This document shows positions 1-53,022 of a DNA stretch of 53,022 nucleotides, piece after piece. Position numbers and translations under genes: made by a program. The stretch comes from a virus (taxonomy: Duplodnaviria > Caudoviricetes): the IMG/VR virus record IMGVR_UViG_3300026551_000003, positions 1 to 53,022 of that record; one strand, given 5' to 3'. Each line of letters begins with the position of its first letter. Positions within the stretch are counted from its first letter, which is position 1. The notes under the pieces are model-generated. The model did no database searches. It was not told the origin of the DNA and saw only the letters and a list, made by a program, of their open reading frames with translations.

Positions 1-232
1 CTTACGGTCCAGGCACCTGGAACATTCAGATCCCGAACCCGACGCAGGTGTTCGACATGGACACCTTCTCGTTCGACATCGACGATGTGGGTGCGGAGCA
101 GTTCCGGCTTAAGAGTACGCGCGGTGCACAGTTTGCCAGCTTCGGTGAGCGCTCGTGTCAGATGACGACGACGCGCGACTTCCTGACCAACGCCGACTAC
201 GTCAACTTCATCAGCGTGTTGGGACAGAAGAT
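1..232. repeat. Terminal overlap, copy 1 (circular assembly)
   Basis: Identical to 52791-53022 except C127 vs T52917. Confidence 0.97.
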
Positions 233-428
233 CACTGTCCTTGCGACGAACGGTGTTAACAACAACATCCAGTTCGACCTGTTCAACGCGATCAAGGACG
301 TGTATCAGGTGCCGCTCTCTGGAGTTGGCAACCTGATACGTGCCTCGATCACCTACCAGACCGTACTCGACGGTTCCGGCAACGAGTACGACATCATTTA
401 CAAGACTCAGGAAACAATCGTTCCTTAG
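1..428 (+). CDS. Major tail (tube) protein, 3' part
   Basis: In-frame continuation of the gene starting at 52283; stop TAG at 426-428. Confidence 0.85.
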   Translation, partial: YGPGTWNIQIPNPTQVFDMDTFSFDIDDVGAEQFRLKSTRGAQFASFGERSCQMTTTRDFLTNADYVNFISVLGQKITVLATNGVNNNIQFDLFNAIKDVYQVPLSGVGNLIRASITYQTVLDGSGNEYDIIYKTQETIVP

Positions 429-455
429 TCCAGATGATTCTTTGAGGGAGGAATC

Positions 456-905
456 ATGCCACGTGCCACTGTGTCTACCGAACCCGAGCGATTCGATCTA
501 GCGTCGCTACCAGAGGGCTGGGTTCTGCTTCGTCGTATGTCCTACGGCGAACGCCTGCATCGTCAGGACATGGCGATGCAGATGTCCATGGAAGCCGATC
601 AGCGCAAGAAGACTGCGCAGATGAACGTCACCCCTGCTCAGACGGCGGTCGCCAACTTCGAGCTGAAGACCTGCGTCATAGATCACAATCTCGAGGACGA
701 GTCAGGACGCAAGCTCGACTTCAAGAACCCGCTCGACTGCGCTCAGCTCGACGGACGTATCGGTGAGGAAATCGCCAACTTCATCGACACGATGCACGAC
801 TGGGAGGTGCAGCTCCCAAACTCCGAAGTGAGATCCGTAAGCTCGTCTGGGCGAACCGTCCTTCAGGGGAAAGTAGTTTCGCACGATCAGGAGAAGAAGA
901 AGTAG
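456..905 (+). CDS. Tail assembly chaperone (gpG-like)
   Basis: Between tail tube and tape measure genes; RBS GGGAGG; contains slippery heptamer CCCAAAC at 815-821. Confidence 0.85.
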   Translation: MPRATVSTEPERFDLASLPEGWVLLRRMSYGERLHRQDMAMQMSMEADQRKKTAQMNVTPAQTAVANFELKTCVIDHNLEDESGRKLDFKNPLDCAQLDGRIGEEIANFIDTMHDWEVQLPNSEVRSVSSSGRTVLQGKVVSHDQEKKK

Positions 906-1087
906 CGCAGCAGCTAGTAGCACTGACTAATGCCTGTCGAGAGCTTCATTGTCTGCCAAGGACGGGTGGCTGGCTTGATCAGGATTGCTTCCTCGTAGAG
1001 GGAATGGATCTGGTCATCATGGAGCAGCAGGCCAAGGAGGCAGAAGAGCAGCACAAGCGGGAGCTGGAAGCGAATAGGAGGAGGTAG
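456..1087 (+). CDS. Tail assembly chaperone, -1 frameshift product (gpGT-like)
   Basis: C CCA AAC at 815-821 is in X XXY YYZ phase. The -1 frame stays open (LRSEIRKLVW...CRELHCLPRTGGWLDQD...ANRRR) to TAG 1085-1087, just before the tape measure start at 1089. Confidence 0.78.
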
Positions 1088-1088
1088 C

Positions 1089-4000
1089 GTGCCGCTCGGT
1101 GTACGTGAGGTCCTTCTCGTCGTCAGAGCTCAAAACATGAGCTCTGGCGTTCTTCGCAACTTGGCGGGTGACTTTAACAACCTCAACGCGTCAGCTAAGA
1201 GGGCTGCTGAACAGCAGATGCAGACGGGTTCTGCATTGATGGCTGTCGGTACAGGCATTGCTGCAGTTGGTGGTGCTGGACTACTGTTCTTGGGCAAGGC
1301 GACAGCGGCTGCAATGGAGTACAATCGTCAAGTCGCCTTGACCAAGACACAGATGTACGGAGTCAAGGCTAGCTTCGATGACGTTGCTAAAGCTGGCCTT
1401 GACGTGGCACGAAAAGTTGCCGTTCCGCTCGACCAGATTCAGCAGGGCCTATATGACATCTTCTCCTCGATGGATGTCAACATGACACAGGCCAAGTTTC
1501 TCCTGATGAACTTTGCTAAGGAGGCTGTCGCAGGCCAAGTCGATCTGAGCGTAGCTGAACGCGCTACGATCGGTGTCATGAACTCGTACCACATGAAGGT
1601 CCAGGACGTAATCAAGGTCCAGGACGTCATGTTCAACCTGGTCAAGTATGGCGTTGGTACCTACGAGAACTTTGCCAATGTAATTGGTCGCGTTACTCCG
1701 TCTGCTGTTCGTGCGAATCAGACGTTTGAAGTAACCGCAGGGATGATGGCGTTTCTCACGAGGAACGGTCTCTCCGCTGCTAACGCTGCTGCCTCTGCGG
1801 GTCGAGCCCTGGATGCTATAGGCAAGTCTCGAGACAAGATTGCTAGCCTAGGTAAGACCGTGATCGGTGCTCTCGGTCCAGACGTTGCCAAGAAGCTAGG
1901 CTTCACGGCACAGACGATGATTAAGGTCACAGACTCTGCAGGACGTCTGCTTCCTATCAACAACATCATGACGAACTTGGGCAAGGCTCTAAGTGGTCTG
2001 AATCCGACGCAGCTGAACGACGTTCTCACAGCTATGTTCAAGGGCACAGGCGGAACGATTCAGGCGATGAGGTTCTTCAACGTCGCCATTCATAACTTCG
2101 CACAGCTCAATCAGCTAACGAACGATATGTACACAAGCAGAGGCGCGCTACAGGCTGCCTACGGTATAATGGCTAACACGCCTGCAGCTAAAATCCAACT
2201 GCTCAGGAACGCCTTCAAGGCCTTCATGATTGTGCTAGGTGATCAGTTGCTGCCTGTAGTGGGGAAGGTAGCAGGAGTACTAGCGGAGTTCTTCAGACTC
2301 ATAGGGTCCTTGCCGAAGCCTGTTCTGAAAGTCATTGCTATCGTTCTAGCAGTGGTATCGGTGCTATTGGTGCTTGCAGGTATTGTCTTGATCGTCGTTG
2401 GTGCTTGGATGGTGCTCTCCGCTGTCATTGCTGCAGCGTCAATACCCTTTGCTGCGATTGCGCTTGTCATAGGCATTATCATAGCTGTCGTTGCAGCACT
2501 AGCCGTTTCTGCGTACTTCATCTACAAGTACTGGGGCCCAATTAGCAAGTGGTTCCACCAGATGTGGTTTGATATGTGGAAGTGGATAGACCATATCTGG
2601 CAGAGCATCTACAAGTCGATATACGACGCCTGGAATAAGATCAAGGGCGTCTTTCTGAGTATCCAGAAGTGGGTCTCCACCAACTTCGATAAATGGTGGA
2701 AGACTCATGGCGACTCTATCAAGCTGATCTGGAAGCAGATCTGGGATGGAGTAGCTGAGAACTTCCGCGTCGTTTGGGACGTCATCTCAGGCATCTTCAA
2801 GACCGCGTGGGCGATTATAGAGACGGTAGTGAAGGTAGGCTGGAACGTAGTTGTACTTGGCCTTAAGGTCGGCTGGAACGTTCTTGTAGGCGTCTTTAGA
2901 GCTGCTTGGGCTGTAATCGTTGCACTGTTCAAGGTCTCGTGGGCTATTGTCTCTGCCATAGTCAAGATCGGTATGGCAGGCATCGAATCAGTAGTGAAGA
3001 TATTCTGGGATGTGATCGTAGGCATCTTTAGCATCTTCCTCGACCTCATCACAGGCCATTGGCATACAGCCCTAGTTGACATGAGAAACATGGGCATTCA
3101 GGTCTGGAATGCTATCAAGCAGTTTCTCGTAGCAGTTTGGCATGCGATCTACAGCGCTGGTACACCAATCTTCAACGCACTCAAGAACGGTGTAGTTGGC
3201 GTATGGCATGCGATCTACAACACGACCCAGCAGGTCTGGGGCAGTATCAAGTCCTTCCTGTCCTCTACTTGGGGCGCGATCGTAAGTGGTACTAAGACTA
3301 CGGTGAGTGGACTAGGTAGGATCTGGCAAGGCATCGAAGGAGCCTTCAAGATTCCTGTCAACTTCGTCATCGGTACTGTTTACGATAGTGGCATTCGGGC
3401 TCTTTGGAATACAGTCGTGAATGCCATAGGCCTAAGCAACCTCGACCTTCCATTCGTGAAGACGCTGGCGTCAGGCGGCAAGATCCCTGGGTTCGGTGGC
3501 GGAGATAAGTATCCGGCGTTGCTAGAGGCAGGCGAAGCTGTCGTCGACAAGAACAGGACACGCAAGTACGCCTGGCTCTTGTCGATGATGGGCGTTCCTG
3601 GAATGGCTGCAGGTGGCGTTGTACCACTACCTGGCGGGCACGGTGGCGGAGCGCCAGGCAGAGGTGGTACAGGTATAGGTTCTATCATCAGCAGCGTCAT
3701 TAACGTTGCTGGTGCAGTTGCGAAAATGACTGCAGCCGCTGTGACAGGCAACCAGGTAGCCTTTACCAACGCCTTCGTCAGTGCCTTCCCGCATGCCGCC
3801 GGAGCAGGCGAGCTAGCTTCCATAATCGCTACACTACCTGTCGCACTCGCAAAGAAGATGATCTCGGGCCTGTGGAACACAATAGCAGGGACCGGGGGCG
3901 GTGCTGCTACATACAAGCCTGGCGCGGGTGTGGAACAGTGGCGAAGCCTTGTCGCTCGTACGCTAGGTATGGAAGGCTTGTCGGGCCAGCTTGTCGATGC

Positions 4001-5543
4001 AGTACTGTACCAGATGCAGACCGAGTCTGGTGGTAATCCTCGTGCAATCAACCTGACCGACATTAACGCTCAGCATGGCGACCCGTCAAAGGGTCTGATG
4101 CAGGTTATCATGTCTACGTTCCGGGCTTACCACTGGCCAGGTACTGCGTTTGACGTTTACAACCCACTCGCGAACATTGCAGCAGCTCTCAACTACGCGA
4201 AAGCCAACTACGGACCCGGACTTCGGAACGCCTACGGTGGTATCGGTACGGGTCACGGTTACGCTGGTGGTACCCGGGGAGCTATGCCTGGCTGGGCCTG
4301 GGTAGGAGAGCATGGACCTGAGCTAGTTCGTTTCCTTGGTGGCGAAACTGTACTTGATACAGTAACTTCGATGCTAGCGAGTTTTGGAACGCATAGGGGG
4401 TACGCTACAGGAACCAATCCTTCTCAGCAACAGATTTTGGCTTTGCGTTTGCAGTCGTATGAGTTGGAGCTGAGGCATGTTAGGACCTCTGCTGCACGCC
4501 TTCGCATTGAGGCTGAAATCCTGACTGTGCAGAGGCAACTGTATAAGCTAGCACATCCGGCAAATAGGATCGCACCCATCGCGCATCCGACTGCTGAGCA
4601 GATTACAGGAATAAGGATTGCTGACGCCTATTTCTCAGGGTTGGTAAATACCCTAAGCAAGATTCGAACTGAGCAGACGGATGCGATCAAGGCAATCCAA
4701 AGGTACTACAGCGGTGGTGCTGCGACTTGGCGCGAGCGAACTATTGACCGACAGTCGAACCAGTTGGCTAGTTTGGTCAGTAAGCTAGCGGCTCTTACCG
4801 CTCAGCATAACGCTGCAGTAGCGTATCAGTCACAAGTCGCTTCTAGCCTAGCAGGCTACGGTGCTTTGTCGAATATCACTTTGGCCTCTGGCGCTACAGC
4901 TACTGCATCAGGTGCGATTCGACCAACTGGTGCTGGTACGGTAGATACTAGTCTCCAGGGTCAGCTGCATCAGAAGCTAGCGCAGCTGAAGAAGTTTGCT
5001 GCTATTCTGATGCAGCTACGTAGGATGGGATTGTCGTCGGATCTTCTTCAGCAGGTCATAGCAATGGGACCTGATGATGGCTACACTTATGCTCTGGCGA
5101 TATTGGGAAGCGGTAGAGGTGGAATTCTCGACATCAATCGAACAGAGGCAGCGATCGTTTCCGCTGCAGGCGGTGTAGCACACAATGCTGCTGTTGCTGT
5201 GTATGGGAAGGCTGTAGTAGACGGGTTCAAGTCTCAGCAGGCAGCGCTGGAGAAGATGATGCGTCACCTTGGTCAGGTGATGGGCCAAGAAGTTGCGCTG
5301 TGGTTGAGAGTACCGAGCTCGAAGCTGCCGCACTATGCAGGTGGCTCCTGGTACGTGCCCCAGACTGGGCTTGCTCTAGTCCACGAAGGCGAGATGATCT
5401 TGAGCAGAGGAGTTGCGGGTAGAGCTCGGGCTGGTGCAGGTATAGGTGGTGCAACTCAGAACTTCTACATTACTACACAGGAAATCGATCCACGTAGGCA
5501 CGCAGCGGAACTAGGATGGGAACTAGCAAGGAGGTCTAGTTAG
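1089..5543 (+). CDS. Tape measure protein with lytic transglycosylase (SLT-like) domain
   Basis: 1484 aa; Ala-rich helical N-terminus, hydrophobic segment, periodic Trp repeats, then ESGGNPRAIN...SKGLMQ...NIAAALNY transglycosylase motifs. Confidence 0.95.
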   Translation: MPLGVREVLLVVRAQNMSSGVLRNLAGDFNNLNASAKRAAEQQMQTGSALMAVGTGIAAVGGAGLLFLGKATAAAMEYNRQVALTKTQMYGVKASFDDVAKAGLDVARKVAVPLDQIQQGLYDIFSSMDVNMTQAKFLLMNFAKEAVAGQVDLSVAERATIGVMNSYHMKVQDVIKVQDVMFNLVKYGVGTYENFANVIGRVTPSAVRANQTFEVTAGMMAFLTRNGLSAANAAASAGRALDAIGKSRDKIASLGKTVIGALGPDVAKKLGFTAQTMIKVTDSAGRLLPINNIMTNLGKALSGLNPTQLNDVLTAMFKGTGGTIQAMRFFNVAIHNFAQLNQLTNDMYTSRGALQAAYGIMANTPAAKIQLLRNAFKAFMIVLGDQLLPVVGKVAGVLAEFFRLIGSLPKPVLKVIAIVLAVVSVLLVLAGIVLIVVGAWMVLSAVIAAASIPFAAIALVIGIIIAVVAALAVSAYFIYKYWGPISKWFHQMWFDMWKWIDHIWQSIYKSIYDAWNKIKGVFLSIQKWVSTNFDKWWKTHGDSIKLIWKQIWDGVAENFRVVWDVISGIFKTAWAIIETVVKVGWNVVVLGLKVGWNVLVGVFRAAWAVIVALFKVSWAIVSAIVKIGMAGIESVVKIFWDVIVGIFSIFLDLITGHWHTALVDMRNMGIQVWNAIKQFLVAVWHAIYSAGTPIFNALKNGVVGVWHAIYNTTQQVWGSIKSFLSSTWGAIVSGTKTTVSGLGRIWQGIEGAFKIPVNFVIGTVYDSGIRALWNTVVNAIGLSNLDLPFVKTLASGGKIPGFGGGDKYPALLEAGEAVVDKNRTRKYAWLLSMMGVPGMAAGGVVPLPGGHGGGAPGRGGTGIGSIISSVINVAGAVAKMTAAAVTGNQVAFTNAFVSAFPHAAGAGELASIIATLPVALAKKMISGLWNTIAGTGGGAATYKPGAGVEQWRSLVARTLGMEGLSGQLVDAVLYQMQTESGGNPRAINLTDINAQHGDPSKGLMQVIMSTFRAYHWPGTAFDVYNPLANIAAALNYAKANYGPGLRNAYGGIGTGHGYAGGTRGAMPGWAWVGEHGPELVRFLGGETVLDTVTSMLASFGTHRGYATGTNPSQQQILALRLQSYELELRHVRTSAARLRIEAEILTVQRQLYKLAHPANRIAPIAHPTAEQITGIRIADAYFSGLVNTLSKIRTEQTDAIKAIQRYYSGGAATWRERTIDRQSNQLASLVSKLAALTAQHNAAVAYQSQVASSLAGYGALSNITLASGATATASGAIRPTGAGTVDTSLQGQLHQKLAQLKKFAAILMQLRRMGLSSDLLQQVIAMGPDDGYTYALAILGSGRGGILDINRTEAAIVSAAGGVAHNAAVAVYGKAVVDGFKSQQAALEKMMRHLGQVMGQEVALWLRVPSSKLPHYAGGSWYVPQTGLALVHEGEMILSRGVAGRARAGAGIGGATQNFYITTQEIDPRRHAAELGWELARRSS

Positions 5544-6404
5544 ATGCCTCCAACATTGACCGACTACACTTGGGCCTTTGGTGACAGTGGTACGGTTCTT
5601 AACACTGACAGTATTGGTTTGCCTTTTGTCGACGTCCTTAGGGTGAGCGGACTCGATACTGCACCGCTGAGAACATCGACTGATGAACATCAGGGTATGG
5701 ATGGCACGTACATTGATACACCGTTCTTGTCCTCCAGGACGATTGTTATTGAGGGCAACCTCTATGCTAATCCTAGCGACCCTGATACATTGCTAAACTC
5801 ACTTCGCGCTGACTATGCCAACAGTGCAGTGAGGCCCTTCTACATCCAGCTGCCTGGGCAGACTACTAAGTTCGTTAATTGTCAGGGTGGCGGAATAGTC
5901 TACGACGTCGGTATGGGTAGGCGCGTAGGTATGACGCCTGTGCAGATGACGTTGCTGGCTGAGGACCCGTACATCTACGACTACCCCCCGCAGCGCGTCT
6001 CTGTAGCAGTGCCTACGTTGTCCGTATTGGGTACGTCGTTCAATATGTCGTTCAACGTAGGCTTCGGTGGTGCACTCCCGAACTACGGCGCTACCGTCAG
6101 CAACAATGGTACGCATACAGCTTACCCGCTCATCACGATCACGGGGCCTGTTACCAATCCGGTTCTGACCGATAGCTACAGTGGCACTTCGATGGCACTT
6201 TCCATCTCGCTGTCGGCTGGCGATATACTGGTAATTGATACCAGACTAAAGTCGATTGTCCTGAATGGTACAGTTAGTCGTCGTACGGCGATGGCAGGTT
6301 TGAAGTGGATTAGTGTTCCGCCTGGGATTTCTGATACCATTTCATTCACTGCAGACTCGGGTACAGGGTCTTGTACCGTTACGCTTTACAACACCTACTA
6401 CTAA
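5544..6404 (+). CDS. Distal tail protein (Dit-like)
   Basis: Directly follows the tape measure gene; GLD...DG...R-I-I-G, AEDPYIY and N-GT--AYP-ITITGP-TNP patterns typical of siphophage Dit. Confidence 0.85.
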   Translation: MPPTLTDYTWAFGDSGTVLNTDSIGLPFVDVLRVSGLDTAPLRTSTDEHQGMDGTYIDTPFLSSRTIVIEGNLYANPSDPDTLLNSLRADYANSAVRPFYIQLPGQTTKFVNCQGGGIVYDVGMGRRVGMTPVQMTLLAEDPYIYDYPPQRVSVAVPTLSVLGTSFNMSFNVGFGGALPNYGATVSNNGTHTAYPLITITGPVTNPVLTDSYSGTSMALSISLSAGDILVIDTRLKSIVLNGTVSRRTAMAGLKWISVPPGISDTISFTADSGTGSCTVTLYNTYY

Positions 6405-6412
6405 GGAATAGC

Positions 6413-7429
6413 ATGGCAGCGATTGAGCCCCCGTTCGTTTGTCAGGGTCGCACGGATCACCCTGCGCAGCTGTTTCGGGTAGCGCTAGCAGGAGCGTCTG
6501 GGGCGCCTTACGCTGCAGGCGGTACTAGCCCACAGGGCGGTGTCGATCCCTACATGGGTCAAGCAATGGTCGTTACCGGTCTGGCTTCACTGAACGTACA
6601 GATCGGTACAGGCCTTGTTTTCATTCCGAACACGACGGCGTGGAACGGAATGTATGCAGGCTACAACACGGCTACCTTCAACGTCGCGATTCCTGCAGTT
6701 TCTACTACGCAGTGGCGATCGGATTACATCGTTGCGCAGTGCATTGATCCTGGCGATGCCACTGCCAACTGGAACGTGTTCGATGTCGCTGGTGTCTTCT
6801 CGTCTTCGTCCCCTGGTGCATTGCCTGCATTGCCTGCGAACTCCATTCCGCTAGCAATCATTCGAGTCGTGCCAAACATGACCGTTACCAACGGTGGTGG
6901 CACGGTTGTCGATGCACGAGTTTGGAATGGTCTCAAGGGCATCTGGCCTACGACCTCGACCGCAAGGCCTTCGTTGACCTGCCCCAACGGGACAATGTGG
7001 TACGAGGCTGATACGTTCGCTCTCGGCGTTATCATCAACGGCGCCTACGCCTATCTCAACACAGCTTCTCCCGCAGCACAAGACCCTTGGCACAACTTCA
7101 ATCCGCTAGCAGCAGGCTGGTCTGTACCAGCAGGTGGCTTCGCCAAGTACAGGAAGACCTTCGATAACGAGGTTCAGCTAACAGCGGCGATCGCTACGAC
7201 GGTAGGTACTAGCTCTACCTGGACGACGATTACCGCTTCGCCGCTGCCTGCGGGGTATCGCCCACCTAGCAACCACATCTTCGCAGCTGCCACAGATGCT
7301 GAGTCGGCTTCTCCTAGTCAGCAATCTCCCCGGGCCCAGCTGCTCACGACTGGTCATATCCAGCTTCAGTACATTTCTACTTCGGCACTGTTTGCCGAAT
7401 TCGAAGCGCGTATTCCGTTGGATGTCTGA
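6413..7429 (+). CDS. Minor tail / tail fibre protein
   Basis: ATG after AAGGA; R-D-IVA...D.R actinophage minor-tail N-terminal pattern; C-terminal W...LPAGYRP beta domain. Confidence 0.75.
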   Translation: MAAIEPPFVCQGRTDHPAQLFRVALAGASGAPYAAGGTSPQGGVDPYMGQAMVVTGLASLNVQIGTGLVFIPNTTAWNGMYAGYNTATFNVAIPAVSTTQWRSDYIVAQCIDPGDATANWNVFDVAGVFSSSSPGALPALPANSIPLAIIRVVPNMTVTNGGGTVVDARVWNGLKGIWPTTSTARPSLTCPNGTMWYEADTFALGVIINGAYAYLNTASPAAQDPWHNFNPLAAGWSVPAGGFAKYRKTFDNEVQLTAAIATTVGTSSTWTTITASPLPAGYRPPSNHIFAAATDAESASPSQQSPRAQLLTTGHIQLQYISTSALFAEFEARIPLDV

Positions 7430-8538
7430 TGACAGCACACTACACCTACCTGGCAACCGATCTGGTATCGAACAAGATACTGGGCGAGTTGCCTGTGAAC
7501 GGCGTAACGTTGGATTGCCAACTTAACAAGGCTGGCAACATGAGCGCAGGGTGTAGACTAAGTGACAAGCGAATTCCTGACGACGAGCTCATCGCTAGGA
7601 CTACGCCAGGTAAGGCTGCGTTCTGGGTCTATCGTGAGAGTCAGATTGTTTGGGGCGGAATTATTCTCAGCCGTGAGTACCAATCGAATAGCAAGGCGCT
7701 GACGCTGACTGGACAGACATTCGAGTGCTACCCCGCTAGGCGCTTTCCTCGTTACGTACTAGGTAAGACGACGCAGCAGATGACCTTTGGCCAATGCTAC
7801 GCTATCAACTACCTCTGGCTACAGCTACAGGGAGTAGCCAGAGGTAGTATTGGTGTAGCAGCTGCTAGCCTACCGGTTATTGATCCGGTTGTTCAGCTCA
7901 CTATAAACGGGTATGACTTGTCGTCATCGTACGACGACTTGATTCAGTCGATCGTGAGCCTTAGCTCGGGACCTGACTACACGATCACTTGGGCTGAGGA
8001 CGGTCAGGGGTACCCACAGAAGCAACTAGTCGTTGCTACACCTATTGGTAACCCAGTGGGACAGACTGATTTGACTGTTGACTACCCTGGTCCTGTTGTT
8101 GACTACGTTTACACAGAGAACGCATCTGCAGGCAACAACCAGTGGTGGGCGGTAGGCGATGGCGATGGTGCAGCAGCTGTCGTAGGCTCAGCAGGAGACG
8201 CTAACGCGCTCGCCTCCGGCTACCCGCTTTGGGAAGGCGTCAACAGCTACTCAGGTGTAACAGCTCAAACTACTATTAACGCACATGCAGCTTCGGATCT
8301 GCTCTCACTCGATCTTCCTCTGGTCACTCACCATGTTGACTTGGAGGGCAACGTCTTTCCGCAATTCGGTTCGTATGGTATGGGCGACTACGTCGTTGTC
8401 AATGCAACCGATCCACGCTTCCCTCGAGGTGTACGGTTCGCCGTTCGTGCAATTGGTTGGACGATACAACCTCCAGATGAAGGCCAGGGCACGGAGAAGA
8501 TTTCGCTCGTGTTCGACGAGTCCACAGGGGGTCAGTGA
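7429..8538 (+). CDS. Minor tail protein (baseplate hub / Tal-like)
   Basis: TGATG coupling; DLVS..ILGELP, IVWGGII and YGMGD-V-V motifs typical of actinophage hub proteins. Confidence 0.8.
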   Translation: MTAHYTYLATDLVSNKILGELPVNGVTLDCQLNKAGNMSAGCRLSDKRIPDDELIARTTPGKAAFWVYRESQIVWGGIILSREYQSNSKALTLTGQTFECYPARRFPRYVLGKTTQQMTFGQCYAINYLWLQLQGVARGSIGVAAASLPVIDPVVQLTINGYDLSSSYDDLIQSIVSLSSGPDYTITWAEDGQGYPQKQLVVATPIGNPVGQTDLTVDYPGPVVDYVYTENASAGNNQWWAVGDGDGAAAVVGSAGDANALASGYPLWEGVNSYSGVTAQTTINAHAASDLLSLDLPLVTHHVDLEGNVFPQFGSYGMGDYVVVNATDPRFPRGVRFAVRAIGWTIQPPDEGQGTEKISLVFDESTGGQ

Positions 8539-9503
8539 TGCCGCGCTACCAGCAAGCTGCGACGTTTGACCTGGTAAGGTCAGTGAAGAACATTCAGGTG
8601 TCATTGAAGCAGCTTCAGATTCAGAGTCCTGGATCTGTGCGTAAGAACTTGAATCAGGTAACGGCGTCACTAGGTCAGAACGGGTACTTCTGGGGCGGCG
8701 ACACCACTGGTTGGGTAGGACTTAACGGTACGTTCGCTGTTGTAAGCGACCCTCCTGCAGGTGCAACCTACCCTCATGCCGGAATGTACGTCAACGATGG
8801 CGTTACCGTAGGCGGAGGCGCGATGGAATCAGCTAATGCGCCTTTTCCCGTTACGCCCTTGCAGCAGTATCTAGTCACAGCGCTAGTGAACTCGTCTTTG
8901 GGGTCGGTGCAGCTAGGATTTGACTGGCAGGACTCAACACACAGTTTTCTCGCAGGACCCACCAACCAGACGTTTACGGTCGTTGCTAACACGTGGACGC
9001 AGCTGTCAGCCATACAAACTGCACCTCTGACTGCAGCTTACGCATATCCTCGGGTGGGAACGCCTAATGCAGATAGCAGCACCACGTTTGCTCAGGCCGT
9101 CTCCGTTACGCCAGTATGCGTGCCAGGCCTATGGCAAGACATGCGACCACTTAGTAACTCCTTTGTCGGTACAATTACTAACGAGTTGCCTCCGCAGTAC
9201 AGACTGAACGCTGATGGTACTGTCGAGGTAGCTGGTGCTATACAGCTTCCGGCTGCCGGAGCGTATAACGGCATAACGTTCTTCACGTTCCCCGCTGGAT
9301 ATAGGAGCCTAAGGTTCTACTCGTGGCCAGTCGTCCAGGTCGGCGGAGCTATGAGTACGGACTCTAACGTAGGCTCACCGCGTTCCTACACAGACTCAAC
9401 GGGCATACTACAAGTGTTCGGTATATCGCCAGCTATCAATAGCAGCGTCGTTCGCATTGGTGGAAGGTATCCAGTCAACTCACCAGGTCTTATTACTATC
9501 TAG
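8535..9503 (+). CDS. Tail fibre / receptor-binding protein with carbohydrate-binding-like domain
   Basis: N-terminal coiled coil; VTP-QQY...ANTWTQLS...AP-TAAYA CBM-like segment; C-terminal FPAGYR domain resembling that of 6413..7429. Confidence 0.7.
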   Translation: MMPRYQQAATFDLVRSVKNIQVSLKQLQIQSPGSVRKNLNQVTASLGQNGYFWGGDTTGWVGLNGTFAVVSDPPAGATYPHAGMYVNDGVTVGGGAMESANAPFPVTPLQQYLVTALVNSSLGSVQLGFDWQDSTHSFLAGPTNQTFTVVANTWTQLSAIQTAPLTAAYAYPRVGTPNADSSTTFAQAVSVTPVCVPGLWQDMRPLSNSFVGTITNELPPQYRLNADGTVEVAGAIQLPAAGAYNGITFFTFPAGYRSLRFYSWPVVQVGGAMSTDSNVGSPRSYTDSTGILQVFGISPAINSSVVRIGGRYPVNSPGLITI

Positions 9504-9510
9504 GAAAGAT

Positions 9511-9810
9511 GTGGACGTAAATTCGCTTCTGTCGCTTGTCACTGGAGGAGCTGGTGCCGTAACTGTGCTGGTGATCTTCTTGACGTTGATTCTTTCGGAC
9601 AAGCTACACACAGATGGCGAGTTCCAACGCCTGGTAGAGGCAGATGTGAGAAAGGATGAGACTATTGAGGAGCTTACGAAAGCACTGGAGGCAGCCTCCG
9701 AGCGGGGAGATGCGGCTGTTCGTGCGTCAGAACTGATAGCAAGCGCATTCACCTCTGGACGAAGGAGAAGTCGTGCCCCTGTGGAATCGCCTACGTCTTC
9801 GGCGGGCTGA
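9511..9810 (+). CDS. Membrane protein in lysis cassette
   Basis: One N-terminal transmembrane segment plus coiled coil; GTG after AGGAAAG. Confidence 0.6.
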   Translation: MDVNSLLSLVTGGAGAVTVLVIFLTLILSDKLHTDGEFQRLVEADVRKDETIEELTKALEAASERGDAAVRASELIASAFTSGRRRSRAPVESPTSSAG

Positions 9811-9991
9811 AGGAGATAGGAAGGTCGAAGAGGCAAACGGTTCGTTGGCCGAGGCGAAGCGTGTTAGGAAGGAGCAGGAGCGTAAGTTGGAACAGGAGAA
9901 GGAGTCTGTAGTTAAGCGCTTGGATAGGCTTGCTGGGAATGACCGTATAGCGGAAACGATTATACTGCGCCTTCGGGAGGGTAGAAGATGA
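9773..9991 (+). CDS. Hypothetical charged coiled-coil protein
   Basis: RBS AAGGAG; ATGA overlap with the next gene. Confidence 0.6.
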   Translation: MPLWNRLRLRRAEGDRKVEEANGSLAEAKRVRKEQERKLEQEKESVVKRLDRLAGNDRIAETIILRLREGRR

Positions 9992-10320
9992 GACTAGGTC
10001 TTGAGATTGGTAGCATTGCTTCGATTGTTACCATTGCGTGTTGGATCGGAGTGTATTCCTATCTGGAACGGTGGTGGACAGGTCACGTTGGCCAGTCTCT
10101 AGTTGAGTTTGCCTTGTATGCAATGGTCACTCCGGCGTTGTTTATCCTGTCGTTGTTTTGGCATTTGAGCAGGAGTACTAACCATGTGCTAGGTTGGGTT
10201 GAGGTTGTGCTTCTATGCGTCCTCATACCCTTCGGTATGGTACGTCGAATCCGCACTTGGTGGATTGGTGCAAAGTCGGGCGACAAGGGACGTCTGCCCG
10301 CAGGAAAGAAAGACGAGTAA
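9988..10320 (+). CDS. Putative holin (three transmembrane segments)
   Basis: Three hydrophobic helices, basic C-terminus, directly upstream of the endolysin. Confidence 0.65.
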   Translation: MRLGLEIGSIASIVTIACWIGVYSYLERWWTGHVGQSLVEFALYAMVTPALFILSLFWHLSRSTNHVLGWVEVVLLCVLIPFGMVRRIRTWWIGAKSGDKGRLPAGKKDE

Positions 10321-10332
10321 CAAGGAGGCGGA

Positions 10333-11202
10333 ATGACAGTACTAGTACCAGACGTAAGTGAGTTCCAGTCGCCTGCGTCAGGCAACGCACCAAACTGGTC
10401 GTTGATTAAGGATCAGAACGGAGGAGCTGCGATCATTCGCGTCGGGTATGGTAACGACCATCTCGACAGGATGCTCGTGTCGAACCGATCAACGATCAAG
10501 TCGCTCAACTACACGTTCTGCGGTCTCTACCAATACCTGCGAGCGGATCAAGATCCAGTTACGCAAGCAGGCATGTTCATCAACTGGATCGGACCAGATC
10601 TCAACAAGGGCGAGATTCCTATACTCGACCTGGAGGAGGGATCAGGAAATCAGTCACTACGAGCTGAGATCTGGTTCGGTATTATCGATGCCTTCTACGG
10701 GCTCGATCAGCTTCCACTCAACCAACGGTCGTGGCTGTACAGCTACGCAGTGTTCGTTAGCGATCACAACCTCGGTGGCATCTTCGCATCTCCAAGGCGA
10801 ACGTGGATCGCTGCATACCAGTCCACGGAGCCGACGATCGGACATACGCTCTGGCAGAGCACCGACGGACAGTTCGGCGTTAACGTCGTCAGCTGGAGTG
10901 GATGTGGAAGAGTCGACACGTCGATCTACCACGGCGACCTTCCAACCCTAGGAGCGATGGGCTGGCAACCTACTAGCCCTACTCCTACTCTGCCAACTAC
11001 ATCTAAGAAAGAGGTAGACATGCTTCACATCAAAGTCACCGCACCCGCCGGCCACGTCTGGACGGGAACGCGTACGTTCCTCTGGTCACCAGGGTCGGCA
11101 CCCTCGCACATCATCGACGGTGCTACGGAAGGTGCAGTCGAAGCAGTCATGGCCGCTGTCGTCGTGTCGTGGGGTCAGTACCTGGCCTGGGGCGGATCCT
11201 GA
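10333..11202 (+). CDS. Endolysin, GH25 muramidase
   Basis: DVSEFQ N-terminal motif, LDLEE catalytic DxE, WIAAY and LWQ; Pro/Thr linker then a small C-terminal domain. Confidence 0.92.
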   Translation: MTVLVPDVSEFQSPASGNAPNWSLIKDQNGGAAIIRVGYGNDHLDRMLVSNRSTIKSLNYTFCGLYQYLRADQDPVTQAGMFINWIGPDLNKGEIPILDLEEGSGNQSLRAEIWFGIIDAFYGLDQLPLNQRSWLYSYAVFVSDHNLGGIFASPRRTWIAAYQSTEPTIGHTLWQSTDGQFGVNVVSWSGCGRVDTSIYHGDLPTLGAMGWQPTSPTPTLPTTSKKEVDMLHIKVTAPAGHVWTGTRTFLWSPGSAPSHIIDGATEGAVEAVMAAVVVSWGQYLAWGGS

Positions 11203-11204
11203 GC

Positions 11205-11546
11205 ATGGCAGCACGTGTCGAGACGAAGGTCACAGTTGCATCTGCTGCAACCTTCGTCTCAGGCCTGGCGCTGTGGGCGCTCGGTAAGTACGTCTTCAAG
11301 GGCGGTACGGTTCCTGACGTGCTTCAGTCGTGGATCTACGCAGCCGCACCAGCAGCTATCACGTTCCTGGCTGCCTACCGTGCACCGCACACGCACAGAC
11401 CAGATCTGCGACCACCCGAGGTACCGACGCTACCTCCGGGCTACGCTCCTCCTTCTGCAGCGCTTGCGCCGCCTAAGGAAGAGACGCTGATACCAACGGT
11501 GCCGAAGATACCAACCTCATCTCCGATAGTGCCTCCGGGCACCTAA
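11205..11546 (+). CDS. Putative holin / membrane protein with Pro-rich tail
   Basis: VETKV.. start, two hydrophobic segments, AAYRAPHTHRPDL motif; follows the endolysin. Confidence 0.65.
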   Translation: MAARVETKVTVASAATFVSGLALWALGKYVFKGGTVPDVLQSWIYAAAPAAITFLAAYRAPHTHRPDLRPPEVPTLPPGYAPPSAALAPPKEETLIPTVPKIPTSSPIVPPGT

Positions 11547-11549
11547 GAC

Positions 11550-11605
11550 TCCTAGCCGGGCCTCCGGTCGTTCCGCCACGATTGTCCCTCGAGGCCCGGC
11601 TAGGA
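11550..11605. terminator. Hairpin at the convergence of the two transcription arms
   Basis: TCCTAGCCGGGCCTC (11550-11564) pairs with GAGGCCCGGCTAGGA (11591-11605), 15 bp. Confidence 0.7.
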
Positions 11606-12124
11606 CTCTGCTTGCTCACTAGCCTCTTTGAAGATTGCTATGAGCGGCCGACGTATGCCGGGATAATGCTCTTCGCCTTTGATTGCTATCCAGGCAACCA
11701 GGTGCCTGGATGCGTCGTTGGCATGCCTCCAGGTAGTAATTGGCGTTGCGAGGATACCTAGGAGTGACAGTTTAATGTTGGTAGTCCACTCCTTCCGGTC
11801 CGATCCCGGGAGCTCCACAGGGCAGTTGGTTATGGCGCAGTACAGCTTGACTACGCCGATATATTCACGAGCCATGATCTTGGCGAACTCGTTGTCACGA
11901 TTGTCAAAACGCTCGCATATGATACGGTCGGGTTTCTGAATGTGAAGGAAGCACCAGAGCTTGAGGTGGTGGTTGCTGTTGTTTCCTATCTGACCACATT
12001 CGAAGTGGTTCTTCAGCGCTCCTTTCCAGTAGTAGATTCCTTCGCGAACTTCGAGTTCGAAGGTAGCCCAACCAGTCGTTCCACCTGGGTCAAGAGCAAG
12101 TAGTTTCACCGATTTCCCTTCCAA
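11600..12124 (-). CDS. ruvC: RuvC-like Holliday junction resolvase
   Basis: LLALDPGGTTGWA, IICERF and HANDA acidic motifs. Confidence 0.85.
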   Translation of the reverse strand: MEGKSVKLLALDPGGTTGWATFELEVREGIYYWKGALKNHFECGQIGNNSNHHLKLWCFLHIQKPDRIICERFDNRDNEFAKIMAREYIGVVKLYCAITNCPVELPGSDRKEWTTNIKLSLLGILATPITTWRHANDASRHLVAWIAIKGEEHYPGIRRPLIAIFKEASEQAES

Positions 12125-12414
12125 TTATTGCAGGGCGCACATGCTGTTTGCACATTGTACCAGCAGTGCTTGCCTCCGTTACGTACAGGTACAACGTGAT
12201 CTAGTACTATGCTAGTGAGTGCTACGTGCACCTGGCACTGCGGGCCATGAATTTGACACATACCTTCGTCGCGGCCCCAGATACATTGCCGAATTACTAT
12301 GAGCTCTCTGCACACATCGTGCTCGTGGCACAGCGCATAACCGCTGTGCATGTAGTTGCTCTTGGCTTGGTAGTCACGCCCTGTAGGTTCTAGCGCAAGG
12401 CTTATATCTATCAT
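12106..12414 (-). CDS. HNH endonuclease
   Basis: RDEGMCQ...C...LDHVVP..NGGKH...NVQTACAPCNNWK. Confidence 0.88.
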   Translation of the reverse strand: MIDISLALEPTGRDYQAKSNYMHSGYALCHEHDVCRELIVIRQCIWGRDEGMCQIHGPQCQVHVALTSIVLDHVVPVRNGGKHCWYNVQTACAPCNNWKGNR

Positions 12415-12560
12415 GGTCTACCTCAAACATTCTAATAGAGTCTAAGCTAGGAAAAAAATCCTGGGGTACTACGATACTACGTGAGTAGGGTTCCATAGGT
12501 TAGACGCTATTAGAATGCGATCTAAGCGCTGTCTCTTAAAACTCACTGATTTGAAAATTG

Positions 12561-12770
12561 TTAATCGCGAGGCCAGTCTGAAGGCCACTCCTCCCAACCT
12601 ATAGCGACGCTTGCTTCGCGCGCGACCATTGCTCCGTACATGGGAAAGGTTTTGAGCTTCTGCCCTGTTGTGTTGATCCAGTCGATCGCTGCTTGAGTCC
12701 TTGCAGCGTGATCTGCAGGCGTTAGTACTTCTACGTCCCTCTGTGACTCTGGCCACCTAGGCTTCTTCAT
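12561..12770 (-). CDS. Hypothetical protein
   Basis: RBS AAAGGA; overlaps the upstream gene end. Confidence 0.6.
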   Translation of the reverse strand: MKKPRWPESQRDVEVLTPADHAARTQAAIDWINTTGQKLKTFPMYGAMVAREASVAIGWEEWPSDWPRD

Positions 12771-13080
12771 TTGCTAGTTCCTTTCTGATCTCGTCGGCCT
12801 CTGCTTGGAGGTCTTCTATTCTGGCTTCAATCACTGCGAGCCGTGCCTGTGGAGATTTAGCGTCTCCCCGGGTCCGGAGGACTAGGTTGGAAGGTTCCAA
12901 GTTCGAACGGTCGTTGTCTAGGAACTTGACGAACTCGTTCTTCTCCAACCTCCTACCTAGCTTCTCCTCCATAAGCAGGACGTGAGTGGCCACGAAGCCG
13001 CGATCTTCGGTCTTGGTGTGATGGTATCCGTTCTGGTTGACGAACGTAGTTCCTACTTCAGCTGCTTGTCCCCTAGGCAT
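12757..13080 (-). CDS. HNH-like protein with C-terminal coiled coil
   Basis: GY...H-LLME-KLGR-L...V-F-D-DR-N--PSNL; the usual VHH histidines read VKF, so it may be inactive. Confidence 0.75.
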   Translation of the reverse strand: MPRGQAAEVGTTFVNQNGYHHTKTEDRGFVATHVLLMEEKLGRRLEKNEFVKFLDNDRSNLEPSNLVLRTRGDAKSPQARLAVIEARIEDLQAEADEIRKELANEEA

Positions 13081-13088
13081 GCTTCACC

Positions 13089-13391
13089 TCAATCCCTTCT
13101 AGAGTCTGTAGGCCAAATCACTACGTCCGAGTCGCTACGCATTGCCTTCTCGTAGACGCGTCGGACTAGCTCGTCGTCCTGTGGGATGTCGTTCATAGTC
13201 TTCTTCTTGTCGCCTGTACTCCTTGCTATTTCTTCTTCGCTGTACATTCCGGTGCTGCGGAGCCATGTAGCTACTACCTCAGGGGGTGCCTTCGGACATA
13301 CGTGACCTTGATCAGCTTCACGAGCTCCGCAGTCCTCAGTGCAGTTACATAGACCACGTGTGCCTTGGCAGTAGCCGCAGTTGTAGTTCAT
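13089..13391 (-). CDS. Cys-rich hypothetical protein
   Basis: ATGA overlap with polymerase stop; CGYC...CNC-EDC...HVCP. Confidence 0.6.
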   Translation of the reverse strand: MNYNCGYCQGTRGLCNCTEDCGAREADQGHVCPKAPPEVVATWLRSTGMYSEEEIARSTGDKKKTMNDIPQDDELVRRVYEKAMRSDSDVVIWPTDSRRD

Positions 13392-15757
13392 AGCTGTCCC
13401 CAATCTGTTCCTACGGTTATGTCGACGTCGATGTTGACGTAGTCTCCGACGACTTGCTGTCCGGACTTGATCATGTAGTAGCGAAGTATGTCTGCTACCT
13501 TGTCTACGTTGTCCTTATGACACTCTGCTAGGAGGCTGTCGTGAACGATGTTACGTATCTGCGCGATGCCCTTGAGTGCAGGCCGGATCCAGGTAAATGC
13601 CTGCAGACAGATGTCCGAAGCTGTCGACTGAGGTTTGAAGGCAAGAGCCTCGTTCAGGATCTCGTGTTTATTCTCCTTCGTAATCAACCAGAAGCGACGA
13701 TGCCTACCGAACACTGTCGTGAGGTCTTCTCCAGCTAGGACAGCCTTCCTTGTCTGTTCCCTGAACTCAACGATGTTCGGGATGACGCTGAAGAACGCAC
13801 GCATGCCTCGTTGTGCTTCGGTTAGTGGCAGGTCGTATTCCTCAGCAATGCTTTTCGCTTCACGTCCATATCCGAGACCGTAAAAGTAGGCCTTGACGCG
13901 AATACGTAGTTCCTTCATCTGATACTTGTCGAGGTGACTCGTATCTCCATATAGTACCGGGGTTAGTTCGTCGAACAGGTCGCGATCGGGATCGTTGAAG
14001 ATGTCGCGTAGGTAGTCTTCCTTTGCCAACCAAGTCAGGATGCGTGCTTCGATTTGCTTGTAGTCAGCGTTGACGAAGACATTGCCAGGATGTACAGGTA
14101 CGAACTGCTTGCGAAGACGTGGCCCTCGCGTGATGTTCTGTAGGTTCGGGTTACGACAAGAAGGACGACCAGTCGTGGTCCCATGCAGAAGAAAGGTTGG
14201 GAACACACGACCCTTGTAGACGCGCTGACGTATACCCTTGACATAGGTGCCATACGACTTCGCATCCAATCTGTGCTCGGCAAGGGCTCCGAGGAAGTCG
14301 TAGTACTCTCCCCAGGGCTCCTTGCATCGTTCGATGAGTGCAGCGATGACTTCCTTGTCAGTGCAAGGTCGCCATTCACCCTGCTGGTTCCTCTTCTTCG
14401 GTACCGTAATGCCGAAGTGATCTTGGAGTACTTTGACTATTTGCAGAGGTGAGTTAGGATTGAATTCGGGCCTGCGAGAGGTGACTTGCATATCGTGTCG
14501 AAGAATTCGAAGTCGCTCGAGGTAGTAAGCAGCTAGCTCGTCGTTGTACTTGAGGTCGACACCGATACCGTTCAGCTCGACGTACATGATCTCGTTCGAT
14601 ACGCGAACTAGGAAGTCATGTAGCGCACGAAGACCAGGCTCCTTCGTCATCATTTGCGTGAATAGTTCATGCAGTGCATAAGTTGCTGCACAGTCATATG
14701 CGTTGTACTGGTACAGTACATCTCGAGGAATAGCTCCGTAGCCCTTGCCTGGAGCTAGGTATCGTTTGATGTCGTCATCGTATCTCGGCACACCGAGTAG
14801 TTCCACGGCGAGGTACTTGAGGCCATGAATTCCTCGTCGCTCGTCGAGGCAGTACGAAGCCAGCATGGTATCGAACCATAGACGTACAGCCCCGATGCGA
14901 TGGTAGAGCCCTTCAAGATCGAACTTGCCGTTCTGAGCAATGATTCGATTATGAGAACGCAGGTACTCTCCGAGTCGTGACATGACAGTAGTGTCATTAG
15001 ACGCGTTCTCGCCGAACACACAAACCTTTCCGGGTGCGTATCCGATTCCCACACAGAGAAGATGATGGCGCGAGGAGTGTTCGAAGGAGACGTCTTTGTC
15101 GATGTCACTTTCAATGTCAACTGTGACGGGGCTGCTTGGCAACTCTTCGATAGCTCGCAGCGCCATACCACGTTCGTCCACGACAAGGACCTGAGGCTCT
15201 GTCCACTCACTTGACGTCCTTAGAAGCTTGCCGAAGTCGTTTACGATCGAGGGGAAGAAGGAGTCGCCTTTCGGTCGGAGACAGGCTGCGGGATGGAACG
15301 TCGGTATGACTTGAAGTCCAAGCTCCGGTACTTCTCGTGGCGGTCCGACGCGGAGCTTCGTGATACCATCTTTAGCTCCCAAGATCGATCGTGCGGCCGA
15401 GTTACCCATAGCCACAGCCGTAGTGACTCCGCGGTCTTGTAGCTCCTGAATGAGACGGGGCCGACAGCAATGTATCGCGTTCGCACTGGGCGTTGCGTTG
15501 TCCGGAGGGCGACATAGGCAAGCATTTGTGAGAAGGGTGGCCTTGCGGTCGATGTGGTAGTGCTGGAGGATCTTGTCGAGGAGCTTACCACTGACCCCCA
15601 CAAAAGGGTGTCCCAGGCGTGCTTCGTTAGCACCAGGCGCCTCGCCCACCACAGCGAGAGTCGCTCGCGGCGGTCCATCTGAGGGAACGAACCGTCCAAT
15701 GTCATACAGATCACAGTCCTCGCAAAGTGCATCCGGATGCTTCCTAGGCTTGTCCAC
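13388..15757 (-). CDS. polA: Family A DNA polymerase with N-terminal family-4 uracil-DNA-glycosylase domain and 3'-5' exonuclease
   Basis: UDG motifs CEDC, GEAPG, CRPP and HPAA; exonuclease motifs DIES, NGKFD and YNAYD; polymerase motifs A (DYKQIEAR), B (RVKAYFYGLGYG) and C (VHDS). Confidence 0.95.
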   Translation of the reverse strand: MDKPRKHPDALCEDCDLYDIGRFVPSDGPPRATLAVVGEAPGANEARLGHPFVGVSGKLLDKILQHYHIDRKATLLTNACLCRPPDNATPSANAIHCCRPRLIQELQDRGVTTAVAMGNSAARSILGAKDGITKLRVGPPREVPELGLQVIPTFHPAACLRPKGDSFFPSIVNDFGKLLRTSSEWTEPQVLVVDERGMALRAIEELPSSPVTVDIESDIDKDVSFEHSSRHHLLCVGIGYAPGKVCVFGENASNDTTVMSRLGEYLRSHNRIIAQNGKFDLEGLYHRIGAVRLWFDTMLASYCLDERRGIHGLKYLAVELLGVPRYDDDIKRYLAPGKGYGAIPRDVLYQYNAYDCAATYALHELFTQMMTKEPGLRALHDFLVRVSNEIMYVELNGIGVDLKYNDELAAYYLERLRILRHDMQVTSRRPEFNPNSPLQIVKVLQDHFGITVPKKRNQQGEWRPCTDKEVIAALIERCKEPWGEYYDFLGALAEHRLDAKSYGTYVKGIRQRVYKGRVFPTFLLHGTTTGRPSCRNPNLQNITRGPRLRKQFVPVHPGNVFVNADYKQIEARILTWLAKEDYLRDIFNDPDRDLFDELTPVLYGDTSHLDKYQMKELRIRVKAYFYGLGYGREAKSIAEEYDLPLTEAQRGMRAFFSVIPNIVEFREQTRKAVLAGEDLTTVFGRHRRFWLITKENKHEILNEALAFKPQSTASDICLQAFTWIRPALKGIAQIRNIVHDSLLAECHKDNVDKVADILRYYMIKSGQQVVGDYVNIDVDITVGTDWGQL

Positions 15758-16529
15758 TCGCCCACCTCCACAGGGTCTCGGTGTTTTGCTGAACTAGCTC
15801 AGTGTTAAGCGAGCGGGCGTCGAGGCTGAAGTAGTTGTCAGGACGCCTAGGGCCTCTTACGTTTGTATCGATATGTATGTCGTACGCTGCGTAGACGAAT
15901 GGAGCTGACGTATCGACACTGTTGATGTTCGGGTAGCTAGACGCTTGAATGATTTCCTTAGGCCACGCGTAGGACAGGCCAAGGAGGTGGATCGGATGAG
16001 GAGCATGCTCCTCAATGTACAAGGCCGTTTTAAGTCTGATGTGCGTGTCGATCTCTTCTGATAGCCACTTGGGGAGCCCGAGAATAATGGTCTGCTCGAA
16101 CTCTTCTTCCAGCTCGAGATACTTCTTAACGCATCTCCTGAGCTGGCTCTCGTCAGCACCTTGTACGACGCCCATGAACTGTATGGGCTTAGCGGTCTCG
16201 GCAACAGCGTGGTGCATCTCCCAGATGTGCATGAAGTCGCGCGACGTCTGGATGGTTTTATCCAGATCACCCATATGATCCGGCAGAACCAGGATATCTG
16301 CATCTACCTCGTACACCATCTGAATGAGTGTCTCGTGACTAAGAGGCTTACTACCCTCCGCTTCGAAGGCGCCGTTGTCCAGCATGATCGCTACGCCATC
16401 CCTCATTCCCAGGACCTTGTAGAAGTTCCTGTAGACTGGCCCTTTCAGGCCTTCTGGAATGACCATGTGCAGAGGCTGGTCTACGATCTGGTGCAGCAGG
16501 CTCGTAGGTGGAATAAGTGCTACTTTCAT
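15744..16529 (-). CDS. dpdA: Divergent TGT-fold deazaguanine transglycosylase (DpdA-like)
   Basis: MLDNGAFE, LPD, VVQG, IHLLG and SVDTS match TGT/DpdA catalytic motifs; lies next to the que genes. Confidence 0.75.
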   Translation of the reverse strand: MKVALIPPTSLLHQIVDQPLHMVIPEGLKGPVYRNFYKVLGMRDGVAIMLDNGAFEAEGSKPLSHETLIQMVYEVDADILVLPDHMGDLDKTIQTSRDFMHIWEMHHAVAETAKPIQFMGVVQGADESQLRRCVKKYLELEEEFEQTIILGLPKWLSEEIDTHIRLKTALYIEEHAPHPIHLLGLSYAWPKEIIQASSYPNINSVDTSAPFVYAAYDIHIDTNVRGPRRPDNYFSLDARSLNTELVQQNTETLWRWASGQA

Positions 16530-16644
16530 CGTGTCTCCTAAACCAGTGTCGTCGGTACTTGGTTAGAGCCTTCTTGCCTCTACGCTTCCAGCGACATACT
16601 GGACAACGGATGTCCTTCTTTCTAGTGCGCAGCGGGGGCTTCAC
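16351..16644 (-). CDS. Possible small basic C2H2-like zinc-finger protein
   Basis: CPVC...YRRHWFRRH fills the gap 16530-16621, but the frame runs on into dpdA. Confidence 0.35.
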   Translation of the reverse strand: MKPPLRTRKKDIRCPVCRWKRRGKKALTKYRRHWFRRHDESSTYSTYEPAAPDRRPASAHGHSRRPERASLQELLQGPGNEGWRSDHAGQRRLRSGG

Positions 16645-16873
16645 CGTCTGCGATCTTCGCTCGCACTGCACAGTCCTTGGCTTCGATCAAGCGTGTGATC
16701 ATGTGCGCGACCTGCAGGTCGTTGCTCTTAATGAGGTGCAGCATATTCGCTGCGACGTCTTCGAACGGCCGTGCAACTACTTGCAGATGCAGAGGAAGAT
16801 GTGAGCAGTCGAGCCACCGGACCGCATCGATGACTGCACGGTGACGACCTTCGAGTAGGGACTTGTCGATCAT
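16622..16873 (-). CDS. Conserved small helical-hairpin phage protein
   Basis: HLPLHLQ-VARPF...RLIEAKDCAVRA motif; ATGA coupling. Confidence 0.7.
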   Translation of the reverse strand: MIDKSLLEGRHRAVIDAVRWLDCSHLPLHLQVVARPFEDVAANMLHLIKSNDLQVAHMITRLIEAKDCAVRAKIADGEAPAAH

Positions 16874-17424
16874 GACATTGCCTCCAGGGTAACGTGGTAG
16901 TTGTTGTTGATGATGAAGTTGGTCCAGTCGGCTGGCTCACACATGCGCTCGTCGCCTGGCGTGGGACGGTTCCAACCTACTATCGCGTACAGGTAGTCCC
17001 AGTACGAGGAACACACTACCTCGCCAGGGACGAGACCATGCGGCCAGGTCAGGTGGAAGAGCTTGACGTGAAGGGCTTCTAGAGTGTCTCCCCCGATAGC
17101 TTCCCAGTCGTATTTCGTACCGAGCATCTTCTGCGCGTCAGAAGCGACGAGGTAGCGCTGCGGATCAGTCCTGTTGGGCTGATTGCAGTTATTCCAGGCC
17201 ATCGGGTGGCCGATGTAGCTGCGCATGTCTACCCAGCCGACGCCTCCAGGCTTGCCCTCGAGTCCCCACGGAATGTCTCCATCCCAGTGGTGCATACCTG
17301 CGACGTGGTTATCGAGGTTCGGTTTGCCCTGTAGGGCTTCGCCGAGCTGGATGGCTTCCGCGGAGTCGCCTGAGGTGCGAATGACGAATACGTCACCGGG
17401 CTTGAGGATGCTCTTGGCCTGCAT
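16870..17424 (-). CDS. Permuted papain-like (NlpC/P60, YiiX/YaeF-type) amidase
   Basis: PGDVFV, N-terminal His (NHVA), G-KYDW, C-terminal Cys (VVCSS) and closing PAD. Confidence 0.8.
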   Translation of the reverse strand: MQAKSILKPGDVFVIRTSGDSAEAIQLGEALQGKPNLDNHVAGMHHWDGDIPWGLEGKPGGVGWVDMRSYIGHPMAWNNCNQPNRTDPQRYLVASDAQKMLGTKYDWEAIGGDTLEALHVKLFHLTWPHGLVPGEVVCSSYWDYLYAIVGWNRPTPGDERMCEPADWTNFIINNNYHVTLEAMS

Positions 17425-17719
17425 TGAATAGCTCCTTCAGTGGAATGAACCCCTGAGCGTCTGCTGCGGGATGTCTGTTACTGTGCTTGGTAGCTGCACG
17501 CTTTAGCAGGTACAGCTTGATGAAGGTGAAGCGTGCGTAGTTGGCAAGGTCGAGAACCTCCTGCATTGCCTCTTCGAGTGTGTCGGTGCTGAGAAACGCC
17601 ATCTCGCCGTACTTCTCCTGGCCCTTGGCGAGTCGCTCTTGGCAACGAGCGACGAACTCCTCGTCAGCCTTCTGCAGTAGTTCTGCCAAATCGCTCGACA
17701 TTGTGTGCTCGTTTGACAC
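17393..17719 (-). CDS. All-alpha NTP-pyrophosphohydrolase-like / nucleotide-modification-associated protein
   Basis: R---G--KYG...LEEAMQEVLDLANY acidic EExxxExxD helix. Confidence 0.6.
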   Translation of the reverse strand: MSNEHTMSSDLAELLQKADEEFVARCQERLAKGQEKYGEMAFLSTDTLEEAMQEVLDLANYARFTFIKLYLLKRAATKHSNRHPAADAQGFIPLKELFNAGQEHPQAR

Positions 17720-17946
17720 GGTAAGATGTTGATGAGGTAGATAAAGGAGTCGATTGCCTCCTCTTCAACCAAGGTCTTGAGCGCCATGGCATCGTGCGTG
17801 CCTCGTATGATCTTCTTGACGAGGTTGGCTAGCTCACCAACTTCCCCTGCGAGAGCTAGGGTGAGGAAGCCCATGTCGTAGTACAGCTCGGGGAACCACT
17901 CCTTGGTGTCCTCGATGCATTGTTTCTGGATCTCTTCGAGTGTCAT
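17503..17946 (-). CDS. mazG: MazG-like nucleotide pyrophosphohydrolase (C-terminus apparently disrupted near 17720)
   Basis: ATGA overlap with folE stop; LAGEVGELANLVKK...EEEAIDSFIYL; then reads out of frame over the next gene. Confidence 0.8.
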   Translation of the reverse strand: MTLEEIQKQCIEDTKEWFPELYYDMGFLTLALAGEVGELANLVKKIIRGTHDAMALKTLVEEEAIDSFIYLINILPCQTSTQCRAIWQNYCRRLTRSSSLVAKSDSPRARRSTARWRFSAPTHSKRQCRRFSTLPTTHASPSSSCTC

Positions 17947-18506
17947 TTGCCTATCGCTCTCATGTACTCGTCCTTGGCTGTTCGCTCGTGCATTCCGAAA
18001 ACTCCACGCATAGTAGCGGTGTACGTCGTCGTCCCTGGAGCTTGCACTCCCCTGATTGTCATGCATAGATGCTCACACTCCATGACTACCGCTACATCGT
18101 CCGTCTCGAGATGCTTCTGCAAACGGTCCGCTATGTCACAGGTCAGCTCCTCCTGCACACATAGCGCACGAGCACAGTTCTGAACCAGCCTCGGTATCTT
18201 CGAAAGGCCTACAACTCTGTCCTGTGGAATGTACCCTACGTGGGCGAACCCGCGGAAGGGAACGACGTGATGAGCGCAGAGGCTAACGACAGGAATCTGC
18301 TTGACAACGACCATGTCTCGATTCTTGGTCGGGAACGTGGTGAAGTTGAAAGGGATCGGAGTCGTCATCTCCTTGAGCATCTGAACAAAGCGCTCCGGTG
18401 TACGTTTCGAGTGAGGACTGTGCATGTCCATACCCGCGATGTCCGTAAGCAGCCTCGCTGCTAGGTCGCTCATGTTCAGCTCTACTTGACTGAGATCAAG
18501 TACCAC
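17943..18506 (-). CDS. folE: GTP cyclohydrolase I
   Basis: TPER, SLCAHHVVPF, GLSKIPR, QEELT and HLCMTIRGV. Confidence 0.96.
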   Translation of the reverse strand: MVLDLSQVELNMSDLAARLLTDIAGMDMHSPHSKRTPERFVQMLKEMTTPIPFNFTTFPTKNRDMVVVKQIPVVSLCAHHVVPFRGFAHVGYIPQDRVVGLSKIPRLVQNCARALCVQEELTCDIADRLQKHLETDDVAVVMECEHLCMTIRGVQAPGTTTYTATMRGVFGMHERTAKDEYMRAIGK

Positions 18507-19215
18507 GAGTTTGCGCTCCGTAGATGAAGTTGTGTACCTGGATGTTGAGTCGCCAAGACACCTTGTGCTTCTTGATTAGGTCGACGATGTCCGTTGCGCC
18601 CCAGGCTCCTGGCTTGTCCCATACAGGACCAGCGAACACCTGGACGCCTGAGTCTTGAACGAGCGCCTCCCATACCTGAAGAGCGACGTTGAAGTCCTCC
18701 TCGTTGGCGATCGTGAACTTAACTGTACCCACACCGAAGTTAGACATGCGACGTAGGTTGCGTGAACGCTGTACTAGCCAGGTCGGCTCGCCTGAGCCTG
18801 GCAGCTTCCAGTCCATAACAGGCTCGAGACCGAGGTCGAAGAGCTTTTCGGGGATCTCGAGCGTCCCGTTGGTAAAGGCTTCCCAGTGCGCCTCCTCGTC
18901 GCGCATTAGTCGCACTGTCTCCAGAAGTGCATCGTTGTTCTGGAGGAAGGGTTCGCCACCAGTGAAGCAGACGTTAGTAGCGCCTGTCAGCTGACGGTGC
19001 TGCTTGATCTGAGCGACGAGCTCCTTAGGCCAGAATGGCTTCTGCTCCTCTCGGTACAGTTTCGGATCGATCGCGAACTGCGAGTCACATGGCCACAGTG
19101 CGCACTTCAGGTTGCAGCCGGCGAATCGTACGAACTGGGTCAGGTAGCCGACGCGAGGACCTTCTCCCTGAGTCGATACGTAGTGTTCGACTATACGGAG
19201 CGGTGTGCTTGCCAT
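18496..19215 (-). CDS. queE: 7-carboxy-7-deazaguanine synthase (radical SAM)
   Basis: STQGEG, FVRFAGCNLKCALWPCD (CX3CX4C), FTGGEP, TNGT and QVH; ATG at 19215 is the likely start. Confidence 0.95.
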   Translation of the reverse strand: MASTPLRIVEHYVSTQGEGPRVGYLTQFVRFAGCNLKCALWPCDSQFAIDPKLYREEQKPFWPKELVAQIKQHRQLTGATNVCFTGGEPFLQNNDALLETVRLMRDEEAHWEAFTNGTLEIPEKLFDLGLEPVMDWKLPGSGEPTWLVQRSRNLRRMSNFGVGTVKFTIANEEDFNVALQVWEALVQDSGVQVFAGPVWDKPGAWGATDIVDLIKKHKVSWRLNIQVHNFIYGAQTRGT

Positions 19216-19604
19216 CAGCTCACTCCGGCGTAGGTCGCCCACGTCTTCGGTGTCTCCGAGACGTAAATCACGAGTTCGTAGTTCTCGTGCTCCTCTCGGA
19301 TCTCTTCATCGAGTGCTACCTTGGCTCGATCCCAGAGCCACTTGGCAATGTTCTCGGCGGTTGGGTTGACGTTGAGTACGTCGTTCAGGCATCGGTGATC
19401 GAGCATGGTATCGAGTGCCGTCTTGAAGCCGTCGAGCTTGTTGTAGTCGAATACGAAGCCGACTTCGTCCACGTCGTTTGTAACGATCTCGAGCCTGATC
19501 GTGTAGTTGTGTCCATGTAGCCGAGCGCACGGGTGCGTTGGAGATAGGCCCCGCAGGTAGTGAGCTGCGGAGAGGGCGAACTCCTTCGAGATGGAGTAGG
19601 TCAT
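19215..19604 (-). CDS. queD: 6-carboxy-5,6,7,8-tetrahydropterin synthase
   Basis: SAAH, CARLHGHNY, LDHRCLN, PTAENIA and SETP. Confidence 0.96.
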   Translation of the reverse strand: MTYSISKEFALSAAHYLRGLSPTHPCARLHGHNYTIRLEIVTNDVDEVGFVFDYNKLDGFKTALDTMLDHRCLNDVLNVNPTAENIAKWLWDRAKVALDEEIREEHENYELVIYVSETPKTWATYAGVS

Positions 19605-19729
19605 TTCTTTCCTCCCAGAGCCCGACGTAGCATAGCAAGCATGAGTCGGTTGTTTCGGTTCTTTGCCTGCTTCGCTTGCCTTATCGGACTGTTGCGAATG
19701 CGCTTCTTCAAGCGCGTACGTCTGGTCAT
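19601..19729 (-). CDS. 42-aa highly basic peptide
   Basis: MTRRTRLKKRIRNSPIRQAKQAKNRNNRLMLAMLRRALGGKK; ATGA overlaps with both the queC stop and the queD start. Confidence 0.65.
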   Translation of the reverse strand: MTRRTRLKKRIRNSPIRQAKQAKNRNNRLMLAMLRRALGGKK

Positions 19730-20433
19730 ACCTTCACCTGCGACTTCCAGAAGCTGTTGTCCTCGTACTCGGTCTTGTCGTCGACCTTGGCGTCATGTAG
19801 AGCCTCGAGACGCTCGACGCAAGTACCACAGCGTCCGCAGTGAACCTTACCACCCTTGTAGCAGGACCAGGTAAGGTGTACAGGCACGTCGAGTCGCTTA
19901 GCCTCGCATGCGATGTCTGTCTTGGTCCAGTGAATGAACGGAAGCTCGAACTTCCAGTCCTGCTGAATGAAGCCCTCGTTTGCCCTGCGGATGACGTCCT
20001 CGAGTAGATGCCAGAACACAGGTCGGCAGTCGGGGTAGATGGCAGCGTCCCCGTTATGCGGAGCGGCAGCGACATAGTGGCCACCCTCTCCGATGCAGAT
20101 GCCTGCGGCGATGGAGGCCATGATCATGTTCCTGTTCGGAACGACTGTCGCCTTCATGGTGTCGGAGGCGTAGTGACCCTCTGGTACGTCGACGTCAGGG
20201 TTGATGAGTGACGAGTTAGAGTCTCGCATCTCGTTTCCGACGTCGATCAGATCGATCGCTTGCCAAGGAAGACCGAAACGCTCCGCTGCCTGGTTAGCGA
20301 AGTAGAGTTCCTTGGCATGGCGCTGAGCGTAGTTGAAGCTCAGAACGTGAGGCCTGTAGTTGTGCTTGACGAGATGGTACAGCATAGTAACGCTGTCGAG
20401 TCCACCACTGACGATTGCTACTCCATCGCTCAT
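19726..20433 (-). CDS. queC: 7-cyano-7-deazaguanine synthase
   Basis: SGGLDS, VPNRN, YPDCR, TWSCY and CGRCGTC. Confidence 0.97.
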   Translation of the reverse strand: MSDGVAIVSGGLDSVTMLYHLVKHNYRPHVLSFNYAQRHAKELYFANQAAERFGLPWQAIDLIDVGNEMRDSNSSLINPDVDVPEGHYASDTMKATVVPNRNMIMASIAAGICIGEGGHYVAAAPHNGDAAIYPDCRPVFWHLLEDVIRRANEGFIQQDWKFELPFIHWTKTDIACEAKRLDVPVHLTWSCYKGGKVHCGRCGTCVERLEALHDAKVDDKTEYEDNSFWKSQVKV

Positions 20434-22563
20434 TCGTTCTTCTCCAAGAGTGAGTTGTACGTTGTTGCTCTTCCCTCGCCACCCTTGGCAATCAGGCCTC
20501 GGGCGATGAGAGTCTTCTCGATGTCATCCATCTCTCTTGCGGTGAGATGGTAGGTCTGCATCAGCTTGGAACGGGCGAAGCTCTTACGCTTCTGAATGGC
20601 ATGTAGGATCAGCTCAATCTTGTGCTCGAGTGGTCCCTTGCCAACGTTGATGATGATGTCCTGTGCGTACCTCCTCCATACGTCGCCGTAAGCTGCTGCT
20701 CGTATAATGTCGCTTTCCTCAACGACAACAGTGCCCTCGAGACATCTTGAAGCCGCTAGTAGTATTGCAGCCTTGAGAATATTGACTGCGAGACGTACGT
20801 ACATTGGAACCATTGTGTCTCGTAGCTCAACGCCACTGTCTACTGCCAACTGTGTCAGAGTCTGCTCGACTACGTTGTACCTGGCCCACGCGCGTTCTGT
20901 CATCTTAGCGTCCACAGGAGCTGATTGTACTCCTACGACTTTGCCTTTGAACGTGATGGCCTCGGTGTGTTCATGAGCCTTGCTTATGTCTCTGAGTTCT
21001 TCTAGTATCCGATCTCGGCCCGTGCGGTTCTCTTCTTCGGGTGGTCCGAGAGGCCTAACCTTATTGACATCGCTCTCTGCCGGACTCGATGTCCTCGGTC
21101 GTTACGATTCGTTGCATCTTCGACTTGATACCGCCTGCGAAGAGGACGAGTCGTGGATCCTTGATGACGATCTCTTCCTTGCGCAAGAGTCGCTTTTGCG
21201 TTCTACCGTCGTACAGCTTAGTCAGGAACTCCTTAAAGCCTGACATATAGTCCTTCTTGGCCATCTGATCCATGAAGCCCGTGAACTCGTCACGAAGGAA
21301 TAGGCTTGTTCTTCCCGGCCTCGTCGACAGAGCTGTCATGAAGCCTTCGATCGATCCGTCCGTCGCTAGCAGGAGGCTGTCGTCGATTTCCAGAACTAGG
21401 TCCATCGCTAGGTCCATCGCCGTCGACTTCCGTGTCAACGTCGTGTCTGCAAGTATCATGAACCAGAGGTTCGGACAGATTGAGCCGTACCGAGTAGGCA
21501 GTTTGACAGAACCAGCAAGTAGGGTCGACAATGCTATGAAGGCGCCTGCTTCGTGATACTGGATTGCTGCGTCGCCTACTGTCTTCGCCCATTCGACATA
21601 TCTCTCTACGAACGACGGTTCCTGATCTAGTGCCTTACGTTCAGCCTTCGTGACCAAGGCCAACTCAGTTCCAGGTGGTAGAGTGGCCATCTTCGCTTGT
21701 TCTGAATGACGTGCAGATGCTCTACATACGTCCTTCCAAAGGCGTATGAAGTTGTCCCCGAACTTGTTGCAAGCTGCATCCCGACAGACTTGGAATGCTT
21801 CCGATAGCTGAAGTCCAGCTTCCAGACAGTACATTTCCAACCTGAAGAGAGCGGAGCTACGATCTGTTTCTGGGGTCCTGTGGAACAGTGTGAATGCTGC
21901 ACCGTTAATGCGGTGCCTGTACCTTTCAAGGATCTCCTCCCCTCTCTCCGGCACGAACTCTGGAAACGGTATGTCTAGGTATTCGTATCCTGCAACTTGA
22001 TCGTAACGATGATGGAACTCCTCAAGGGGATATACGTCATCGTTCCAGACCAAGACTCGTACCTTAGGCGCCTCCGCTCCTTGTCCGTACTTATAATTTC
22101 GAGTACCAGGAATCCTGAGTAGCTGCGTGAGATCCCATCCGCTTCGATCACTACCCTCGCTGGAATGGTGGTATGCCACTCGCCGTGCAGCATCTTCAGC
22201 ATCTTCTGGGTCTGCTGGTCGGTCCAGAGTCCAAAGCGCCTGGTAGTGTCCAGGACTCGTTTCATAAGCAATCGAGGGTTGTATGAGTAGATTGTTGGGG
22301 TGACAGCTATCCAGGTCAGCCCAGATACAGCCAACCGGACCCACGTTTGACTTGACACGTCTCGTCTCCTTCAGGAGCTGAGGACAGAAGTACACGTTCT
22401 CTACGAGTGCTCGAGAGCGAACTAGCTTCTCCGCCATCTTTGCGTCGTCGGGGTACGAGAAGAACTGCTCAGTGAACTTGCCTTCAGGCCTACGAGTAGC
22501 AATGCAGATATAGCCAGTCGTGTCTCCGTATGCTGTTGCGAAGAAGTCTACCAACCCTGACAT
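20430..22563 (-). CDS. Primase-helicase (RepB-like primase N-terminus, DUF3987-like NTPase C-terminus), split by a frame break at about 21080
   Basis: IWADLD, ETSPGHYQALW, LLRIPGTRNYK, RKSTAM and RDEF motifs in 21061..22563. A second frame is open from 21080 to 20430 (AESDVNKVRPLGPP...RL..N.LK.A...) and is ATGA-coupled to queC. Confidence 0.85.
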
Positions 22564-22591
22564 AGCAGATAAGGACTCCCGCCTGTAGAGT

Positions 22592-22613
22592 GGGGCCCTC
22601 CGGAGAGGGCCCC
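22592..22613 (-). terminator. GC hairpin after the SSB-like gene
   Basis: GGGGCCCTC-cgga-GAGGGCCCC. Confidence 0.6.
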
Positions 22614-22620
22614 GATCTGG

Positions 22621-23121
22621 TTACGGAAGGACAGATGACCTGGTCTTGCTCGGTCCTGCTGCGGGAGTGCCGGACTGCTGACCCTCGCGGAAGGGTGCGA
22701 AGCCACGAACCTCGATCCACGACATCGGGTCGTCTTCGGGGTTCTCGGCCTTCGCCTTCTTGTTGACGCCGCGACGCACCATCACGTGGCGACCGATGTA
22801 CATCTCAGGCGCGTCGGGGATGTCGAGGCCCTTACCCTTGTTCGCGTCCTCGTACATGCCGAGTGCCTTGAGGAGGTTGATGATCGTGTAGAGCGCACCT
22901 TCCCAGCAGCACGCGGTCCACTTGAGTTCGCGGTCGGCGTACGGACCGTCCTGCACCGTGGCGATGAACTTCAGGAGCGGCTTGCCAGGGTTCGCTTCGG
23001 ACTGTGACTCGGCGAACTCGACCTCGGTGATGATGGTGTGATACGAGCCGGAAGGGAGATAGCCGGTGCCATCGCCCGAAGACGCTTCTCGACCTGATAC
23101 GGTATTGACTTTGATTGCCAT
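22621..23121 (-). CDS. DUF669-like single-stranded DNA-binding protein
   Basis: LPSGSY---I-EVE---S...GKP-L-F---VQDG-Y--R; follows the Sak4-like ATPase. Confidence 0.75.
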   Translation of the reverse strand: MAIKVNTVSGREASSGDGTGYLPSGSYHTIITEVEFAESQSEANPGKPLLKFIATVQDGPYADRELKWTACCWEGALYTIINLLKALGMYEDANKGKGLDIPDAPEMYIGRHVMVRRGVNKKAKAENPEDDPMSWIEVRGFAPFREGQQSGTPAAGPSKTRSSVLP

Positions 23122-23137
23122 GTGACTTGTACCTTGT

Positions 23138-24091
23138 CTATTTGTGGATGAGCTCGAAAATGTCGTTCATGTTTGGATTCTGCACGACGAGCGGAAGGTT
23201 GCCTGAGCGATCCTTCGTTACGTATCCCTCGAGTGCGCCCGTCAGCAGCATCCGCCGAATCTCCGTCGGCTTGGTCTCGTCTCCTGCGTCGCCCTCCTTC
23301 GTGTATAGGTACATTACCTGGTCGAACAGGCCCGCTACCTGGTTCGCCAGCTTGCCGGGCAAGTCGGGACGCTTCCACATTACGCCCTTGTTGTCCCGCT
23401 CGGTAGTCTCGTGGCACAGGAAGATGAAGTTCATCGGTAGGTCACGGAACTGCCTCAGCGTCTTCCTCATGCGGTTGGTTGACGCGCCCCAATCGTGGAG
23501 ACCTGGTACGTCGGGGTCTCGGTCGGGGTGAGCGTTGAGCGTCTTCCCCATAACCCAGTCCATGTTGATCTTCTGCAGCTCAGTGCCAGTGTCGATCACG
23601 ACTGAACGAAAGTCGGGCTTGTCCTTGGAGTTGTAGCACTGGCGATCGAGTTCATCGTAGACCTGCTCGAACTGGATCCAGGTGATTGCGCCCTGTACCT
23701 CAGGATCGGGAATGATCATGATGTTCTCTTCGGCACGGAGCTTGGTCAGTGTCGAAGCTCCTGCCTCGGCGTTGATGTACAAGAGCGGCGCGAGATGCCT
23801 CGAGGCTGCACCTGTACCTGCGAGGTGTGTCTTACCGGAACCGGGCAACCCGTAGATCATGTTGTTGACGTAGGGCTTGCTCGCCTGGACAGGAGCTATG
23901 GGGATGTTCGCGAACATCCTTCGTGGCGCAGGCGTCTCCGCTACTGGGGTTGCTACGCGTGCTTCCTTCAGCTCTGCTTGCTTCTTATCCAGCGTAGCTG
24001 TTGACGCGCCCTTCTGGAACTCGAAGTCGTCTGGTAGCGTCTCGTCGGAGTCTAGGCCCGGAGGGTGATCTGCTCCGTCTGCATCGGTCAT
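23138..24091 (-). CDS. AAA_24 / Sak4-like ATPase (recombinase)
   Basis: Walker A YGLPGSGKT, Walker B VVIDT, FLCHE and KDR. Confidence 0.88.
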   Translation of the reverse strand: MTDADGADHPPGLDSDETLPDDFEFQKGASTATLDKKQAELKEARVATPVAETPAPRRMFANIPIAPVQASKPYVNNMIYGLPGSGKTHLAGTGAASRHLAPLLYINAEAGASTLTKLRAEENIMIIPDPEVQGAITWIQFEQVYDELDRQCYNSKDKPDFRSVVIDTGTELQKINMDWVMGKTLNAHPDRDPDVPGLHDWGASTNRMRKTLRQFRDLPMNFIFLCHETTERDNKGVMWKRPDLPGKLANQVAGLFDQVMYLYTKEGDAGDETKPTEIRRMLLTGALEGYVTKDRSGNLPLVVQNPNMNDIFELIHK

Positions 24092-25293
24092 CCGATACCC
24101 TTCTTGTCAGTTGATGCTTCGCGTAGTGCGTAGTACCTTGGTTTGATTTCGAACATTGTGTTAAGTGCATATTGGTAGTCGCCTCCCTGCTCCTTGTCGA
24201 GACACGGCTCTCTGTAGGCGCAGAAGCCACAGGAGAAGCGCCCAGGAGATGGGTACAATGCCAGGTCGGGATTCACCATCTCCTTGACGGTCTCGTAGAG
24301 GTGGACGCCGAAGTTGTCGAGTTGGATTGGTCTCTTGTAGACCTTATGGTCCTGAATGAAACAAGGACCTTCGGAGTCGAGCCAGGCTAGGTACTCATCG
24401 TAGAGACCTTCCCTGTATGCACCTGCATCCCGCTGCTGTACGGTACGACGAAAGGTAGCCGAGTCAGTATCTTGGCTCTGGCTGATACTGAACGATCTAC
24501 CCAAACGGACAACCTTGAGTTCCTTCGGAGGCTCAGGAAATCCCTTCTTCAGTTCTATGTACCTGAAGCCTCGGATGTTGAGTCCGAGTTGACGACGTAG
24601 TGCCCAGACGTAGCCTGTGACTTGGTCGTCGAGTTCGAGGATAACGTCGGAGTCTTCGTTCATCATTCGCTGGGTCGTCTTCCAATCGACGATCCAGTAG
24701 TCTCCGTGTCTGTCCCTAACGACAACGTCAATGCGCCCTTCGTAGACGACAGGTAGTCCTCGCCAGTTGTCACTCTCGACTATGTCGTCGACGAGTTTAT
24801 AGCCTGGAGCTGCACGCTCCTTGGCTCTACACTTGTCGCACTTGCAGTAGAGCTGATCTCCGAGTTCGTCGTTGATCGGGACTTGGAACTTGACCTCGAC
24901 GTAGATAGGAACGAACTCAGCTACAGGAAGGTGGTTCATGACGTACCAGTGAATCATTCCGCGACCGAGTTCTAGTTGCTTGTCGTAGTCTCGCTCTTCG
25001 TCGTTGCCCAGGCCCCTGTCTGAAAGTGCATAGAACGCCTTCTTCTGTCGTTGTGCCTCGTCGAAGAAAGCCGCCTCTGCAAACTGGGCGATGAGTTGTC
25101 TCGGTGCACCCCACGTCTCAGGATTGTACATTGCCTCCATAGCGCAGTGGAAGGCGATGCCGAACTCGAAGACGGACAGAGTCTTTGTAGGTTGCAAGTC
25201 TCTGCCGAACGACCAGTGCCAGCGCCGACGGCACGCTCGGAAGGATCGGAGTTCAGTAGTATGTACTTCATGCACTAGATCTGTCTCTTGCAT
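24088..25293 (-). CDS. PD-(D/E)XK Cas4/RecB-like exonuclease
   Basis: CRRRW, G-AFH, GRID...IVDWKT, Q---Y and C-terminal CGFCAYREPC. Confidence 0.9.
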   Translation of the reverse strand: MQETDLVHEVHTTELRSFRACRRRWHWSFGRDLQPTKTLSVFEFGIAFHCAMEAMYNPETWGAPRQLIAQFAEAAFFDEAQRQKKAFYALSDRGLGNDEERDYDKQLELGRGMIHWYVMNHLPVAEFVPIYVEVKFQVPINDELGDQLYCKCDKCRAKERAAPGYKLVDDIVESDNWRGLPVVYEGRIDVVVRDRHGDYWIVDWKTTQRMMNEDSDVILELDDQVTGYVWALRRQLGLNIRGFRYIELKKGFPEPPKELKVVRLGRSFSISQSQDTDSATFRRTVQQRDAGAYREGLYDEYLAWLDSEGPCFIQDHKVYKRPIQLDNFGVHLYETVKEMVNPDLALYPSPGRFSCGFCAYREPCLDKEQGGDYQYALNTMFEIKPRYYALREASTDKKGIG

Positions 25294-25319
25294 CTGAACT
25301 CCTTTGTGCTGATAACTTA

Positions 25320-25349
25320 AGTATATCTCAGTTCATACTAGGATATCAA
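25320..25349 (-). promoter_or_regulatory. Sigma70-type promoter for the replication/modification operon
   Basis: TTGATA-18 nt-TATACT on the minus strand in an AT-rich gap upstream of 25293. Confidence 0.7.
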
Positions 25350-25359
25350 GAGGTTCTTT

Positions 25360-25593
25360 TTACTGAGTTTTACTTCGGAGAGAGACCTGCATGTCGTCGT
25401 GCTCTAGCAGCTTTCGGACCTTGTCTTCGAAGCGCTTAGCTGCCTCTTCATCGTCGAACTCAACTTTGAGTTCGACTGAGACGCGCGTAACGTCGTAGGG
25501 AAAGTGAAGTGGGTTCCTTGGATACTGCCTAACTAGGTCCAGACTGTACATGACTAGTCCTGTCAAGGTCGACTTCGGTGATGCGATTGCCAT
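25360..25593 (-). CDS. Hypothetical protein
   Basis: RBS GGAGG; TAATG coupling. Confidence 0.65.
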   Translation of the reverse strand: MAIASPKSTLTGLVMYSLDLVRQYPRNPLHFPYDVTRVSVELKVEFDDEEAAKRFEDKVRKLLEHDDMQVSLRSKTQ

Positions 25594-25907
25594 TAGTCCT
25601 CCTGATAAGGATCGTCGTTGGGGTACCAGCCGCGACCCATGCAGCTACTACATTTGCGTGAGTTGGCCCTGGGTGGCTCGAACGTATCGACGTCTTCTTG
25701 CACGATCCGTAGATGCGTTGGGATTGGCCCCCAATCGCCATCGTATAGCGTCTGTATGCCAGCTGTGCAACGAGTGCAATCAACACGACGAGTGTTGATT
25801 GTGATGTGTTTGCCTGCGATGAAGTACTGAAACATACAGTACACGATAGTGCCTGTTACTACCGCGCAAGCCAGTAGCACTAGAATTACACCTAGGAGAG
25901 GCTTCAT
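25593..25907 (-). CDS. Membrane-anchored Cys-containing protein
   Basis: N-terminal transmembrane segment; CTRC and CSSCMGRG zinc-ribbon halves. Confidence 0.65.
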   Translation of the reverse strand: MKPLLGVILVLLACAVVTGTIVYCMFQYFIAGKHITINTRRVDCTRCTAGIQTLYDGDWGPIPTHLRIVQEDVDTFEPPRANSRKCSSCMGRGWYPNDDPYQED

Positions 25908-26572
25908 TACTCTCCTACCTTACCGAAGTCTACTCCCCAGACGTCACGTGACGGTACTGCTCCTTGAGAACCAAACGGTTGCAGTACCTGCACCGTTTCG
26001 ACTTTCCTGATGCGAGGGCCAGCAGGAGCGTCTCCCTCTGCCAGTGCTTGTGTCTCTTCAGGCGACAGAGCGTCTGCGACACTATGGGCCTTCTCACTCT
26101 CCAGGCTATGACTCGCCACGGGTTCCGTGTCTCCGAGATGTTCAGCCTGTGCCTCAGTCGCTGGCTCAGATGCATTCATCTTCTCCTTTAGCTCGTCGAG
26201 TAGGTTCTTGCAACCGATACCGACAAGCATGTTCTTGATGAAATCGCGAACGACGAAGCGATTGGGCTTCTTGCAACGTGCGTGTACGTACCAGCCGAAG
26301 CGTTCGGTGCGCATCCAGCTTTCTGTCGTAGACGAGAACTTGCCTCTGCTTGTGCCCCGCGACTTTCCAACGATGACACACTTGCAGTAGACAGTCGGTC
26401 GCGCGATGAGTGCTTCGATCCTGCTGCAAGCTGCCACGATGGCACCTGTAGCCATGACCTCCGTTGCTAGCCGCTCGTCCTCGCTACTCGTGTCCTGTGC
26501 AGCGAGGACACCCTCAACGAAGTGTTCGGCTGCATCGTTATCGTCGAAGTGTAGAACTACGACACGCGCCAT
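25907..26572 (-). CDS. Hypothetical protein
   Basis: 221 aa with TAATG coupling at both ends. Confidence 0.7.
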   Translation of the reverse strand: MARVVVLHFDDNDAAEHFVEGVLAAQDTSSEDERLATEVMATGAIVAACSRIEALIARPTVYCKCVIVGKSRGTSRGKFSSTTESWMRTERFGWYVHARCKKPNRFVVRDFIKNMLVGIGCKNLLDELKEKMNASEPATEAQAEHLGDTEPVASHSLESEKAHSVADALSPEETQALAEGDAPAGPRIRKVETVQVLQPFGSQGAVPSRDVWGVDFGKVGE

Positions 26573-26763
26573 TAGGCCTGTCCGCTCTGGTTGAGGATAT
26601 GCTCGTTACCATCAACGAACATGCGATGCCTATATTTCGCCTCGCATTGTATGGCTTCAGGGTGATAGTGCACCCTGTACGGGCCGAACCGCCTGGACTT
26701 CTCCTTGGCATCTCGGATGACCACCTTCTCATCCAGTGTAGGACTGACGTACATTTCATTCAC
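26572..26763 (-). CDS. Hypothetical protein
   Basis: Overlap-coupled to both neighbours. Confidence 0.55.
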   Translation of the reverse strand: MNEMYVSPTLDEKVVIRDAKEKSRRFGPYRVHYHPEAIQCEAKYRHRMFVDGNEHILNQSGQA

Positions 26764-27170
26764 GCCGTTCGTGCCTCCCTGAAGGCTGCCCCGACGAGTC
26801 GGAAGAACAGTCGGGTACGATGAAACTTCTTCCTCTTCTTGGCCTCGTCGATCCAGGCCTCGTCGAGGAACGTGACGGTCGCGTCGATGTCCTCCTCGTT
26901 GAAGTCATCGATTTTGACCGCCTGCATAGGACCGGTCTCGCTGACGCTGAACGTCGCAACGGGGCGAACGTCGATGAGCGGTACCGGAGGGAAGACGATT
27001 CGTCGTATCTGGACCCGAGTGATCTCGATGACCTCCTGGTACAGATGGCCCTGTAGCTCTGCTACGGTCTCGCTATTACCCCCCCAGTGGGTCAGAAGAT
27101 CAGCGAACATAGGAGAGTCAGCGACTCCGACTTCAATCGGGTACTCAGGGTCGAGAGCGCACAGTGTCAC
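26760..27170 (-). CDS. Hypothetical protein
   Basis: GTGA overlaps at both ends. Confidence 0.65.
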   Translation of the reverse strand: MTLCALDPEYPIEVGVADSPMFADLLTHWGGNSETVAELQGHLYQEVIEITRVQIRRIVFPPVPLIDVRPVATFSVSETGPMQAVKIDDFNEEDIDATVTFLDEAWIDEAKKRKKFHRTRLFFRLVGAAFREARTA

Positions 27171-27493
27171 TTCTGTATCCTTCCGTTGCTCTGGATGAGG
27201 TTCTCGCGAAGCTGTGCAGCGCCTTCTGCGATAGCCTCGTTGACCATTTCCTGCGTCGCGAACGGTGTCGTGACTGCCGAAAGCTGCGCTTGTGCGTCTG
27301 ACTGGTCGAGTAGCATACCCTTGGCCTGGTAGTAGACGCCGAAGCCTGGCCGCATTCCTAGTTCGGTCTGGACCGTCGGAATGGTCATGAACGACCAGCA
27401 GACGATCCTGAGGCCCAAAGTCTGAGTCCTTAGCGCCTCTTCGAACATAGGCTCGAGGCGCTCTTGGACGTTGAAGCAGTCCTTGTCAAGCAT
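27167..27493 (-). CDS. Hypothetical protein
   Basis: RBS GAGGAG; overlaps the helicase stop. Confidence 0.65.
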   Translation of the reverse strand: MLDKDCFNVQERLEPMFEEALRTQTLGLRIVCWSFMTIPTVQTELGMRPGFGVYYQAKGMLLDQSDAQAQLSAVTTPFATQEMVNEAIAEGAAQLRENLIQSNGRIQK

Positions 27494-28967
27494 TGAGGTA
27501 CTCCTCTGCGTTGGTCCTGTCGCCCAAGATCCACTCTAGGGCGGCCCACTTGTTCGCTATACGTTGCTTACGTCCGAGATCGACAGTATCTCGGGCGATG
27601 ATGTCGATGACCTGAACCGGATTGATTTGACCGATGCGATGTAGTCTGTCCTCCGCCTGCCTGTTCTTCGTCGGATTCCACAAACGATCGAAGAAGATGA
27701 CAGTAGAGGCCCGATGCAGCGTGATACCTTCCCCTCCAGCCGCAATCGTCCCGCAGAGAACTTGAATGTCACCTGCTTGGAACTTCGACTCGTAGAGGTC
27801 TCGGTCGTGCTGGCTGACACTACCAGTGTATGGCCTAGCGACAATTCCTCTAGCTTCAAGACGCCGTACAGCAAGATGGCTCATGCTCCTCGACTGGCTG
27901 AATACTACTAGAGACTCGTCAGGGTTACCGTCAATAATCTCCTCTAGGTCGTCGAGCTTGACGGATGGATCGACGAGCGTGACCTTGCCCTCTGGTGAGA
28001 AGTCCACAGAGGCTAGGGCGAATTGTTGGAGTCGGACTAGCTGCGCGACGACGACGCCTGCGACGAGCGGTTGGTCTTTGTGCTCACCGACCCATGCGAT
28101 CATGTCCTTGCGCATCTGGTCGTAGGCCCTGCGTTGACCTGGAGGAAGTGTGACGTAGCGCTCGGTGTAGTACTTCTCAGGCAGATCGATTCCGACTTCA
28201 GACTTCTTTCTACGCACGTAGTAAGGCCTGATGGTCGTCAACATCTTCTGTGCACCTTCAGGGTTCACACCGACGATCTTCTTGAAGCTACGTCCGTACT
28301 TCAGCTTCTGTAGGTTCTCGTCCTCGAACACGCAGCACTCGTTGACAAACCTCCAGTATGACCTGAACTCTTTGGGCCAGAGCCAGTTCAATACCGACCA
28401 AAGGTCCTGCGGCTTGTCGTCTGCAGGAGTACCCGAGAGGCCCGTCTTGTACTTCGTCTTCAGCGACTTCAGCTTCCGAGTCTGTTGAGCTGTACGGTTC
28501 TTCACCCTGTGGACTTCATCGGCAATGATGTGGAACCAGTCGATGTCCTGCAACTCGTTCATGAGTCGGAGGGCCTCATAGTGCACGATGACGTACGCAG
28601 GAAACGGACCTCTGCCATCAATAGCGTGTCCAAGTGCGCGTTCGAGTTCTTGTCTTTTCTTCCTGTTAACAACCCAGATGGGTATCGTGTCACTCTCATA
28701 CTTGCGAATGACGTCTACCCAGCTATTCCAATGCGTACCTGAAGGTGCGACAATGAGCGTCGGTCGCTTGTAGGCGTAGGGGTCGCGTCGCAACTCACAG
28801 TCCCTAGCGATGCCTTCCCAGGTCTTGCCAAGTCCCATGTCGTCGGCAATGAGAGCCGACGTAGCCGTCTCGCCGTTGATGTTGTAGGGATTGAGCTTGG
28901 CTACTCCGTCTCGTTGGAACTCGTAGAGTTTGAACCAAGACTCATGCCGTGCTGGTTGCGCAGTCAC
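27486..28967 (-). CDS. SNF2-family (SF2) helicase
   Basis: ADDMGLGKT, DEVH, LSGTP, GGEGITL and QAEDRLHRIGQ; GTG at 28967 overlaps the upstream stop. Confidence 0.93.
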   Translation of the reverse strand: MTAQPARHESWFKLYEFQRDGVAKLNPYNINGETATSALIADDMGLGKTWEGIARDCELRRDPYAYKRPTLIVAPSGTHWNSWVDVIRKYESDTIPIWVVNRKKRQELERALGHAIDGRGPFPAYVIVHYEALRLMNELQDIDWFHIIADEVHRVKNRTAQQTRKLKSLKTKYKTGLSGTPADDKPQDLWSVLNWLWPKEFRSYWRFVNECCVFEDENLQKLKYGRSFKKIVGVNPEGAQKMLTTIRPYYVRRKKSEVGIDLPEKYYTERYVTLPPGQRRAYDQMRKDMIAWVGEHKDQPLVAGVVVAQLVRLQQFALASVDFSPEGKVTLVDPSVKLDDLEEIIDGNPDESLVVFSQSRSMSHLAVRRLEARGIVARPYTGSVSQHDRDLYESKFQAGDIQVLCGTIAAGGEGITLHRASTVIFFDRLWNPTKNRQAEDRLHRIGQINPVQVIDIIARDTVDLGRKQRIANKWAALEWILGDRTNAEEYLNA

Positions 28968-29143
28968 AATACATCCCCGCTTACCGGGCATAGCCATAGC
29001 ACCATGACTTTGCCATCCCTCCATTCGTAGTCGATTCCGAGTCTGTCCTTACCGTTGTATGGGTGACGTACGTGACAGCGCTTGCACCACTTCCCAGCGC
29101 TGACGTCTTGCAGACTTGGTGGTGTCCACTCCTTTCCGATCAC
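28964..29143 (-). CDS. Small zinc-ribbon-like hypothetical protein
   Basis: WCKRC...LCPVSG; start uncertain. Confidence 0.45.
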   Translation of the reverse strand: MIGKEWTPPSLQDVSAGKWCKRCHVRHPYNGKDRLGIDYEWRDGKVMVLWLCPVSGDVL

Positions 29144-29312
29144 CGATCTTTTTCTGCGTCGCCAGATACGCCTTGCTCTCGCGGTAGATCCGACGTCTGG
29201 TCTCTGCGTCTTGCGCTTTTCGTCTTCGCCGCTCACGTATGCACCTTTGATGTCCCTTGTGGCAAGGGCCGCGGTAGCCCTCTGTCTCGCAAGGCTCTAC
29301 TTGCCTCTTCAT
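29049..29312 (-). CDS. Basic hypothetical protein
   Basis: ATG after GGGAGG; MKRQVEPCETEGYRGPCHKGHQRC... Confidence 0.5.
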   Translation of the reverse strand: MKRQVEPCETEGYRGPCHKGHQRCIRERRRRKAQDAETRRRIYRESKAYLATQKKIGDRKGVDTTKSARRQRWEVVQALSRTSPIQR

Positions 29313-29506
29313 GTTCCTCCCTTCACTGCCATGCAGGAGCACCCGTAGACGTGAGAGTGTCTGCTCCTGCATGACAGTAACTTGAGGTTGTGCACGCGTT
29401 TCTTTACAGGTGTTGCAGGACGAGGGTCCTTGATGAGCGATCCCGACCGCTCAGACCCAAGTATCACGCATTGTCTCCACCTCCCTCCGGAGGGCCCTAG
29501 CCTTGG

Positions 29507-29605
29507 CCCTCAAGGTCCTGCTCGAGTGTCGAGGCTGCGTTTCCAGGCTCAGTCGTTACCGGTGAGTCAATGGCCACAGCCAGCTCTCGAGCAGGACGTT
29601 CAGGG
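29507..29605. repeat. Conserved-stem hairpin element, copy A
   Basis: CCCTCAAGGTCCTGCTCGAG...CTCGAGCAGGACGTTCAGGG; arms nearly identical to 31001-31073. Confidence 0.8.
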
Positions 29606-29734
29606 TCAGACGTGAACGGAGTAAGGCTGAACGTAAGTCAGTCCGAACTTCCACGTCGGAACTGGGTAACGATCGAAGCTCTTCGATGTGCTGTTCATCG
29701 AGTCGCCTCCGAAGCTGCCACCGTTACTAATCAT
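29606..29734 (-). CDS. 42-aa peptide
   Basis: AGGAG RBS; MISNGGSFGGDSMNSTSKSFDRYPVPTWKFGLTYVQPYSVHV. Confidence 0.45.
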   Translation of the reverse strand: MISNGGSFGGDSMNSTSKSFDRYPVPTWKFGLTYVQPYSVHV

Positions 29735-29761
29735 CTTCGTCTCCTAGCAGTGAGATGGTTG

Positions 29762-30463
29762 CTACGGAACAGTAGCAGCAGGGGATCCGGTCGTAGCTCC
29801 CGGAGCAGGCGATTGCGGAGCTAGCGGTGCCGCGATATTGAATACCTGTTCCTGGAGACAGAGAATGCCATTCACGTTCAGATATGCCTGGTTGCCGACG
29901 CCAGGAGTATTCCAGGAAAGGCCTCTCCGGCTAGTCCAGCTAGGAGACCAGTGTGCATTGTAGTATAGGTCGAAGCCGACTGGGCAGCCAGGATCGTGGT
30001 AGAGCAGGAAGACAGTTCCGTAATCGCCGCCGTAGCCATTGCTGCCGTTGCAGGTACCGTTCACGTACGCATTGGCGCTCCCCGAGTTCCCGTTGGCGTC
30101 GTCGACACATGTCCCGAGCGTCGGATCCTGGAACTGCGCGATCGTCCATCCGACCGGATTTCCCGAGATCGGACAGTTGGTCGACGAGAGGCCGCCGTTG
30201 CAGCGATTGACGGAATAGAGCCCGAAGGAGTTATTCGCCACATTGCTGTACCAGTCCTGCAGGATAGGACCGCCATTCCGAGCATTCATGCAGGTGCTTA
30301 CCTGGGCGACATCGCACCACTCATCAGGATCGACGGTGCCGAGGTACCGACCGATACTGGCATGATGCGACGCAGTGGAATGCGTCGCAGCGGCACAACC
30401 ACCTAGGCCTACACTAAGCAGTAGGCCTACGACAAGCGCAACTGCTCTATGTCTGAACCTCAT
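29762..30463 (-). CDS. Cys/Gly/Asn-rich exported protein, probable lipoprotein
   Basis: Basic N-terminus, hydrophobic core and LGGC lipobox-like site; eight further Cys. Confidence 0.75.
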   Translation of the reverse strand: MRFRHRAVALVVGLLLSVGLGGCAAATHSTASHHASIGRYLGTVDPDEWCDVAQVSTCMNARNGGPILQDWYSNVANNSFGLYSVNRCNGGLSSTNCPISGNPVGWTIAQFQDPTLGTCVDDANGNSGSANAYVNGTCNGSNGYGGDYGTVFLLYHDPGCPVGFDLYYNAHWSPSWTSRRGLSWNTPGVGNQAYLNVNGILCLQEQVFNIAAPLAPQSPAPGATTGSPAATVP

Positions 30464-30556
30464 CGAGGTCCTTTCTAAGAGCTACGGACCTTCCGTAGTC
30501 CCTCGCGGAGGCGGAGCTTTTGACGGCTCCACCTCCCGTTGACCGAGCCGAAGTTG

Positions 30557-30946
30557 TTACGGAGTCGTAGTCGTACAGCTGTACGACGGGTTCTGCGGGT
30601 CGCCCGTCTGCGGCGAGCTGAGAGTGCAGCTCTCCTTCAGCGCGGGTGTCGGTCCGATCGTGGTGTCGGTGACCTTGGCGATGTTGAACGTGATCGTTTT
30701 CGCCGGGAGTTCCACGAGGGTATCGCCTGCGAACCAGCACGTGTGCGGTAGCGGCAGCCGGAACTCGTAGTACGAGAGGTGGCCTTCGTTGTAGCACGCA
30801 AACGAGCTACCGTTCGGCGGCTGGGCGTTGGAGATGATCGGAACGGGTGGCTCTCCCTGGTTGGTAGCTGCTAGTGCGACGGCTCCGCCGCCACCTAGCG
30901 TGATGGCAGCCGCGGCTGCCGTAACGATGAAACTACGACGATGCAT
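30557..30946 (-). CDS. Exported protein with twin-arginine-like signal peptide
   Basis: MHRRSFIVTAAAAAITLGGGGAVALA; RBS AAAGGAG; four Cys. Confidence 0.75.
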   Translation of the reverse strand: MHRRSFIVTAAAAAITLGGGGAVALAATNQGEPPVPIISNAQPPNGSSFACYNEGHLSYYEFRLPLPHTCWFAGDTLVELPAKTITFNIAKVTDTTIGPTPALKESCTLSSPQTGDPQNPSYSCTTTTP

Positions 30947-31000
30947 AATTCTCCTTTGGAGTTGTTGAGGCTTGTGCCTCCTGTAGAGAGCTAACCAAGC

Positions 31001-31073
31001 CCCTCAAGGTCTTGCTCGGGAAGCCAGTGTTTCATGGCATTGCTCCAAGGAGTCCGAGCAGGACGTTCAAGGG
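31001..31073. repeat. Conserved-stem hairpin element, copy B
   Basis: CCCTCAAGGTCTTGCTCGG...CCGAGCAGGACGTTCAAGGG. Confidence 0.8.
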
Positions 31074-31195
31074 CCTAGAAGGCGTCTCAGGCCTTGTGGC
31101 GTACTAATTCTTGCAATCAACCACCCAAGCGCTGCGCAAGGTGCCGAAGGTGGAGGATTCGCTGGGTATCCTGGTGGTCGACGAAACAGTTTCAT
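31067..31195 (-). CDS. 42-aa peptide
   Basis: ATGA overlap with the upstream stop; MKLFRRPPGYPANPPPSAPCAALGWLIARISTPQGLRRLLGP. Confidence 0.45.
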   Translation of the reverse strand: MKLFRRPPGYPANPPPSAPCAALGWLIARISTPQGLRRLLGP

Positions 31196-31530
31196 GGTAG
31201 TAGCCCTTCCCTACGGAGCCTCTCACGCTCAATGTCCACAGGGGTCGGGTGCGCTGCTCTCCAGTTCGCTTCCTCTAGTTCGGCTTGCTGACGCAGACGT
31301 GCGTGCTCTGCCTTGATAGCGTCGTTGGGTTCGTAGCTCAGGCAGACGCCGTCGTCGTTGAGCTCTAGCAGACCCATCCAGGCAACGTAGAACGTACCGT
31401 TGCCATCGTCGTCCTCGTTGTAGAAGAGCGGAACGTTAAGATCCTTCCCCTCCAGCTCCATCATGTGCAGGAGGTTCAGAAGGTCCCTCGCTGTTGGGTC
31501 TGAGCTTTCCGACTGAACGTAGGTACTCAT
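31192..31530 (-). CDS. Hypothetical protein
   Basis: ATG after GGAGG (MSTYVQSE...); overlaps the upstream gene end. Confidence 0.6.
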   Translation of the reverse strand: MSTYVQSESSDPTARDLLNLLHMMELEGKDLNVPLFYNEDDDGNGTFYVAWMGLLELNDDGVCLSYEPNDAIKAEHARLRQQAELEEANWRAAHPTPVDIERERLRREGLLP

Positions 31531-31720
31531 CTGCTTCCTCCTTCTCAATCACCCGTCGACCGCAGTCGCAGTGTTGAGTAGTGATCTTGCCTGATCGGAT
31601 GTAGTAGTAGATTAGTTGTGGAGCGATACCTCGTAGCTTGCCGTAGTTGACTGGTGTGATTAGCTTGGAGTCTGCTTCTTCGTCTGCTTCGACTTGTTTG
31701 AGGAATTCGTCGATGTTCAT
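31436..31720 (-). CDS. HTH-like DNA-binding protein
   Basis: ITPVNYGKLRGIAPQLIYYYIRSGKI...GRRVI, an excisionase/MerR-like pattern. Confidence 0.65.
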   Translation of the reverse strand: MNIDEFLKQVEADEEADSKLITPVNYGKLRGIAPQLIYYYIRSGKITTQHCDCGRRVIEKEEADEYLRSVGKLRPNSEGPSEPPAHDGAGGEGS

Positions 31721-31735
31721 GCGCTTCTCGCTGTG

Positions 31736-32080
31736 CTAGAATCCCATGGTCCTACGTGCGTCGCGTTCCGACATTTCCGGATGCGTCGACATGAAGTCCA
31801 TCAGAGCCAGCTCTTCACGTGCCTGCTGCATAACAGGCGTCGATTCACGTGGACGCTCGAATGCCTTCGGTCCCTTTTGGCCTGGAGTTGGAACCGAACC
31901 ATCCGGGTTCGTCTGCACGAGCCAGCGCTGAGCTACATATTCGCATCGCTCATTCTGGCACTCGAAGACATGGATCTTGGACCCTCTCGCCAGCCCCTGT
32001 GGACTTCGTAGACCAACCTCCTTGCCCGGCTCCTGGCAAGAGGGGCATCGCTTAGCCTCCTCGAACGTCGTGTCGGTCAT
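31736..32080 (-). CDS. Zinc-ribbon protein
   Basis: CPSC...CQNERC. Confidence 0.65.
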   Translation of the reverse strand: MTDTTFEEAKRCPSCQEPGKEVGLRSPQGLARGSKIHVFECQNERCEYVAQRWLVQTNPDGSVPTPGQKGPKAFERPRESTPVMQQAREELALMDFMSTHPEMSERDARRTMGF

Positions 32081-32225
32081 CGTCCTCTTCTCCCAAGCAC
32101 TTCTTGCGAATGTACCGCATCGCAGCCTCGATGTTCTCTTCCGAGGTACGAGGCGCCTCCTCGTAGTGCCACTCAGGCATTGGGAGTGGCTGCCAGAGGC
32201 CTTTCGAGATCAACTCGTCAGCCAC
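32052..32225 (-). CDS. Hypothetical protein
   Basis: TAGTG coupling; MADELISKGLWQPLPMPEW... Confidence 0.5.
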   Translation of the reverse strand: MADELISKGLWQPLPMPEWHYEEAPRTSEENIEAAMRYIRKKCLGEEDDDRHDVRGG

Positions 32226-32380
32226 TAGTCCTTCTTCCCACAGGAGATGCTGACGATACCGAACTCGAGCTCGTCGCCGTCCTTGGTAATAAGGCACATG
32301 GAGTCGGTCTCCTTGGTGTCGTCGACAACTTGCTTGGCCATCTCCTCGTCGGCGACCTCGATGTGGATGACGTAGTTCAC
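32225..32380 (-). CDS. Small acidic hypothetical protein (51 aa)
   Basis: GTGA overlap; MNYVIHIEVADEEMAKQVVDDTKETD... Confidence 0.55.
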   Translation of the reverse strand: MNYVIHIEVADEEMAKQVVDDTKETDSMCLITKDGDELEFGIVSISCGKKD

Positions 32381-32664
32381 CTCTGCTCCCTAGCCTTCTT
32401 CTCGATGAACTGCATGTGCTCCTCGGCCAGTTTCTCGCCGCCAGGAGTAGTAGCATAGATCATCCACCGCTCGAGGACGTTGGGAAAGGTCTCCGGTGCA
32501 CGGAAGACGACGTCGTCTCCGTAGACAGCCTTGAAGTAGCGGCTGACTTGGTCCTGGATCTTCTGGTACTGAATCGAAACATCACGGATCACGGCTTCTG
32601 CCTTTGTAGGATCGTACACATGCTCGATCGGGCTGTGCTCGTCGGGTCCGTGATGTTCTATCAT
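32377..32664 (-). CDS. Hypothetical protein
   Basis: RBS GGAGG; ATGA coupling. Confidence 0.65.
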   Translation of the reverse strand: MIEHHGPDEHSPIEHVYDPTKAEAVIRDVSIQYQKIQDQVSRYFKAVYGDDVVFRAPETFPNVLERWMIYATTPGGEKLAEEHMQFIEKKAREQR

Positions 32665-33071
32665 GATGCCTCCAGTATGCGTGCCATGGTGTCCTCGAGG
32701 TGCTGGACACGCGTGTTGAGAGATGTAACCTGTCCTTGCAGTTGACCCAGCTTGGTTGCGCCCTGAAGCCGCTTTTGCTCGGCCTCACTAAAGATGTCCC
32801 ACTCTGGGTCCCTGATGAGCTCCCAACGACTTGGTGAGTTACCGCCACCGCGTGAGAGTTGGCGAACGCACTGCATTCTGCGTAGACGCTGCATCACCGA
32901 GGTGTAGTAGGGCGTTGCAAGCTGGAGTTCGCTGAAGAGGTGGGTCAGGAAGCCCTCGTACACAAGAGCGTGCTGCCCCTCGATCTGCGTTGGGGAGGCT
33001 TCCCTCTTCATCGCTGCGAACACCGATAGGCAGTGTTCAAATAGCTTCGGAGGCGCCTCCTCAGTCATCAT
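32661..33071 (-). CDS. Putative winged-helix DNA-binding protein with coiled coil
   Basis: LFSELQLATPYYTSVMQRLRRMQCVRQLSRGGGNSPSRWEL helix-helix-wing pattern. Confidence 0.55.
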   Translation of the reverse strand: MMTEEAPPKLFEHCLSVFAAMKREASPTQIEGQHALVYEGFLTHLFSELQLATPYYTSVMQRLRRMQCVRQLSRGGGNSPSRWELIRDPEWDIFSEAEQKRLQGATKLGQLQGQVTSLNTRVQHLEDTMARILEAS

Positions 33072-33267
33072 CGTTAGTCATCTTCTTTCTGATGCTACGT
33101 AGGTCGTTGACGATATCCCCGTAGCTTCCCGCTCTGGTAAGAAGTGCTTCCCAGCTGCGGAGCACTTCTGGTTCTAGCGTGTCTCTGTGCATCGCGTCCT
33201 CGAACGCTTCAATCTGAATGTCGAGGACGTCTCGAAGCGTTACACGTTCTCCTTGCGTCAGATCCAT
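33061..33267 (-). CDS. Hypothetical protein (68 aa)
   Basis: ATG after AAAGGAG; the longer upstream extension in the ORF track overlaps the structured RNA. Confidence 0.65.
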   Translation of the reverse strand: MDLTQGERVTLRDVLDIQIEAFEDAMHRDTLEPEVLRSWEALLTRAGSYGDIVNDLRSIRKKMTNDDD

Positions 33268-33291
33268 GTAATACTCCTTTGACTGTTTAGT

Positions 33292-33604
33292 GGAGGGCGC
33301 CTCTCGGGTGTGGGGAAAAGAGGCGCCCTCCGTGTGCAGGAGCCACCAGTGCCTGGTTTGCCTAGCCGAATGTGACTCCGTCACGAAGGGCCTCGACGAC
33401 ACTCAGCAGCGTTGTCTCCTGCACTCGGACGAGCAGCGGTAGCGAGGGTTGTTAGCCGCTCTCCACCGGACACGCGGTGCAACGCATCTTTGTCGCTACC
33501 CGTTCGTTCGGGCTCGAACGCTGCGGCTCGCACTGCTCGTCGCTGGAGTGAGGAGCGATACGAGAGTTGGACGACACTCTCCTCGTCACCGCATCGCTCC
33601 TCAC
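33292..33604 (-). ncRNA. Candidate multi-domain structured non-coding RNA
   Basis: Four consecutive stem domains of 15, 11, 9 and 13 bp. Imperfect pairs in the 15- and 11-bp stems are G-U on the minus strand only. Confidence 0.6.
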
Positions 33605-33633
33605 GTCTATTCAGTTGTAGTGGGACTGGGAGG

Positions 33634-34146
33634 CTACTCGGCCTCTTCGAACTCCTCAGCGTCCTCGTTGTCGATCTCGTCAGCTGAACGGTGCTGCGCG
33701 TCGTTCGGTGGTGCCTGGCCTTGTGGCTTGCCCGAGCTCCCGGGCTTACCTGAGGTCCCGCCGCGCTGCTTGCGACGCAGAAACCACTCGACGCCCTCTT
33801 CGAGGTCGAGCCCCGGACGCGTCCAGGCGCGCGTCTCACCGTCGTTGACCTGTGCTTCGTCGTACTCGATGCCGTCCTCGTCGTAGTGCTTGACGGGGAA
33901 CGGGTCCTGCTTGCCGGGGTTTCTGACGAACGTGTAGAACTGCTGCGGCTTGATGTCCTTCGGCGCGTGGCCCCGCTTCACCAGCTCGTTCTTGAGCTGG
34001 ATCGGCGTCACCTTGCCCTCGGGCAGGTTGAACCGCTGCGTGCCTCCGCCGTTGCTCGTCGACTCGGTGGTTTCGTCGGCCGTCTCGTCCGCCGCCCCGG
34101 TGCTATCCGGGGTCTCGGTCTCGGTCGCGGTGGTGTGCCTGGCCAT
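33634..34146 (-). CDS. Acidic-tailed putative DNA-binding protein
   Basis: VTP...IKPQQFYTFVRN core shared with 31436..31720 and 39193..39480; has its own promoter. Confidence 0.7.
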   Translation of the reverse strand: MARHTTATETETPDSTGAADETADETTESTSNGGGTQRFNLPEGKVTPIQLKNELVKRGHAPKDIKPQQFYTFVRNPGKQDPFPVKHYDEDGIEYDEAQVNDGETRAWTRPGLDLEEGVEWFLRRKQRGGTSGKPGSSGKPQGQAPPNDAQHRSADEIDNEDAEEFEEAE

Positions 34147-34188
34147 GTCACTCCCTCTAGATTGGCCTGTGCTTTTGCTTCTAATCTA

Positions 34189-34218
34189 ATTATAGCGCGG
34201 ACCTTATTGGAAGCACAA
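34189..34218 (-). promoter_or_regulatory. Sigma70-type promoter
   Basis: TTGTGC-18 nt-TATAAT on the minus strand upstream of 34146. Confidence 0.7.
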
Positions 34219-34270
34219 GTGGTTTCCAAAGATTTCTTTGGATTATTTTTTGCCACATTGTGCTACTAGG

Positions 34271-34651
34271 TCAGTCGCCTGCTCCGATCACGTACGGCTT
34301 TGCGTCGGTAGCCTTCTTGTCGTCCTGCTTCTCCTTCCAGTTCGCCGTTGAACGACGCTGGCACTCGTTGTCGAGGACGGTCTGTTCGAGCTGCTCGCGC
34401 GTCTTGTTCTGCCTGATCTCCAGGCCATTGTAGCGGTGGCAGAAGATACGAACCTCCTGCTCGCCGTCCATCCACTGCTTGGCGAGCTGGGCGAACTCGT
34501 AGACCTGCTCCGGCTTCCAGCCGTCGCCGTGGAGCTGCGCGATGGAATTCATCGAGCCGTCGGGATCAAGCGCCTGCACGCGTCTGTCGATCTCCTCGAT
34601 ACCGAGCTCTTCCCTGACGTAGTCGTGAGTCATTTCCTCGTTGGTGTACAT
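34271..34651 (-). CDS. Hypothetical protein
   Basis: RBS AAGGAG; 126 aa. Confidence 0.7.
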   Translation of the reverse strand: MYTNEEMTHDYVREELGIEEIDRRVQALDPDGSMNSIAQLHGDGWKPEQVYEFAQLAKQWMDGEQEVRIFCHRYNGLEIRQNKTREQLEQTVLDNECQRRSTANWKEKQDDKKATDAKPYVIGAGD

Positions 34652-34898
34652 TCTTTCTCCTTGCCTTTGTTACGAGCATCTGACTAGCAACACGCTCGTT
34701 TACCAGTTTGGTAAAGTAGTCCTTAAGCGGTCGGCACCCAGCTAGCAGTAGCGGAATACCGATGGGTGCGCCAATAATCGACGCAATGAGCGGAAGCGCA
34801 ATGGCTGTGCTAGCCATTGCGACAGCGAACCTCCAGAGAAGGCTACCGTCGAACCTTCTTGAGCGGGAGGAGTCTGTTGGTTGAGAACTCTGTGCCAT
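34566..34898 (-). CDS. Membrane protein
   Basis: Hydrophobic ...ALPLIASIIGAPIGIPLLLAG segment. Confidence 0.55.
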   Translation of the reverse strand: MAQSSQPTDSSRSRRFDGSLLWRFAVAMASTAIALPLIASIIGAPIGIPLLLAGCRPLKDYFTKLVNERVASQMLVTKARRKNVHQRGNDSRLRQGRARYRGDRQTRAGA

Positions 34899-35052
34899 CT
34901 TCGGTCCTGACGTCGTATCGGAGCAGGCCTAGCCTGCGAATCCTTACGACCTCTACAGGAATCCTCGTTGCCCAGATTCTGCGCAAATCGACGACACTGC
35001 CCGAGTCCTTCGTAGGGTCTATGGTTAGGTATTTCTTACCCACCTTTATCAT
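34843..35052 (-). CDS. Small basic hypothetical protein
   Basis: GGAGAGG RBS before MIKVGKKYL... Confidence 0.5.
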   Translation of the reverse strand: MIKVGKKYLTIDPTKDSGSVVDLRRIWATRIPVEVVRIRRLGLLRYDVRTEDGTEFSTNRLLPLKKVRR

Positions 35053-35108
35053 CTGTCTCACCTCCTCTCCTGAGGTTGTCACGCGCTGGCTCCCAACGCA
35101 CAGCACGT

Positions 35109-35315
35109 TCAGGGTGTTTCTCTTCGTACCTCTTGTTGCGTGCTTGGCCCTTGGCACTCCTGTTGTATCGGAAGTGGCGTGCCAGGTACTTCTCGCGTGA
35201 TATCAAGTTCCTGCTGCACCTTCTTCTTATCTAGCTGCCCGTCGTGGGTGAGCGAGTGGTCTGCGTACTCGGCCCACGACTCGTGATGGAGTTCGTTACC
35301 TTGCAGCTTCTCCAT
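35109..35315 (-). CDS. Hypothetical protein
   Basis: TGATG coupling (MEKLQGNELH...). Confidence 0.5.
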   Translation of the reverse strand: MEKLQGNELHHESWAEYADHSLTHDGQLDKKKVQQELDITREVPGTPLPIQQECQGPSTQQEVRRETP

Positions 35316-35572
35316 CAGATCCTTCTCACTTCGTAGGCGACCGTCGAGCCATCCGATGCAGCCCAACGGTAGCCCTTGTCGATTTCCTCGAGCTCGCTAG
35401 CTGCGAAGTAGAAGCCGAGGGATTCGAAACCGTGTGTTATCCGCCAGTACCTTCGGCGTTGAGCTGCGAGTATGAAGGCGTGCTTCTCGTCCCTTGCCTT
35501 CTTCACGATCGTATGGTACGAGATGTGTTCTTCGCCACTCGGTCCCTGCTTGTGCTCTTCAACGAGATACAT
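35315..35572 (-). CDS. Hypothetical protein
   Basis: TGATG coupling at both ends. Confidence 0.6.
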   Translation of the reverse strand: MYLVEEHKQGPSGEEHISYHTIVKKARDEKHAFILAAQRRRYWRITHGFESLGFYFAASELEEIDKGYRWAASDGSTVAYEVRRI

Positions 35573-35877
35573 CAGTAGTCACCCCAGACTCGGATGTCGA
35601 GATTGAGTGCGCCCTTCTTGTTGAGAACGACGGTAACGCGGAGCTCTCCTGCCTCGTGACCGTTGACTGGGTAGACTCGGGCTGCATACACCTTCGTACC
35701 GAAGTTGTCCTTCTCCTTCGTCCAGCCTTCCCAGCTCTCGAGTTCCGCGATGGTGTACTCAGGGTCCTGGTCGTTCTGCGCGTCCGAGTACGCCTGGTCG
35801 ACGTCGTTAAGCGATCCTCGTAGGAACTCGAGGATCTCCTCGTTCAGTACTAGGTGTGCGCCCTTCATAGGTTTCAT
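35572..35877 (-). CDS. Hypothetical protein with PC4/YdbC-like C-terminal strands
   Basis: LRVTVV...G..NLDIRVW. Confidence 0.5.
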   Translation of the reverse strand: MKPMKGAHLVLNEEILEFLRGSLNDVDQAYSDAQNDQDPEYTIAELESWEGWTKEKDNFGTKVYAARVYPVNGHEAGELRVTVVLNKKGALNLDIRVWGDY

Positions 35878-35879
35878 TT

Positions 35880-36020
35880 CTACTTCCTTTCTAGGAGTGC
35901 AACGAGTTGGCTTCTGCCTATTTCGTTGAAGTGGTCCTTCAGCACGTCGACAATGTCTTCAGCGTTGAGCTGGTTGACTAGCCGTCCTAGTGCCACCTTC
36001 AACACTTCTCTCTCGTCCAT
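35880..36020 (-). CDS. 46-aa hypothetical protein
   Basis: Strong RBS AAAGGAGGT; MDEREVLKVALGRLVNQL... Confidence 0.6.
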   Translation of the reverse strand: MDEREVLKVALGRLVNQLNAEDIVDVLKDHFNEIGRSQLVALLERK

Positions 36021-36039
36021 TGCTACCTCCTTTCCAGAA

Positions 36040-36131
36040 GGGCCTCAAGGGGAAACGGAACGCTCCGAAGAGTCGCACTATACCGGCTTGCCAGGCCGAT
36101 CCGCTACCTTTCACACTGTCCCTTGAGGCCC
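36040..36131. other. Long intergenic hairpin related to elements A and B
   Basis: GGGCCTCAAGGG (36040-36051) pairs with CCCTTGAGGCCC (36120-36131); shares CCTCAAGG with A and B. Confidence 0.6.
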
Positions 36132-36147
36132 ATCTGCACTGGAGGTG

Positions 36148-36327
36148 CTAGTCGAGCGTGGTGCCACGCTGGAACGTTACTAGACCGTTAACAACGTCGT
36201 TCAGATCGTCAGGGTCGAGCTGCTTCAGCTGGTCAACGATGTACTGAGGCGCCATCGCTTCGTCAGCAGCCTGCTCGAGGCCGGCATCCTCGTCGTCACC
36301 TAGGACGATCTGCTTAACGTACTTCAT
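36148..36327 (-). CDS. 59-aa acidic hypothetical protein
   Basis: RBS AAGGAG; MKYVKQIVLGDDEDAGLEQ... Confidence 0.6.
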   Translation of the reverse strand: MKYVKQIVLGDDEDAGLEQAADEAMAPQYIVDQLKQLDPDDLNDVVNGLVTFQRGTTLD

Positions 36328-36538
36328 GTTTCTCCTTCGTAATGTTGAGGACGATTACTTCGCCGTCCTCGTCTGCGTGGAGCGTGATTCGGTCCACGAC
36401 GTATGTTATCCCGTCGAGTTCAACTCGGACGAGAATGTTCTCCGGAGGCATACCTTGCGGCCATGCCTCGTCGAGGTCGCTCACGACGCTTAGTAGCGTT
36501 CCCTCTCGCCTTACCGCTCGCTCTTCGGTAGTCGTCAT
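36314..36538 (-). CDS. Hypothetical protein
   Basis: RBS GAGGAG; ATGA coupling. Confidence 0.65.
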   Translation of the reverse strand: MTTTEERAVRREGTLLSVVSDLDEAWPQGMPPENILVRVELDGITYVVDRITLHADEDGEVIVLNITKEKHEVR

Positions 36539-36771
36539 CGCTCCTCCTCAGCGAACATCGAGTCCCAGCAGGGTCCGTGCGTGCCTGTCATGATCTGCTC
36601 TCGACCAGCCGAGTCGACGCTCTTCAGCGCGTCCTGTATGAACGGCCGCGCTGGAGACTGGTACGCCTCCCACTCAGCCTCCGGAACGACTACCTCGCCC
36701 GTCTTGTTGCACACTATGCAGCGCGGTGTGTGTACGGTAATCGTTCCGTTACCATTGTACATGACTATCAT
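36535..36771 (-). CDS. Zinc-binding hypothetical protein
   Basis: CIVC...IQDAL...REQIMTGTHGPCWD. Confidence 0.65.
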   Translation of the reverse strand: MIVMYNGNGTITVHTPRCIVCNKTGEVVVPEAEWEAYQSPARPFIQDALKSVDSAGREQIMTGTHGPCWDSMFAEEER

Positions 36772-36772
36772 G

Positions 36773-36928
36773 TCACACTCCTAGCCAGTTTCGTACGATC
36801 TGACGTACTCGCTGTTTCAGATCCAGCTCCCTTGGCCGAGGCATCGCAGAAAGCTGGTACGTCTCGAACGTCTGCCTAATCTCGTCCATTAGCTGGTCGG
36901 TCACGTGGTTGGCGTCGTCGCTGTTCAT
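36773..36928 (-). CDS. 51-aa hypothetical protein
   Basis: ATGA coupling; MNSDDANHVTDQLMDEIRQ... Confidence 0.5.
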   Translation of the reverse strand: MNSDDANHVTDQLMDEIRQTFETYQLSAMPRPRELDLKQRVRQIVRNWLGV

Positions 36929-37101
36929 GCTCCCGCATCCCAGGTGAGAATGCGATCCATCTCACCAATCATGTGCGCCAACCACTCGTCTTCAGGGTCG
37001 ACTTTCGCAGTTCCGCCATTGTCCTCGATGAGAACGGTTCTGACTTCGTTCGCGGCCTCGAATAGTGCCTTCCAGGCCGCGTCACGTCTCGCTTGCTCCA
37101 T
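36925..37101 (-). CDS. 58-aa hypothetical protein
   Basis: RBS AGGAG; MEQARRDAAWKALFEAANE... Confidence 0.55.
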   Translation of the reverse strand: MEQARRDAAWKALFEAANEVRTVLIEDNGGTAKVDPEDEWLAHMIGEMDRILTWDAGA

Positions 37102-37108
37102 GCTGCTC

Positions 37109-37255
37109 CTAGTTCATCGACGAGTAGGCACCGTAGATGACCGCGAGCGTGCTTTTCGGGTGGTCCTCCCACAGGGGGAACTCGTTCATGACTTCCACAG
37201 GGCGAGTGGTTGTCGACTTCATGATAATTGCCATTATGGCTGTCGCTTCGGACAT
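37109..37255 (-). CDS. 48-aa hypothetical protein
   Basis: RBS AAGGAG; first gene after the promoter at 37294-37322. Confidence 0.5.
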   Translation of the reverse strand: MSEATAIMAIIMKSTTTRPVEVMNEFPLWEDHPKSTLAVIYGAYSSMN

Positions 37256-37293
37256 TACGCTCCTTCTCGACGCTTGATTTTGGCTTTCAATTA

Positions 37294-37322
37294 ATTGTAC
37301 TTGGTTTTTTGAGGTTTTTCAA
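37294..37322 (-). promoter_or_regulatory. Sigma70-type promoter
   Basis: TTGAAA-17 nt-TACAAT on the minus strand. Confidence 0.65.
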
Positions 37323-37582
37323 GTCCTTCTTTTGGTCACTTGATCCAGAAGGCCTTGGGCTAGCCTCTCTAGGTCTACGTTCGTGTCTACTCCAACTTCC
37401 CTAGCGCTAGCGGCGCGTGTCTCGTGTACTTGGTGAAATAGGTACTGCTCTGCGCCGTTGTTGTCGAGTATAGGAGACCCTTGTGGACCCTGAACCTTGA
37501 TGCAGTAGTGCCACTTCTCTTGCAGACACCAGTCGCAGGCAACAGCCTGTCGAATGTAGTCTTCACGCGTCTTACGAAACAT
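37319..37582 (-). CDS. Zinc-finger-like hypothetical protein
   Basis: VACDWC...C...VHETR. Confidence 0.6.
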   Translation of the reverse strand: MFRKTREDYIRQAVACDWCLQEKWHYCIKVQGPQGSPILDNNGAEQYLFHQVHETRAASAREVGVDTNVDLERLAQGLLDQVTKRRT

Positions 37583-37850
37583 TGCGATCAGGTAGGTCGA
37601 GGTCGTCCTCCAGGTAGAAGGTGAACATCAGCCCTTGTCCGTGGCCGACTATCTCCGTAGATACGCGTCCGCTATGCCTTCTCGCTGCCTTGTTAACCTG
37701 GATGCGAAAGTTCTCGGTCGAGATGTCGTAATGCTGGCCCCTGGTGACTCTGATGGTCTGTCCGTGCTTGAACCACTCATTCCACGGATACTTTGCCGGT
37801 CGGCCCGGTCCACGCGGCGGAAGAGCGTGTTCTTCCGACATAATCGTCAT
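37572..37850 (-). CDS. Putative DNA-binding protein with AT-hook-like motif
   Basis: PRGPGRPAKYPW; RBS GGGAG. Confidence 0.6.
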   Translation of the reverse strand: MTIMSEEHALPPRGPGRPAKYPWNEWFKHGQTIRVTRGQHYDISTENFRIQVNKAARRHSGRVSTEIVGHGQGLMFTFYLEDDLDLPDRNVS

Positions 37851-37957
37851 TGTTCTCCCTCTTTTGGGCTTTGAGGCTCTCGTGTTACCCGAGAACGTCT
37901 CCTGCCGTTTTTGCGCGATTGGGTCAACACTGCAAGATAGTGAACAATCTTACATTA

Positions 37958-37990
37958 ATTATATCGGGTTTCTCTTAGGAACTCACGATC
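37958..37990 (-). promoter_or_regulatory. Promoter (-10 TATAAT in CCCGATATAAT context)
   Basis: Same CCCGATATAAT core as the plus-strand promoter at 46826-46858. Confidence 0.6.
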
Positions 37991-38270
37991 CAAGTAATAC
38001 ACGTGCCTCAAATGGAGCCTTGCAGTAAAGGTCAAAACGACTGTTCCTTTCGCGCACGAAAGAAGGTTCTAGCGCCAAAAGAAGAACCCAAAGGTAGATC
38101 GATGGTTGGTCCATAGTTCGATCACTGCTCGCCAAATTACTATGCTATTATAAAATATACCGTATATATTACTTGTATGAGACCAATTCCTTCGAATTTC
38201 CACTCCCGATAATATAAGAGACGGACTCAAAACAGTGAAGATTGTTTTTAATCCGCTAAGGTTCCAGATG

Positions 38271-38564
38271 TTAACCTGGGTTCCTTGAGGTTGTAGTTTT
38301 ACTCGAATAATACGTCTTCGGCTCGCAATTCCCGCCGAGATTCAGCGTCCCTTTCCACGTCTCGGGCTTGGTCGGCGTCGAATTGTAGACACTTTCAGGG
38401 GAATACGCGGCCCTCACGAAGTTTGACGTTTGAGTTGACACGCGCAGCATACGCTTTGAGGACATACGCGTAACACGCGGTTGCCTTCTCCTCGTTGGCG
38501 AATCCGTCTTCTTGATGTCGCGCTCCGCCTTTGCGAGGTACTCTTCCCACGACTTAGGTAGCAT
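38271..38564 (-). CDS. Basic hypothetical protein
   Basis: TAATG coupling with the upstream 44-aa ORF. Confidence 0.55.
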   Translation of the reverse strand: MLPKSWEEYLAKAERDIKKTDSPTRRRQPRVTRMSSKRMLRVSTQTSNFVRAAYSPESVYNSTPTKPETWKGTLNLGGNCEPKTYYSSKTTTSRNPG

Positions 38565-38698
38565 TAGCATCCGTCCATGTACCAGCCAGTGGGGAGCTGT
38601 GCCGCGAGGTCCGCGATTTGCTCTTCGGTCAGCTCCATCGGGTCGCCTTCCTTCTGGTCCGCGTCATTAAAGACCTGGACGAGGGTCGTGTTCTTCAT
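38564..38698 (-). CDS. 44-aa hypothetical protein
   Basis: RBS AGGAGG; MKNTTLVQVFNDADQKEGD... Confidence 0.55.
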   Translation of the reverse strand: MKNTTLVQVFNDADQKEGDPMELTEEQIADLAAQLPTGWYMDGC

Positions 38699-38706
38699 CG
38701 TTCCTC

Positions 38707-38778
38707 CTAGTGGCCGTGCTTAGGGCACGTACGGTCGTGGGGCTGAGTACCCTGGGGGTATGTCTTGCACTGGCACAT
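38707..38778 (-). CDS. 23-aa Cys/His micro-peptide
   Basis: MCQCKTYPQGTQPHDRTCPKHGH; RBS GAGG; stop abuts the next RBS. Confidence 0.45.
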   Translation of the reverse strand: MCQCKTYPQGTQPHDRTCPKHGH

Positions 38779-38805
38779 GACGCCTCTTTTCCTAGCTGGT
38801 CAATC

Positions 38806-38831
38806 GGGGGCTCTCAAGCGAGAGAGCCCCC
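38806..38831 (-). terminator. GC hairpin
   Basis: GGGGGCTCTC...GAGAGCCCCC after the stop at 38841. Confidence 0.55.
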
Positions 38832-38840
38832 TGTTGAGAT

Positions 38841-39092
38841 CTAGGCGTGGCAGTGCGTCGACGTAGTCGTCGTGGTCTTGACTGCCGGATACGCGACGTA
38901 TCGGCCAGCGGCCTTCGAGTAGTGGAACCACGAACGGGTCACCTGGTGCTCGTAGTAGCACTTCGCCGAAATCAGGGTCTCGACACGCGAAGTCGTCGAA
39001 AGCGTGGCCGTCGAGGCCTGGGCTGCTATGGCGCCTCCGGCTCCGAAAGCGAGACTGCACGCAACGAGACCGGCAGTAACGAGCTTGCGCAT
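38841..39092 (-). CDS. Small secreted protein (83 aa)
   Basis: RBS AGGAGG; MRKLVTAGLVACSLAFGAGGAIAAQA signal peptide; two Cys in the mature part. Confidence 0.7.
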   Translation of the reverse strand: MRKLVTAGLVACSLAFGAGGAIAAQASTATLSTTSRVETLISAKCYYEHQVTRSWFHYSKAAGRYVAYPAVKTTTTTSTHCHA

Positions 39093-39160
39093 AGGTCCTC
39101 CTATGTCGTAACGAACGTAGACACGGTCGTATCTACGCACGTATGTACACAGGCCCTTAC

Positions 39161-39184
39161 GGGGGGCTCCCGTAGGAGCCCCCC
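39161..39184 (-). terminator. GC hairpin
   Basis: GGGGGCTCC-cgta-GGAGCCCCC after the stop at 39193. Confidence 0.55.
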
Positions 39185-39192
39185 TCTCGGGT

Positions 39193-39480
39193 CTAGCTGT
39201 ACTGCTCGGCGAGCTTGTCGTAGTCCGTACCCGAACCGGTCTGACCGTTCTGGACCTTGCTGACGTACGAGTCCAGCCAGGTCTTGAAGGCGTCTCCGTC
39301 GAACAGGACCTTCTGGCCGTCCTTGCGCGTGTCGTAGTTGCTGGCGACCGTACCCTTACGGGCGTACGAGTACAGCATCTGCGGACGGACCTCCAGGTCC
39401 TCGATGCCATTCGCCTTCAGGACCCTGTTGGTGACCTGGGCTGCAGCGAATGGGGTGATGTCGGCATACTTCTCGGACAT
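39193..39480 (-). CDS. HTH-like DNA-binding protein
   Basis: ITP...VRPQMLYSYARKG; RBS AAGGAGG. Confidence 0.7.
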   Translation of the reverse strand: MSEKYADITPFAAAQVTNRVLKANGIEDLEVRPQMLYSYARKGTVASNYDTRKDGQKVLFDGDAFKTWLDSYVSKVQNGQTGSGTDYDKLAEQYS

Positions 39481-39550
39481 GATGTCCTCCTTCGTATTAC
39501 GGTACCTATCTGGTACTAGATAGTACTCTCATCGAAAGTACTATCTACTC

Positions 39551-39775
39551 TCAGCAGCTACAAGATCCGTTGACTGATCTATACTCGTTACAGTCCGGAC
39601 AGAGATTCTTCTTCGAGAGATTGTAACGTCCGGAGAACTTCCGATCTGCTTCTACATCAGCTGCTGCTGAGTTGAAGAACTTTCGATCTGAACGTAGATG
39701 TACGAGATGTTGAGTATTGTTGTTATGATGAGTTGTTGAGTATTGATTACGTACTGAATCTTGAATTGTTCTCAT
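39551..39775 (-). CDS. Hypothetical protein with C-terminal zinc ribbon
   Basis: LCPDC...NGSCSC; first gene of the minus-strand arm. Confidence 0.55.
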   Translation of the reverse strand: MRTIQDSVRNQYSTTHHNNNTQHLVHLRSDRKFFNSAAADVEADRKFSGRYNLSKKNLCPDCNEYRSVNGSCSC

Positions 39776-39828
39776 CTCTTTTCTGAAGTTGTTGTTTGTT
39801 GTTGTTGTTGTTTTTTGCTTATAACTAT

Positions 39829-39857
39829 ATTATAGTATGGAACAAATCAGAACACAC
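39829..39857 (-). promoter_or_regulatory. Leftward early promoter with CAA-rich leader
   Basis: TATAAT at 39829-39834 (minus strand) followed by an A/CAA-repeat leader at about 39788-39820. Confidence 0.6.
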
Positions 39858-39958
39858 TACCCGTAGGGCTTACTGTAGGAAGGCATGAAACTCGAGTGTT
39901 ACCATGATATCGTATCAATCCATTACCGTGTTAACCAAGCCTCGTGTGAGCTCCGGTT

Positions 39959-39991
39959 GTTTCCTGATATAATAGAAAGCAGTCCTAGGAG
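39959..39991 (+). promoter_or_regulatory. Promoter plus RBS module, copy 1 (terminase operon)
   Basis: GTTTCCTGATATAATAGAAAGCAGTCCTAGGAG; 30/33 identical to 46826-46858. Confidence 0.8.
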
Positions 39992-39997
39992 GCCTAG

Positions 39998-40264
39998 ATG
40001 GGTATAAACAAGGAACTAGAGGACATATACGCTGGCGAGGAGAACCCTCGTGAGCGTGCGACGCGTGTATTCGAGGAGAACGCACCGTTTGCCGCGGCGG
40101 CAATTATCGATCTGGTCCACAACGCCGCGAACGACAACACAAAGCTCCGGGCGGCGCAGTACGTCGTGGATCGGGTGCTTGGACCTGTCGGCAAGGAAGA
40201 GCAGACTGATGCGCTCGACGAGTTCCTCAAGGGGATTGAGAAGCTGGCTAACGGCTCCAGGTAA
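39998..40264 (+). CDS. terS: Putative terminase small subunit
   Basis: Small helical protein (KLRAAQYVVDRVLGP) directly upstream of terL. Confidence 0.65.
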   Translation: MGINKELEDIYAGEENPRERATRVFEENAPFAAAAIIDLVHNAANDNTKLRAAQYVVDRVLGPVGKEEQTDALDEFLKGIEKLANGSR

Positions 40265-40306
40265 TTCGCCTGCCAATCTCGGGCCTGTGGATCTTAAGAG
40301 GAGAAG

Positions 40307-41782
40307 ATGGACCGGTTGACAGAGGCGTTCTGGCAAAGGGTCGGCTATAAGCCGCATCCGAGTCAGCTTCTGTACCACGAATCTCGAGCTAGATTTAGAG
40401 TTCCGTGCTGTGGACGTCGATTTGGGAAAAGCACGATGGCTGCACGGGATGTGTCCCCTAAGCACCTTCTGCGTCCTAACCAGATGGTCTGGATTGTCGG
40501 TCCGACTTACGACCTGGCAGAGAAGGAGTTCCGGATTATTTGGAACGACCTGATCGTCTCCCAAAAGCTAGGACGGGATAAGCGTGTCAAGCGAGCCTAC
40601 TCCAAGCGATCCGGAGACATGTTCATTCAGTTCCCGTGGGGTACACGAGTTGAATGTCGCTCTGCTGAGCACCCTGAGTACCTCGTTGGGGAAGCGCTTG
40701 ACCATGTCATCATGTCTGAAGCCGCCAAGCACAAGCGTGAAACCTGGGAAAGGTATATACGGCCTGCACTCGCTGACCGAAGAGGAGGAGCCGACTTTCC
40801 CACAACGCCGGAGGGGTTTAACTGGCTACACGACCTCTGGCAATTGTCAAGACGGGATAAGTACAAGGGCATTTTTGAGTCCTGGCGCTTCCCCTCCTGG
40901 AGCAACCCGGTAGTGTACCCTGGGGGTCGAAACGACCCAGAGATCGCCCTCCTAGAGGACACAACGGAGCCGGAGTGGTTCCTGCAGGAAATTGGTGCGG
41001 ACTTTGCCTCGTTCGTAGGCAAGATTTTTCCCTCGTGGGACGAAACCTCCGGCGTTATGACGGAGGACTATAAGTTCATTCCTGGTTGGCCGAACTTCAT
41101 GGCGATCGACTGGGGCTACACGAACCCGCTAGCCGCCGTCGAGTTCCAAATCAGCCCACAGGACGAGATTTTTGTCTGGCGTGAGTACTACAAGAAGTAC
41201 AAGACTCTGCCCAGTGTCGCCTCCGAGCTTCTCGACCGCCCTAACCCTCCAGGCTACCACCTCGACCTTATCATAGGAGACCCTGCCGACCCTGAGGCTG
41301 CCTCGTCCCTCGGCACGCTGATGAACAAGGGGTGCTGGGCGCCGAAGGAACTGAAAACGGACTACACCTGGCGAGATGGCATCGACCTGATGTCAGAGTT
41401 CATGCATCCCATTCAGATTAGCGAGGACAAGTGGGGTGCTCCGATTGAGGCTCCTCGTTACCACGTCGCCTGGGACTGTAAGAACCACATTCGAGAGCTC
41501 AACAACTACCGCTCCACTGAGCCGGTCAAGGGCCGCAACGTACCAGAGCTTAGTAACAAGGTCGAAGACCACACGATCGACGCTATGCGTTACGCGCTGC
41601 TAGCTACGTTCAAAATGGGAGCTCGCGGTCAGCACCTAACGTCCGACATGGTCAACGCTGCCCCTGTGGAATCTTCTCCACGAGAGAGGGCCGCGCGCAG
41701 GACGCTGCAGAATGACTTTGCAGATATGATGGCTGGGACCTCGGGGTCCTCAGGCTTTTTCCAGATGGGAGGCGAGTTTTGA
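40307..41782 (+). CDS. terL: Terminase large subunit
   Basis: CGRRFGKS Walker A, VIMSEAA Walker B variant, TTPEGFNW, IDWGY and DHTIDAMRY. Confidence 0.95.
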   Translation: MDRLTEAFWQRVGYKPHPSQLLYHESRARFRVPCCGRRFGKSTMAARDVSPKHLLRPNQMVWIVGPTYDLAEKEFRIIWNDLIVSQKLGRDKRVKRAYSKRSGDMFIQFPWGTRVECRSAEHPEYLVGEALDHVIMSEAAKHKRETWERYIRPALADRRGGADFPTTPEGFNWLHDLWQLSRRDKYKGIFESWRFPSWSNPVVYPGGRNDPEIALLEDTTEPEWFLQEIGADFASFVGKIFPSWDETSGVMTEDYKFIPGWPNFMAIDWGYTNPLAAVEFQISPQDEIFVWREYYKKYKTLPSVASELLDRPNPPGYHLDLIIGDPADPEAASSLGTLMNKGCWAPKELKTDYTWRDGIDLMSEFMHPIQISEDKWGAPIEAPRYHVAWDCKNHIRELNNYRSTEPVKGRNVPELSNKVEDHTIDAMRYALLATFKMGARGQHLTSDMVNAAPVESSPRERAARRTLQNDFADMMAGTSGSSGFFQMGGEF

Positions 41783-41904
41783 CCTTCGTAATTTGGCTGA
41801 TAGTGGGTGGCTGGGTCATTTTTGTGACCACTCTTTGGGTTGCCTTCACTCTGCTGTATTGGGCTGTAGTCGCTGTTGCTGCCATTATAAGGGGACTTAG
41901 GTGA
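41779..41904 (+). CDS. 41-aa hydrophobic membrane peptide
   Basis: MTFVIWLIVGGWVIFVTTLWVAFTLLYWAVVAVAAIIRGLR; TTGA and GTGA overlaps with terL and portal. Confidence 0.6.
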   Translation: MTFVIWLIVGGWVIFVTTLWVAFTLLYWAVVAVAAIIRGLR

Positions 41905-43766
41905 ACCTTGAAGACCTGCCTCGTGTCGATCTCGACGAGATGCTCGCTTCGGGGTACGCTCCTGTTGCTGTTGGTCAGGAGCCTGGCAATCAGTACATTG
42001 TTATTGCTCCTGAGGGCGCAGAGTTGCCGTTCCAGACCGAGGCACCCAAGACCACGATGTCAGTAGAAGAGCATTCGCAGATGCTCCACGAACGTACGTT
42101 CGCAGCGCCGCTGCGAACGAGGGTACAGGGAATTGCTGAACGTGGTCGTCCTGGACAACAGATTCGTAACGTACCTGTCGACCCGACGCCTGGCACGCAG
42201 GTTGGTATTGGGCGCAACACTGGCGAGATTCGTGTTCAGCGCCGAGTAGACATTGCGACTGGACAAGGAGTGGGTCCCGATGGTCCTGTTGATGCTCTGA
42301 ACTCTGAGCTTGGTAGCTCTTCTCCCAGTCCATTTACCTCCTGGATGCGTCAGGAGTACAATAGCGACCTGATGGGACAGAAAGGCCTACGCATCTACGA
42401 TAAGATGCGAAAGAGTGATGGTACTGTTCGGGGAACGCTAAGGCTGGGGAAGACGCCTGTACTAGCTGGGCAGTGGTCGATGAAGCCAGCTAGCTCCAAC
42501 TCTCGTGACCAGAAGATTGCGAACTTCTGTTGGAAGAACATGACGGAGTGGATGACAACTAGTTGGCCACAGACACTTACTGAGTCGCTGTTGATGCTCG
42601 ACTTCGGGTACTACATGTTCGAAGAGGTCTTCGAGCCTGGCGAGATGGTGACTAACGACCCTGATGCTCGTGGCAAGATTTGCTGGAAGAAGTGGGCGCC
42701 TCGTCACCCGATGGATGTCAGGGAGTGGTTCTTCGACCTCAACGGAGGCCCTCTATCGGTGGACATATGGTCTTCGCCGACCTATGTTCCGACGCTTGAA
42801 GGGGGAACTGTCCTAGGCAGCTTCCTTCAGTACACTAACATTCCGATTTCGAAGTTGCTAGTCTTCTCGTTCGATAAGGAAGCTGGGAACATTGAGGGAA
42901 TCAGCCTTCTCCGTTCGGCTTACAAGCACTGGTACTACAAAGACAACCTGTACAAGATTGACGCGATCCAGAAAGAGCGGCACGGTATCGGTGTACCTGT
43001 CATTACGCTTCCTCAAGGGTACAACGCCGACGACTTGCAGTTGGCAGACGCTCTCGGCAGGAACTTGCGCACTAACGATCGGGCACACGTAGTACTACCT
43101 CCGAATTGGACACTTACCTTCGCTGAGCTCCGTGGGCAGCCTGTCAACTGTATTCAGTCGATAGAGCACCACGATCAGCAGATTGAGAAGCAGATCCTAG
43201 GTAATTTCCTCTCCAAGAACATCAAGACTGATGAGCAAGACCATACGCTGTTTCTGAAGGCGACACGGTTTACGGCTGACATTGTTACCGACGTGATCAA
43301 CTGCTATGGCGTGCCGCAGCTTGTCAATATGAACTGGGCAGGCGCTCGGTATCCGAAGCTGATAGTCAAACGAATTGGTGAGCAGGAGGATTGGCGTACA
43401 GCCTCGTTCACGATTCGTAACTACGTCGGTGCAGGCGTTATTGTTCCTGACCAGCCGCTCGAGGATCACCTTCGTGACGAGATGGGTCTGCCTCCCTCCG
43501 ACCCAGCGACCTCTCGTCTTGTGCATGAGGCCTTCAACAAGCAGATTACGCAGCCTCCGCCTCCTGAGCTTCCTGGTACACCCGAGGACATGATAGCTGC
43601 ACTCAAGTCGGGTGACGTTACGATCGAGCAGCTGCAGCAGATGCAGAACGCTCCTCAGCAGCAGGGTGCGAAGGCAGGAATGCCTAGGCAAGGACCTCCC
43701 AGTGCTACTCCGCCTTCGACTGGACAGGGTGACAACTCAGGTACCTCTGGGCGGCGTGGTCAGTGA
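41901..43766 (+). CDS. Portal protein (DUF935 / Mu gp29-like)
   Basis: Follows terL; YDKM..D..V, GY--FE-V, G-SLLRSAYKHW--K and ERHG-GVP motifs; low-complexity termini. Confidence 0.9.
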   Translation: MNLEDLPRVDLDEMLASGYAPVAVGQEPGNQYIVIAPEGAELPFQTEAPKTTMSVEEHSQMLHERTFAAPLRTRVQGIAERGRPGQQIRNVPVDPTPGTQVGIGRNTGEIRVQRRVDIATGQGVGPDGPVDALNSELGSSSPSPFTSWMRQEYNSDLMGQKGLRIYDKMRKSDGTVRGTLRLGKTPVLAGQWSMKPASSNSRDQKIANFCWKNMTEWMTTSWPQTLTESLLMLDFGYYMFEEVFEPGEMVTNDPDARGKICWKKWAPRHPMDVREWFFDLNGGPLSVDIWSSPTYVPTLEGGTVLGSFLQYTNIPISKLLVFSFDKEAGNIEGISLLRSAYKHWYYKDNLYKIDAIQKERHGIGVPVITLPQGYNADDLQLADALGRNLRTNDRAHVVLPPNWTLTFAELRGQPVNCIQSIEHHDQQIEKQILGNFLSKNIKTDEQDHTLFLKATRFTADIVTDVINCYGVPQLVNMNWAGARYPKLIVKRIGEQEDWRTASFTIRNYVGAGVIVPDQPLEDHLRDEMGLPPSDPATSRLVHEAFNKQITQPPPPELPGTPEDMIAALKSGDVTIEQLQQMQNAPQQQGAKAGMPRQGPPSATPPSTGQGDNSGTSGRRGQ

Positions 43767-44503
43767 CATTCACTCTACGTGGCAACGGAACCATAGCCAA
43801 TGGTACTGTTAGTCCACTAACTATTACCATTAACGCTGGTGGTACAGCATCGGGCAATCTGTGCGTAGTCTGGCTATCTATGCCAGGATACACAGCGGCT
43901 CCGACGTTTACCTTCCCTGCGAACTGGGTTCAGGGACCTATTGACGCGAACGGCGCCGGTGCCTGCGCGCAGATCTGGTACCTGGAAGGGCCAAACAACC
44001 CTGGTGGCATTACTACCATTTCCGTTTCGTTTACGGGCGGCACCACGAGTACGGGCGCGACGATCGCTTATCTGGGCGGAGAGTTCCCCGGGAACCTGAC
44101 GCCAACAGCGTTCGACGTATCCGGGCACGGGCATGGCACCACCAACCTGACCTACTCCGAGCTCACGTCCGCTGTCACGACCGGAGCAGATGAGCTGGCT
44201 GTCGCTGTCACAGCCGTCTACAACTCTGCCCTCACCACCCAGACTCTTGGTCCTGGAACAGGGTTCACACAACTGGCTGCCCTGAACTCAGGATCTAGCT
44301 CTCGCGTACACGCCGGTATGGATTATCAACTGGACACAGGCGCGTCAGGTCAGACCATCACCGACTCGGAGACCGTTACTGTGAACGCGACCGCGTTTGC
44401 CTGGGCGATCGCTACGTTCAAGGAAGCTGCAGTGGTCGCAGGTGCGACTCCTGCACCGATCGTAAGTCCATCTACTGCTGTTGTGCAAGCAGCAAACTGG
44501 TAA
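43763..44503 (+). CDS. Beta-rich putative virion protein
   Basis: Thr/Gly/Ala-rich; GTGA-coupled to the portal gene. Confidence 0.6.
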   Translation: MTFTLRGNGTIANGTVSPLTITINAGGTASGNLCVVWLSMPGYTAAPTFTFPANWVQGPIDANGAGACAQIWYLEGPNNPGGITTISVSFTGGTTSTGATIAYLGGEFPGNLTPTAFDVSGHGHGTTNLTYSELTSAVTTGADELAVAVTAVYNSALTTQTLGPGTGFTQLAALNSGSSSRVHAGMDYQLDTGASGQTITDSETVTVNATAFAWAIATFKEAAVVAGATPAPIVSPSTAVVQAANW

Positions 44504-44511
44504 GGAGAAAC

Positions 44512-44988
44512 ATGGCAAAGGCAGGATACACTATCCAGTCAGGCGCCGCAGTTGCTCTCGTCGCCACGGTAGCCAAGACGGCACTGTTCGTCGTTTCAGG
44601 TGCTCAGTTCGGTCTGGACCTGAAGAAGTTCCGTATCGGTTTCGACGGCGTCACGGCCTCTGCGATCCCGGTCTTCTGGGAGGTGAACTACTCTACAGCG
44701 GCTACCAACTCGACTGCAGGTACAGGTAACACGACAGCGACGATCAACCAGGTCTATGGCAGGGCGATCGCCTCGACGGGCATCTCTGCAGGTTACGCCT
44801 GCACGGCAGAGCCAACGGTCCAGACCGGTATCGACGCCGACCTCCTGACGCCAAACGGAGGTTTGCTGGTCTATGACTTCCCACTCGGCGACGTTCCTGA
44901 CTGCGCTGTGAGTCAGGGCTACTGTATCAGACTCACGGCTCCAGCAGCAGTCAACGTTCGCGTCAGCATGTCCCTTGAGAGGCTGTAA
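44512..44988 (+). CDS. Putative virion protein
   Basis: RBS AAGGAG; beta-sandwich-like composition; in the head region. Confidence 0.6.
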   Translation: MAKAGYTIQSGAAVALVATVAKTALFVVSGAQFGLDLKKFRIGFDGVTASAIPVFWEVNYSTAATNSTAGTGNTTATINQVYGRAIASTGISAGYACTAEPTVQTGIDADLLTPNGGLLVYDFPLGDVPDCAVSQGYCIRLTAPAAVNVRVSMSLERL

Positions 44989-45197
44989 TGGCGATCTTCT
45001 ACAACGAGGACGACATCAACGTCGGCACTCGCAGCCCCCAGACCGCAGGCGACCTCGGCGCAGTCTTGGGCATGACCAGGCCCGAGACCAAGCTGGTGGT
45101 CAACGTCAATGGCAGTCCTGTGACTGTCAATACGGCCGGCATCGTTCTCGACGAGGAAGGCGCACACGCGTCTTTCGAGATCAACTGCACGTCGTAG
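44988..45197 (+). CDS. Small hypothetical protein
   Basis: TAATG coupling. Confidence 0.55.
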   Translation: MAIFYNEDDINVGTRSPQTAGDLGAVLGMTRPETKLVVNVNGSPVTVNTAGIVLDEEGAHASFEINCTS

Positions 45198-45212
45198 TAA
45201 CCGGGAGACGAT

Positions 45213-46790
45213 ATGCCTGTACTTGGTAGGAGTCTGCCAAATCAGGCTATCGTCATCCGCGGCTCTCTAGAGGACTCTGCGGACTTTGATTCTAGATCCC
45301 AGACCGTAGTTGTAACTGCTCAACCCGATCGTAGTTACGGTCGAGGCTTCATCCAGAGTCTGCGTAGCACGCTTCAAGATCCGCCTGTGCTAACGACAGT
45401 TCCACCTGTTGTCGTTACGGGTCCGCTATCTTCTTATTTCAATCCTACTGTAACTACGATCCTGCGAAACACTTTGCAGGATCCTCCTGTTCTCACTACT
45501 CCCCAGCCTCTAGTCGTTGTCGACGGTCGAGGTCTGAACTCCTGGTTCGGTGTTAACACTCCGATCGTTATAGTACCTCAGGCACCCGTTGCTGCTGCTC
45601 CAGCTGCTACTACTCCCCAGCCTGTAGTCATTAATCAGCCGTACGCACAGCAGTGGTTTAATACTAATCCCGTTCAGGTTAGTACCGCTCCGCTTCCTCC
45701 TCAGCCTCCAGCTCAACCTCTCGTTCAAGCGCCTCCGACGCCTAGTCAGTGGTTCAGTTCTAACACACCACAGGTTGTCAGGAGTACGCTTCAAGATCCC
45801 CCAGTACTGACAACGCCTCTTCCAGTTGTCGAAACGTCACAGCCTGCTAGTGCGTACTACAAGACGCAAGGTCCGCAGGTTCTTGCTCCTCCTGCTCAAC
45901 CTGTTGTTGCTCCTACCGCCGCTACTCCCTCTCCTATCGTAGTTGCTGCAGCTGCCGATCTTAGGTGGTTCGCAGTCGAGCCACCTCAGAACTTCCGTAA
46001 CACAACTCAAGATCCACCTGTACTAACGACAGCTAGTCCGATCGTCGTTGCTAGTCCAACACCTCAAGCATTTCTAAAGCCTCAGCTACCAACGATCATC
46101 AGTAGTCCGCAGGCACCTGTAGTCACTCCGACTTTGACTCCCCAGCCTGTGGTTGTTTCGTCTTCTATGTCTGCGCACTTCCAGGTTCGCCAAGCGATTA
46201 TTGTGCTTGGCAGAGGAGTCGTTGTACGTCCGCCGCTACACTTGGGTGGTACTGTAACTGAGACGAACCTGCTCGGTGGTACTGTCGTAAAGACTTCCAT
46301 TGTTCTAGCTGGTACTGTTGTAGATGGGAACGTGCTCGGTGGTACCGTAGTTGATGGTAACGCTCTGGTTGGCACGGTTACTAACACTAAGGCCTTTGGT
46401 GGTACGGCCATTGTCATTGATGTTGCAGATACCTCGTTGGATAGGTGGACAATGATAGAAGTCGATATTACGCTAGCGGAGTTTAACGACGAGACTCTTG
46501 CGCTCACGATCACATCTGGTGGCAACCCCTACAACATTACTGGCTTGACTCTGGAGATGTATCTCAAGCAGTCAGCGGGCGAGCTTGATACCGATCCTAA
46601 CGTAGTCAAGCTGTCTACTGTAACGGGTGAGATCACTATTACCAACGGTGCTGGTGGTCTAGCGTCCGTTGCTATTGCTAGTGCTAACCTAGCAGCGAGC
46701 AAGACGTACGGTTGGTATCGCGTTGATATCATCAACGCAGGTAAGCGGAACACTGCGCTATTCGGAAAGGTAGGCGTTACGCAGTTGTAA
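45213..46790 (+). CDS. Pro/Thr/Val-rich repeat protein with C-terminal Ig-like (BppU-like) domain
   Basis: Four R(S/N)T(L/T)QDPPVLTT repeats, a run of LGGTV-type repeats, then YNITG...GEITITN...G-A-V-I. Confidence 0.7.
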   Translation: MPVLGRSLPNQAIVIRGSLEDSADFDSRSQTVVVTAQPDRSYGRGFIQSLRSTLQDPPVLTTVPPVVVTGPLSSYFNPTVTTILRNTLQDPPVLTTPQPLVVVDGRGLNSWFGVNTPIVIVPQAPVAAAPAATTPQPVVINQPYAQQWFNTNPVQVSTAPLPPQPPAQPLVQAPPTPSQWFSSNTPQVVRSTLQDPPVLTTPLPVVETSQPASAYYKTQGPQVLAPPAQPVVAPTAATPSPIVVAAAADLRWFAVEPPQNFRNTTQDPPVLTTASPIVVASPTPQAFLKPQLPTIISSPQAPVVTPTLTPQPVVVSSSMSAHFQVRQAIIVLGRGVVVRPPLHLGGTVTETNLLGGTVVKTSIVLAGTVVDGNVLGGTVVDGNALVGTVTNTKAFGGTAIVIDVADTSLDRWTMIEVDITLAEFNDETLALTITSGGNPYNITGLTLEMYLKQSAGELDTDPNVVKLSTVTGEITITNGAGGLASVAIASANLAASKTYGWYRVDIINAGKRNTALFGKVGVTQL

Positions 46791-46825
46791 CACAAGGGAA
46801 CAGAAGGCCCTGGTAGCCTCCTTAG

Positions 46826-46858
46826 GTTTCCCGATATAATAGAAAACAGTCGTAGGAG
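46826..46858 (+). promoter_or_regulatory. Promoter plus RBS module, copy 2 (capsid operon)
   Basis: GTTTCCCGATATAATAGAAAACAGTCGTAGGAG. Confidence 0.8.
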
Positions 46859-46863
46859 CCAAA

Positions 46864-47193
46864 GTGTCAGTGTACAACCCTAGTGGGTCGGGAAACGTTC
46901 ACGTCGACCGCATCATGGGAACCGGAGGTAAGCGCGTGGCAGCTAAGGTCGGTAAGGCCAAGGCGCCTGCCAAGAAGGGCATGGGCTTCAAGGCAGCCGC
47001 TGCTAGCGCTGCCAAGTCTGCAGGAGTGTCGCCGAAGGCAGGTGCAGCGATGGTCGCTGCTGCCTCGCAGAAGGCCGGCCCTGGGGCGAAGAAGGCCAAT
47101 CCCAATCTTGCCAAGGTGGCTCGGAAGGGTACCACTAAGGGTGCAGGGGGCAAGTTCGTTAAGAAGGCTGCACCCAAGAAGGGTGGCAAGTAG
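46864..47193 (+). CDS. Lys/Ala-rich histone-like protein with capsid-like N-terminus
   Basis: MSVYNPSGSGNVHVD followed by a K/A/G-rich sequence; own promoter and RBS; TAGTG-coupled to the protease gene. Confidence 0.8.
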   Translation: MSVYNPSGSGNVHVDRIMGTGGKRVAAKVGKAKAPAKKGMGFKAAAASAAKSAGVSPKAGAAMVAAASQKAGPGAKKANPNLAKVARKGTTKGAGGKFVKKAAPKKGGK

Positions 47194-48335
47194 TGAGCAG
47201 ATTCGGCTACTGGGTCGATCTAGGTCACAAGGCGTTTGAGGAGGGTTGGATTCAGGCGCTACCAGTTGGTGACTTTGACCATCCCGTGTACGGCACGCTC
47301 AACTTCACGCCTGAACGCATTCAGAAGTTCGCTGCGAACATCAAGAGCAGAGTTCGTGGCATCGATCCCGATGTGGACTTCGACCATAAGGAGTTCTCGG
47401 GCAAGGCTGCAGGTTGGATCAAGGACGCAGTTGCAAGGCCTGAGGGTCTCTTTGTCAAAGTCGACTGGACTGAGCAGGGCGCGCAGGCAATCAAGGCAGG
47501 CGAGTACAGGTACTTCAGTCCGGAGTTCGACGACGAGTGGACCGACGCAGCAGGCGTGAAGCATACTGACGTTCTGTTTGGTGGTGCGCTTACCAATCGG
47601 CCCTTCCTGAAGGACCTCCTGCCCGTCAACTTGTCGGAGATCATCACAACCAAGAAGGCAAACGAAGGAGGTCAGATGGGGCCTGAGCAGATCAGGGAGT
47701 TGCTCGGTCTCGGGAAGGACGCCACGGACGACCAGGTCAAGGCGAAGATCGAGGAACTGAAGGCTCCGAGTCCGCCGGCGCCTCCCACTCCTCCGACGCC
47801 ACCTGCTCCTCCGACGCCCACTCCGGAACCGGCACTCACAGGTGCCGCCCTCAGCGAGGCTATCACCAAGGCTCTCGCTGGGCACCCGATGCTGAAGGAT
47901 CTCGAAGAGATCAAGCGCAAGATGGGCGAGACTGAGCGCGCGCAGCAGTTCGCTGAGACCAGGCAACGTCTGGAGCGCATCAGCGCGACGTCGAACGGCA
48001 GACAGTACGTTCTCCCGCCAGCGGTCATCGACGCGGTTGCCGAAGGGTCGGCGCTTTCCGACCCTTCAGCGATGGCGAAGAAGTTCGTCGACGCCATCGA
48101 GTCGTTCGGCAAGGTCGGGTTCGTCGAACTCGGTGAGCGCGGCCGGACGCGGAATGGTCAGGAGAAGTCGGCGACGCAGCAGCTGTCGGAGCTCGTGTCA
48201 GCGACGCAAGCACGTCACCTCCAGACGACGGGCAAGGCTCTGTCGAACACCGACGCGATCCAGCAGGTCGTTCGAACCAACCCCGAGCTGTACCTGGCCT
48301 ATCGGCAGGACTCGTACGCAGGGAAGGAGGAGTAA
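47193..48335 (+). CDS. Mu gpI-like prohead protease / scaffold
   Basis: DFDH, AAGWI, WT--G---I---EYRYFSPEF and ALTNRPFL. Confidence 0.92.
   Translation: MSRFGYWVDLGHKAFEEGWIQALPVGDFDHPVYGTLNFTPERIQKFAANIKSRVRGIDPDVDFDHKEFSGKAAGWIKDAVARPEGLFVKVDWTEQGAQAIKAGEYRYFSPEFDDEWTDAAGVKHTDVLFGGALTNRPFLKDLLPVNLSEIITTKKANEGGQMGPEQIRELLGLGKDATDDQVKAKIEELKAPSPPAPPTPPTPPAPPTPTPEPALTGAALSEAITKALAGHPMLKDLEEIKRKMGETERAQQFAETRQRLERISATSNGRQYVLPPAVIDAVAEGSALSDPSAMAKKFVDAIESFGKVGFVELGERGRTRNGQEKSATQQLSELVSATQARHLQTTGKALSNTDAIQQVVRTNPELYLAYRQDSYAGKEE
47676..48335 (+). CDS. Internally initiated scaffolding protein (Mu gpZ-like)
   Basis: AAGGAGG followed by an in-frame ATG at the domain boundary (MGPEQIRELLGL). Confidence 0.65.
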   Translation: MGPEQIRELLGLGKDATDDQVKAKIEELKAPSPPAPPTPPTPPAPPTPTPEPALTGAALSEAITKALAGHPMLKDLEEIKRKMGETERAQQFAETRQRLERISATSNGRQYVLPPAVIDAVAEGSALSDPSAMAKKFVDAIESFGKVGFVELGERGRTRNGQEKSATQQLSELVSATQARHLQTTGKALSNTDAIQQVVRTNPELYLAYRQDSYAGKEE

Positions 48336-48338
48336 CCC

Positions 48339-48848
48339 ATGCCGGGTACGGATCATGTACTCTCCAAGGCCTTCCTTGCGACGGGTGGTTCGGTTGCCTA
48401 TCCGCAGTGGAGCGTCGTTCAGCAGGTTGCAGCTGTCGGAGTCGTTCCTGCAGCTGTAGCGCTCGCGCCGACTTCACTCGGTGTCGCGGCTGCGGCTGCG
48501 CCTCTGGGCGTGAGCGTGGACGCTCTCGACGCTGTCAAGACGGTAACAGGCAAGGCGTTCATCAACATCGCGCTCGACGGGAACGTCAAGTGCATCTGGG
48601 ACGGTACGACCGGTGGTATTACGCCGTGGGCGACCGTTGGTATCGCACCTGCGCTCGGCGCGCTCGTCGTGGCGTCGGCTACGGTCGCTGGCAGGGTGAA
48701 GTTCATTCCCGCTACGGCGCCGTTCCTCGGTTGGGCCGTGATCGGTACGCTGATCGCGCTGCCTGGTAATCCGCTACCGACGTTCGGAGCGAGCGCAGCT
48801 GCTGGTGACTGGTTCGATGTCGCACTCACTCTGGGGGCGAGGGCCTAA
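48339..48848 (+). CDS. Capsid decoration / cement protein
   Basis: Ala/Gly/Val-rich, AAAGDWFDV ending, between scaffold and capsid genes. Confidence 0.7.
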   Translation: MPGTDHVLSKAFLATGGSVAYPQWSVVQQVAAVGVVPAAVALAPTSLGVAAAAAPLGVSVDALDAVKTVTGKAFINIALDGNVKCIWDGTTGGITPWATVGIAPALGALVVASATVAGRVKFIPATAPFLGWAVIGTLIALPGNPLPTFGASAAAGDWFDVALTLGARA

Positions 48849-50002
48849 TGGCTATCTACAACCCAACAGGCTCTGGCAACGTCCACATCGACGTTGTCCT
48901 CACGCAGATCAGCGTCGCGTGGCCGAACGAGGGACTGGTTGGCAACGTCCTCTTCCCGTCGGTTCCTGTTCAGAAGCAGTCGAACAAGTACTACATCTTC
49001 CAAGGTCGCGAGGGTTGGTACCCAGCTCTCGATGACGCCAGGGCGCCTGGTACGGAGGCCAACGAGGTTCCGGGTCTGACCGTCAGCGTCGGCTCGTACT
49101 ACGCTCAGGAGCATGCGCTCCAGATCGCAGTCACCGACGAGGAGCGGGAGAACGCAGACAGCCCGCTGTCGCCTGACGTCGACGGTACGGAGATGCTCGC
49201 GTCCAGGATCGCGCTGGGCAAGGAGTACCGCATCTACAACCTGGTCACGACGGCAGCGAACTTCAACTCCGCTCTTACCGATGCACTCGGAGACGCGGCG
49301 GCTGCTGGTTATGGTCCTCACTGGGACGGTCTGACCAACGCTGGCGCAGCTACGGCGACGGCTCCGACGCCTGTGAAGGACATCAGGACGGCGATGCGTC
49401 AGGTTCACAAGCTGGCGTTTCTTCAGCCTAACCAGGCGATCATTCCCTACAAGGTCATGTCCGCGCTCGAGGACGCGACGGACTTCATCACGCGCATCCA
49501 GTACGTTGAGCGTGCCATTCTGACACCTGATCTCGTCGCGGCCTGTCTCAGCCTGGACAACGTTGTCGTTCCCGGCTTCGGCATCGCAACGAACAACCCC
49601 GGTCAGGTGCTAGCGCTGTCGTACCTCTGGAACGTTGAGGTGCTACTCGCCTACACGCCGCCGCGGCCTGGGCTCAAGGTTCCTGCGTTTGCCTACCAGT
49701 TCACCTGGGGCTTCGCAGGCGGCGGGGCTGGCGGCATGGGTTTTGGCTCCGGTGCGTTCTCAGGCGAAGGTATCGACCCTACGCCCCCGAGCACTCTCAA
49801 CCCGTCTTCGGAGGCTGGTGGCGGTCGTGCGAGCAACCTTGTTGGTGGCATCGTCGATCGCTGGCGGGAAGAGCGTCGCGCGTCCGACATCATTCGGTTC
49901 CGTCAGCGGTACGACCTCGAGCTGATCGGGCTCGACACGAACAACAAGGCCATCTGCGGCTTCCTGTTCACCACCGCTCTGTCCACGGCGTTCACGGGTT
50001 AG
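48848..50002 (+). CDS. Major capsid protein
   Basis: D-VLT-IS-A--N--LVG--LFP-VPV-K...RAPGT; 384 aa; position after scaffold and decoration genes. Confidence 0.92.
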   Translation: MAIYNPTGSGNVHIDVVLTQISVAWPNEGLVGNVLFPSVPVQKQSNKYYIFQGREGWYPALDDARAPGTEANEVPGLTVSVGSYYAQEHALQIAVTDEERENADSPLSPDVDGTEMLASRIALGKEYRIYNLVTTAANFNSALTDALGDAAAAGYGPHWDGLTNAGAATATAPTPVKDIRTAMRQVHKLAFLQPNQAIIPYKVMSALEDATDFITRIQYVERAILTPDLVAACLSLDNVVVPGFGIATNNPGQVLALSYLWNVEVLLAYTPPRPGLKVPAFAYQFTWGFAGGGAGGMGFGSGAFSGEGIDPTPPSTLNPSSEAGGGRASNLVGGIVDRWREERRASDIIRFRQRYDLELIGLDTNNKAICGFLFTTALSTAFTG

Positions 50003-50009
50003 GAGACCC

Positions 50010-50387
50010 ATGCCCAGCTACGTCGCATACACCAACGGTCTCGGTACCGACGAGAGTCCCGTCAATCCTGGGGACGCTGTCAGTCGTACCGACTTCGACT
50101 CGGATTTGTGGGACTATCACATTCAGCACGGGAACATCGTTCGCGCTGGTGGGCCACACGATCCCAACGTGCTCGCCGCTCAGCTCGAGGACGAGATCCC
50201 TGAGGACCCGAAGGACAGGCGCATCGCGGAGCTCGAGGCGTCGCTCGCACTCTTCACCGGTCGCCAACCAACGCCCGCTCCTGCAACGCACCTCAGCGAC
50301 CTCTCCGACGCTGCTGTTGAGGAGTCAGCTAGCTCGGCGAAGCAGGTTAAGTCGACGAGGGCGGCTCCGTCTTCAGCGAGCGCGTAG
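50010..50387 (+). CDS. Hypothetical head-associated protein
   Basis: RBS AGGAG; follows the capsid gene. Confidence 0.6.
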   Translation: MPSYVAYTNGLGTDESPVNPGDAVSRTDFDSDLWDYHIQHGNIVRAGGPHDPNVLAAQLEDEIPEDPKDRRIAELEASLALFTGRQPTPAPATHLSDLSDAAVEESASSAKQVKSTRAAPSSASA

Positions 50388-50405
50388 GGAGAGGAGGGGA
50401 GCTTA

Positions 50406-50888
50406 GTGGTCGCGCACATTACGACGTCAGATGTTCAAACCTGGCTCGAGACCACTAAGCTCACCATCGCTTCGATCGAGGTCAACCTAGAGGCTTCGGT
50501 CTCCTCTGAGGTCATAGGTCGCCTCGCTGAGACATATATTCAGTTTACGCCTCTTTGGATCGACTCGACTAGTACGCCGCAGGTTGTCAAGCAGGTCATT
50601 GCGATGTACTACGCTAGCTGGCTCTTTGACCGTGCGTACTCTGAGGTAGTTACCAACGAGTCGCAAGTCAGCTACGGTGCGACGCTCCGATTGTGGGCAA
50701 CGACACTGCTTGCGGATATTAGTCGCGGTGCTGTTGCCATTGCTGAAATCGCACCTAACCAGCCCGCTATTGCGCCCAAGTTCTATCCGACTGATACAAG
50801 TTCGACTTGGGACGCCTGGAACGCTAACACAGACCTTAACGACAACTCTCTTGGTCCTGCCAAGTTTGGGATGGGCCAGGTGTTTTGA
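50406..50888 (+). CDS. Head-to-tail adaptor
   Basis: Helical TP-VVKQ--AM--AS...A--LL-DI--G pattern and gene position. Confidence 0.7.
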   Translation: MVAHITTSDVQTWLETTKLTIASIEVNLEASVSSEVIGRLAETYIQFTPLWIDSTSTPQVVKQVIAMYYASWLFDRAYSEVVTNESQVSYGATLRLWATTLLADISRGAVAIAEIAPNQPAIAPKFYPTDTSSTWDAWNANTDLNDNSLGPAKFGMGQVF

Positions 50889-50889
50889 G

Positions 50890-51513
50890 ATGCCTCCTGT
50901 CGCGCGGAACGGGCTGAGATTCGACAACATGGTCAATCTCGGCTTCTCGTTCACCCCTTCGTTGGCTATGTCCGCGAAGGCCTTCGACAAGATGGGTATC
51001 GATATCCGTTCCTTCCGGGAGCCGCTGAAGCGCAGCATTCAACAAGTCATCGCTCCTTCGATTGGTCAGAACTTCATTTCGCATGGTCGTCCCGATACTT
51101 GGGTTCCCTATGCGAACAATACCGTCGCGATGAAGGCCAGAGACCCCAAGAACAAGTACGGGCCCCAGGACCTACTCAGGCGCTCTGGGCTTCTGTGGAA
51201 GACAATGCAGCAGTACAACATTTGGACCGTGACGACGACGCAGGCTGCCATTCTCGATCTGCCACCGAAGATTTGGTACGGTGCACTTCATCAAGCAGGC
51301 TACGGTACGAGTGCCTCTGCCGTTCATCCTGCCAAGGGCATGTTCGCTTCGCCTGAGGAGCTAAGGGCAATGGGGGGAGCAGCCAAGGTCTCCATTCCAG
51401 CTCGTCCGTTCGCTATGTTCCAGGTGCAGGACCTTGACAAGATTCAAGAGGTCTTCGGCAAGTGGATTGAGGAGAGAGCTGTCAGAGCAGGGGTGGTAGC
51501 CTCATGGCGCTGA
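50890..51513 (+). CDS. Virion morphogenesis / tail completion protein (Mu gpG-like)
   Basis: NF---GRP--W-P, L-RSG-L, YGALHQ-G and IPARPF; ATG at 50890. Confidence 0.85.
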   Translation: MPPVARNGLRFDNMVNLGFSFTPSLAMSAKAFDKMGIDIRSFREPLKRSIQQVIAPSIGQNFISHGRPDTWVPYANNTVAMKARDPKNKYGPQDLLRRSGLLWKTMQQYNIWTVTTTQAAILDLPPKIWYGALHQAGYGTSASAVHPAKGMFASPEELRAMGGAAKVSIPARPFAMFQVQDLDKIQEVFGKWIEERAVRAGVVASWR

Positions 51514-51938
51514 CAGCGAGTTCTGAAGTTGTTGCTAGCGCTGTCCTCGTAGCCATTCAGGCACAGGCCGTTGCTCAAGGAATTAACGAGACCTTCTACG
51601 GCGATCAGACGCAGATCAACAAGACGCCTGCTGTTTGCGTAACGCCCGGTAACAAGACGCGTGAGTTTCAAGGCGCGTCGTTGATGACACTGAACACGTT
51701 TGAGACCTACGTGTTTGTGTACTACGGCAAGATTCAAGACGTGCAGCAGAACCTTCACGGTGCGCAGACTCTTGCTGATGCCCTCGAGGGCGTAGTGCAG
51801 ACGGACATTACGCTAGGTGGCATTGTCACGGCTACGCTGTGTATACAGAACGAGCCTGGCATGATCAACAAGATGGGTAGCCTGATGATGGGCAACCGTA
51901 TGACGTTCCAGTCCTTTAGTAAGACGAGACTCCCGTAA
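51504..51938 (+). CDS. Tail terminator-like protein
   Basis: PAVCV...D-TLGG-V motif; position before the tail tube gene. Confidence 0.7.
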   Translation: MALTASSEVVASAVLVAIQAQAVAQGINETFYGDQTQINKTPAVCVTPGNKTREFQGASLMTLNTFETYVFVYYGKIQDVQQNLHGAQTLADALEGVVQTDITLGGIVTATLCIQNEPGMINKMGSLMMGNRMTFQSFSKTRLP

Positions 51939-51947
51939 GGAGGACAG

Positions 51948-52283
51948 TTGCCCTACAAAGTGAAGGTTGACCACCCGACCGCGGGAGAGCAGGAGATTTA
52001 CATCCACGGGCTGGGCACGTTCATGAACGGTACCGAGACCGAGGTCGACGACGAGCAGGCTGAGCGCTACCGTGCAATCAACGCTGTGCAGAAGCAGGAG
52101 CACACAGAAGACGGTGGTCTTATCACTGAGGTCGAGTTGGCACCCGAAATCGATCAGCTCGAGATCCCCGGAGTCACGATCACCAAGGTCGGCGGGTCTT
52201 CGCAGGAGACGGTCTCAGCGCCTGTTGAGGAGCCTGAAGCAACTGAGACGGCAACTGACGCACAGCCTGAGGGAGGTATGTAG
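51948..52283 (+). CDS. Acidic hypothetical protein
   Basis: RBS AAGGAGG; TAGTG-coupled to the tail tube gene. Confidence 0.65.
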   Translation: MPYKVKVDHPTAGEQEIYIHGLGTFMNGTETEVDDEQAERYRAINAVQKQEHTEDGGLITEVELAPEIDQLEIPGVTITKVGGSSQETVSAPVEEPEATETATDAQPEGGM

Positions 52284-53022
52284 TGCCTTATGGAATGGGT
52301 GCAGGCGGCCTTGTGGGTGTCGCCTTCGAAACCGTATCTGGGACCTATACGGCTCCGACCAAGTTCGTTCCAATCCTCTCTGAGTCTCTCGAGCTCAAAG
52401 AGACCAACATCTACCGTACGCCGATTCGTCAGTCGGCGGCGCGGATCGGTGTCGTGCCTGGCGACTTTAGCGTTCAGGGCACGATCACGATGGAGGCGCT
52501 CGAGGACACGTGCCTCTACTTCACCGAGTGCAGTCGTGCTACTGGCGTCAAGACCGGTACGACGCCGAACTGGGTCTACACCTACACGCCTAACTCGAAC
52601 GCTGTTCCGAACAAGACGATGTCGATCACAGTAGTTCGGAACGGTGTCATCTTCGGCTACGTCGGCTGTGTCGTTGGCAAGCAGACCTTCTCAGTCAACA
52701 ACAACGTCCTCGAGTACTCCTGTGACATCTTCGGCCTCTCCGACGCTCAGCCGTCGCCTGCTCTGACGCCTGTCTGGCCGACCTCCGTGCCTTACGGTCC
52801 AGGCACCTGGAACATTCAGATCCCGAACCCGACGCAGGTGTTCGACATGGACACCTTCTCGTTCGACATCGACGATGTGGGTGCGGAGCAGTTCCGGCTT
52901 AAGAGTACGCGCGGTGTACAGTTTGCCAGCTTCGGTGAGCGCTCGTGTCAGATGACGACGACGCGCGACTTCCTGACCAACGCCGACTACGTCAACTTCA
53001 TCAGCGTGTTGGGACAGAAGAT
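52283..53022 (+). CDS. Major tail (tube) protein, 5' part; continues across the join to 428 (about 311 aa)
   Basis: GTG at 52283 overlaps the upstream TAG and follows GGGAGG. Reads MPYGMGAGGLVGVAFETVSGTYTAPTKFVPILSESL..., in frame with ORF 48..428. Lies between tail terminator and chaperone genes. Confidence 0.85.
   Translation, partial: MPYGMGAGGLVGVAFETVSGTYTAPTKFVPILSESLELKETNIYRTPIRQSAARIGVVPGDFSVQGTITMEALEDTCLYFTECSRATGVKTGTTPNWVYTYTPNSNAVPNKTMSITVVRNGVIFGYVGCVVGKQTFSVNNNVLEYSCDIFGLSDAQPSPALTPVWPTSVPYGPGTWNIQIPNPTQVFDMDTFSFDIDDVGAEQFRLKSTRGVQFASFGERSCQMTTTRDFLTNADYVNFISVLGQK
52791..53022. repeat. Terminal overlap, copy 2 (circular assembly)
   Basis: Repeats bases 1-232; implies a unit genome of 52,790 bp. 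Confidence 0.97.

Follow-up and report, generated by a model that had tools for sequence, protein, structure and literature searches.

A window of 53,022 bases (the whole stretch of DNA analysed, a single record) probably carries a DpdA3-type 7-deazaguanine DNA-modification module in the replication region of a ~53-kb uncultured soil phage, with preQ0 exchanged on the DNA. Judged by its sequence, the gene set is of the already described DpdA3 type, predicted to swap guanine for a 7-deazaguanine in the phage DNA. Among the DpdA subfamilies, only DpdA3 has been linked to full replacement of guanine, and DNA in which guanine is fully replaced by 7-deazaguanine is resistant to many restriction enzymes. 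Whether the modified base appears before or after replication bears on phage–host conflict as well as on the enzymatic synthesis of modified DNA; cultured Brevundimonas phages with the same core offer a practical system for this question.

Gene order and conservation of the locus

On the minus strand the record contains the run primase-QueC-QueD-QueE-FolE-MazG-like gene-helical ORF-C92-like ORF-83-aa ORF-TGT-fold gene (261 aa)-UDG-fused family-A polymerase (Table 1). At 8 of the 10 junctions from primase through polymerase the neighbouring genes overlap, the shortest overlap being 4 nt and the longest about 56 nt. The primase stop and the QueC start overlap by 4 nt; the polymerase GTG start (15757) and the TGT-fold stop (15744) share 14 nt, exactly as initially annotated. 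The description of the locus as one overlap-coupled run is thus correct for eight junctions but not for the other two, which have gaps of 121 nt (QueC/QueD) and 92 nt (ahead of the TGT-fold gene).

Table 1. Features of the modification module and its neighbours
Feature	Coordinates	Strand	Evidence or remark
HNH endonuclease	12757..13080	-	Pfam HNH_3 5.4e-9; downstream of polymerase
Family-A DNA polymerase with N-terminal family-4-like UDG and 3'-5' exonuclease domains	13388..15757	-	Pfam
DpdA3-family TGT-fold transglycosylase, 261 aa	15744..16529	-	hhalign; AF2/Foldseek; conserved D51, D84, D206
Accessory 83-aa ORF	16622..16873	-	phrog_5120 3.3e-13; 6/80 loci (tblastn)
Accessory 184-aa ORF, possibly permuted papain-like (Peptidase_C92-like) hydrolase	16870..17424	-	ESM-Atlas structural look-alikes
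Small all-helical conserved ORF	17393..17719	-	GTG at 17719 or ATG at 17701
MazG-like all-alpha NTP pyrophosphohydrolase	17664..17946	-	ATG overlaps FolE stop; clade profile vs solved MazG/DCTPP1 folds
FolE (GTP cyclohydrolase I)	17943..18506	-	Pfam GTP_cyclohydroI 2.9e-52
QueE (radical-SAM 7-carboxy-7-deazaguanine synthase)	18496..19242	-	PHROG QueE-like 2.3e-28; Fer4_12 8.5e-7
QueD (6-carboxytetrahydropterin synthase)	19215..19604	-	PTPS 1.7e-28
QueC (7-cyano-7-deazaguanine synthase)	19726..20433	-	Pfam QueC 5.6e-49; QueC domain alone, no GATase fusion
Primase (RepB-primase N-terminus + DUF3987)	20430..22563	-	Pfam; PHROG DNA primase match on 161-aa piece

The same gene order was found in 80 IMG/VR loci and in the cultured Brevundimonas phage StAshley; because the 80 loci are kin, their common order counts as one observation, not 80. 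Where 1.5 kb or more of downstream sequence was available (74 related loci), the polymerase starts no more than 150 nt from the DpdA3 end in 60 and no more than 1.2 kb from it in a further 13. FolE was present in 48 and QueC in 47 of the 49 loci having at least 6 kb upstream, and an HNH endonuclease accompanies the module (tblastn match in 59/80 loci). The soil-phage clade holds DpdA3 in a rigid module with the UDG-fused polymerase. The DpdA3 family as a whole is large: at E ≤ 0.001 it comprises 1,594 cluster representatives, and 175 IMG/VR stretches were confirmed.

The TGT-fold protein groups with DpdA3

The TGT fold proposed initially was supported by structure prediction: AF2 modelled the protein with pLDDT 96.3, and among PDB entries Foldseek ranked DpdA (7ui4, a DNA preQ0 insertase; E 6.8e-7) first, ahead of TGTs. 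The sole Pfam match, to TGT (PF01702), scored 18.7 bits, below the gathering threshold of 26.3; with this score and an empty six-frame search of the record, identity with canonical TGT was rejected. Similarity to DpdA is marginal at the sequence level (hmmsearch of the family profile against 7ui4, E 0.058), and membership in bacterial DpdA (NF041059) was rejected as well, at 17.5 bits in NCBIfam against an equivalog cut-off of 200. The window protein is a bare 261-aa barrel, while the matched DpdA and TGT chains have about 340-440 aa. TGT has a Cys-rich metal site; the window DpdA3, with one cysteine, cannot hold such a site.

The DNGAFE motif pointed out at first was located at residues 51 to 56 (D51-N-G-A-F-E56). 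Residues D51, D84 and D206 are invariant in 65/65 family sequences. In a profile alignment with 7ui4, D206 aligns to Asp256 of DpdA, the nucleophile according to the paper on that protein, and Q122 to His181. The equivalences for D51 and D84 come from motif alignment to 9g DpdA1, in which they match LDSGAF and LDGIGD.

The resemblance to DpdA3-type enzymes suggested in the initial annotation was borne out by profile comparison. With hhalign, the window-family profile aligned over 239 columns with CGPG_00065 of Cellulophaga phage phiST, named DpdA3 in PMC10516641 (probability 99.4%, E 1.9e-21); the values were 99.0% and E 2.7e-18 for CP220 gp056, and 98.9% and E 3e-17 for StAshley 00090. Against 9g DpdA1 (gp03), the same profile gave 1.3% and E 0.041, with only the N-terminal motifs aligned, and DpdA1 identity was therefore rejected; so was DpdA4 identity, as no DUF6610 (PF20314) match came up in Pfam with 0.01 as the E limit. 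Among the 65 family members scanned, 34 matched phrog_20335, defined by phiST 00065, and 16 matched phrog_19058, defined by CP220 gp056. The window protein is also encoded alongside 7-deazaguanine synthesis genes, a further trait expected of DpdA3 proteins. By sequence comparison, then, it groups with the published DpdA3 proteins and not with DpdA1.

Synthesis genes and predicted base

Production of preQ0 from GTP via FolE, QueD, QueE and QueC is an established pathway. All four genes, named already in the initial annotation, were matched by Pfam or PHROG profiles. Scores against the NCBIfam models were 172.3 bits for FolE (NF006826), exceeding the cut-off of 162, and 148.3 bits for QueC (TIGR00364, cut-off 150.3); the best QueE match had E 8.4e-33, yet lay under the model cut-offs. 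Six-frame searches of the entire 53,022-base record for QueF, GATase_6, a second PTPS and canonical TGT found none, in agreement with the absence of queF and gat-queC noted earlier, and QueF was above cut-off in none of 27 large related records. QueD is the sole PTPS-fold gene of the record, and a DpdL paralogue is accordingly absent. Presence of QueC together with absence of QueF, DpdL and GATase makes preQ0 the predicted base.

MazG-like gene, helical ORF and accessory ORFs

The profile of the MazG-like clade (56 sequences) matched 2q73 (6.3e-12), DCTPP1 (1.4e-11) and, with E 0.0059, MazZ; this profile is nearer to DCTPP1-type enzymes than to MazZ. Residues E35, E38, E63 and D66 are invariant in the alignment, so that the clade has both the fold homology and the conserved acidic metal-binding residues that define the MazG superfamily. 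The superfamily assignment made initially stands; the reading frame in the record, however, is broken. Relative to 5/5 aligned relatives, 32 nt are missing at 17723-17725, which moves the conserved C-terminal helix (Y-x-x-K-R-x-x-N-x-x-R-F) out of frame; as recorded, the ORF extends to 17503. Logan contigs from three sequencing runs (X1, X2, X3) have extra letters exactly at this gap, and the gene looks intact there.

Of the 64 relatives whose upstream sequence reached far enough, 58 have a MazG-like gene, and 5 have neither this gene nor the helical ORF at the locus. The co-occurrence in relatives and in phiST is a point against exchange on DNA as the best explanation, fitting a dGTP-clearing role too.

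The helical ORF had been described as a second all-alpha pyrophosphatase-like gene. This label lacks statistical support, since neither profiles nor fold comparison tied the ORF significantly to that superfamily: the only family signal was AF_0060 (E 0.046), hhalign against the MazG profile gave probability 1.5%, Foldseek found nothing, and the Atlas clusters are unnamed. The ORF is nonetheless conserved (tblastn matches in 66/80 loci), with E54 and N60 invariant inside an E-x-x-x-E-x-x-D-x-x-N-Y stretch; its AF2 model consists of two long helices (pLDDT 82.8). The 184-aa ORF, found by tblastn in only 3/80 loci, had been called a papain-like amidase. Its ESM-Atlas look-alikes (TM 0.75-0.82) include clusters with PF05708 in 24-100% of members, which makes a Peptidase_C92-like fold possible, but the family HMMs gave no match in Pfam, NCBIfam or PHROGs.

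Comparison with known systems

The closest layout is that of Cellulophaga phage phiST (NC_020842), given as QueD-QueE-FolE-MazG-DpdL-x-DpdA3-x-polymerase in PMC10516641 and read there as post-replicative. As in the window, QueD, QueE, FolE, MazG-like gene, small genes, DpdA3, a small gene and polymerase follow each other on one strand (the polymerase region is unannotated in NC_020842), and besides DpdA3 the MazG-like proteins of the two phages are homologous (E 1.4e-5). Unlike the window, phiST lacks QueC, has the QueD-like DpdL and makes 7-deazaguanine (dDG); for the window, with QueC and no DpdL, preQ0 is expected. Neither phiST 00066 nor 00068 is a counterpart of the helical ORF. Another DpdA3 phage described in the same paper has FolE, QueD, QueE and QueC along with DpdA3, but adds QueF and a predicted formyltransferase, DpdN.

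Campylobacter phage CP220, whose group gave the best tblastn hits (14 of 17 records), carries the DpdA3-family gp056 away from the polymerase, with an HD/P-loop protein gene on one side and a thymidylate-kinase-like gene on the other; its base is ADG (dADG genome). Enterobacteria phage 9g and the Queuovirinae share the architecture of the replication module with the window: primase, DUF669 SSB, Sak4-like or AAA_24 ATPase, Cas4-like nuclease, helicase, que genes, DpdA and polymerase. The 317-aa DpdA1 of 9g is, however, barely alignable with the window protein, 9g has Gat-QueC, and a clamp gene separates its DpdA from the polymerase. According to PMC10516641, 9g DpdA1 inserts preQ0 into DNA; about a quarter of the G of 9g is reported to be replaced (dG+).

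The cultured Brevundimonas phages vB_BpoS-StAshley and MaInes (ON529865, ON529866) repeat the window's order of QueC, QueD, QueE, a small ORF, a DpdA3-family gene and a UDG-type PolA; in these phages FolE lies 5 kb off, next to genes for RNR, a dNMP kinase and a phosphoribosyltransferase (Pfam 8.7e-14), and a MazG-like gene is not annotated in the stretch shown. The Z-genome system (PurZ/MazZ/DatZ/DpoZ) offers an analogy only: there too, one region combines a gene for base synthesis, an enzyme of the MazG fold and a polymerase. The key enzyme of the window, however, has the TGT fold instead of the fold of a nucleotide-level synthetase, the MazG-like profile matches MazZ only at E 0.0059, a DatZ-like HD enzyme is lacking, and nothing in the record points to nucleotide-level synthesis.

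Probable exchange on DNA and alternative readings

From the pairing of pyrophosphatases with a polymerase, the initial annotation had proposed that the base may be introduced before replication: DpdA3 would swap it on free nucleotides of deoxyguanine, dGTP would be removed by the MazG-like enzyme, perhaps together with the helical ORF, and the polymerase would incorporate the 7-deaza-dGTP analogue. We consider this unlikely, and the pairing does not carry the conclusion. To our knowledge, every characterised TGT-fold transglycosylase acts on a polynucleotide, and the top structural match of the window protein is a DNA-acting DpdA. Adjacency to the polymerase is common to 9g DpdA1; the MazG-like profile is nearer to DCTPP1, MazG-like gene and helical ORF are both dispensed with in some relatives, and the pyrophosphatase label of the helical ORF is unsupported. 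The record has no PurZ-like nucleotide-level synthase, PRTase, nucleotide kinase (thymidylate-type) or RNR, and the phiST authors, as seen above, interpret a similar layout as post-replicative. On the other side, PMC10516641 reports complete replacement in all three DpdA3 phages tested, mentions free ADG nucleoside for CP220-infected cells, and states that DpdA3 failed to modify DNA in the authors' E. coli tests; the pre-replicative idea itself was printed in 2019 for Campylobacter phages (PMC6884629). DpdA3 is moreover reduced to a minimal barrel, lacking the additional C-terminal portion that DpdA and TGT have, the MazG-like gene is widespread in the clade and occurs in phiST, and with dGTP itself as substrate no kinase would be needed, consistent with the gene content of the record. 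Still, as far as its sequence can tell, the locus gives no sign of a modified base entering via the nucleotide pool, and it is doubtful that DpdA3 is a TGT-fold enzyme working off polynucleotides, the guanine counterpart of the Z-genome system. In a milder variant, the helical ORF could be a missing partner needed for DpdA3 activity, which could explain the failure in E. coli.

Two other readings appear less likely still. A motif-limited modification as with DpdA1 and DpdA2, replacing a fraction of guanines as an ordinary anti-restriction decoration, would agree with levels of <0.1% to 30% in the wider DpdA family (PMC10516641), and at only 26-28% identity to CP220 gp056 the efficiency need not transfer to the window protein; full modification of the three tested DpdA3 phages and the sorting of the window protein with DpdA3 rather than DpdA1 make it improbable. 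A function directed at RNA or the host instead of phage DNA, e.g. preQ0 supply or tRNA modification, is suggested by the origin of the que genes and the TGT fold in the tRNA queuosine pathway and by TGT being the one Pfam match. This match is under threshold, though, the matched TGT/DpdA chains are about 80-175 residues longer, the gene sits inside a replication module close to the polymerase start in most relatives, and the protein groups with those of phages having modified DNA; we regard such a role as very improbable.

Under the preferred reading, exchange on DNA, preQ0 would be made from GTP by FolE, QueD, QueE and QueC, and the 261-aa DpdA3-family transglycosylase would swap guanine for it by the double-displacement chemistry of TGT and DpdA. 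The substrate is most likely phage DNA during or just after synthesis, and tight co-expression with the polymerase would supply DpdA3 while DNA is made. Against this reading stand the bare barrel, the single cysteine, the marginal sequence similarity to DpdA and the negative E. coli tests. By analogy with the three DpdA3 phages of PMC10516641, most guanines, if not all, are probably exchanged. Since the polymerase comes with a uracil glycosylase of its own, the most likely task of the MazG-like enzyme is to clean the dNTP pool for it, and the helical ORF may help DpdA3 or MazG.

Polymerase and primase

Across 41 sequences, the UDG domain of the polymerase shows no variation at G38, E39 and A40 of the GEAPG motif or at cysteines C12, C15, C82 and C98. 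The record contains two frame-breaking gaps of roughly 30 nt, one in the MazG-like gene and the other in the primase, where a break near 21079/21080 leaves two ORFs, 21061-22563 and 20430-20915. Of a 724-aa homologue (L004), residues 1-495 align in one reading frame and residues 505-721 in a different one.

Assignment of the TGT-fold protein

By homology, the TGT-fold protein of the soil phage record is a DpdA3, and its locus adds a new member to the known DpdA3 system. Searched alone, the protein scored below the Pfam TGT threshold (18.7 versus 26.3 bits) and far below the NCBIfam DpdA cut-off (17.5 versus 200 bits). The profile of its family aligned with CGPG_00065 of Cellulophaga phage phiST (probability 99.4%, E = 1.9e-21), described as the founding protein of DpdA3 (PMC10516641), with gp056 of Campylobacter phage CP220 (99.0%, E = 2.7e-18) and with protein 00090 of Brevundimonas phage StAshley (98.9%, E = 3e-17). 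Against DpdA1 of Enterobacteria phage 9g the same profile reached only 1.3% (E = 0.041). The DpdA3 assignment made in the initial annotation is thus right, the phiST and CP220 alignments lying far above that of 9g. We take gp056 as the Campylobacter DpdA3 because of these homology results. Among the 65 aligned family members, 34 matched phrog_20335 (defined by phiST CGPG_00065) and 16 matched phrog_19058 (defined by CP220 gp056).

The family is large. An exhaustive HMMER search gave 1,594 cluster representatives at E ≤ 0.001 (511 at E ≤ 1e-10), nearly always 240–270 aa long. Residues P8, D51, G53, D84, R165, H181, G184 and D206 are invariant in the 65-member alignment, from which AlphaFold2 built a confident barrel (pLDDT 96.3, pTM 0.93). 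The top PDB match of this model was 7ui4, the DNA preQ0 insertase DpdA (E = 6.8e-7), followed by bacterial, archaeal and eukaryotic TGTs (TM by query 0.54–0.63). In profile alignments D206 falls on Asp256 of 7ui4, the DpdA nucleophile (PMC10164549), and Q122 on His181; D51 and D84 match the DSG-type motif and the second aspartate motif, respectively, in 9g DpdA1. Given the correspondences of D206, D51 and D84, the base-exchange chemistry looks intact.

Gene run and conservation of its layout

The record is linear, 53,022 bases long, with completeness estimated by CheckV at 83%. Several related records are 50–53 kb long with terminal repeats; therefore, the clade includes genomes of about this size. 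The stretch is present in contigs of soil-metagenome runs from three studies, and the record may derive from two of these runs; among the public runs listed, no RNA dataset carried it. A megablast search of 13388–20433 against 50,697 phage records returned zero matches.

On the minus strand, from 22563 to 13388, the order of transcription is primase, QueC, QueD, QueE, FolE, MazG-like gene, helical ORF, 184-aa ORF, 83-aa ORF, TGT-fold ORF and polymerase. The initial annotation, largely right as a whole, had described one overlap-coupled run. Eight of the ten junctions do overlap, and the TGT-fold stop overlaps the polymerase start by 14 nt, as claimed; the run is interrupted by gaps of 121 nt after QueC and 92 nt before the TGT-fold gene. 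Consensus scans of 13000–21200 showed no excess of promoter-like sites (4 versus 3.5 expected by chance) or of terminator-like sites (3 versus 5.3).

Principal features at the downstream end of the run
Feature	Position	Strand	Location or domains
Polymerase, 789 aa	13388-15757	-	UDG, 3'-5' exonuclease and family-A polymerase domains
TGT-fold ORF, 261 aa	15744-16529	-	between 83-aa ORF and polymerase
184-aa ORF	16870-17424	-	between helical ORF and 83-aa ORF
Small helical ORF	17393-17719	-	between MazG-like gene and 184-aa ORF

A pattern scan of IMG/VR yielded 250 candidate stretches, 175 of them confirmed relatives. We examined the best 80 of the 175, reading gene content by tblastn with the proteins of the window. 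Where at least 1.5 kb was present downstream, the polymerase started no more than 150 nt from the end of DpdA3 in 60/74 loci, within 1.2 kb in 13 more and elsewhere in one. Among the 64 loci with 1.5 kb or more upstream, 55 carried the MazG-like gene together with the helical ORF (MazG alone in 3, helical ORF alone in 1, neither in 5). With at least 6 kb upstream, FolE was present in 48 and QueC in 47 of 49 loci; QueE (36/49) and QueD (12/49) were under-counted by tblastn because they are divergent, and in one locus (L036) both were found by Pfam. Since the loci are mutual relatives, these counts describe one conserved architecture, not 80 independent events. At the DpdA3/polymerase junction, 13 relatives carry 200–1200 nt of inserted sequence; in L036 the two genes are separated by an ORF of 185 aa, at 8743–9300, that matches LAGLIDADG weakly (E = 0.0042).

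The layout of the DpdA3 module is conserved and previously published, for phiST. In that phage five genes, including a MazG/dUTPase-like gene, DpdL and DpdA3, are reported to separate the CDG genes from the polymerase (PMC10516641); the phage record has, on one strand, QueD, QueE, FolE, a MazG-like gene, DpdL, 00066, DpdA3 and 00064. The value added here is modest: the module proves rigid across a large clade of soil phages, a helical ORF adjoining DpdA3 is conserved, a cultured relative is suited to decisive experiments and two assembly-type frame breaks are recognised in the record.

Predicted base

The complete preQ0 pathway is present in the window, and its QueC is a plain QueC domain. QueF, a second PTPS-fold gene (DpdL) and GATase_6 are all absent from the whole record, across which the earlier observation of no queF therefore holds. 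None of 27 large related records had QueF above the cut-off; nine gave sub-cut-off matches (15.7–21 bits), and the one mapped to coordinates, in record G004, falls in FolE. By the pathway logic of PMC10516641, a plain QueC accompanied by none of QueF, DpdL and GATase_6 leads to preQ0 as the predicted base to be inserted.

The 184-aa ORF is rare (3/80 loci). In the window and in relatives L004 and L005 it is placed within the module; in relative L012 it follows the polymerase. Some of its structural look-alikes are permuted papain-like C92 hydrolases, and the ORF itself contains a candidate His (NHVAG) and Cys (VVCSSY). That it might alter the base, for example by touching the preQ0 nitrile, is pure speculation.

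Level at which guanine is exchanged

What is observed is an enzyme of the DpdA3 family whose catalytic residues are conserved and whose gene is tightly coupled to that of a polymerase. Guanine in the phage DNA would be exchanged for preQ0 to a high or complete level, and DpdA3 seems rather likely to act on DNA, during or soon after its synthesis. We favour action on DNA because the TGT fold family is known to act on polynucleotides only, because the nearest structure solved is that of a DNA-acting enzyme and because coupling to a polymerase is not special to DpdA3: in 9g, FolE, DpdA1, clamp and polymerase are consecutive. The window also shares with 9g a module of DUF669, Sak4-like, Cas4-like, helicase and primase genes.

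The initial annotation had read the TGT-fold enzyme, pyrophosphatases and polymerase as a candidate pre-replicative system comparable to that of Z-genomes; here the base would be swapped on a free nucleotide before polymerisation. This idea is not new, having been printed for Campylobacter phages (PMC6884629); the sequence of this locus alone does not advance it. We regard it as unlikely here, against the polynucleotide-only record of the fold, the DNA-acting closest structure and the shared polymerase coupling of 9g DpdA1, even though all three DpdA3 phages tested were reported as fully substituted, free ADG nucleoside was reported from CP220-infected cells and DpdA3 reportedly left DNA unmodified in E. 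coli (all PMC10516641). The stripped-down barrel of DpdA3 and the MazG gene that travels with it also fit the nucleotide-level route. However, the clade MazG-like profile, which matched solved proteins 2q73 (6.3e-12) and DCTPP1 (1.4e-11) as well as phiST CGPG_00068 (E = 1.4e-5), matched MazZ weakly (0.0059), and five of the 64 relatives do without both MazG and the helical ORF. Moreover, no nucleotide-level synthase, PRTase, kinase or RNR was found in the window record.

StAshley (L085, ON529865), like phage MaInes, is cultured on B. pondensis LVF1. It has consecutive genes for RNR beta, RNR alpha, a dNMP kinase, FolE and a phosphoribosyltransferase at 10960–15775, with the polymerase 600 nt upstream; the StAshley genome has a G+C of 50%, versus 59–66% for the majority of the other Brevundimonas phages tabulated with it (PMC10070969). 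In CP220 (L001) the DpdA3-family gene is flanked by an HD-domain/P-loop protein and a thymidylate-kinase-like gene (6772–9265), a neighbourhood of nucleotide metabolism and not of the polymerase.

Two computations were uninformative either way. Isoelectric point gave no clue to DNA binding (family median 5.72, range 4.7–9.39), and a complex prediction for DpdA3 with polymerase residues 190–789, made from 41-row alignments for each protein, scored 0.00 against a mark of 0.32. A literature search excluding supplementary files found neither a DpdA3 assay nor a demonstrated nucleotide-level route.

UDG domain, helical ORF and frame breaks

In the UDG domain (polymerase residues 1–190), the GEA of the GEAPG motif (G38, E39, A40) and four cysteines (C12, C15, C82, C98) are kept in 41 clade sequences. 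The domain, fused to the replicase, is probably a catalytically active uracil glycosylase of the iron-sulfur, family-4 type; PolA groups with a UDG fusion have been described (PMC13697223). These invariant motifs and cysteines suggest a plain alternative job for the MazG-like enzyme, which could protect a uracil-excising polymerase from dUTP or other unwanted dNTPs.

The helical ORF, predicted by AF2 to form two long helices, has invariant E54 and N60 and nearly invariant adjacent D57 and Y61. Searches of Pfam, NCBIfam, PHROGs, PDB profiles, Foldseek and Atlas gave nothing usable, nor did hhalign against the MazG profile, phiST 00066 and phiST 00068. As no search gave a significant family, its description as a second pyrophosphatase-like gene reduces to the resemblance of a single motif.

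The window MazG-like ORF is devoid of a conserved C-terminal helix present in every relative; the sequence coding for this helix is in a different frame. Aligned with the DNA of five relatives, the window showed a clean, frame-breaking 32-nt gap at 17723–17725 in 5/5 comparisons. In sequencing run X1 a Logan contig spans this gap with 29 extra letters and 3 ambiguous ones, and contigs of runs X2 and X3 have loose ends matching at the same site. The extra letters make it very probable that the phage population carries an intact MazG-like gene; the gap probably arose in assembly or represents a minority deletion. In view of this gap and the extra letters, a programmed frameshift in the gene was set aside.

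The primase frame is broken near 21079/21080, giving ORFs of 500 and 161 aa. Residues 1–495 of the 724-aa homologue in relative L004 align in one frame and residues 505–721 in another, so about nine codons and the frame appear lost in the window. The break looks like a second short gap resembling that in the MazG-like gene.

Follow-up and report, generated by a model that had tools for sequence, protein, structure and literature searches.

Why should a small, strongly basic protein in the head-gene region of a tailed phage open with nearly the same residues as the major capsid protein (MCP) of that phage? The question is raised by the window analysed here, a 53,022-nucleotide stretch of an IMG/VR virus record, for which a reading of the DNA alone (the original prediction) had proposed a capsid-targeting tag on a histone-like protein. 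On comparison with related genomes we lean, if only slightly, towards the view that the first ~19 residues of the small protein are a procapsid-targeting tag that mimics the N-terminal arm (N-arm) of the MCP.

Results

The shared peptide in the window

The small protein, translated from a GTG start, opens with MSVYNPSGSGNVHVD, i.e. (M)SVYNPSGSGNVHVDRIMGTGG, and the MCP with MAIYNPTGSGNVHID (Table 1). Both translations bear out the similarity originally claimed: with the initiator counted, 11 of 15 residues are identical and the four mismatches (S/A, V/I, S/T and V/I) are all conservative. The two 15-codon starts agree at 32 of 45 nucleotides, and five of the ten identical non-start residues are, as had been noted, encoded by different codons (CCT/CCA, GGG/GGC, TCG/TCT, GGA/GGC, GTT/GTC). 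Near-identity with the MCP extends over residues 1-15 of the tag, residues 16-19 being merely similar (D-x-[IV]-[ML]-[GST]).

The peptide motif occurs at only two places in the six-frame translation of the window, namely in these two proteins. When the N-termini of all 274 open reading frames (ORFs) of at least 60 aa were compared (37,401 pairs), this pair shared 10 of 14 residues over positions 2-15 and the next best pair 7 of 14. Chance was rejected as the source of the pair on this ranking, as was recent gene conversion on the basis of the codon differences and of synonymous divergence across homologues.

Table 1. Features of the head-gene region, in window coordinates.
Feature	Coordinates	Strand	Evidence
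Shine-Dalgarno AGGAG of the tagged gene, 5 nt before its GTG start	46854..46858	+	read from sequence
Tagged small basic protein gene, whole, 109 aa, pI 11.5	46864..47193	+	ORF
Putative tag, codons 1-19 (MSVYNPSGSGNVHVDRIMG), copy of MCP N-terminus	46864..46920	+	sequence comparison
Conserved helical core, residues 39-86 (GMGFKAAA...ANPNLAKV)	46978..47121	+	homologue alignment, AF2
Mu gpI-like head maturation protease with scaffold-like C-terminal half	47193..48335	+	PF10123 E 5.4e-29; phrog_328 E 1.4e-30
169-aa protein between protease and MCP	48339..48848	+	position; no Pfam or PHROG match
Major capsid protein, HK97 fold	48848..50002	+	phrog_1005 E 2.5e-51; PDB 3bjq E 7.6e-11 (sequence)
MCP N-arm tip, residues 1-22 (MAIYNPTGSGNVHIDVVLTQIS), putative template of the tag	48848..48913	+	motif in 77/80 related loci

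The small protein and its neighbours

The small protein contains 21 Lys, 3 Arg, 26 Ala and 18 Gly. Its sole acidic residue, D15, belongs to the tag, so that the remainder is free of acidic residues, as had been stated. The label "histone-like" is apt for composition but not for homology: the protein matched nothing in Pfam, at E<=0.01 or E<=5, or in PHROG, histone, HU and known nucleoid or DNA-binding families included. A tblastn search of 50,697 phage records likewise returned no match at E<=1. In the AF2 model (mean pLDDT 59.6) the tag lacks secondary structure (mean pLDDT 55 for residues 1-10 and 53 for residues 11-20), and helices are predicted in the core at residues 40-53, 57-70, 73-78 and 80-86, with pLDDT about 65-75.

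The description of this gene as the first of a capsid operon was not confirmed: the terminase and portal genes precede it on that strand, and a simple consensus scan for sigma-70-like promoters gave 0 sites in 46400-50500. At its other end, the last base of its TAG stop is also the first of the protease gene's GTG start. The protease scores 102.2 bits against PF10123 (curated cut-off 25.2), and its residues H30, H65 and S109 are invariant across 59 homologues. A role for the 169-aa protein can be suggested by position: its gene fills the slot of the small genes that precede the MCP in the phages Mulvp2, RDJL Phi 1 and Ottawa. The Ottawa gene at this position is annotated "head fiber protein".

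By sequence and by fold the MCP resembles solved capsid proteins of the HK97 type, with Foldseek returning 3bjq at E 1e-17, followed by the capsids of P23-45, lambda, T4 and T5 and by encapsulins. Among the 50,697 known-phage records its relatives reach only 24-30% identity. The AF2 model has a mean pLDDT of 73; pLDDT falls below 50 at residues 1-13 and 15-24, so that the N-terminus appears to be without fold in the monomer, as would be expected of an arm making intermolecular contacts. Conservation of the N-terminus (0.81) exceeds the protein average (0.71), ranking 47th of 363 windows along the protein and thus not at the top. Across 67 MCPs, G8, H13 and D15 never vary and Y4, P6 and G10 hardly do.

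Distribution and modularity

Among IMG/VR relatives the tagged gene lies directly upstream of the gpI-like protease-scaffold gene in all 23 close relatives in which the region is present, with an overlap of 3-6 nt in most. The tag is N-terminal in all cases and conserved in every tagged homologue, and it is carried by three kinds of protein. The first is the GMGF...ANPNL helical core protein. The second comprises K/A/P-rich basic bodies without that core (L011/L183, P0106, L170, L178, L182, L190, L194, L198, L224 and L266). In the third, found in at least four lineages (G016, G017, L229/L288 and L235), the tag stands on a Cys/His mini-domain fused to a PF10123 protease-scaffold of about 440-450 aa, the open frames being 446-463 aa long. 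Against PF10123 the tagged L213 protein reaches 59 bits. In L229 the copy of the MCP start spans 27 residues (21/27 aa; 61/81 nt, or 75%).

The core belongs to a widespread phage protein family of ~50-65 aa, most members of which are untagged; L028 and L029 are loci with long untagged versions. Pfam gave no family for the core at E<=5, and the protein Atlas only unnamed viral clusters. The Atlas also offered DUF6496 as a weak lead (0.76). Homologues without the peptide, which the original prediction had named as grounds for abandoning it, are thus many, yet they sit in phages without this MCP, a pattern which supports the link between tag and MCP rather than refuting it. The MCP family was found in 0 of 10 records with an untagged core protein, 7 of which are at least 90% complete; in control records the same MCP profile found the MCP in 13 of 15, the other two, both fragments, matching at the tag only.

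Judged by these comparisons, the tag is a portable N-terminal module restricted to phages with this MCP family, and it persists while the MCPs diverge down to 45% identity. The reverse does not hold. In the 45-52% clade, a second tagged protein is missing from eight of nine whole or near-whole records. The MCP family as a whole can thus do without the tag, which we count against a targeting role.

Selection on the tag and tracking with the cognate MCP

Among 26 distinct DNA sequences of the tag, variation reaches every one of the 14 third-codon positions but only 8 first and 6 second positions. Differing codon pairs are synonymous in 2190 cases and non-synonymous in 749, which upholds the earlier suggestion that the peptide rather than the DNA is conserved. 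Within single genomes, 4-9 of the 10-14 residues identical between tag and MCP use different codons. (L070, whose "small" match is the MCP itself, was excluded from pair and codon counts.) Translation from the downstream ATG is also contradicted, both by purifying selection on the tag codons and by the SD-like 4-mer that precedes the tag start in 24 of the 26 sequences.

Residues G8, G10, V12, H13 and D15 are invariant in 45 tagged proteins, and V3, Y4, P6, S9 and N11 nearly so. Against this background, several rare substitutions are common to a tag and its cognate MCP, mostly by different codons. E11, found in 0 of 77 MCP N-termini and in no tag displayed (N11 in at least 90% of the 45), is common to both proteins in G016, G017 and L235; M3 is common to both in G017 and A9 in L096. 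Both window proteins have N5, where the other four members of the clade have S or A in the tag and A in the MCP.

The predicted co-variation of the two N-termini is therefore only partly borne out: rare substitutions are common to both, but tracking is imperfect and strict covariation was not found, the tags of several distant genomes being nearer to other tags than to their own MCP. In L088, L091, L089/L068 and L084/L163, S9 or G11 of the tag corresponds to G9 or V10/N11 of the MCP (8-10 of 14 identical), and in L229 the two differ at positions 3 and 11. By an informal hand count, suggestive and not decisive, about 8 of 16 derived tag states equal the cognate MCP state. Part of the matching could reflect occasional re-copying of the MCP 5' end rather than selection. 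Taken together, protein-level conservation, modularity, restriction to one MCP family and the common rare substitutions argue strongly, if indirectly, for the original prediction in its central point, that the basic protein bears a capsid-related tag.

Discussion

A putative address label for the forming capsid

In relatives the tag is borne by further proteins of the head interior, the maturation protease among them, and it is therefore probably an address label that directs proteins into the forming capsid. It would have been copied from the tip of the MCP N-arm as a portable element and, being the same peptide, would let the tagged protein engage the partner of the N-arm tip in the assembling procapsid. 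The partner might be the gpI-like protein, through its scaffold or its protease part; it might also be a pocket on adjacent MCP subunits, or the tips of other N-arms. The tagged protein would thereby be enclosed within the shell. Here the cargo would be the Lys/Ala-rich protein with its small helical core, which probably binds or accompanies packaged DNA; in relatives its place would be taken by a different basic protein or by the maturation protease-scaffold. Once the shell is assembled, the tag would probably be lost or displaced, perhaps at the run of Gly-rich sequence just after it. A three-chain complex prediction (protease-scaffold, MCP and residues 1-40 of the small protein), run without controls, scored 0.00 and 0.00 against a mark of 0.32, which counts neither for nor against binding.

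Alternative explanations

Firstly, the shared peptide may be mainly a protease-recognition propeptide, cut by the gpI-like protease from the MCP, from the basic protein and sometimes from the protease itself, and have no separate targeting role. We regard this as unlikely, and it overlaps with a targeting tag, since the capsid targeting sequence (CTS) peptides of T4 serve for targeting and are cleaved as well. In its favour, self-processing is common among prohead proteases, and the tagged proteins adjoin, or are fused to, the protease gene. The leader that the capsid protein (CP) and scaffolding protein (SP) of staphylococcal phage 80alpha share with the host ribosomal protein L27, cut by Prp, offers a parallel (PMC5744158). 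Moreover, in many cargos the tag is followed by two hydrophobic residues, a small one and Gly-Gly (DKVISGG, DRIMGTGG), and a similar string, L[IVC]AGG, closes a ~35-residue leader before the AVYNP motif in five MCP loci (four distinct MCP sequences); Gly-Gly strings in both places would fit a common cleavage site. These leaders also mean that the AVYNP motif need not be the primary N-terminus, a point against the targeting tag. However, the close clade has DRIMGSKK and DRVMGSRQ, so that the string is not conserved there, and the MCP N-terminus is conserved above the average of its protein. Mulvp2, RDJL Phi 1 and Ottawa have this MCP family with a different protease and scaffold; their MCPs retain of the motif only VHx[DN]..LTN[IV]S, and the keeping of VHxD..LTNIS despite a different protease is not expected of a discarded leader. 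None of the translated genes beside the MCP in these three phages starts with the MCP N-terminus. Mu is the type phage of the protease family, and its record gives the MCP start as confirmed by amino-acid sequencing; if virion protein was sequenced, the Mu MCP, which is of a different family, keeps its N-terminus.

Secondly, the small protein may be an unpackaged assembly regulator or decoy that transiently caps the N-arm site on MCP, scaffold or protease, and so times shell polymerisation or keeps the protease inactive up to assembly. The apparent translational coupling to the protease gene, through the overlaps described above, would suit such a role, and the tag, as the N-terminal protease extension seen in four lineages, could be an inhibitory prodomain. 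In 80alpha the N-terminal sequence of SP is needed for assembly though its cleavage is not (PMC5744158). A regulator, however, has no need of a long, strongly basic and rapidly diverging tail, the varied K/A/P-rich bodies fit a DNA-side role better, and many phages that share the MCP and protease do without the gene; we thus consider this explanation improbable.

Finally, the similarity may serve no purpose in the proteins and be a scar of recombination, or an element for translation initiation (mRNA or nascent peptide) common to two genes that both lie in the late head module and are probably highly expressed. This reading is largely refuted and deserves very little credence, for although L229/L288 show that the MCP 5' end can be copied (61/81 nt), synonymous divergence with amino-acid conservation, across the 26 distinct sequences and within genomes, rules out an RNA-level element and a recent scar, and both the persistence of the tag as MCPs diverge and the gap to the next best N-terminal pair speak against it.

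Comparison with known systems

The original prediction knew of no description of this arrangement, but to say that nothing similar has been described is too strong: T4 CTS and the 80alpha capsid/scaffolding leader are close precedents. The T4 CTS directs its bearers, many of them basic, to the scaffolding core of gp22; gp21, a protease of another family, cuts it, and it is not known to be copied from the N-terminus of the T4 MCP. As described in PMC3012670, it encapsidates diverse internal proteins (IPI-III) into the scaffolding core as a short N-terminal peptide that is conserved while the bodies evolve freely. The phages studied here resemble T4 in that one N-terminal peptide stands on otherwise unrelated proteins of one phage group. 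Unlike in T4, the tag matches the MCP N-arm tip, the protease is Mu gpI-like and the protease-scaffold can itself bear the tag.

For 80alpha, PMC5744158 describes an N-terminal sequence common to CP, SP and L27, a cleavage site between Phe and Ala for a host protease that removes 13-14 residues, and the occurrence of the motif on non-homologous proteins in other phages. The window pair and its relatives resemble this in having an N-terminus common to the capsid protein and another protein. The Prp motif is lacking, neither protein having Phe in residues 1-22; the adjacent PF10123 protease is phage-encoded and of another family, and the partners are basic cargo or the protease rather than a stand-alone scaffold.

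Encapsulin cargo peptides and the C-terminal tail of the HK97 protease are likewise short terminal peptides that tether cargo inside an HK97-fold shell, as the tag here may do. As a rule they stand at the C-terminus and do not resemble the shell protein in sequence, whereas the peptide here is N-terminal and duplicates the shell protein's own arm. The precursors of adenovirus core protein VII and protein VI, which are cleaved by the viral protease, are analogous in logic only, as lineage and capsid fold are unrelated and the peptides are not copies of a coat protein terminus. The literature searches made here returned no paper describing an MCP N-terminus copied onto cargo.

Implications

How proteins are selected for the head is known in detail for very few tailed phage systems, such as the T4 internal proteins, the HK97 protease and the P22 scaffold. 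To these our analysis adds a candidate signal that is defined by sequence and validated by evolution, in a large group of uncultivated phages of roughly 50-80 kb, in which the same peptide stands on shell protein and cargo and cargos, including the protease, have been swapped naturally. It also defines GMGF...ANPNLKKV as a widespread small phage protein family.

If the peptide is indeed a targeting tag, the conserved N-arm tip of this MCP family gains a function, the recruitment of a gpI-type protease or of an internal DNA-associated protein is explained, and a short tag for loading foreign proteins into HK97-fold shells may become available. More tentatively, and with rather more doubt than belief, the N-arm tip of HK97-fold MCPs may be a transferable assembly code, such that proteins bearing ~15-27 of its residues co-assemble and phages have repeatedly copied the MCP 5' end onto DNA-associated cargo and onto their own protease. 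N-arm tips, or a gpI-type scaffold receptor, would then be unable to tell the MCP from its mimic, and cargo loading in these phages would proceed by self-mimicry, distinct from the tags of T4, the HK97 protease and encapsulins.

The shared N-terminus in the window

The small basic ORF opens with a GTG codon five bases past AGGAG, and its product begins MSVYNPSGSGNVHVDRIMGTGG; the major capsid protein (MCP) begins MAIYNPTGSGNVHIDVVLTQIS. These N-termini are identical at 11 of 15 residues, the remaining four being conservative, while codons differ at 5 of the 10 identical residues other than the start (32/45 nt identical). Among 37,401 pairs of N-termini from 274 ORFs of at least 60 aa, the pair agreed at 10 of 14 positions, against 7 of 14 for the runner-up, and the six-frame translation of the window held no further copy of the motif. 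The small protein contains 21 K, 3 R, 26 A and 18 G, has a pI of 11.5, and lacks acidic residues past D15. The original prediction, that a basic protein devoid of acidic residues beyond its N-terminus carries a copy of the MCP arm, is thus borne out, and relatives extend it considerably.

Genomic setting

The complete virus record (53,022 bp) has a siphovirus-like late region, with the tape measure gene at its opposite end.

Features of the late region, in gene order
Feature	Position	Remarks
Terminase large subunit	40307-41782	Opens the late-region order
Portal	41901-43766	After terminase
Three ORFs without family	Between portal and tagged gene	Last one is the 525-aa ORF of the next row
525-aa ORF	45213-46790	Just upstream of tagged gene; four ...[LT]QDPPVLTT... 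repeats
Tagged small protein gene	46864-47193 (+)	Directly before protease gene
Core of small protein (residues 39-86)	46978-47121
Overlap of small and protease genes	47188-47198	Small gene ends AAG TAG TGA; protease GTG shares one base with TAG
Mu gpI-like protease with scaffold-like half	47193-48335	PF10123, E 5e-29; phrog_328
169-aa protein	48339-48848	Between protease-scaffold and MCP
Major capsid protein	48848-50002	phrog_1005
Gly/Ser/Pro-rich stretch of MCP (residues ~291-327)	49718-49828	pLDDT <50 in AF2 model
Neck genes		After MCP

In the 525-aa ORF the repeats lie in the Pro/Val-rich N-terminal two-thirds, and phrog_1084, a family of unknown function, is matched by the last ~110 residues.

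The tagged gene is a constant feature of close relatives. All 23 loci with an MCP identity of at least 71% and the region included encode a tagged basic ORF of 90-120 aa directly upstream of the protease gene, usually overlapping it by a few bases (mostly 3-6). This overlap suggests that the two genes are translationally coupled. Translation from a downstream ATG, which the original prediction had named as grounds for refutation, fares poorly. Across 54 tagged genes, representing 26 distinct tag DNAs, variation over 14 codons affects all third positions, 8 first and 6 second, with 2190 synonymous against 749 non-synonymous codon differences. The start codons are ATG in 21 distinct sequences, GTG in three and TTG in one, with GTG one codon later at the related locus L025, and an SD-like 4-mer precedes the tag start in 24 of 26. 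The synonymous excess, together with these start signals, makes a downstream start very unlikely.

The major capsid protein and its N-terminus

The window MCP has the HK97 fold. Among solved structures, sequence comparison linked it only to 3bjq, a protein from a Bordetella prophage. An AF2 model (pLDDT 73) matched that structure too (E 1e-17), with numerous phage capsids and encapsulins ranking behind it. The Gly/Ser/Pro-rich stretch may be a surface loop. MCPs in the tree set measure 372-385 aa in the window's clade versus 325-330 aa in a distant clade.

Cultured phages offered no match for the small protein, and MCP relatives of only 24-30% identity. In IMG/VR we found 80 loci with related MCPs, at identities from 88% down to 45%. 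The motif [YWF]-x-P-x-G-x-x-N-x-H-x-D, followed by L-T-x-I-S, occurs in 77 of them; of the other three, two are truncated and one has a variant outside the search pattern. The MCPs of Mulvp2, RDJL Phi 1 and Ottawa keep a shorter V-H-x-D/N..L-T-N-I/V-S, and their protease and scaffold differ. Conservation in the N-terminal region (0.81 versus a protein average of 0.71; 47th of 363 windows) is above average, yet this is not the most conserved stretch of the MCP. Residues 1-24 have pLDDT <50 in the AF2 monomer, which fits an N-arm that orders only on contact with other molecules.

Five loci (L039:5920-6020, L042:2530-2640, L044:5899-6010, L046:5899-6010 and L065:1643-1760) encode an MCP with an extra N-terminal leader of ~33-37 residues, for example M..HLVAPKTIIGYRKDGRPIHLIAGG, in which [IVC]-A-G-G closes the leader right before the AVYNP motif. 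They represent four distinct sequences, L042 and L044 being identical there. The leader, absent from all other ORFs of the related loci compared, may be a cleaved propeptide.

The body of the small protein

Searching 5.8 billion proteins, with a second IMG/VR scan, defined a family around residues 39-86 (GMGFKAAA...ANPNLAKV), the core: a widespread phage protein of ~50-65 aa, mostly untagged. In the window and loci L102-L161 the core follows GMGFKAA..G[VI]S...A.AI.AA.RKASPAAKKANPNLKKV. AF2 places helices at 40-53 and 57-70 and two short ones, at modest confidence, with tag and linker disordered. Since the core has no named family in Pfam, PHROG or Atlas, the label 'histone-like' in the original prediction describes the composition of the protein and not homology; DNA condensation would be a putative role.

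Untagged members occur in unrelated phages, beside tail-fibre and glycosyltransferase genes or near terminase. Of 10 searched records with an untagged core protein (7 at least 90% complete), none held the present MCP family. As a control, the same MCP profile recovered the MCP in 13 of 15 records, the other two, both fragments, being matched at the tag only. Loci L028 and L029 of this MCP family (64% identity) encode long, untagged basic proteins whose C-terminal end is formed by the core. Tagged proteins of the distant clade (P0022, P0027, P0028, P0031, P0033, P0036 and P0038, and those of loci L091, L096, L178 and L182) are extended at the C-terminus by a conserved segment, ..[ST]-[AP]-R-Q-x..K-x-L-P-S-Q-[ST]-R-I.., often with a final ...G-S-R-x-[YND] or Cys, which could be a second functional module.

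Modularity of the tag

Pattern scans of IMG/VR gave, among the matches listed, 40 distinct non-MCP sequences, of which 32 are genuine N-terminal tags by hand count; the other eight were set aside as wrong-frame matches, chance matches or an MCP variant. Three kinds of body carry the tag. Firstly, there are core family proteins. Secondly, there are proteins rich in K, A and P in which no core can be recognised (L011/L183, P0106, L170, L178, L182, L190, L194, L198, L266 and the ~49-aa L224). Thirdly, the protease-scaffold is itself tagged in at least four lineages (genomes G016 and G017, and loci L229/L288 and L235), where the tag precedes a Cys/His mini-domain of ~50 residues and then the PF10123 protease. 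In these lineages, unlike the window with its overlapping genes, the counterpart of the small gene's N-terminal module shares one reading frame with the protease.

The mini-domain, P-[YW]-E-[IV]-R-M...H-C-V-Y-K-K...G-C-H-[DE]-T-H...A-L-Y-A, is found in L212 (G016), L213 (G017), L229/L288 and L235; its hosts are phages of about 72-79 kb, L229/L288 being fragments of 6-8 kb. No Pfam family covers it, and it may be a metal-binding prodomain.

In L229/L288 the copy spans 27 residues, to ...VGWPN, with 21/27 aa and 61/81 nt in common with the MCP, which shows that the module comes about as a copy of the MCP gene's 5' end. Genomes viewed whole have, besides the MCP, at most one further tagged protein each; in the clade of 45-52% MCP identity, one of nine records has a second tagged protein.

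Tracking between the tag and its MCP

The expectation that the two N-termini co-vary was met in part. G8, H13 and D15 are invariant in both, and Y4, P6 and G10 are invariant or nearly so, alongside paralogue-specific preferences (S2, S7 and V14 in the tag; A2, T7 and I14 in the MCP). Rare states also coincide. In G016, G017 and L235 tag and MCP alike have E11, a residue absent from 77 MCP N-termini and from the tags shown in the tagged-protein alignment; M3 is shared by tag and MCP in G017, and A9 in L096. N5 is present in both window proteins, while other members of its five-member clade, defined on an MCP tree that left the N-terminus out, have S or A in the tag and A in the MCP. Recent gene conversion is not the explanation for most of this matching, because in genomes with coinciding states the codons differ at 4-9 of 10-14 identical residues. 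Tight tracking did not hold: in L088, L091, L089/L068 and L084/L163 the tag differs from its own MCP at positions 7, 9, 10, 11 or 14 (8-10 of 14 identical), and in L229 at positions 3 and 11.

Interpretation

The tag would act as a head-assembly address, effective through mimicry of the tip of the MCP N-arm. This idea, present in the original prediction, is the best-supported reading and somewhat favoured in our judgement: the peptide is short and always N-terminal, is selected at the amino-acid level, moves between unrelated bodies, and is found only together with the MCP whose N-terminus it copies. Its carriers are of the classes expected in a procapsid, namely the maturation protease-scaffold and strongly basic proteins, which would sit with the DNA inside. 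The peptide might bind the scaffold or protease, dock into a pocket of adjacent MCP subunits, or join other N-arms in homotypic clusters. Both the Y-x-P-x-G-x-G half of the motif and the tagged proteins occurred here only in phages with a gpI-type protease-scaffold, a weak hint that the gpI-type protein may be a partner.

That the shared peptide is a propeptide only, a reading that overlaps with this one, seems rather improbable. The tag itself may be cut off: after it there is often a Φ-Φ-[S/A/G]-G-G string, and a similar string closes the ~35-residue leader before AVYNP at the five MCP loci; however, the string is not kept in the window's own clade, and the Mu record has its MCP start confirmed by amino-acid sequencing. 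In Mu, gpI and gpT have no common N-terminus.

Precedents support treating the tag as a head-assembly address. In T4 the capsid targeting sequence follows the same logic (PMC3012670), and the leader common to the capsid and scaffolding proteins of 80alpha resembles the present tag (PMC5744158). More remotely analogous is adenovirus, where VII and VI compete for a single hexon pocket (10.1101/857581). Searches of the open-access literature turned up no MCP N-terminus described as doubling as a tag. Small core proteins, untagged and tagged, define a widespread phage family without Pfam or PHROG entry, and the tag itself probably belongs with the known capsid-targeting or shared-leader peptides, as a variant.
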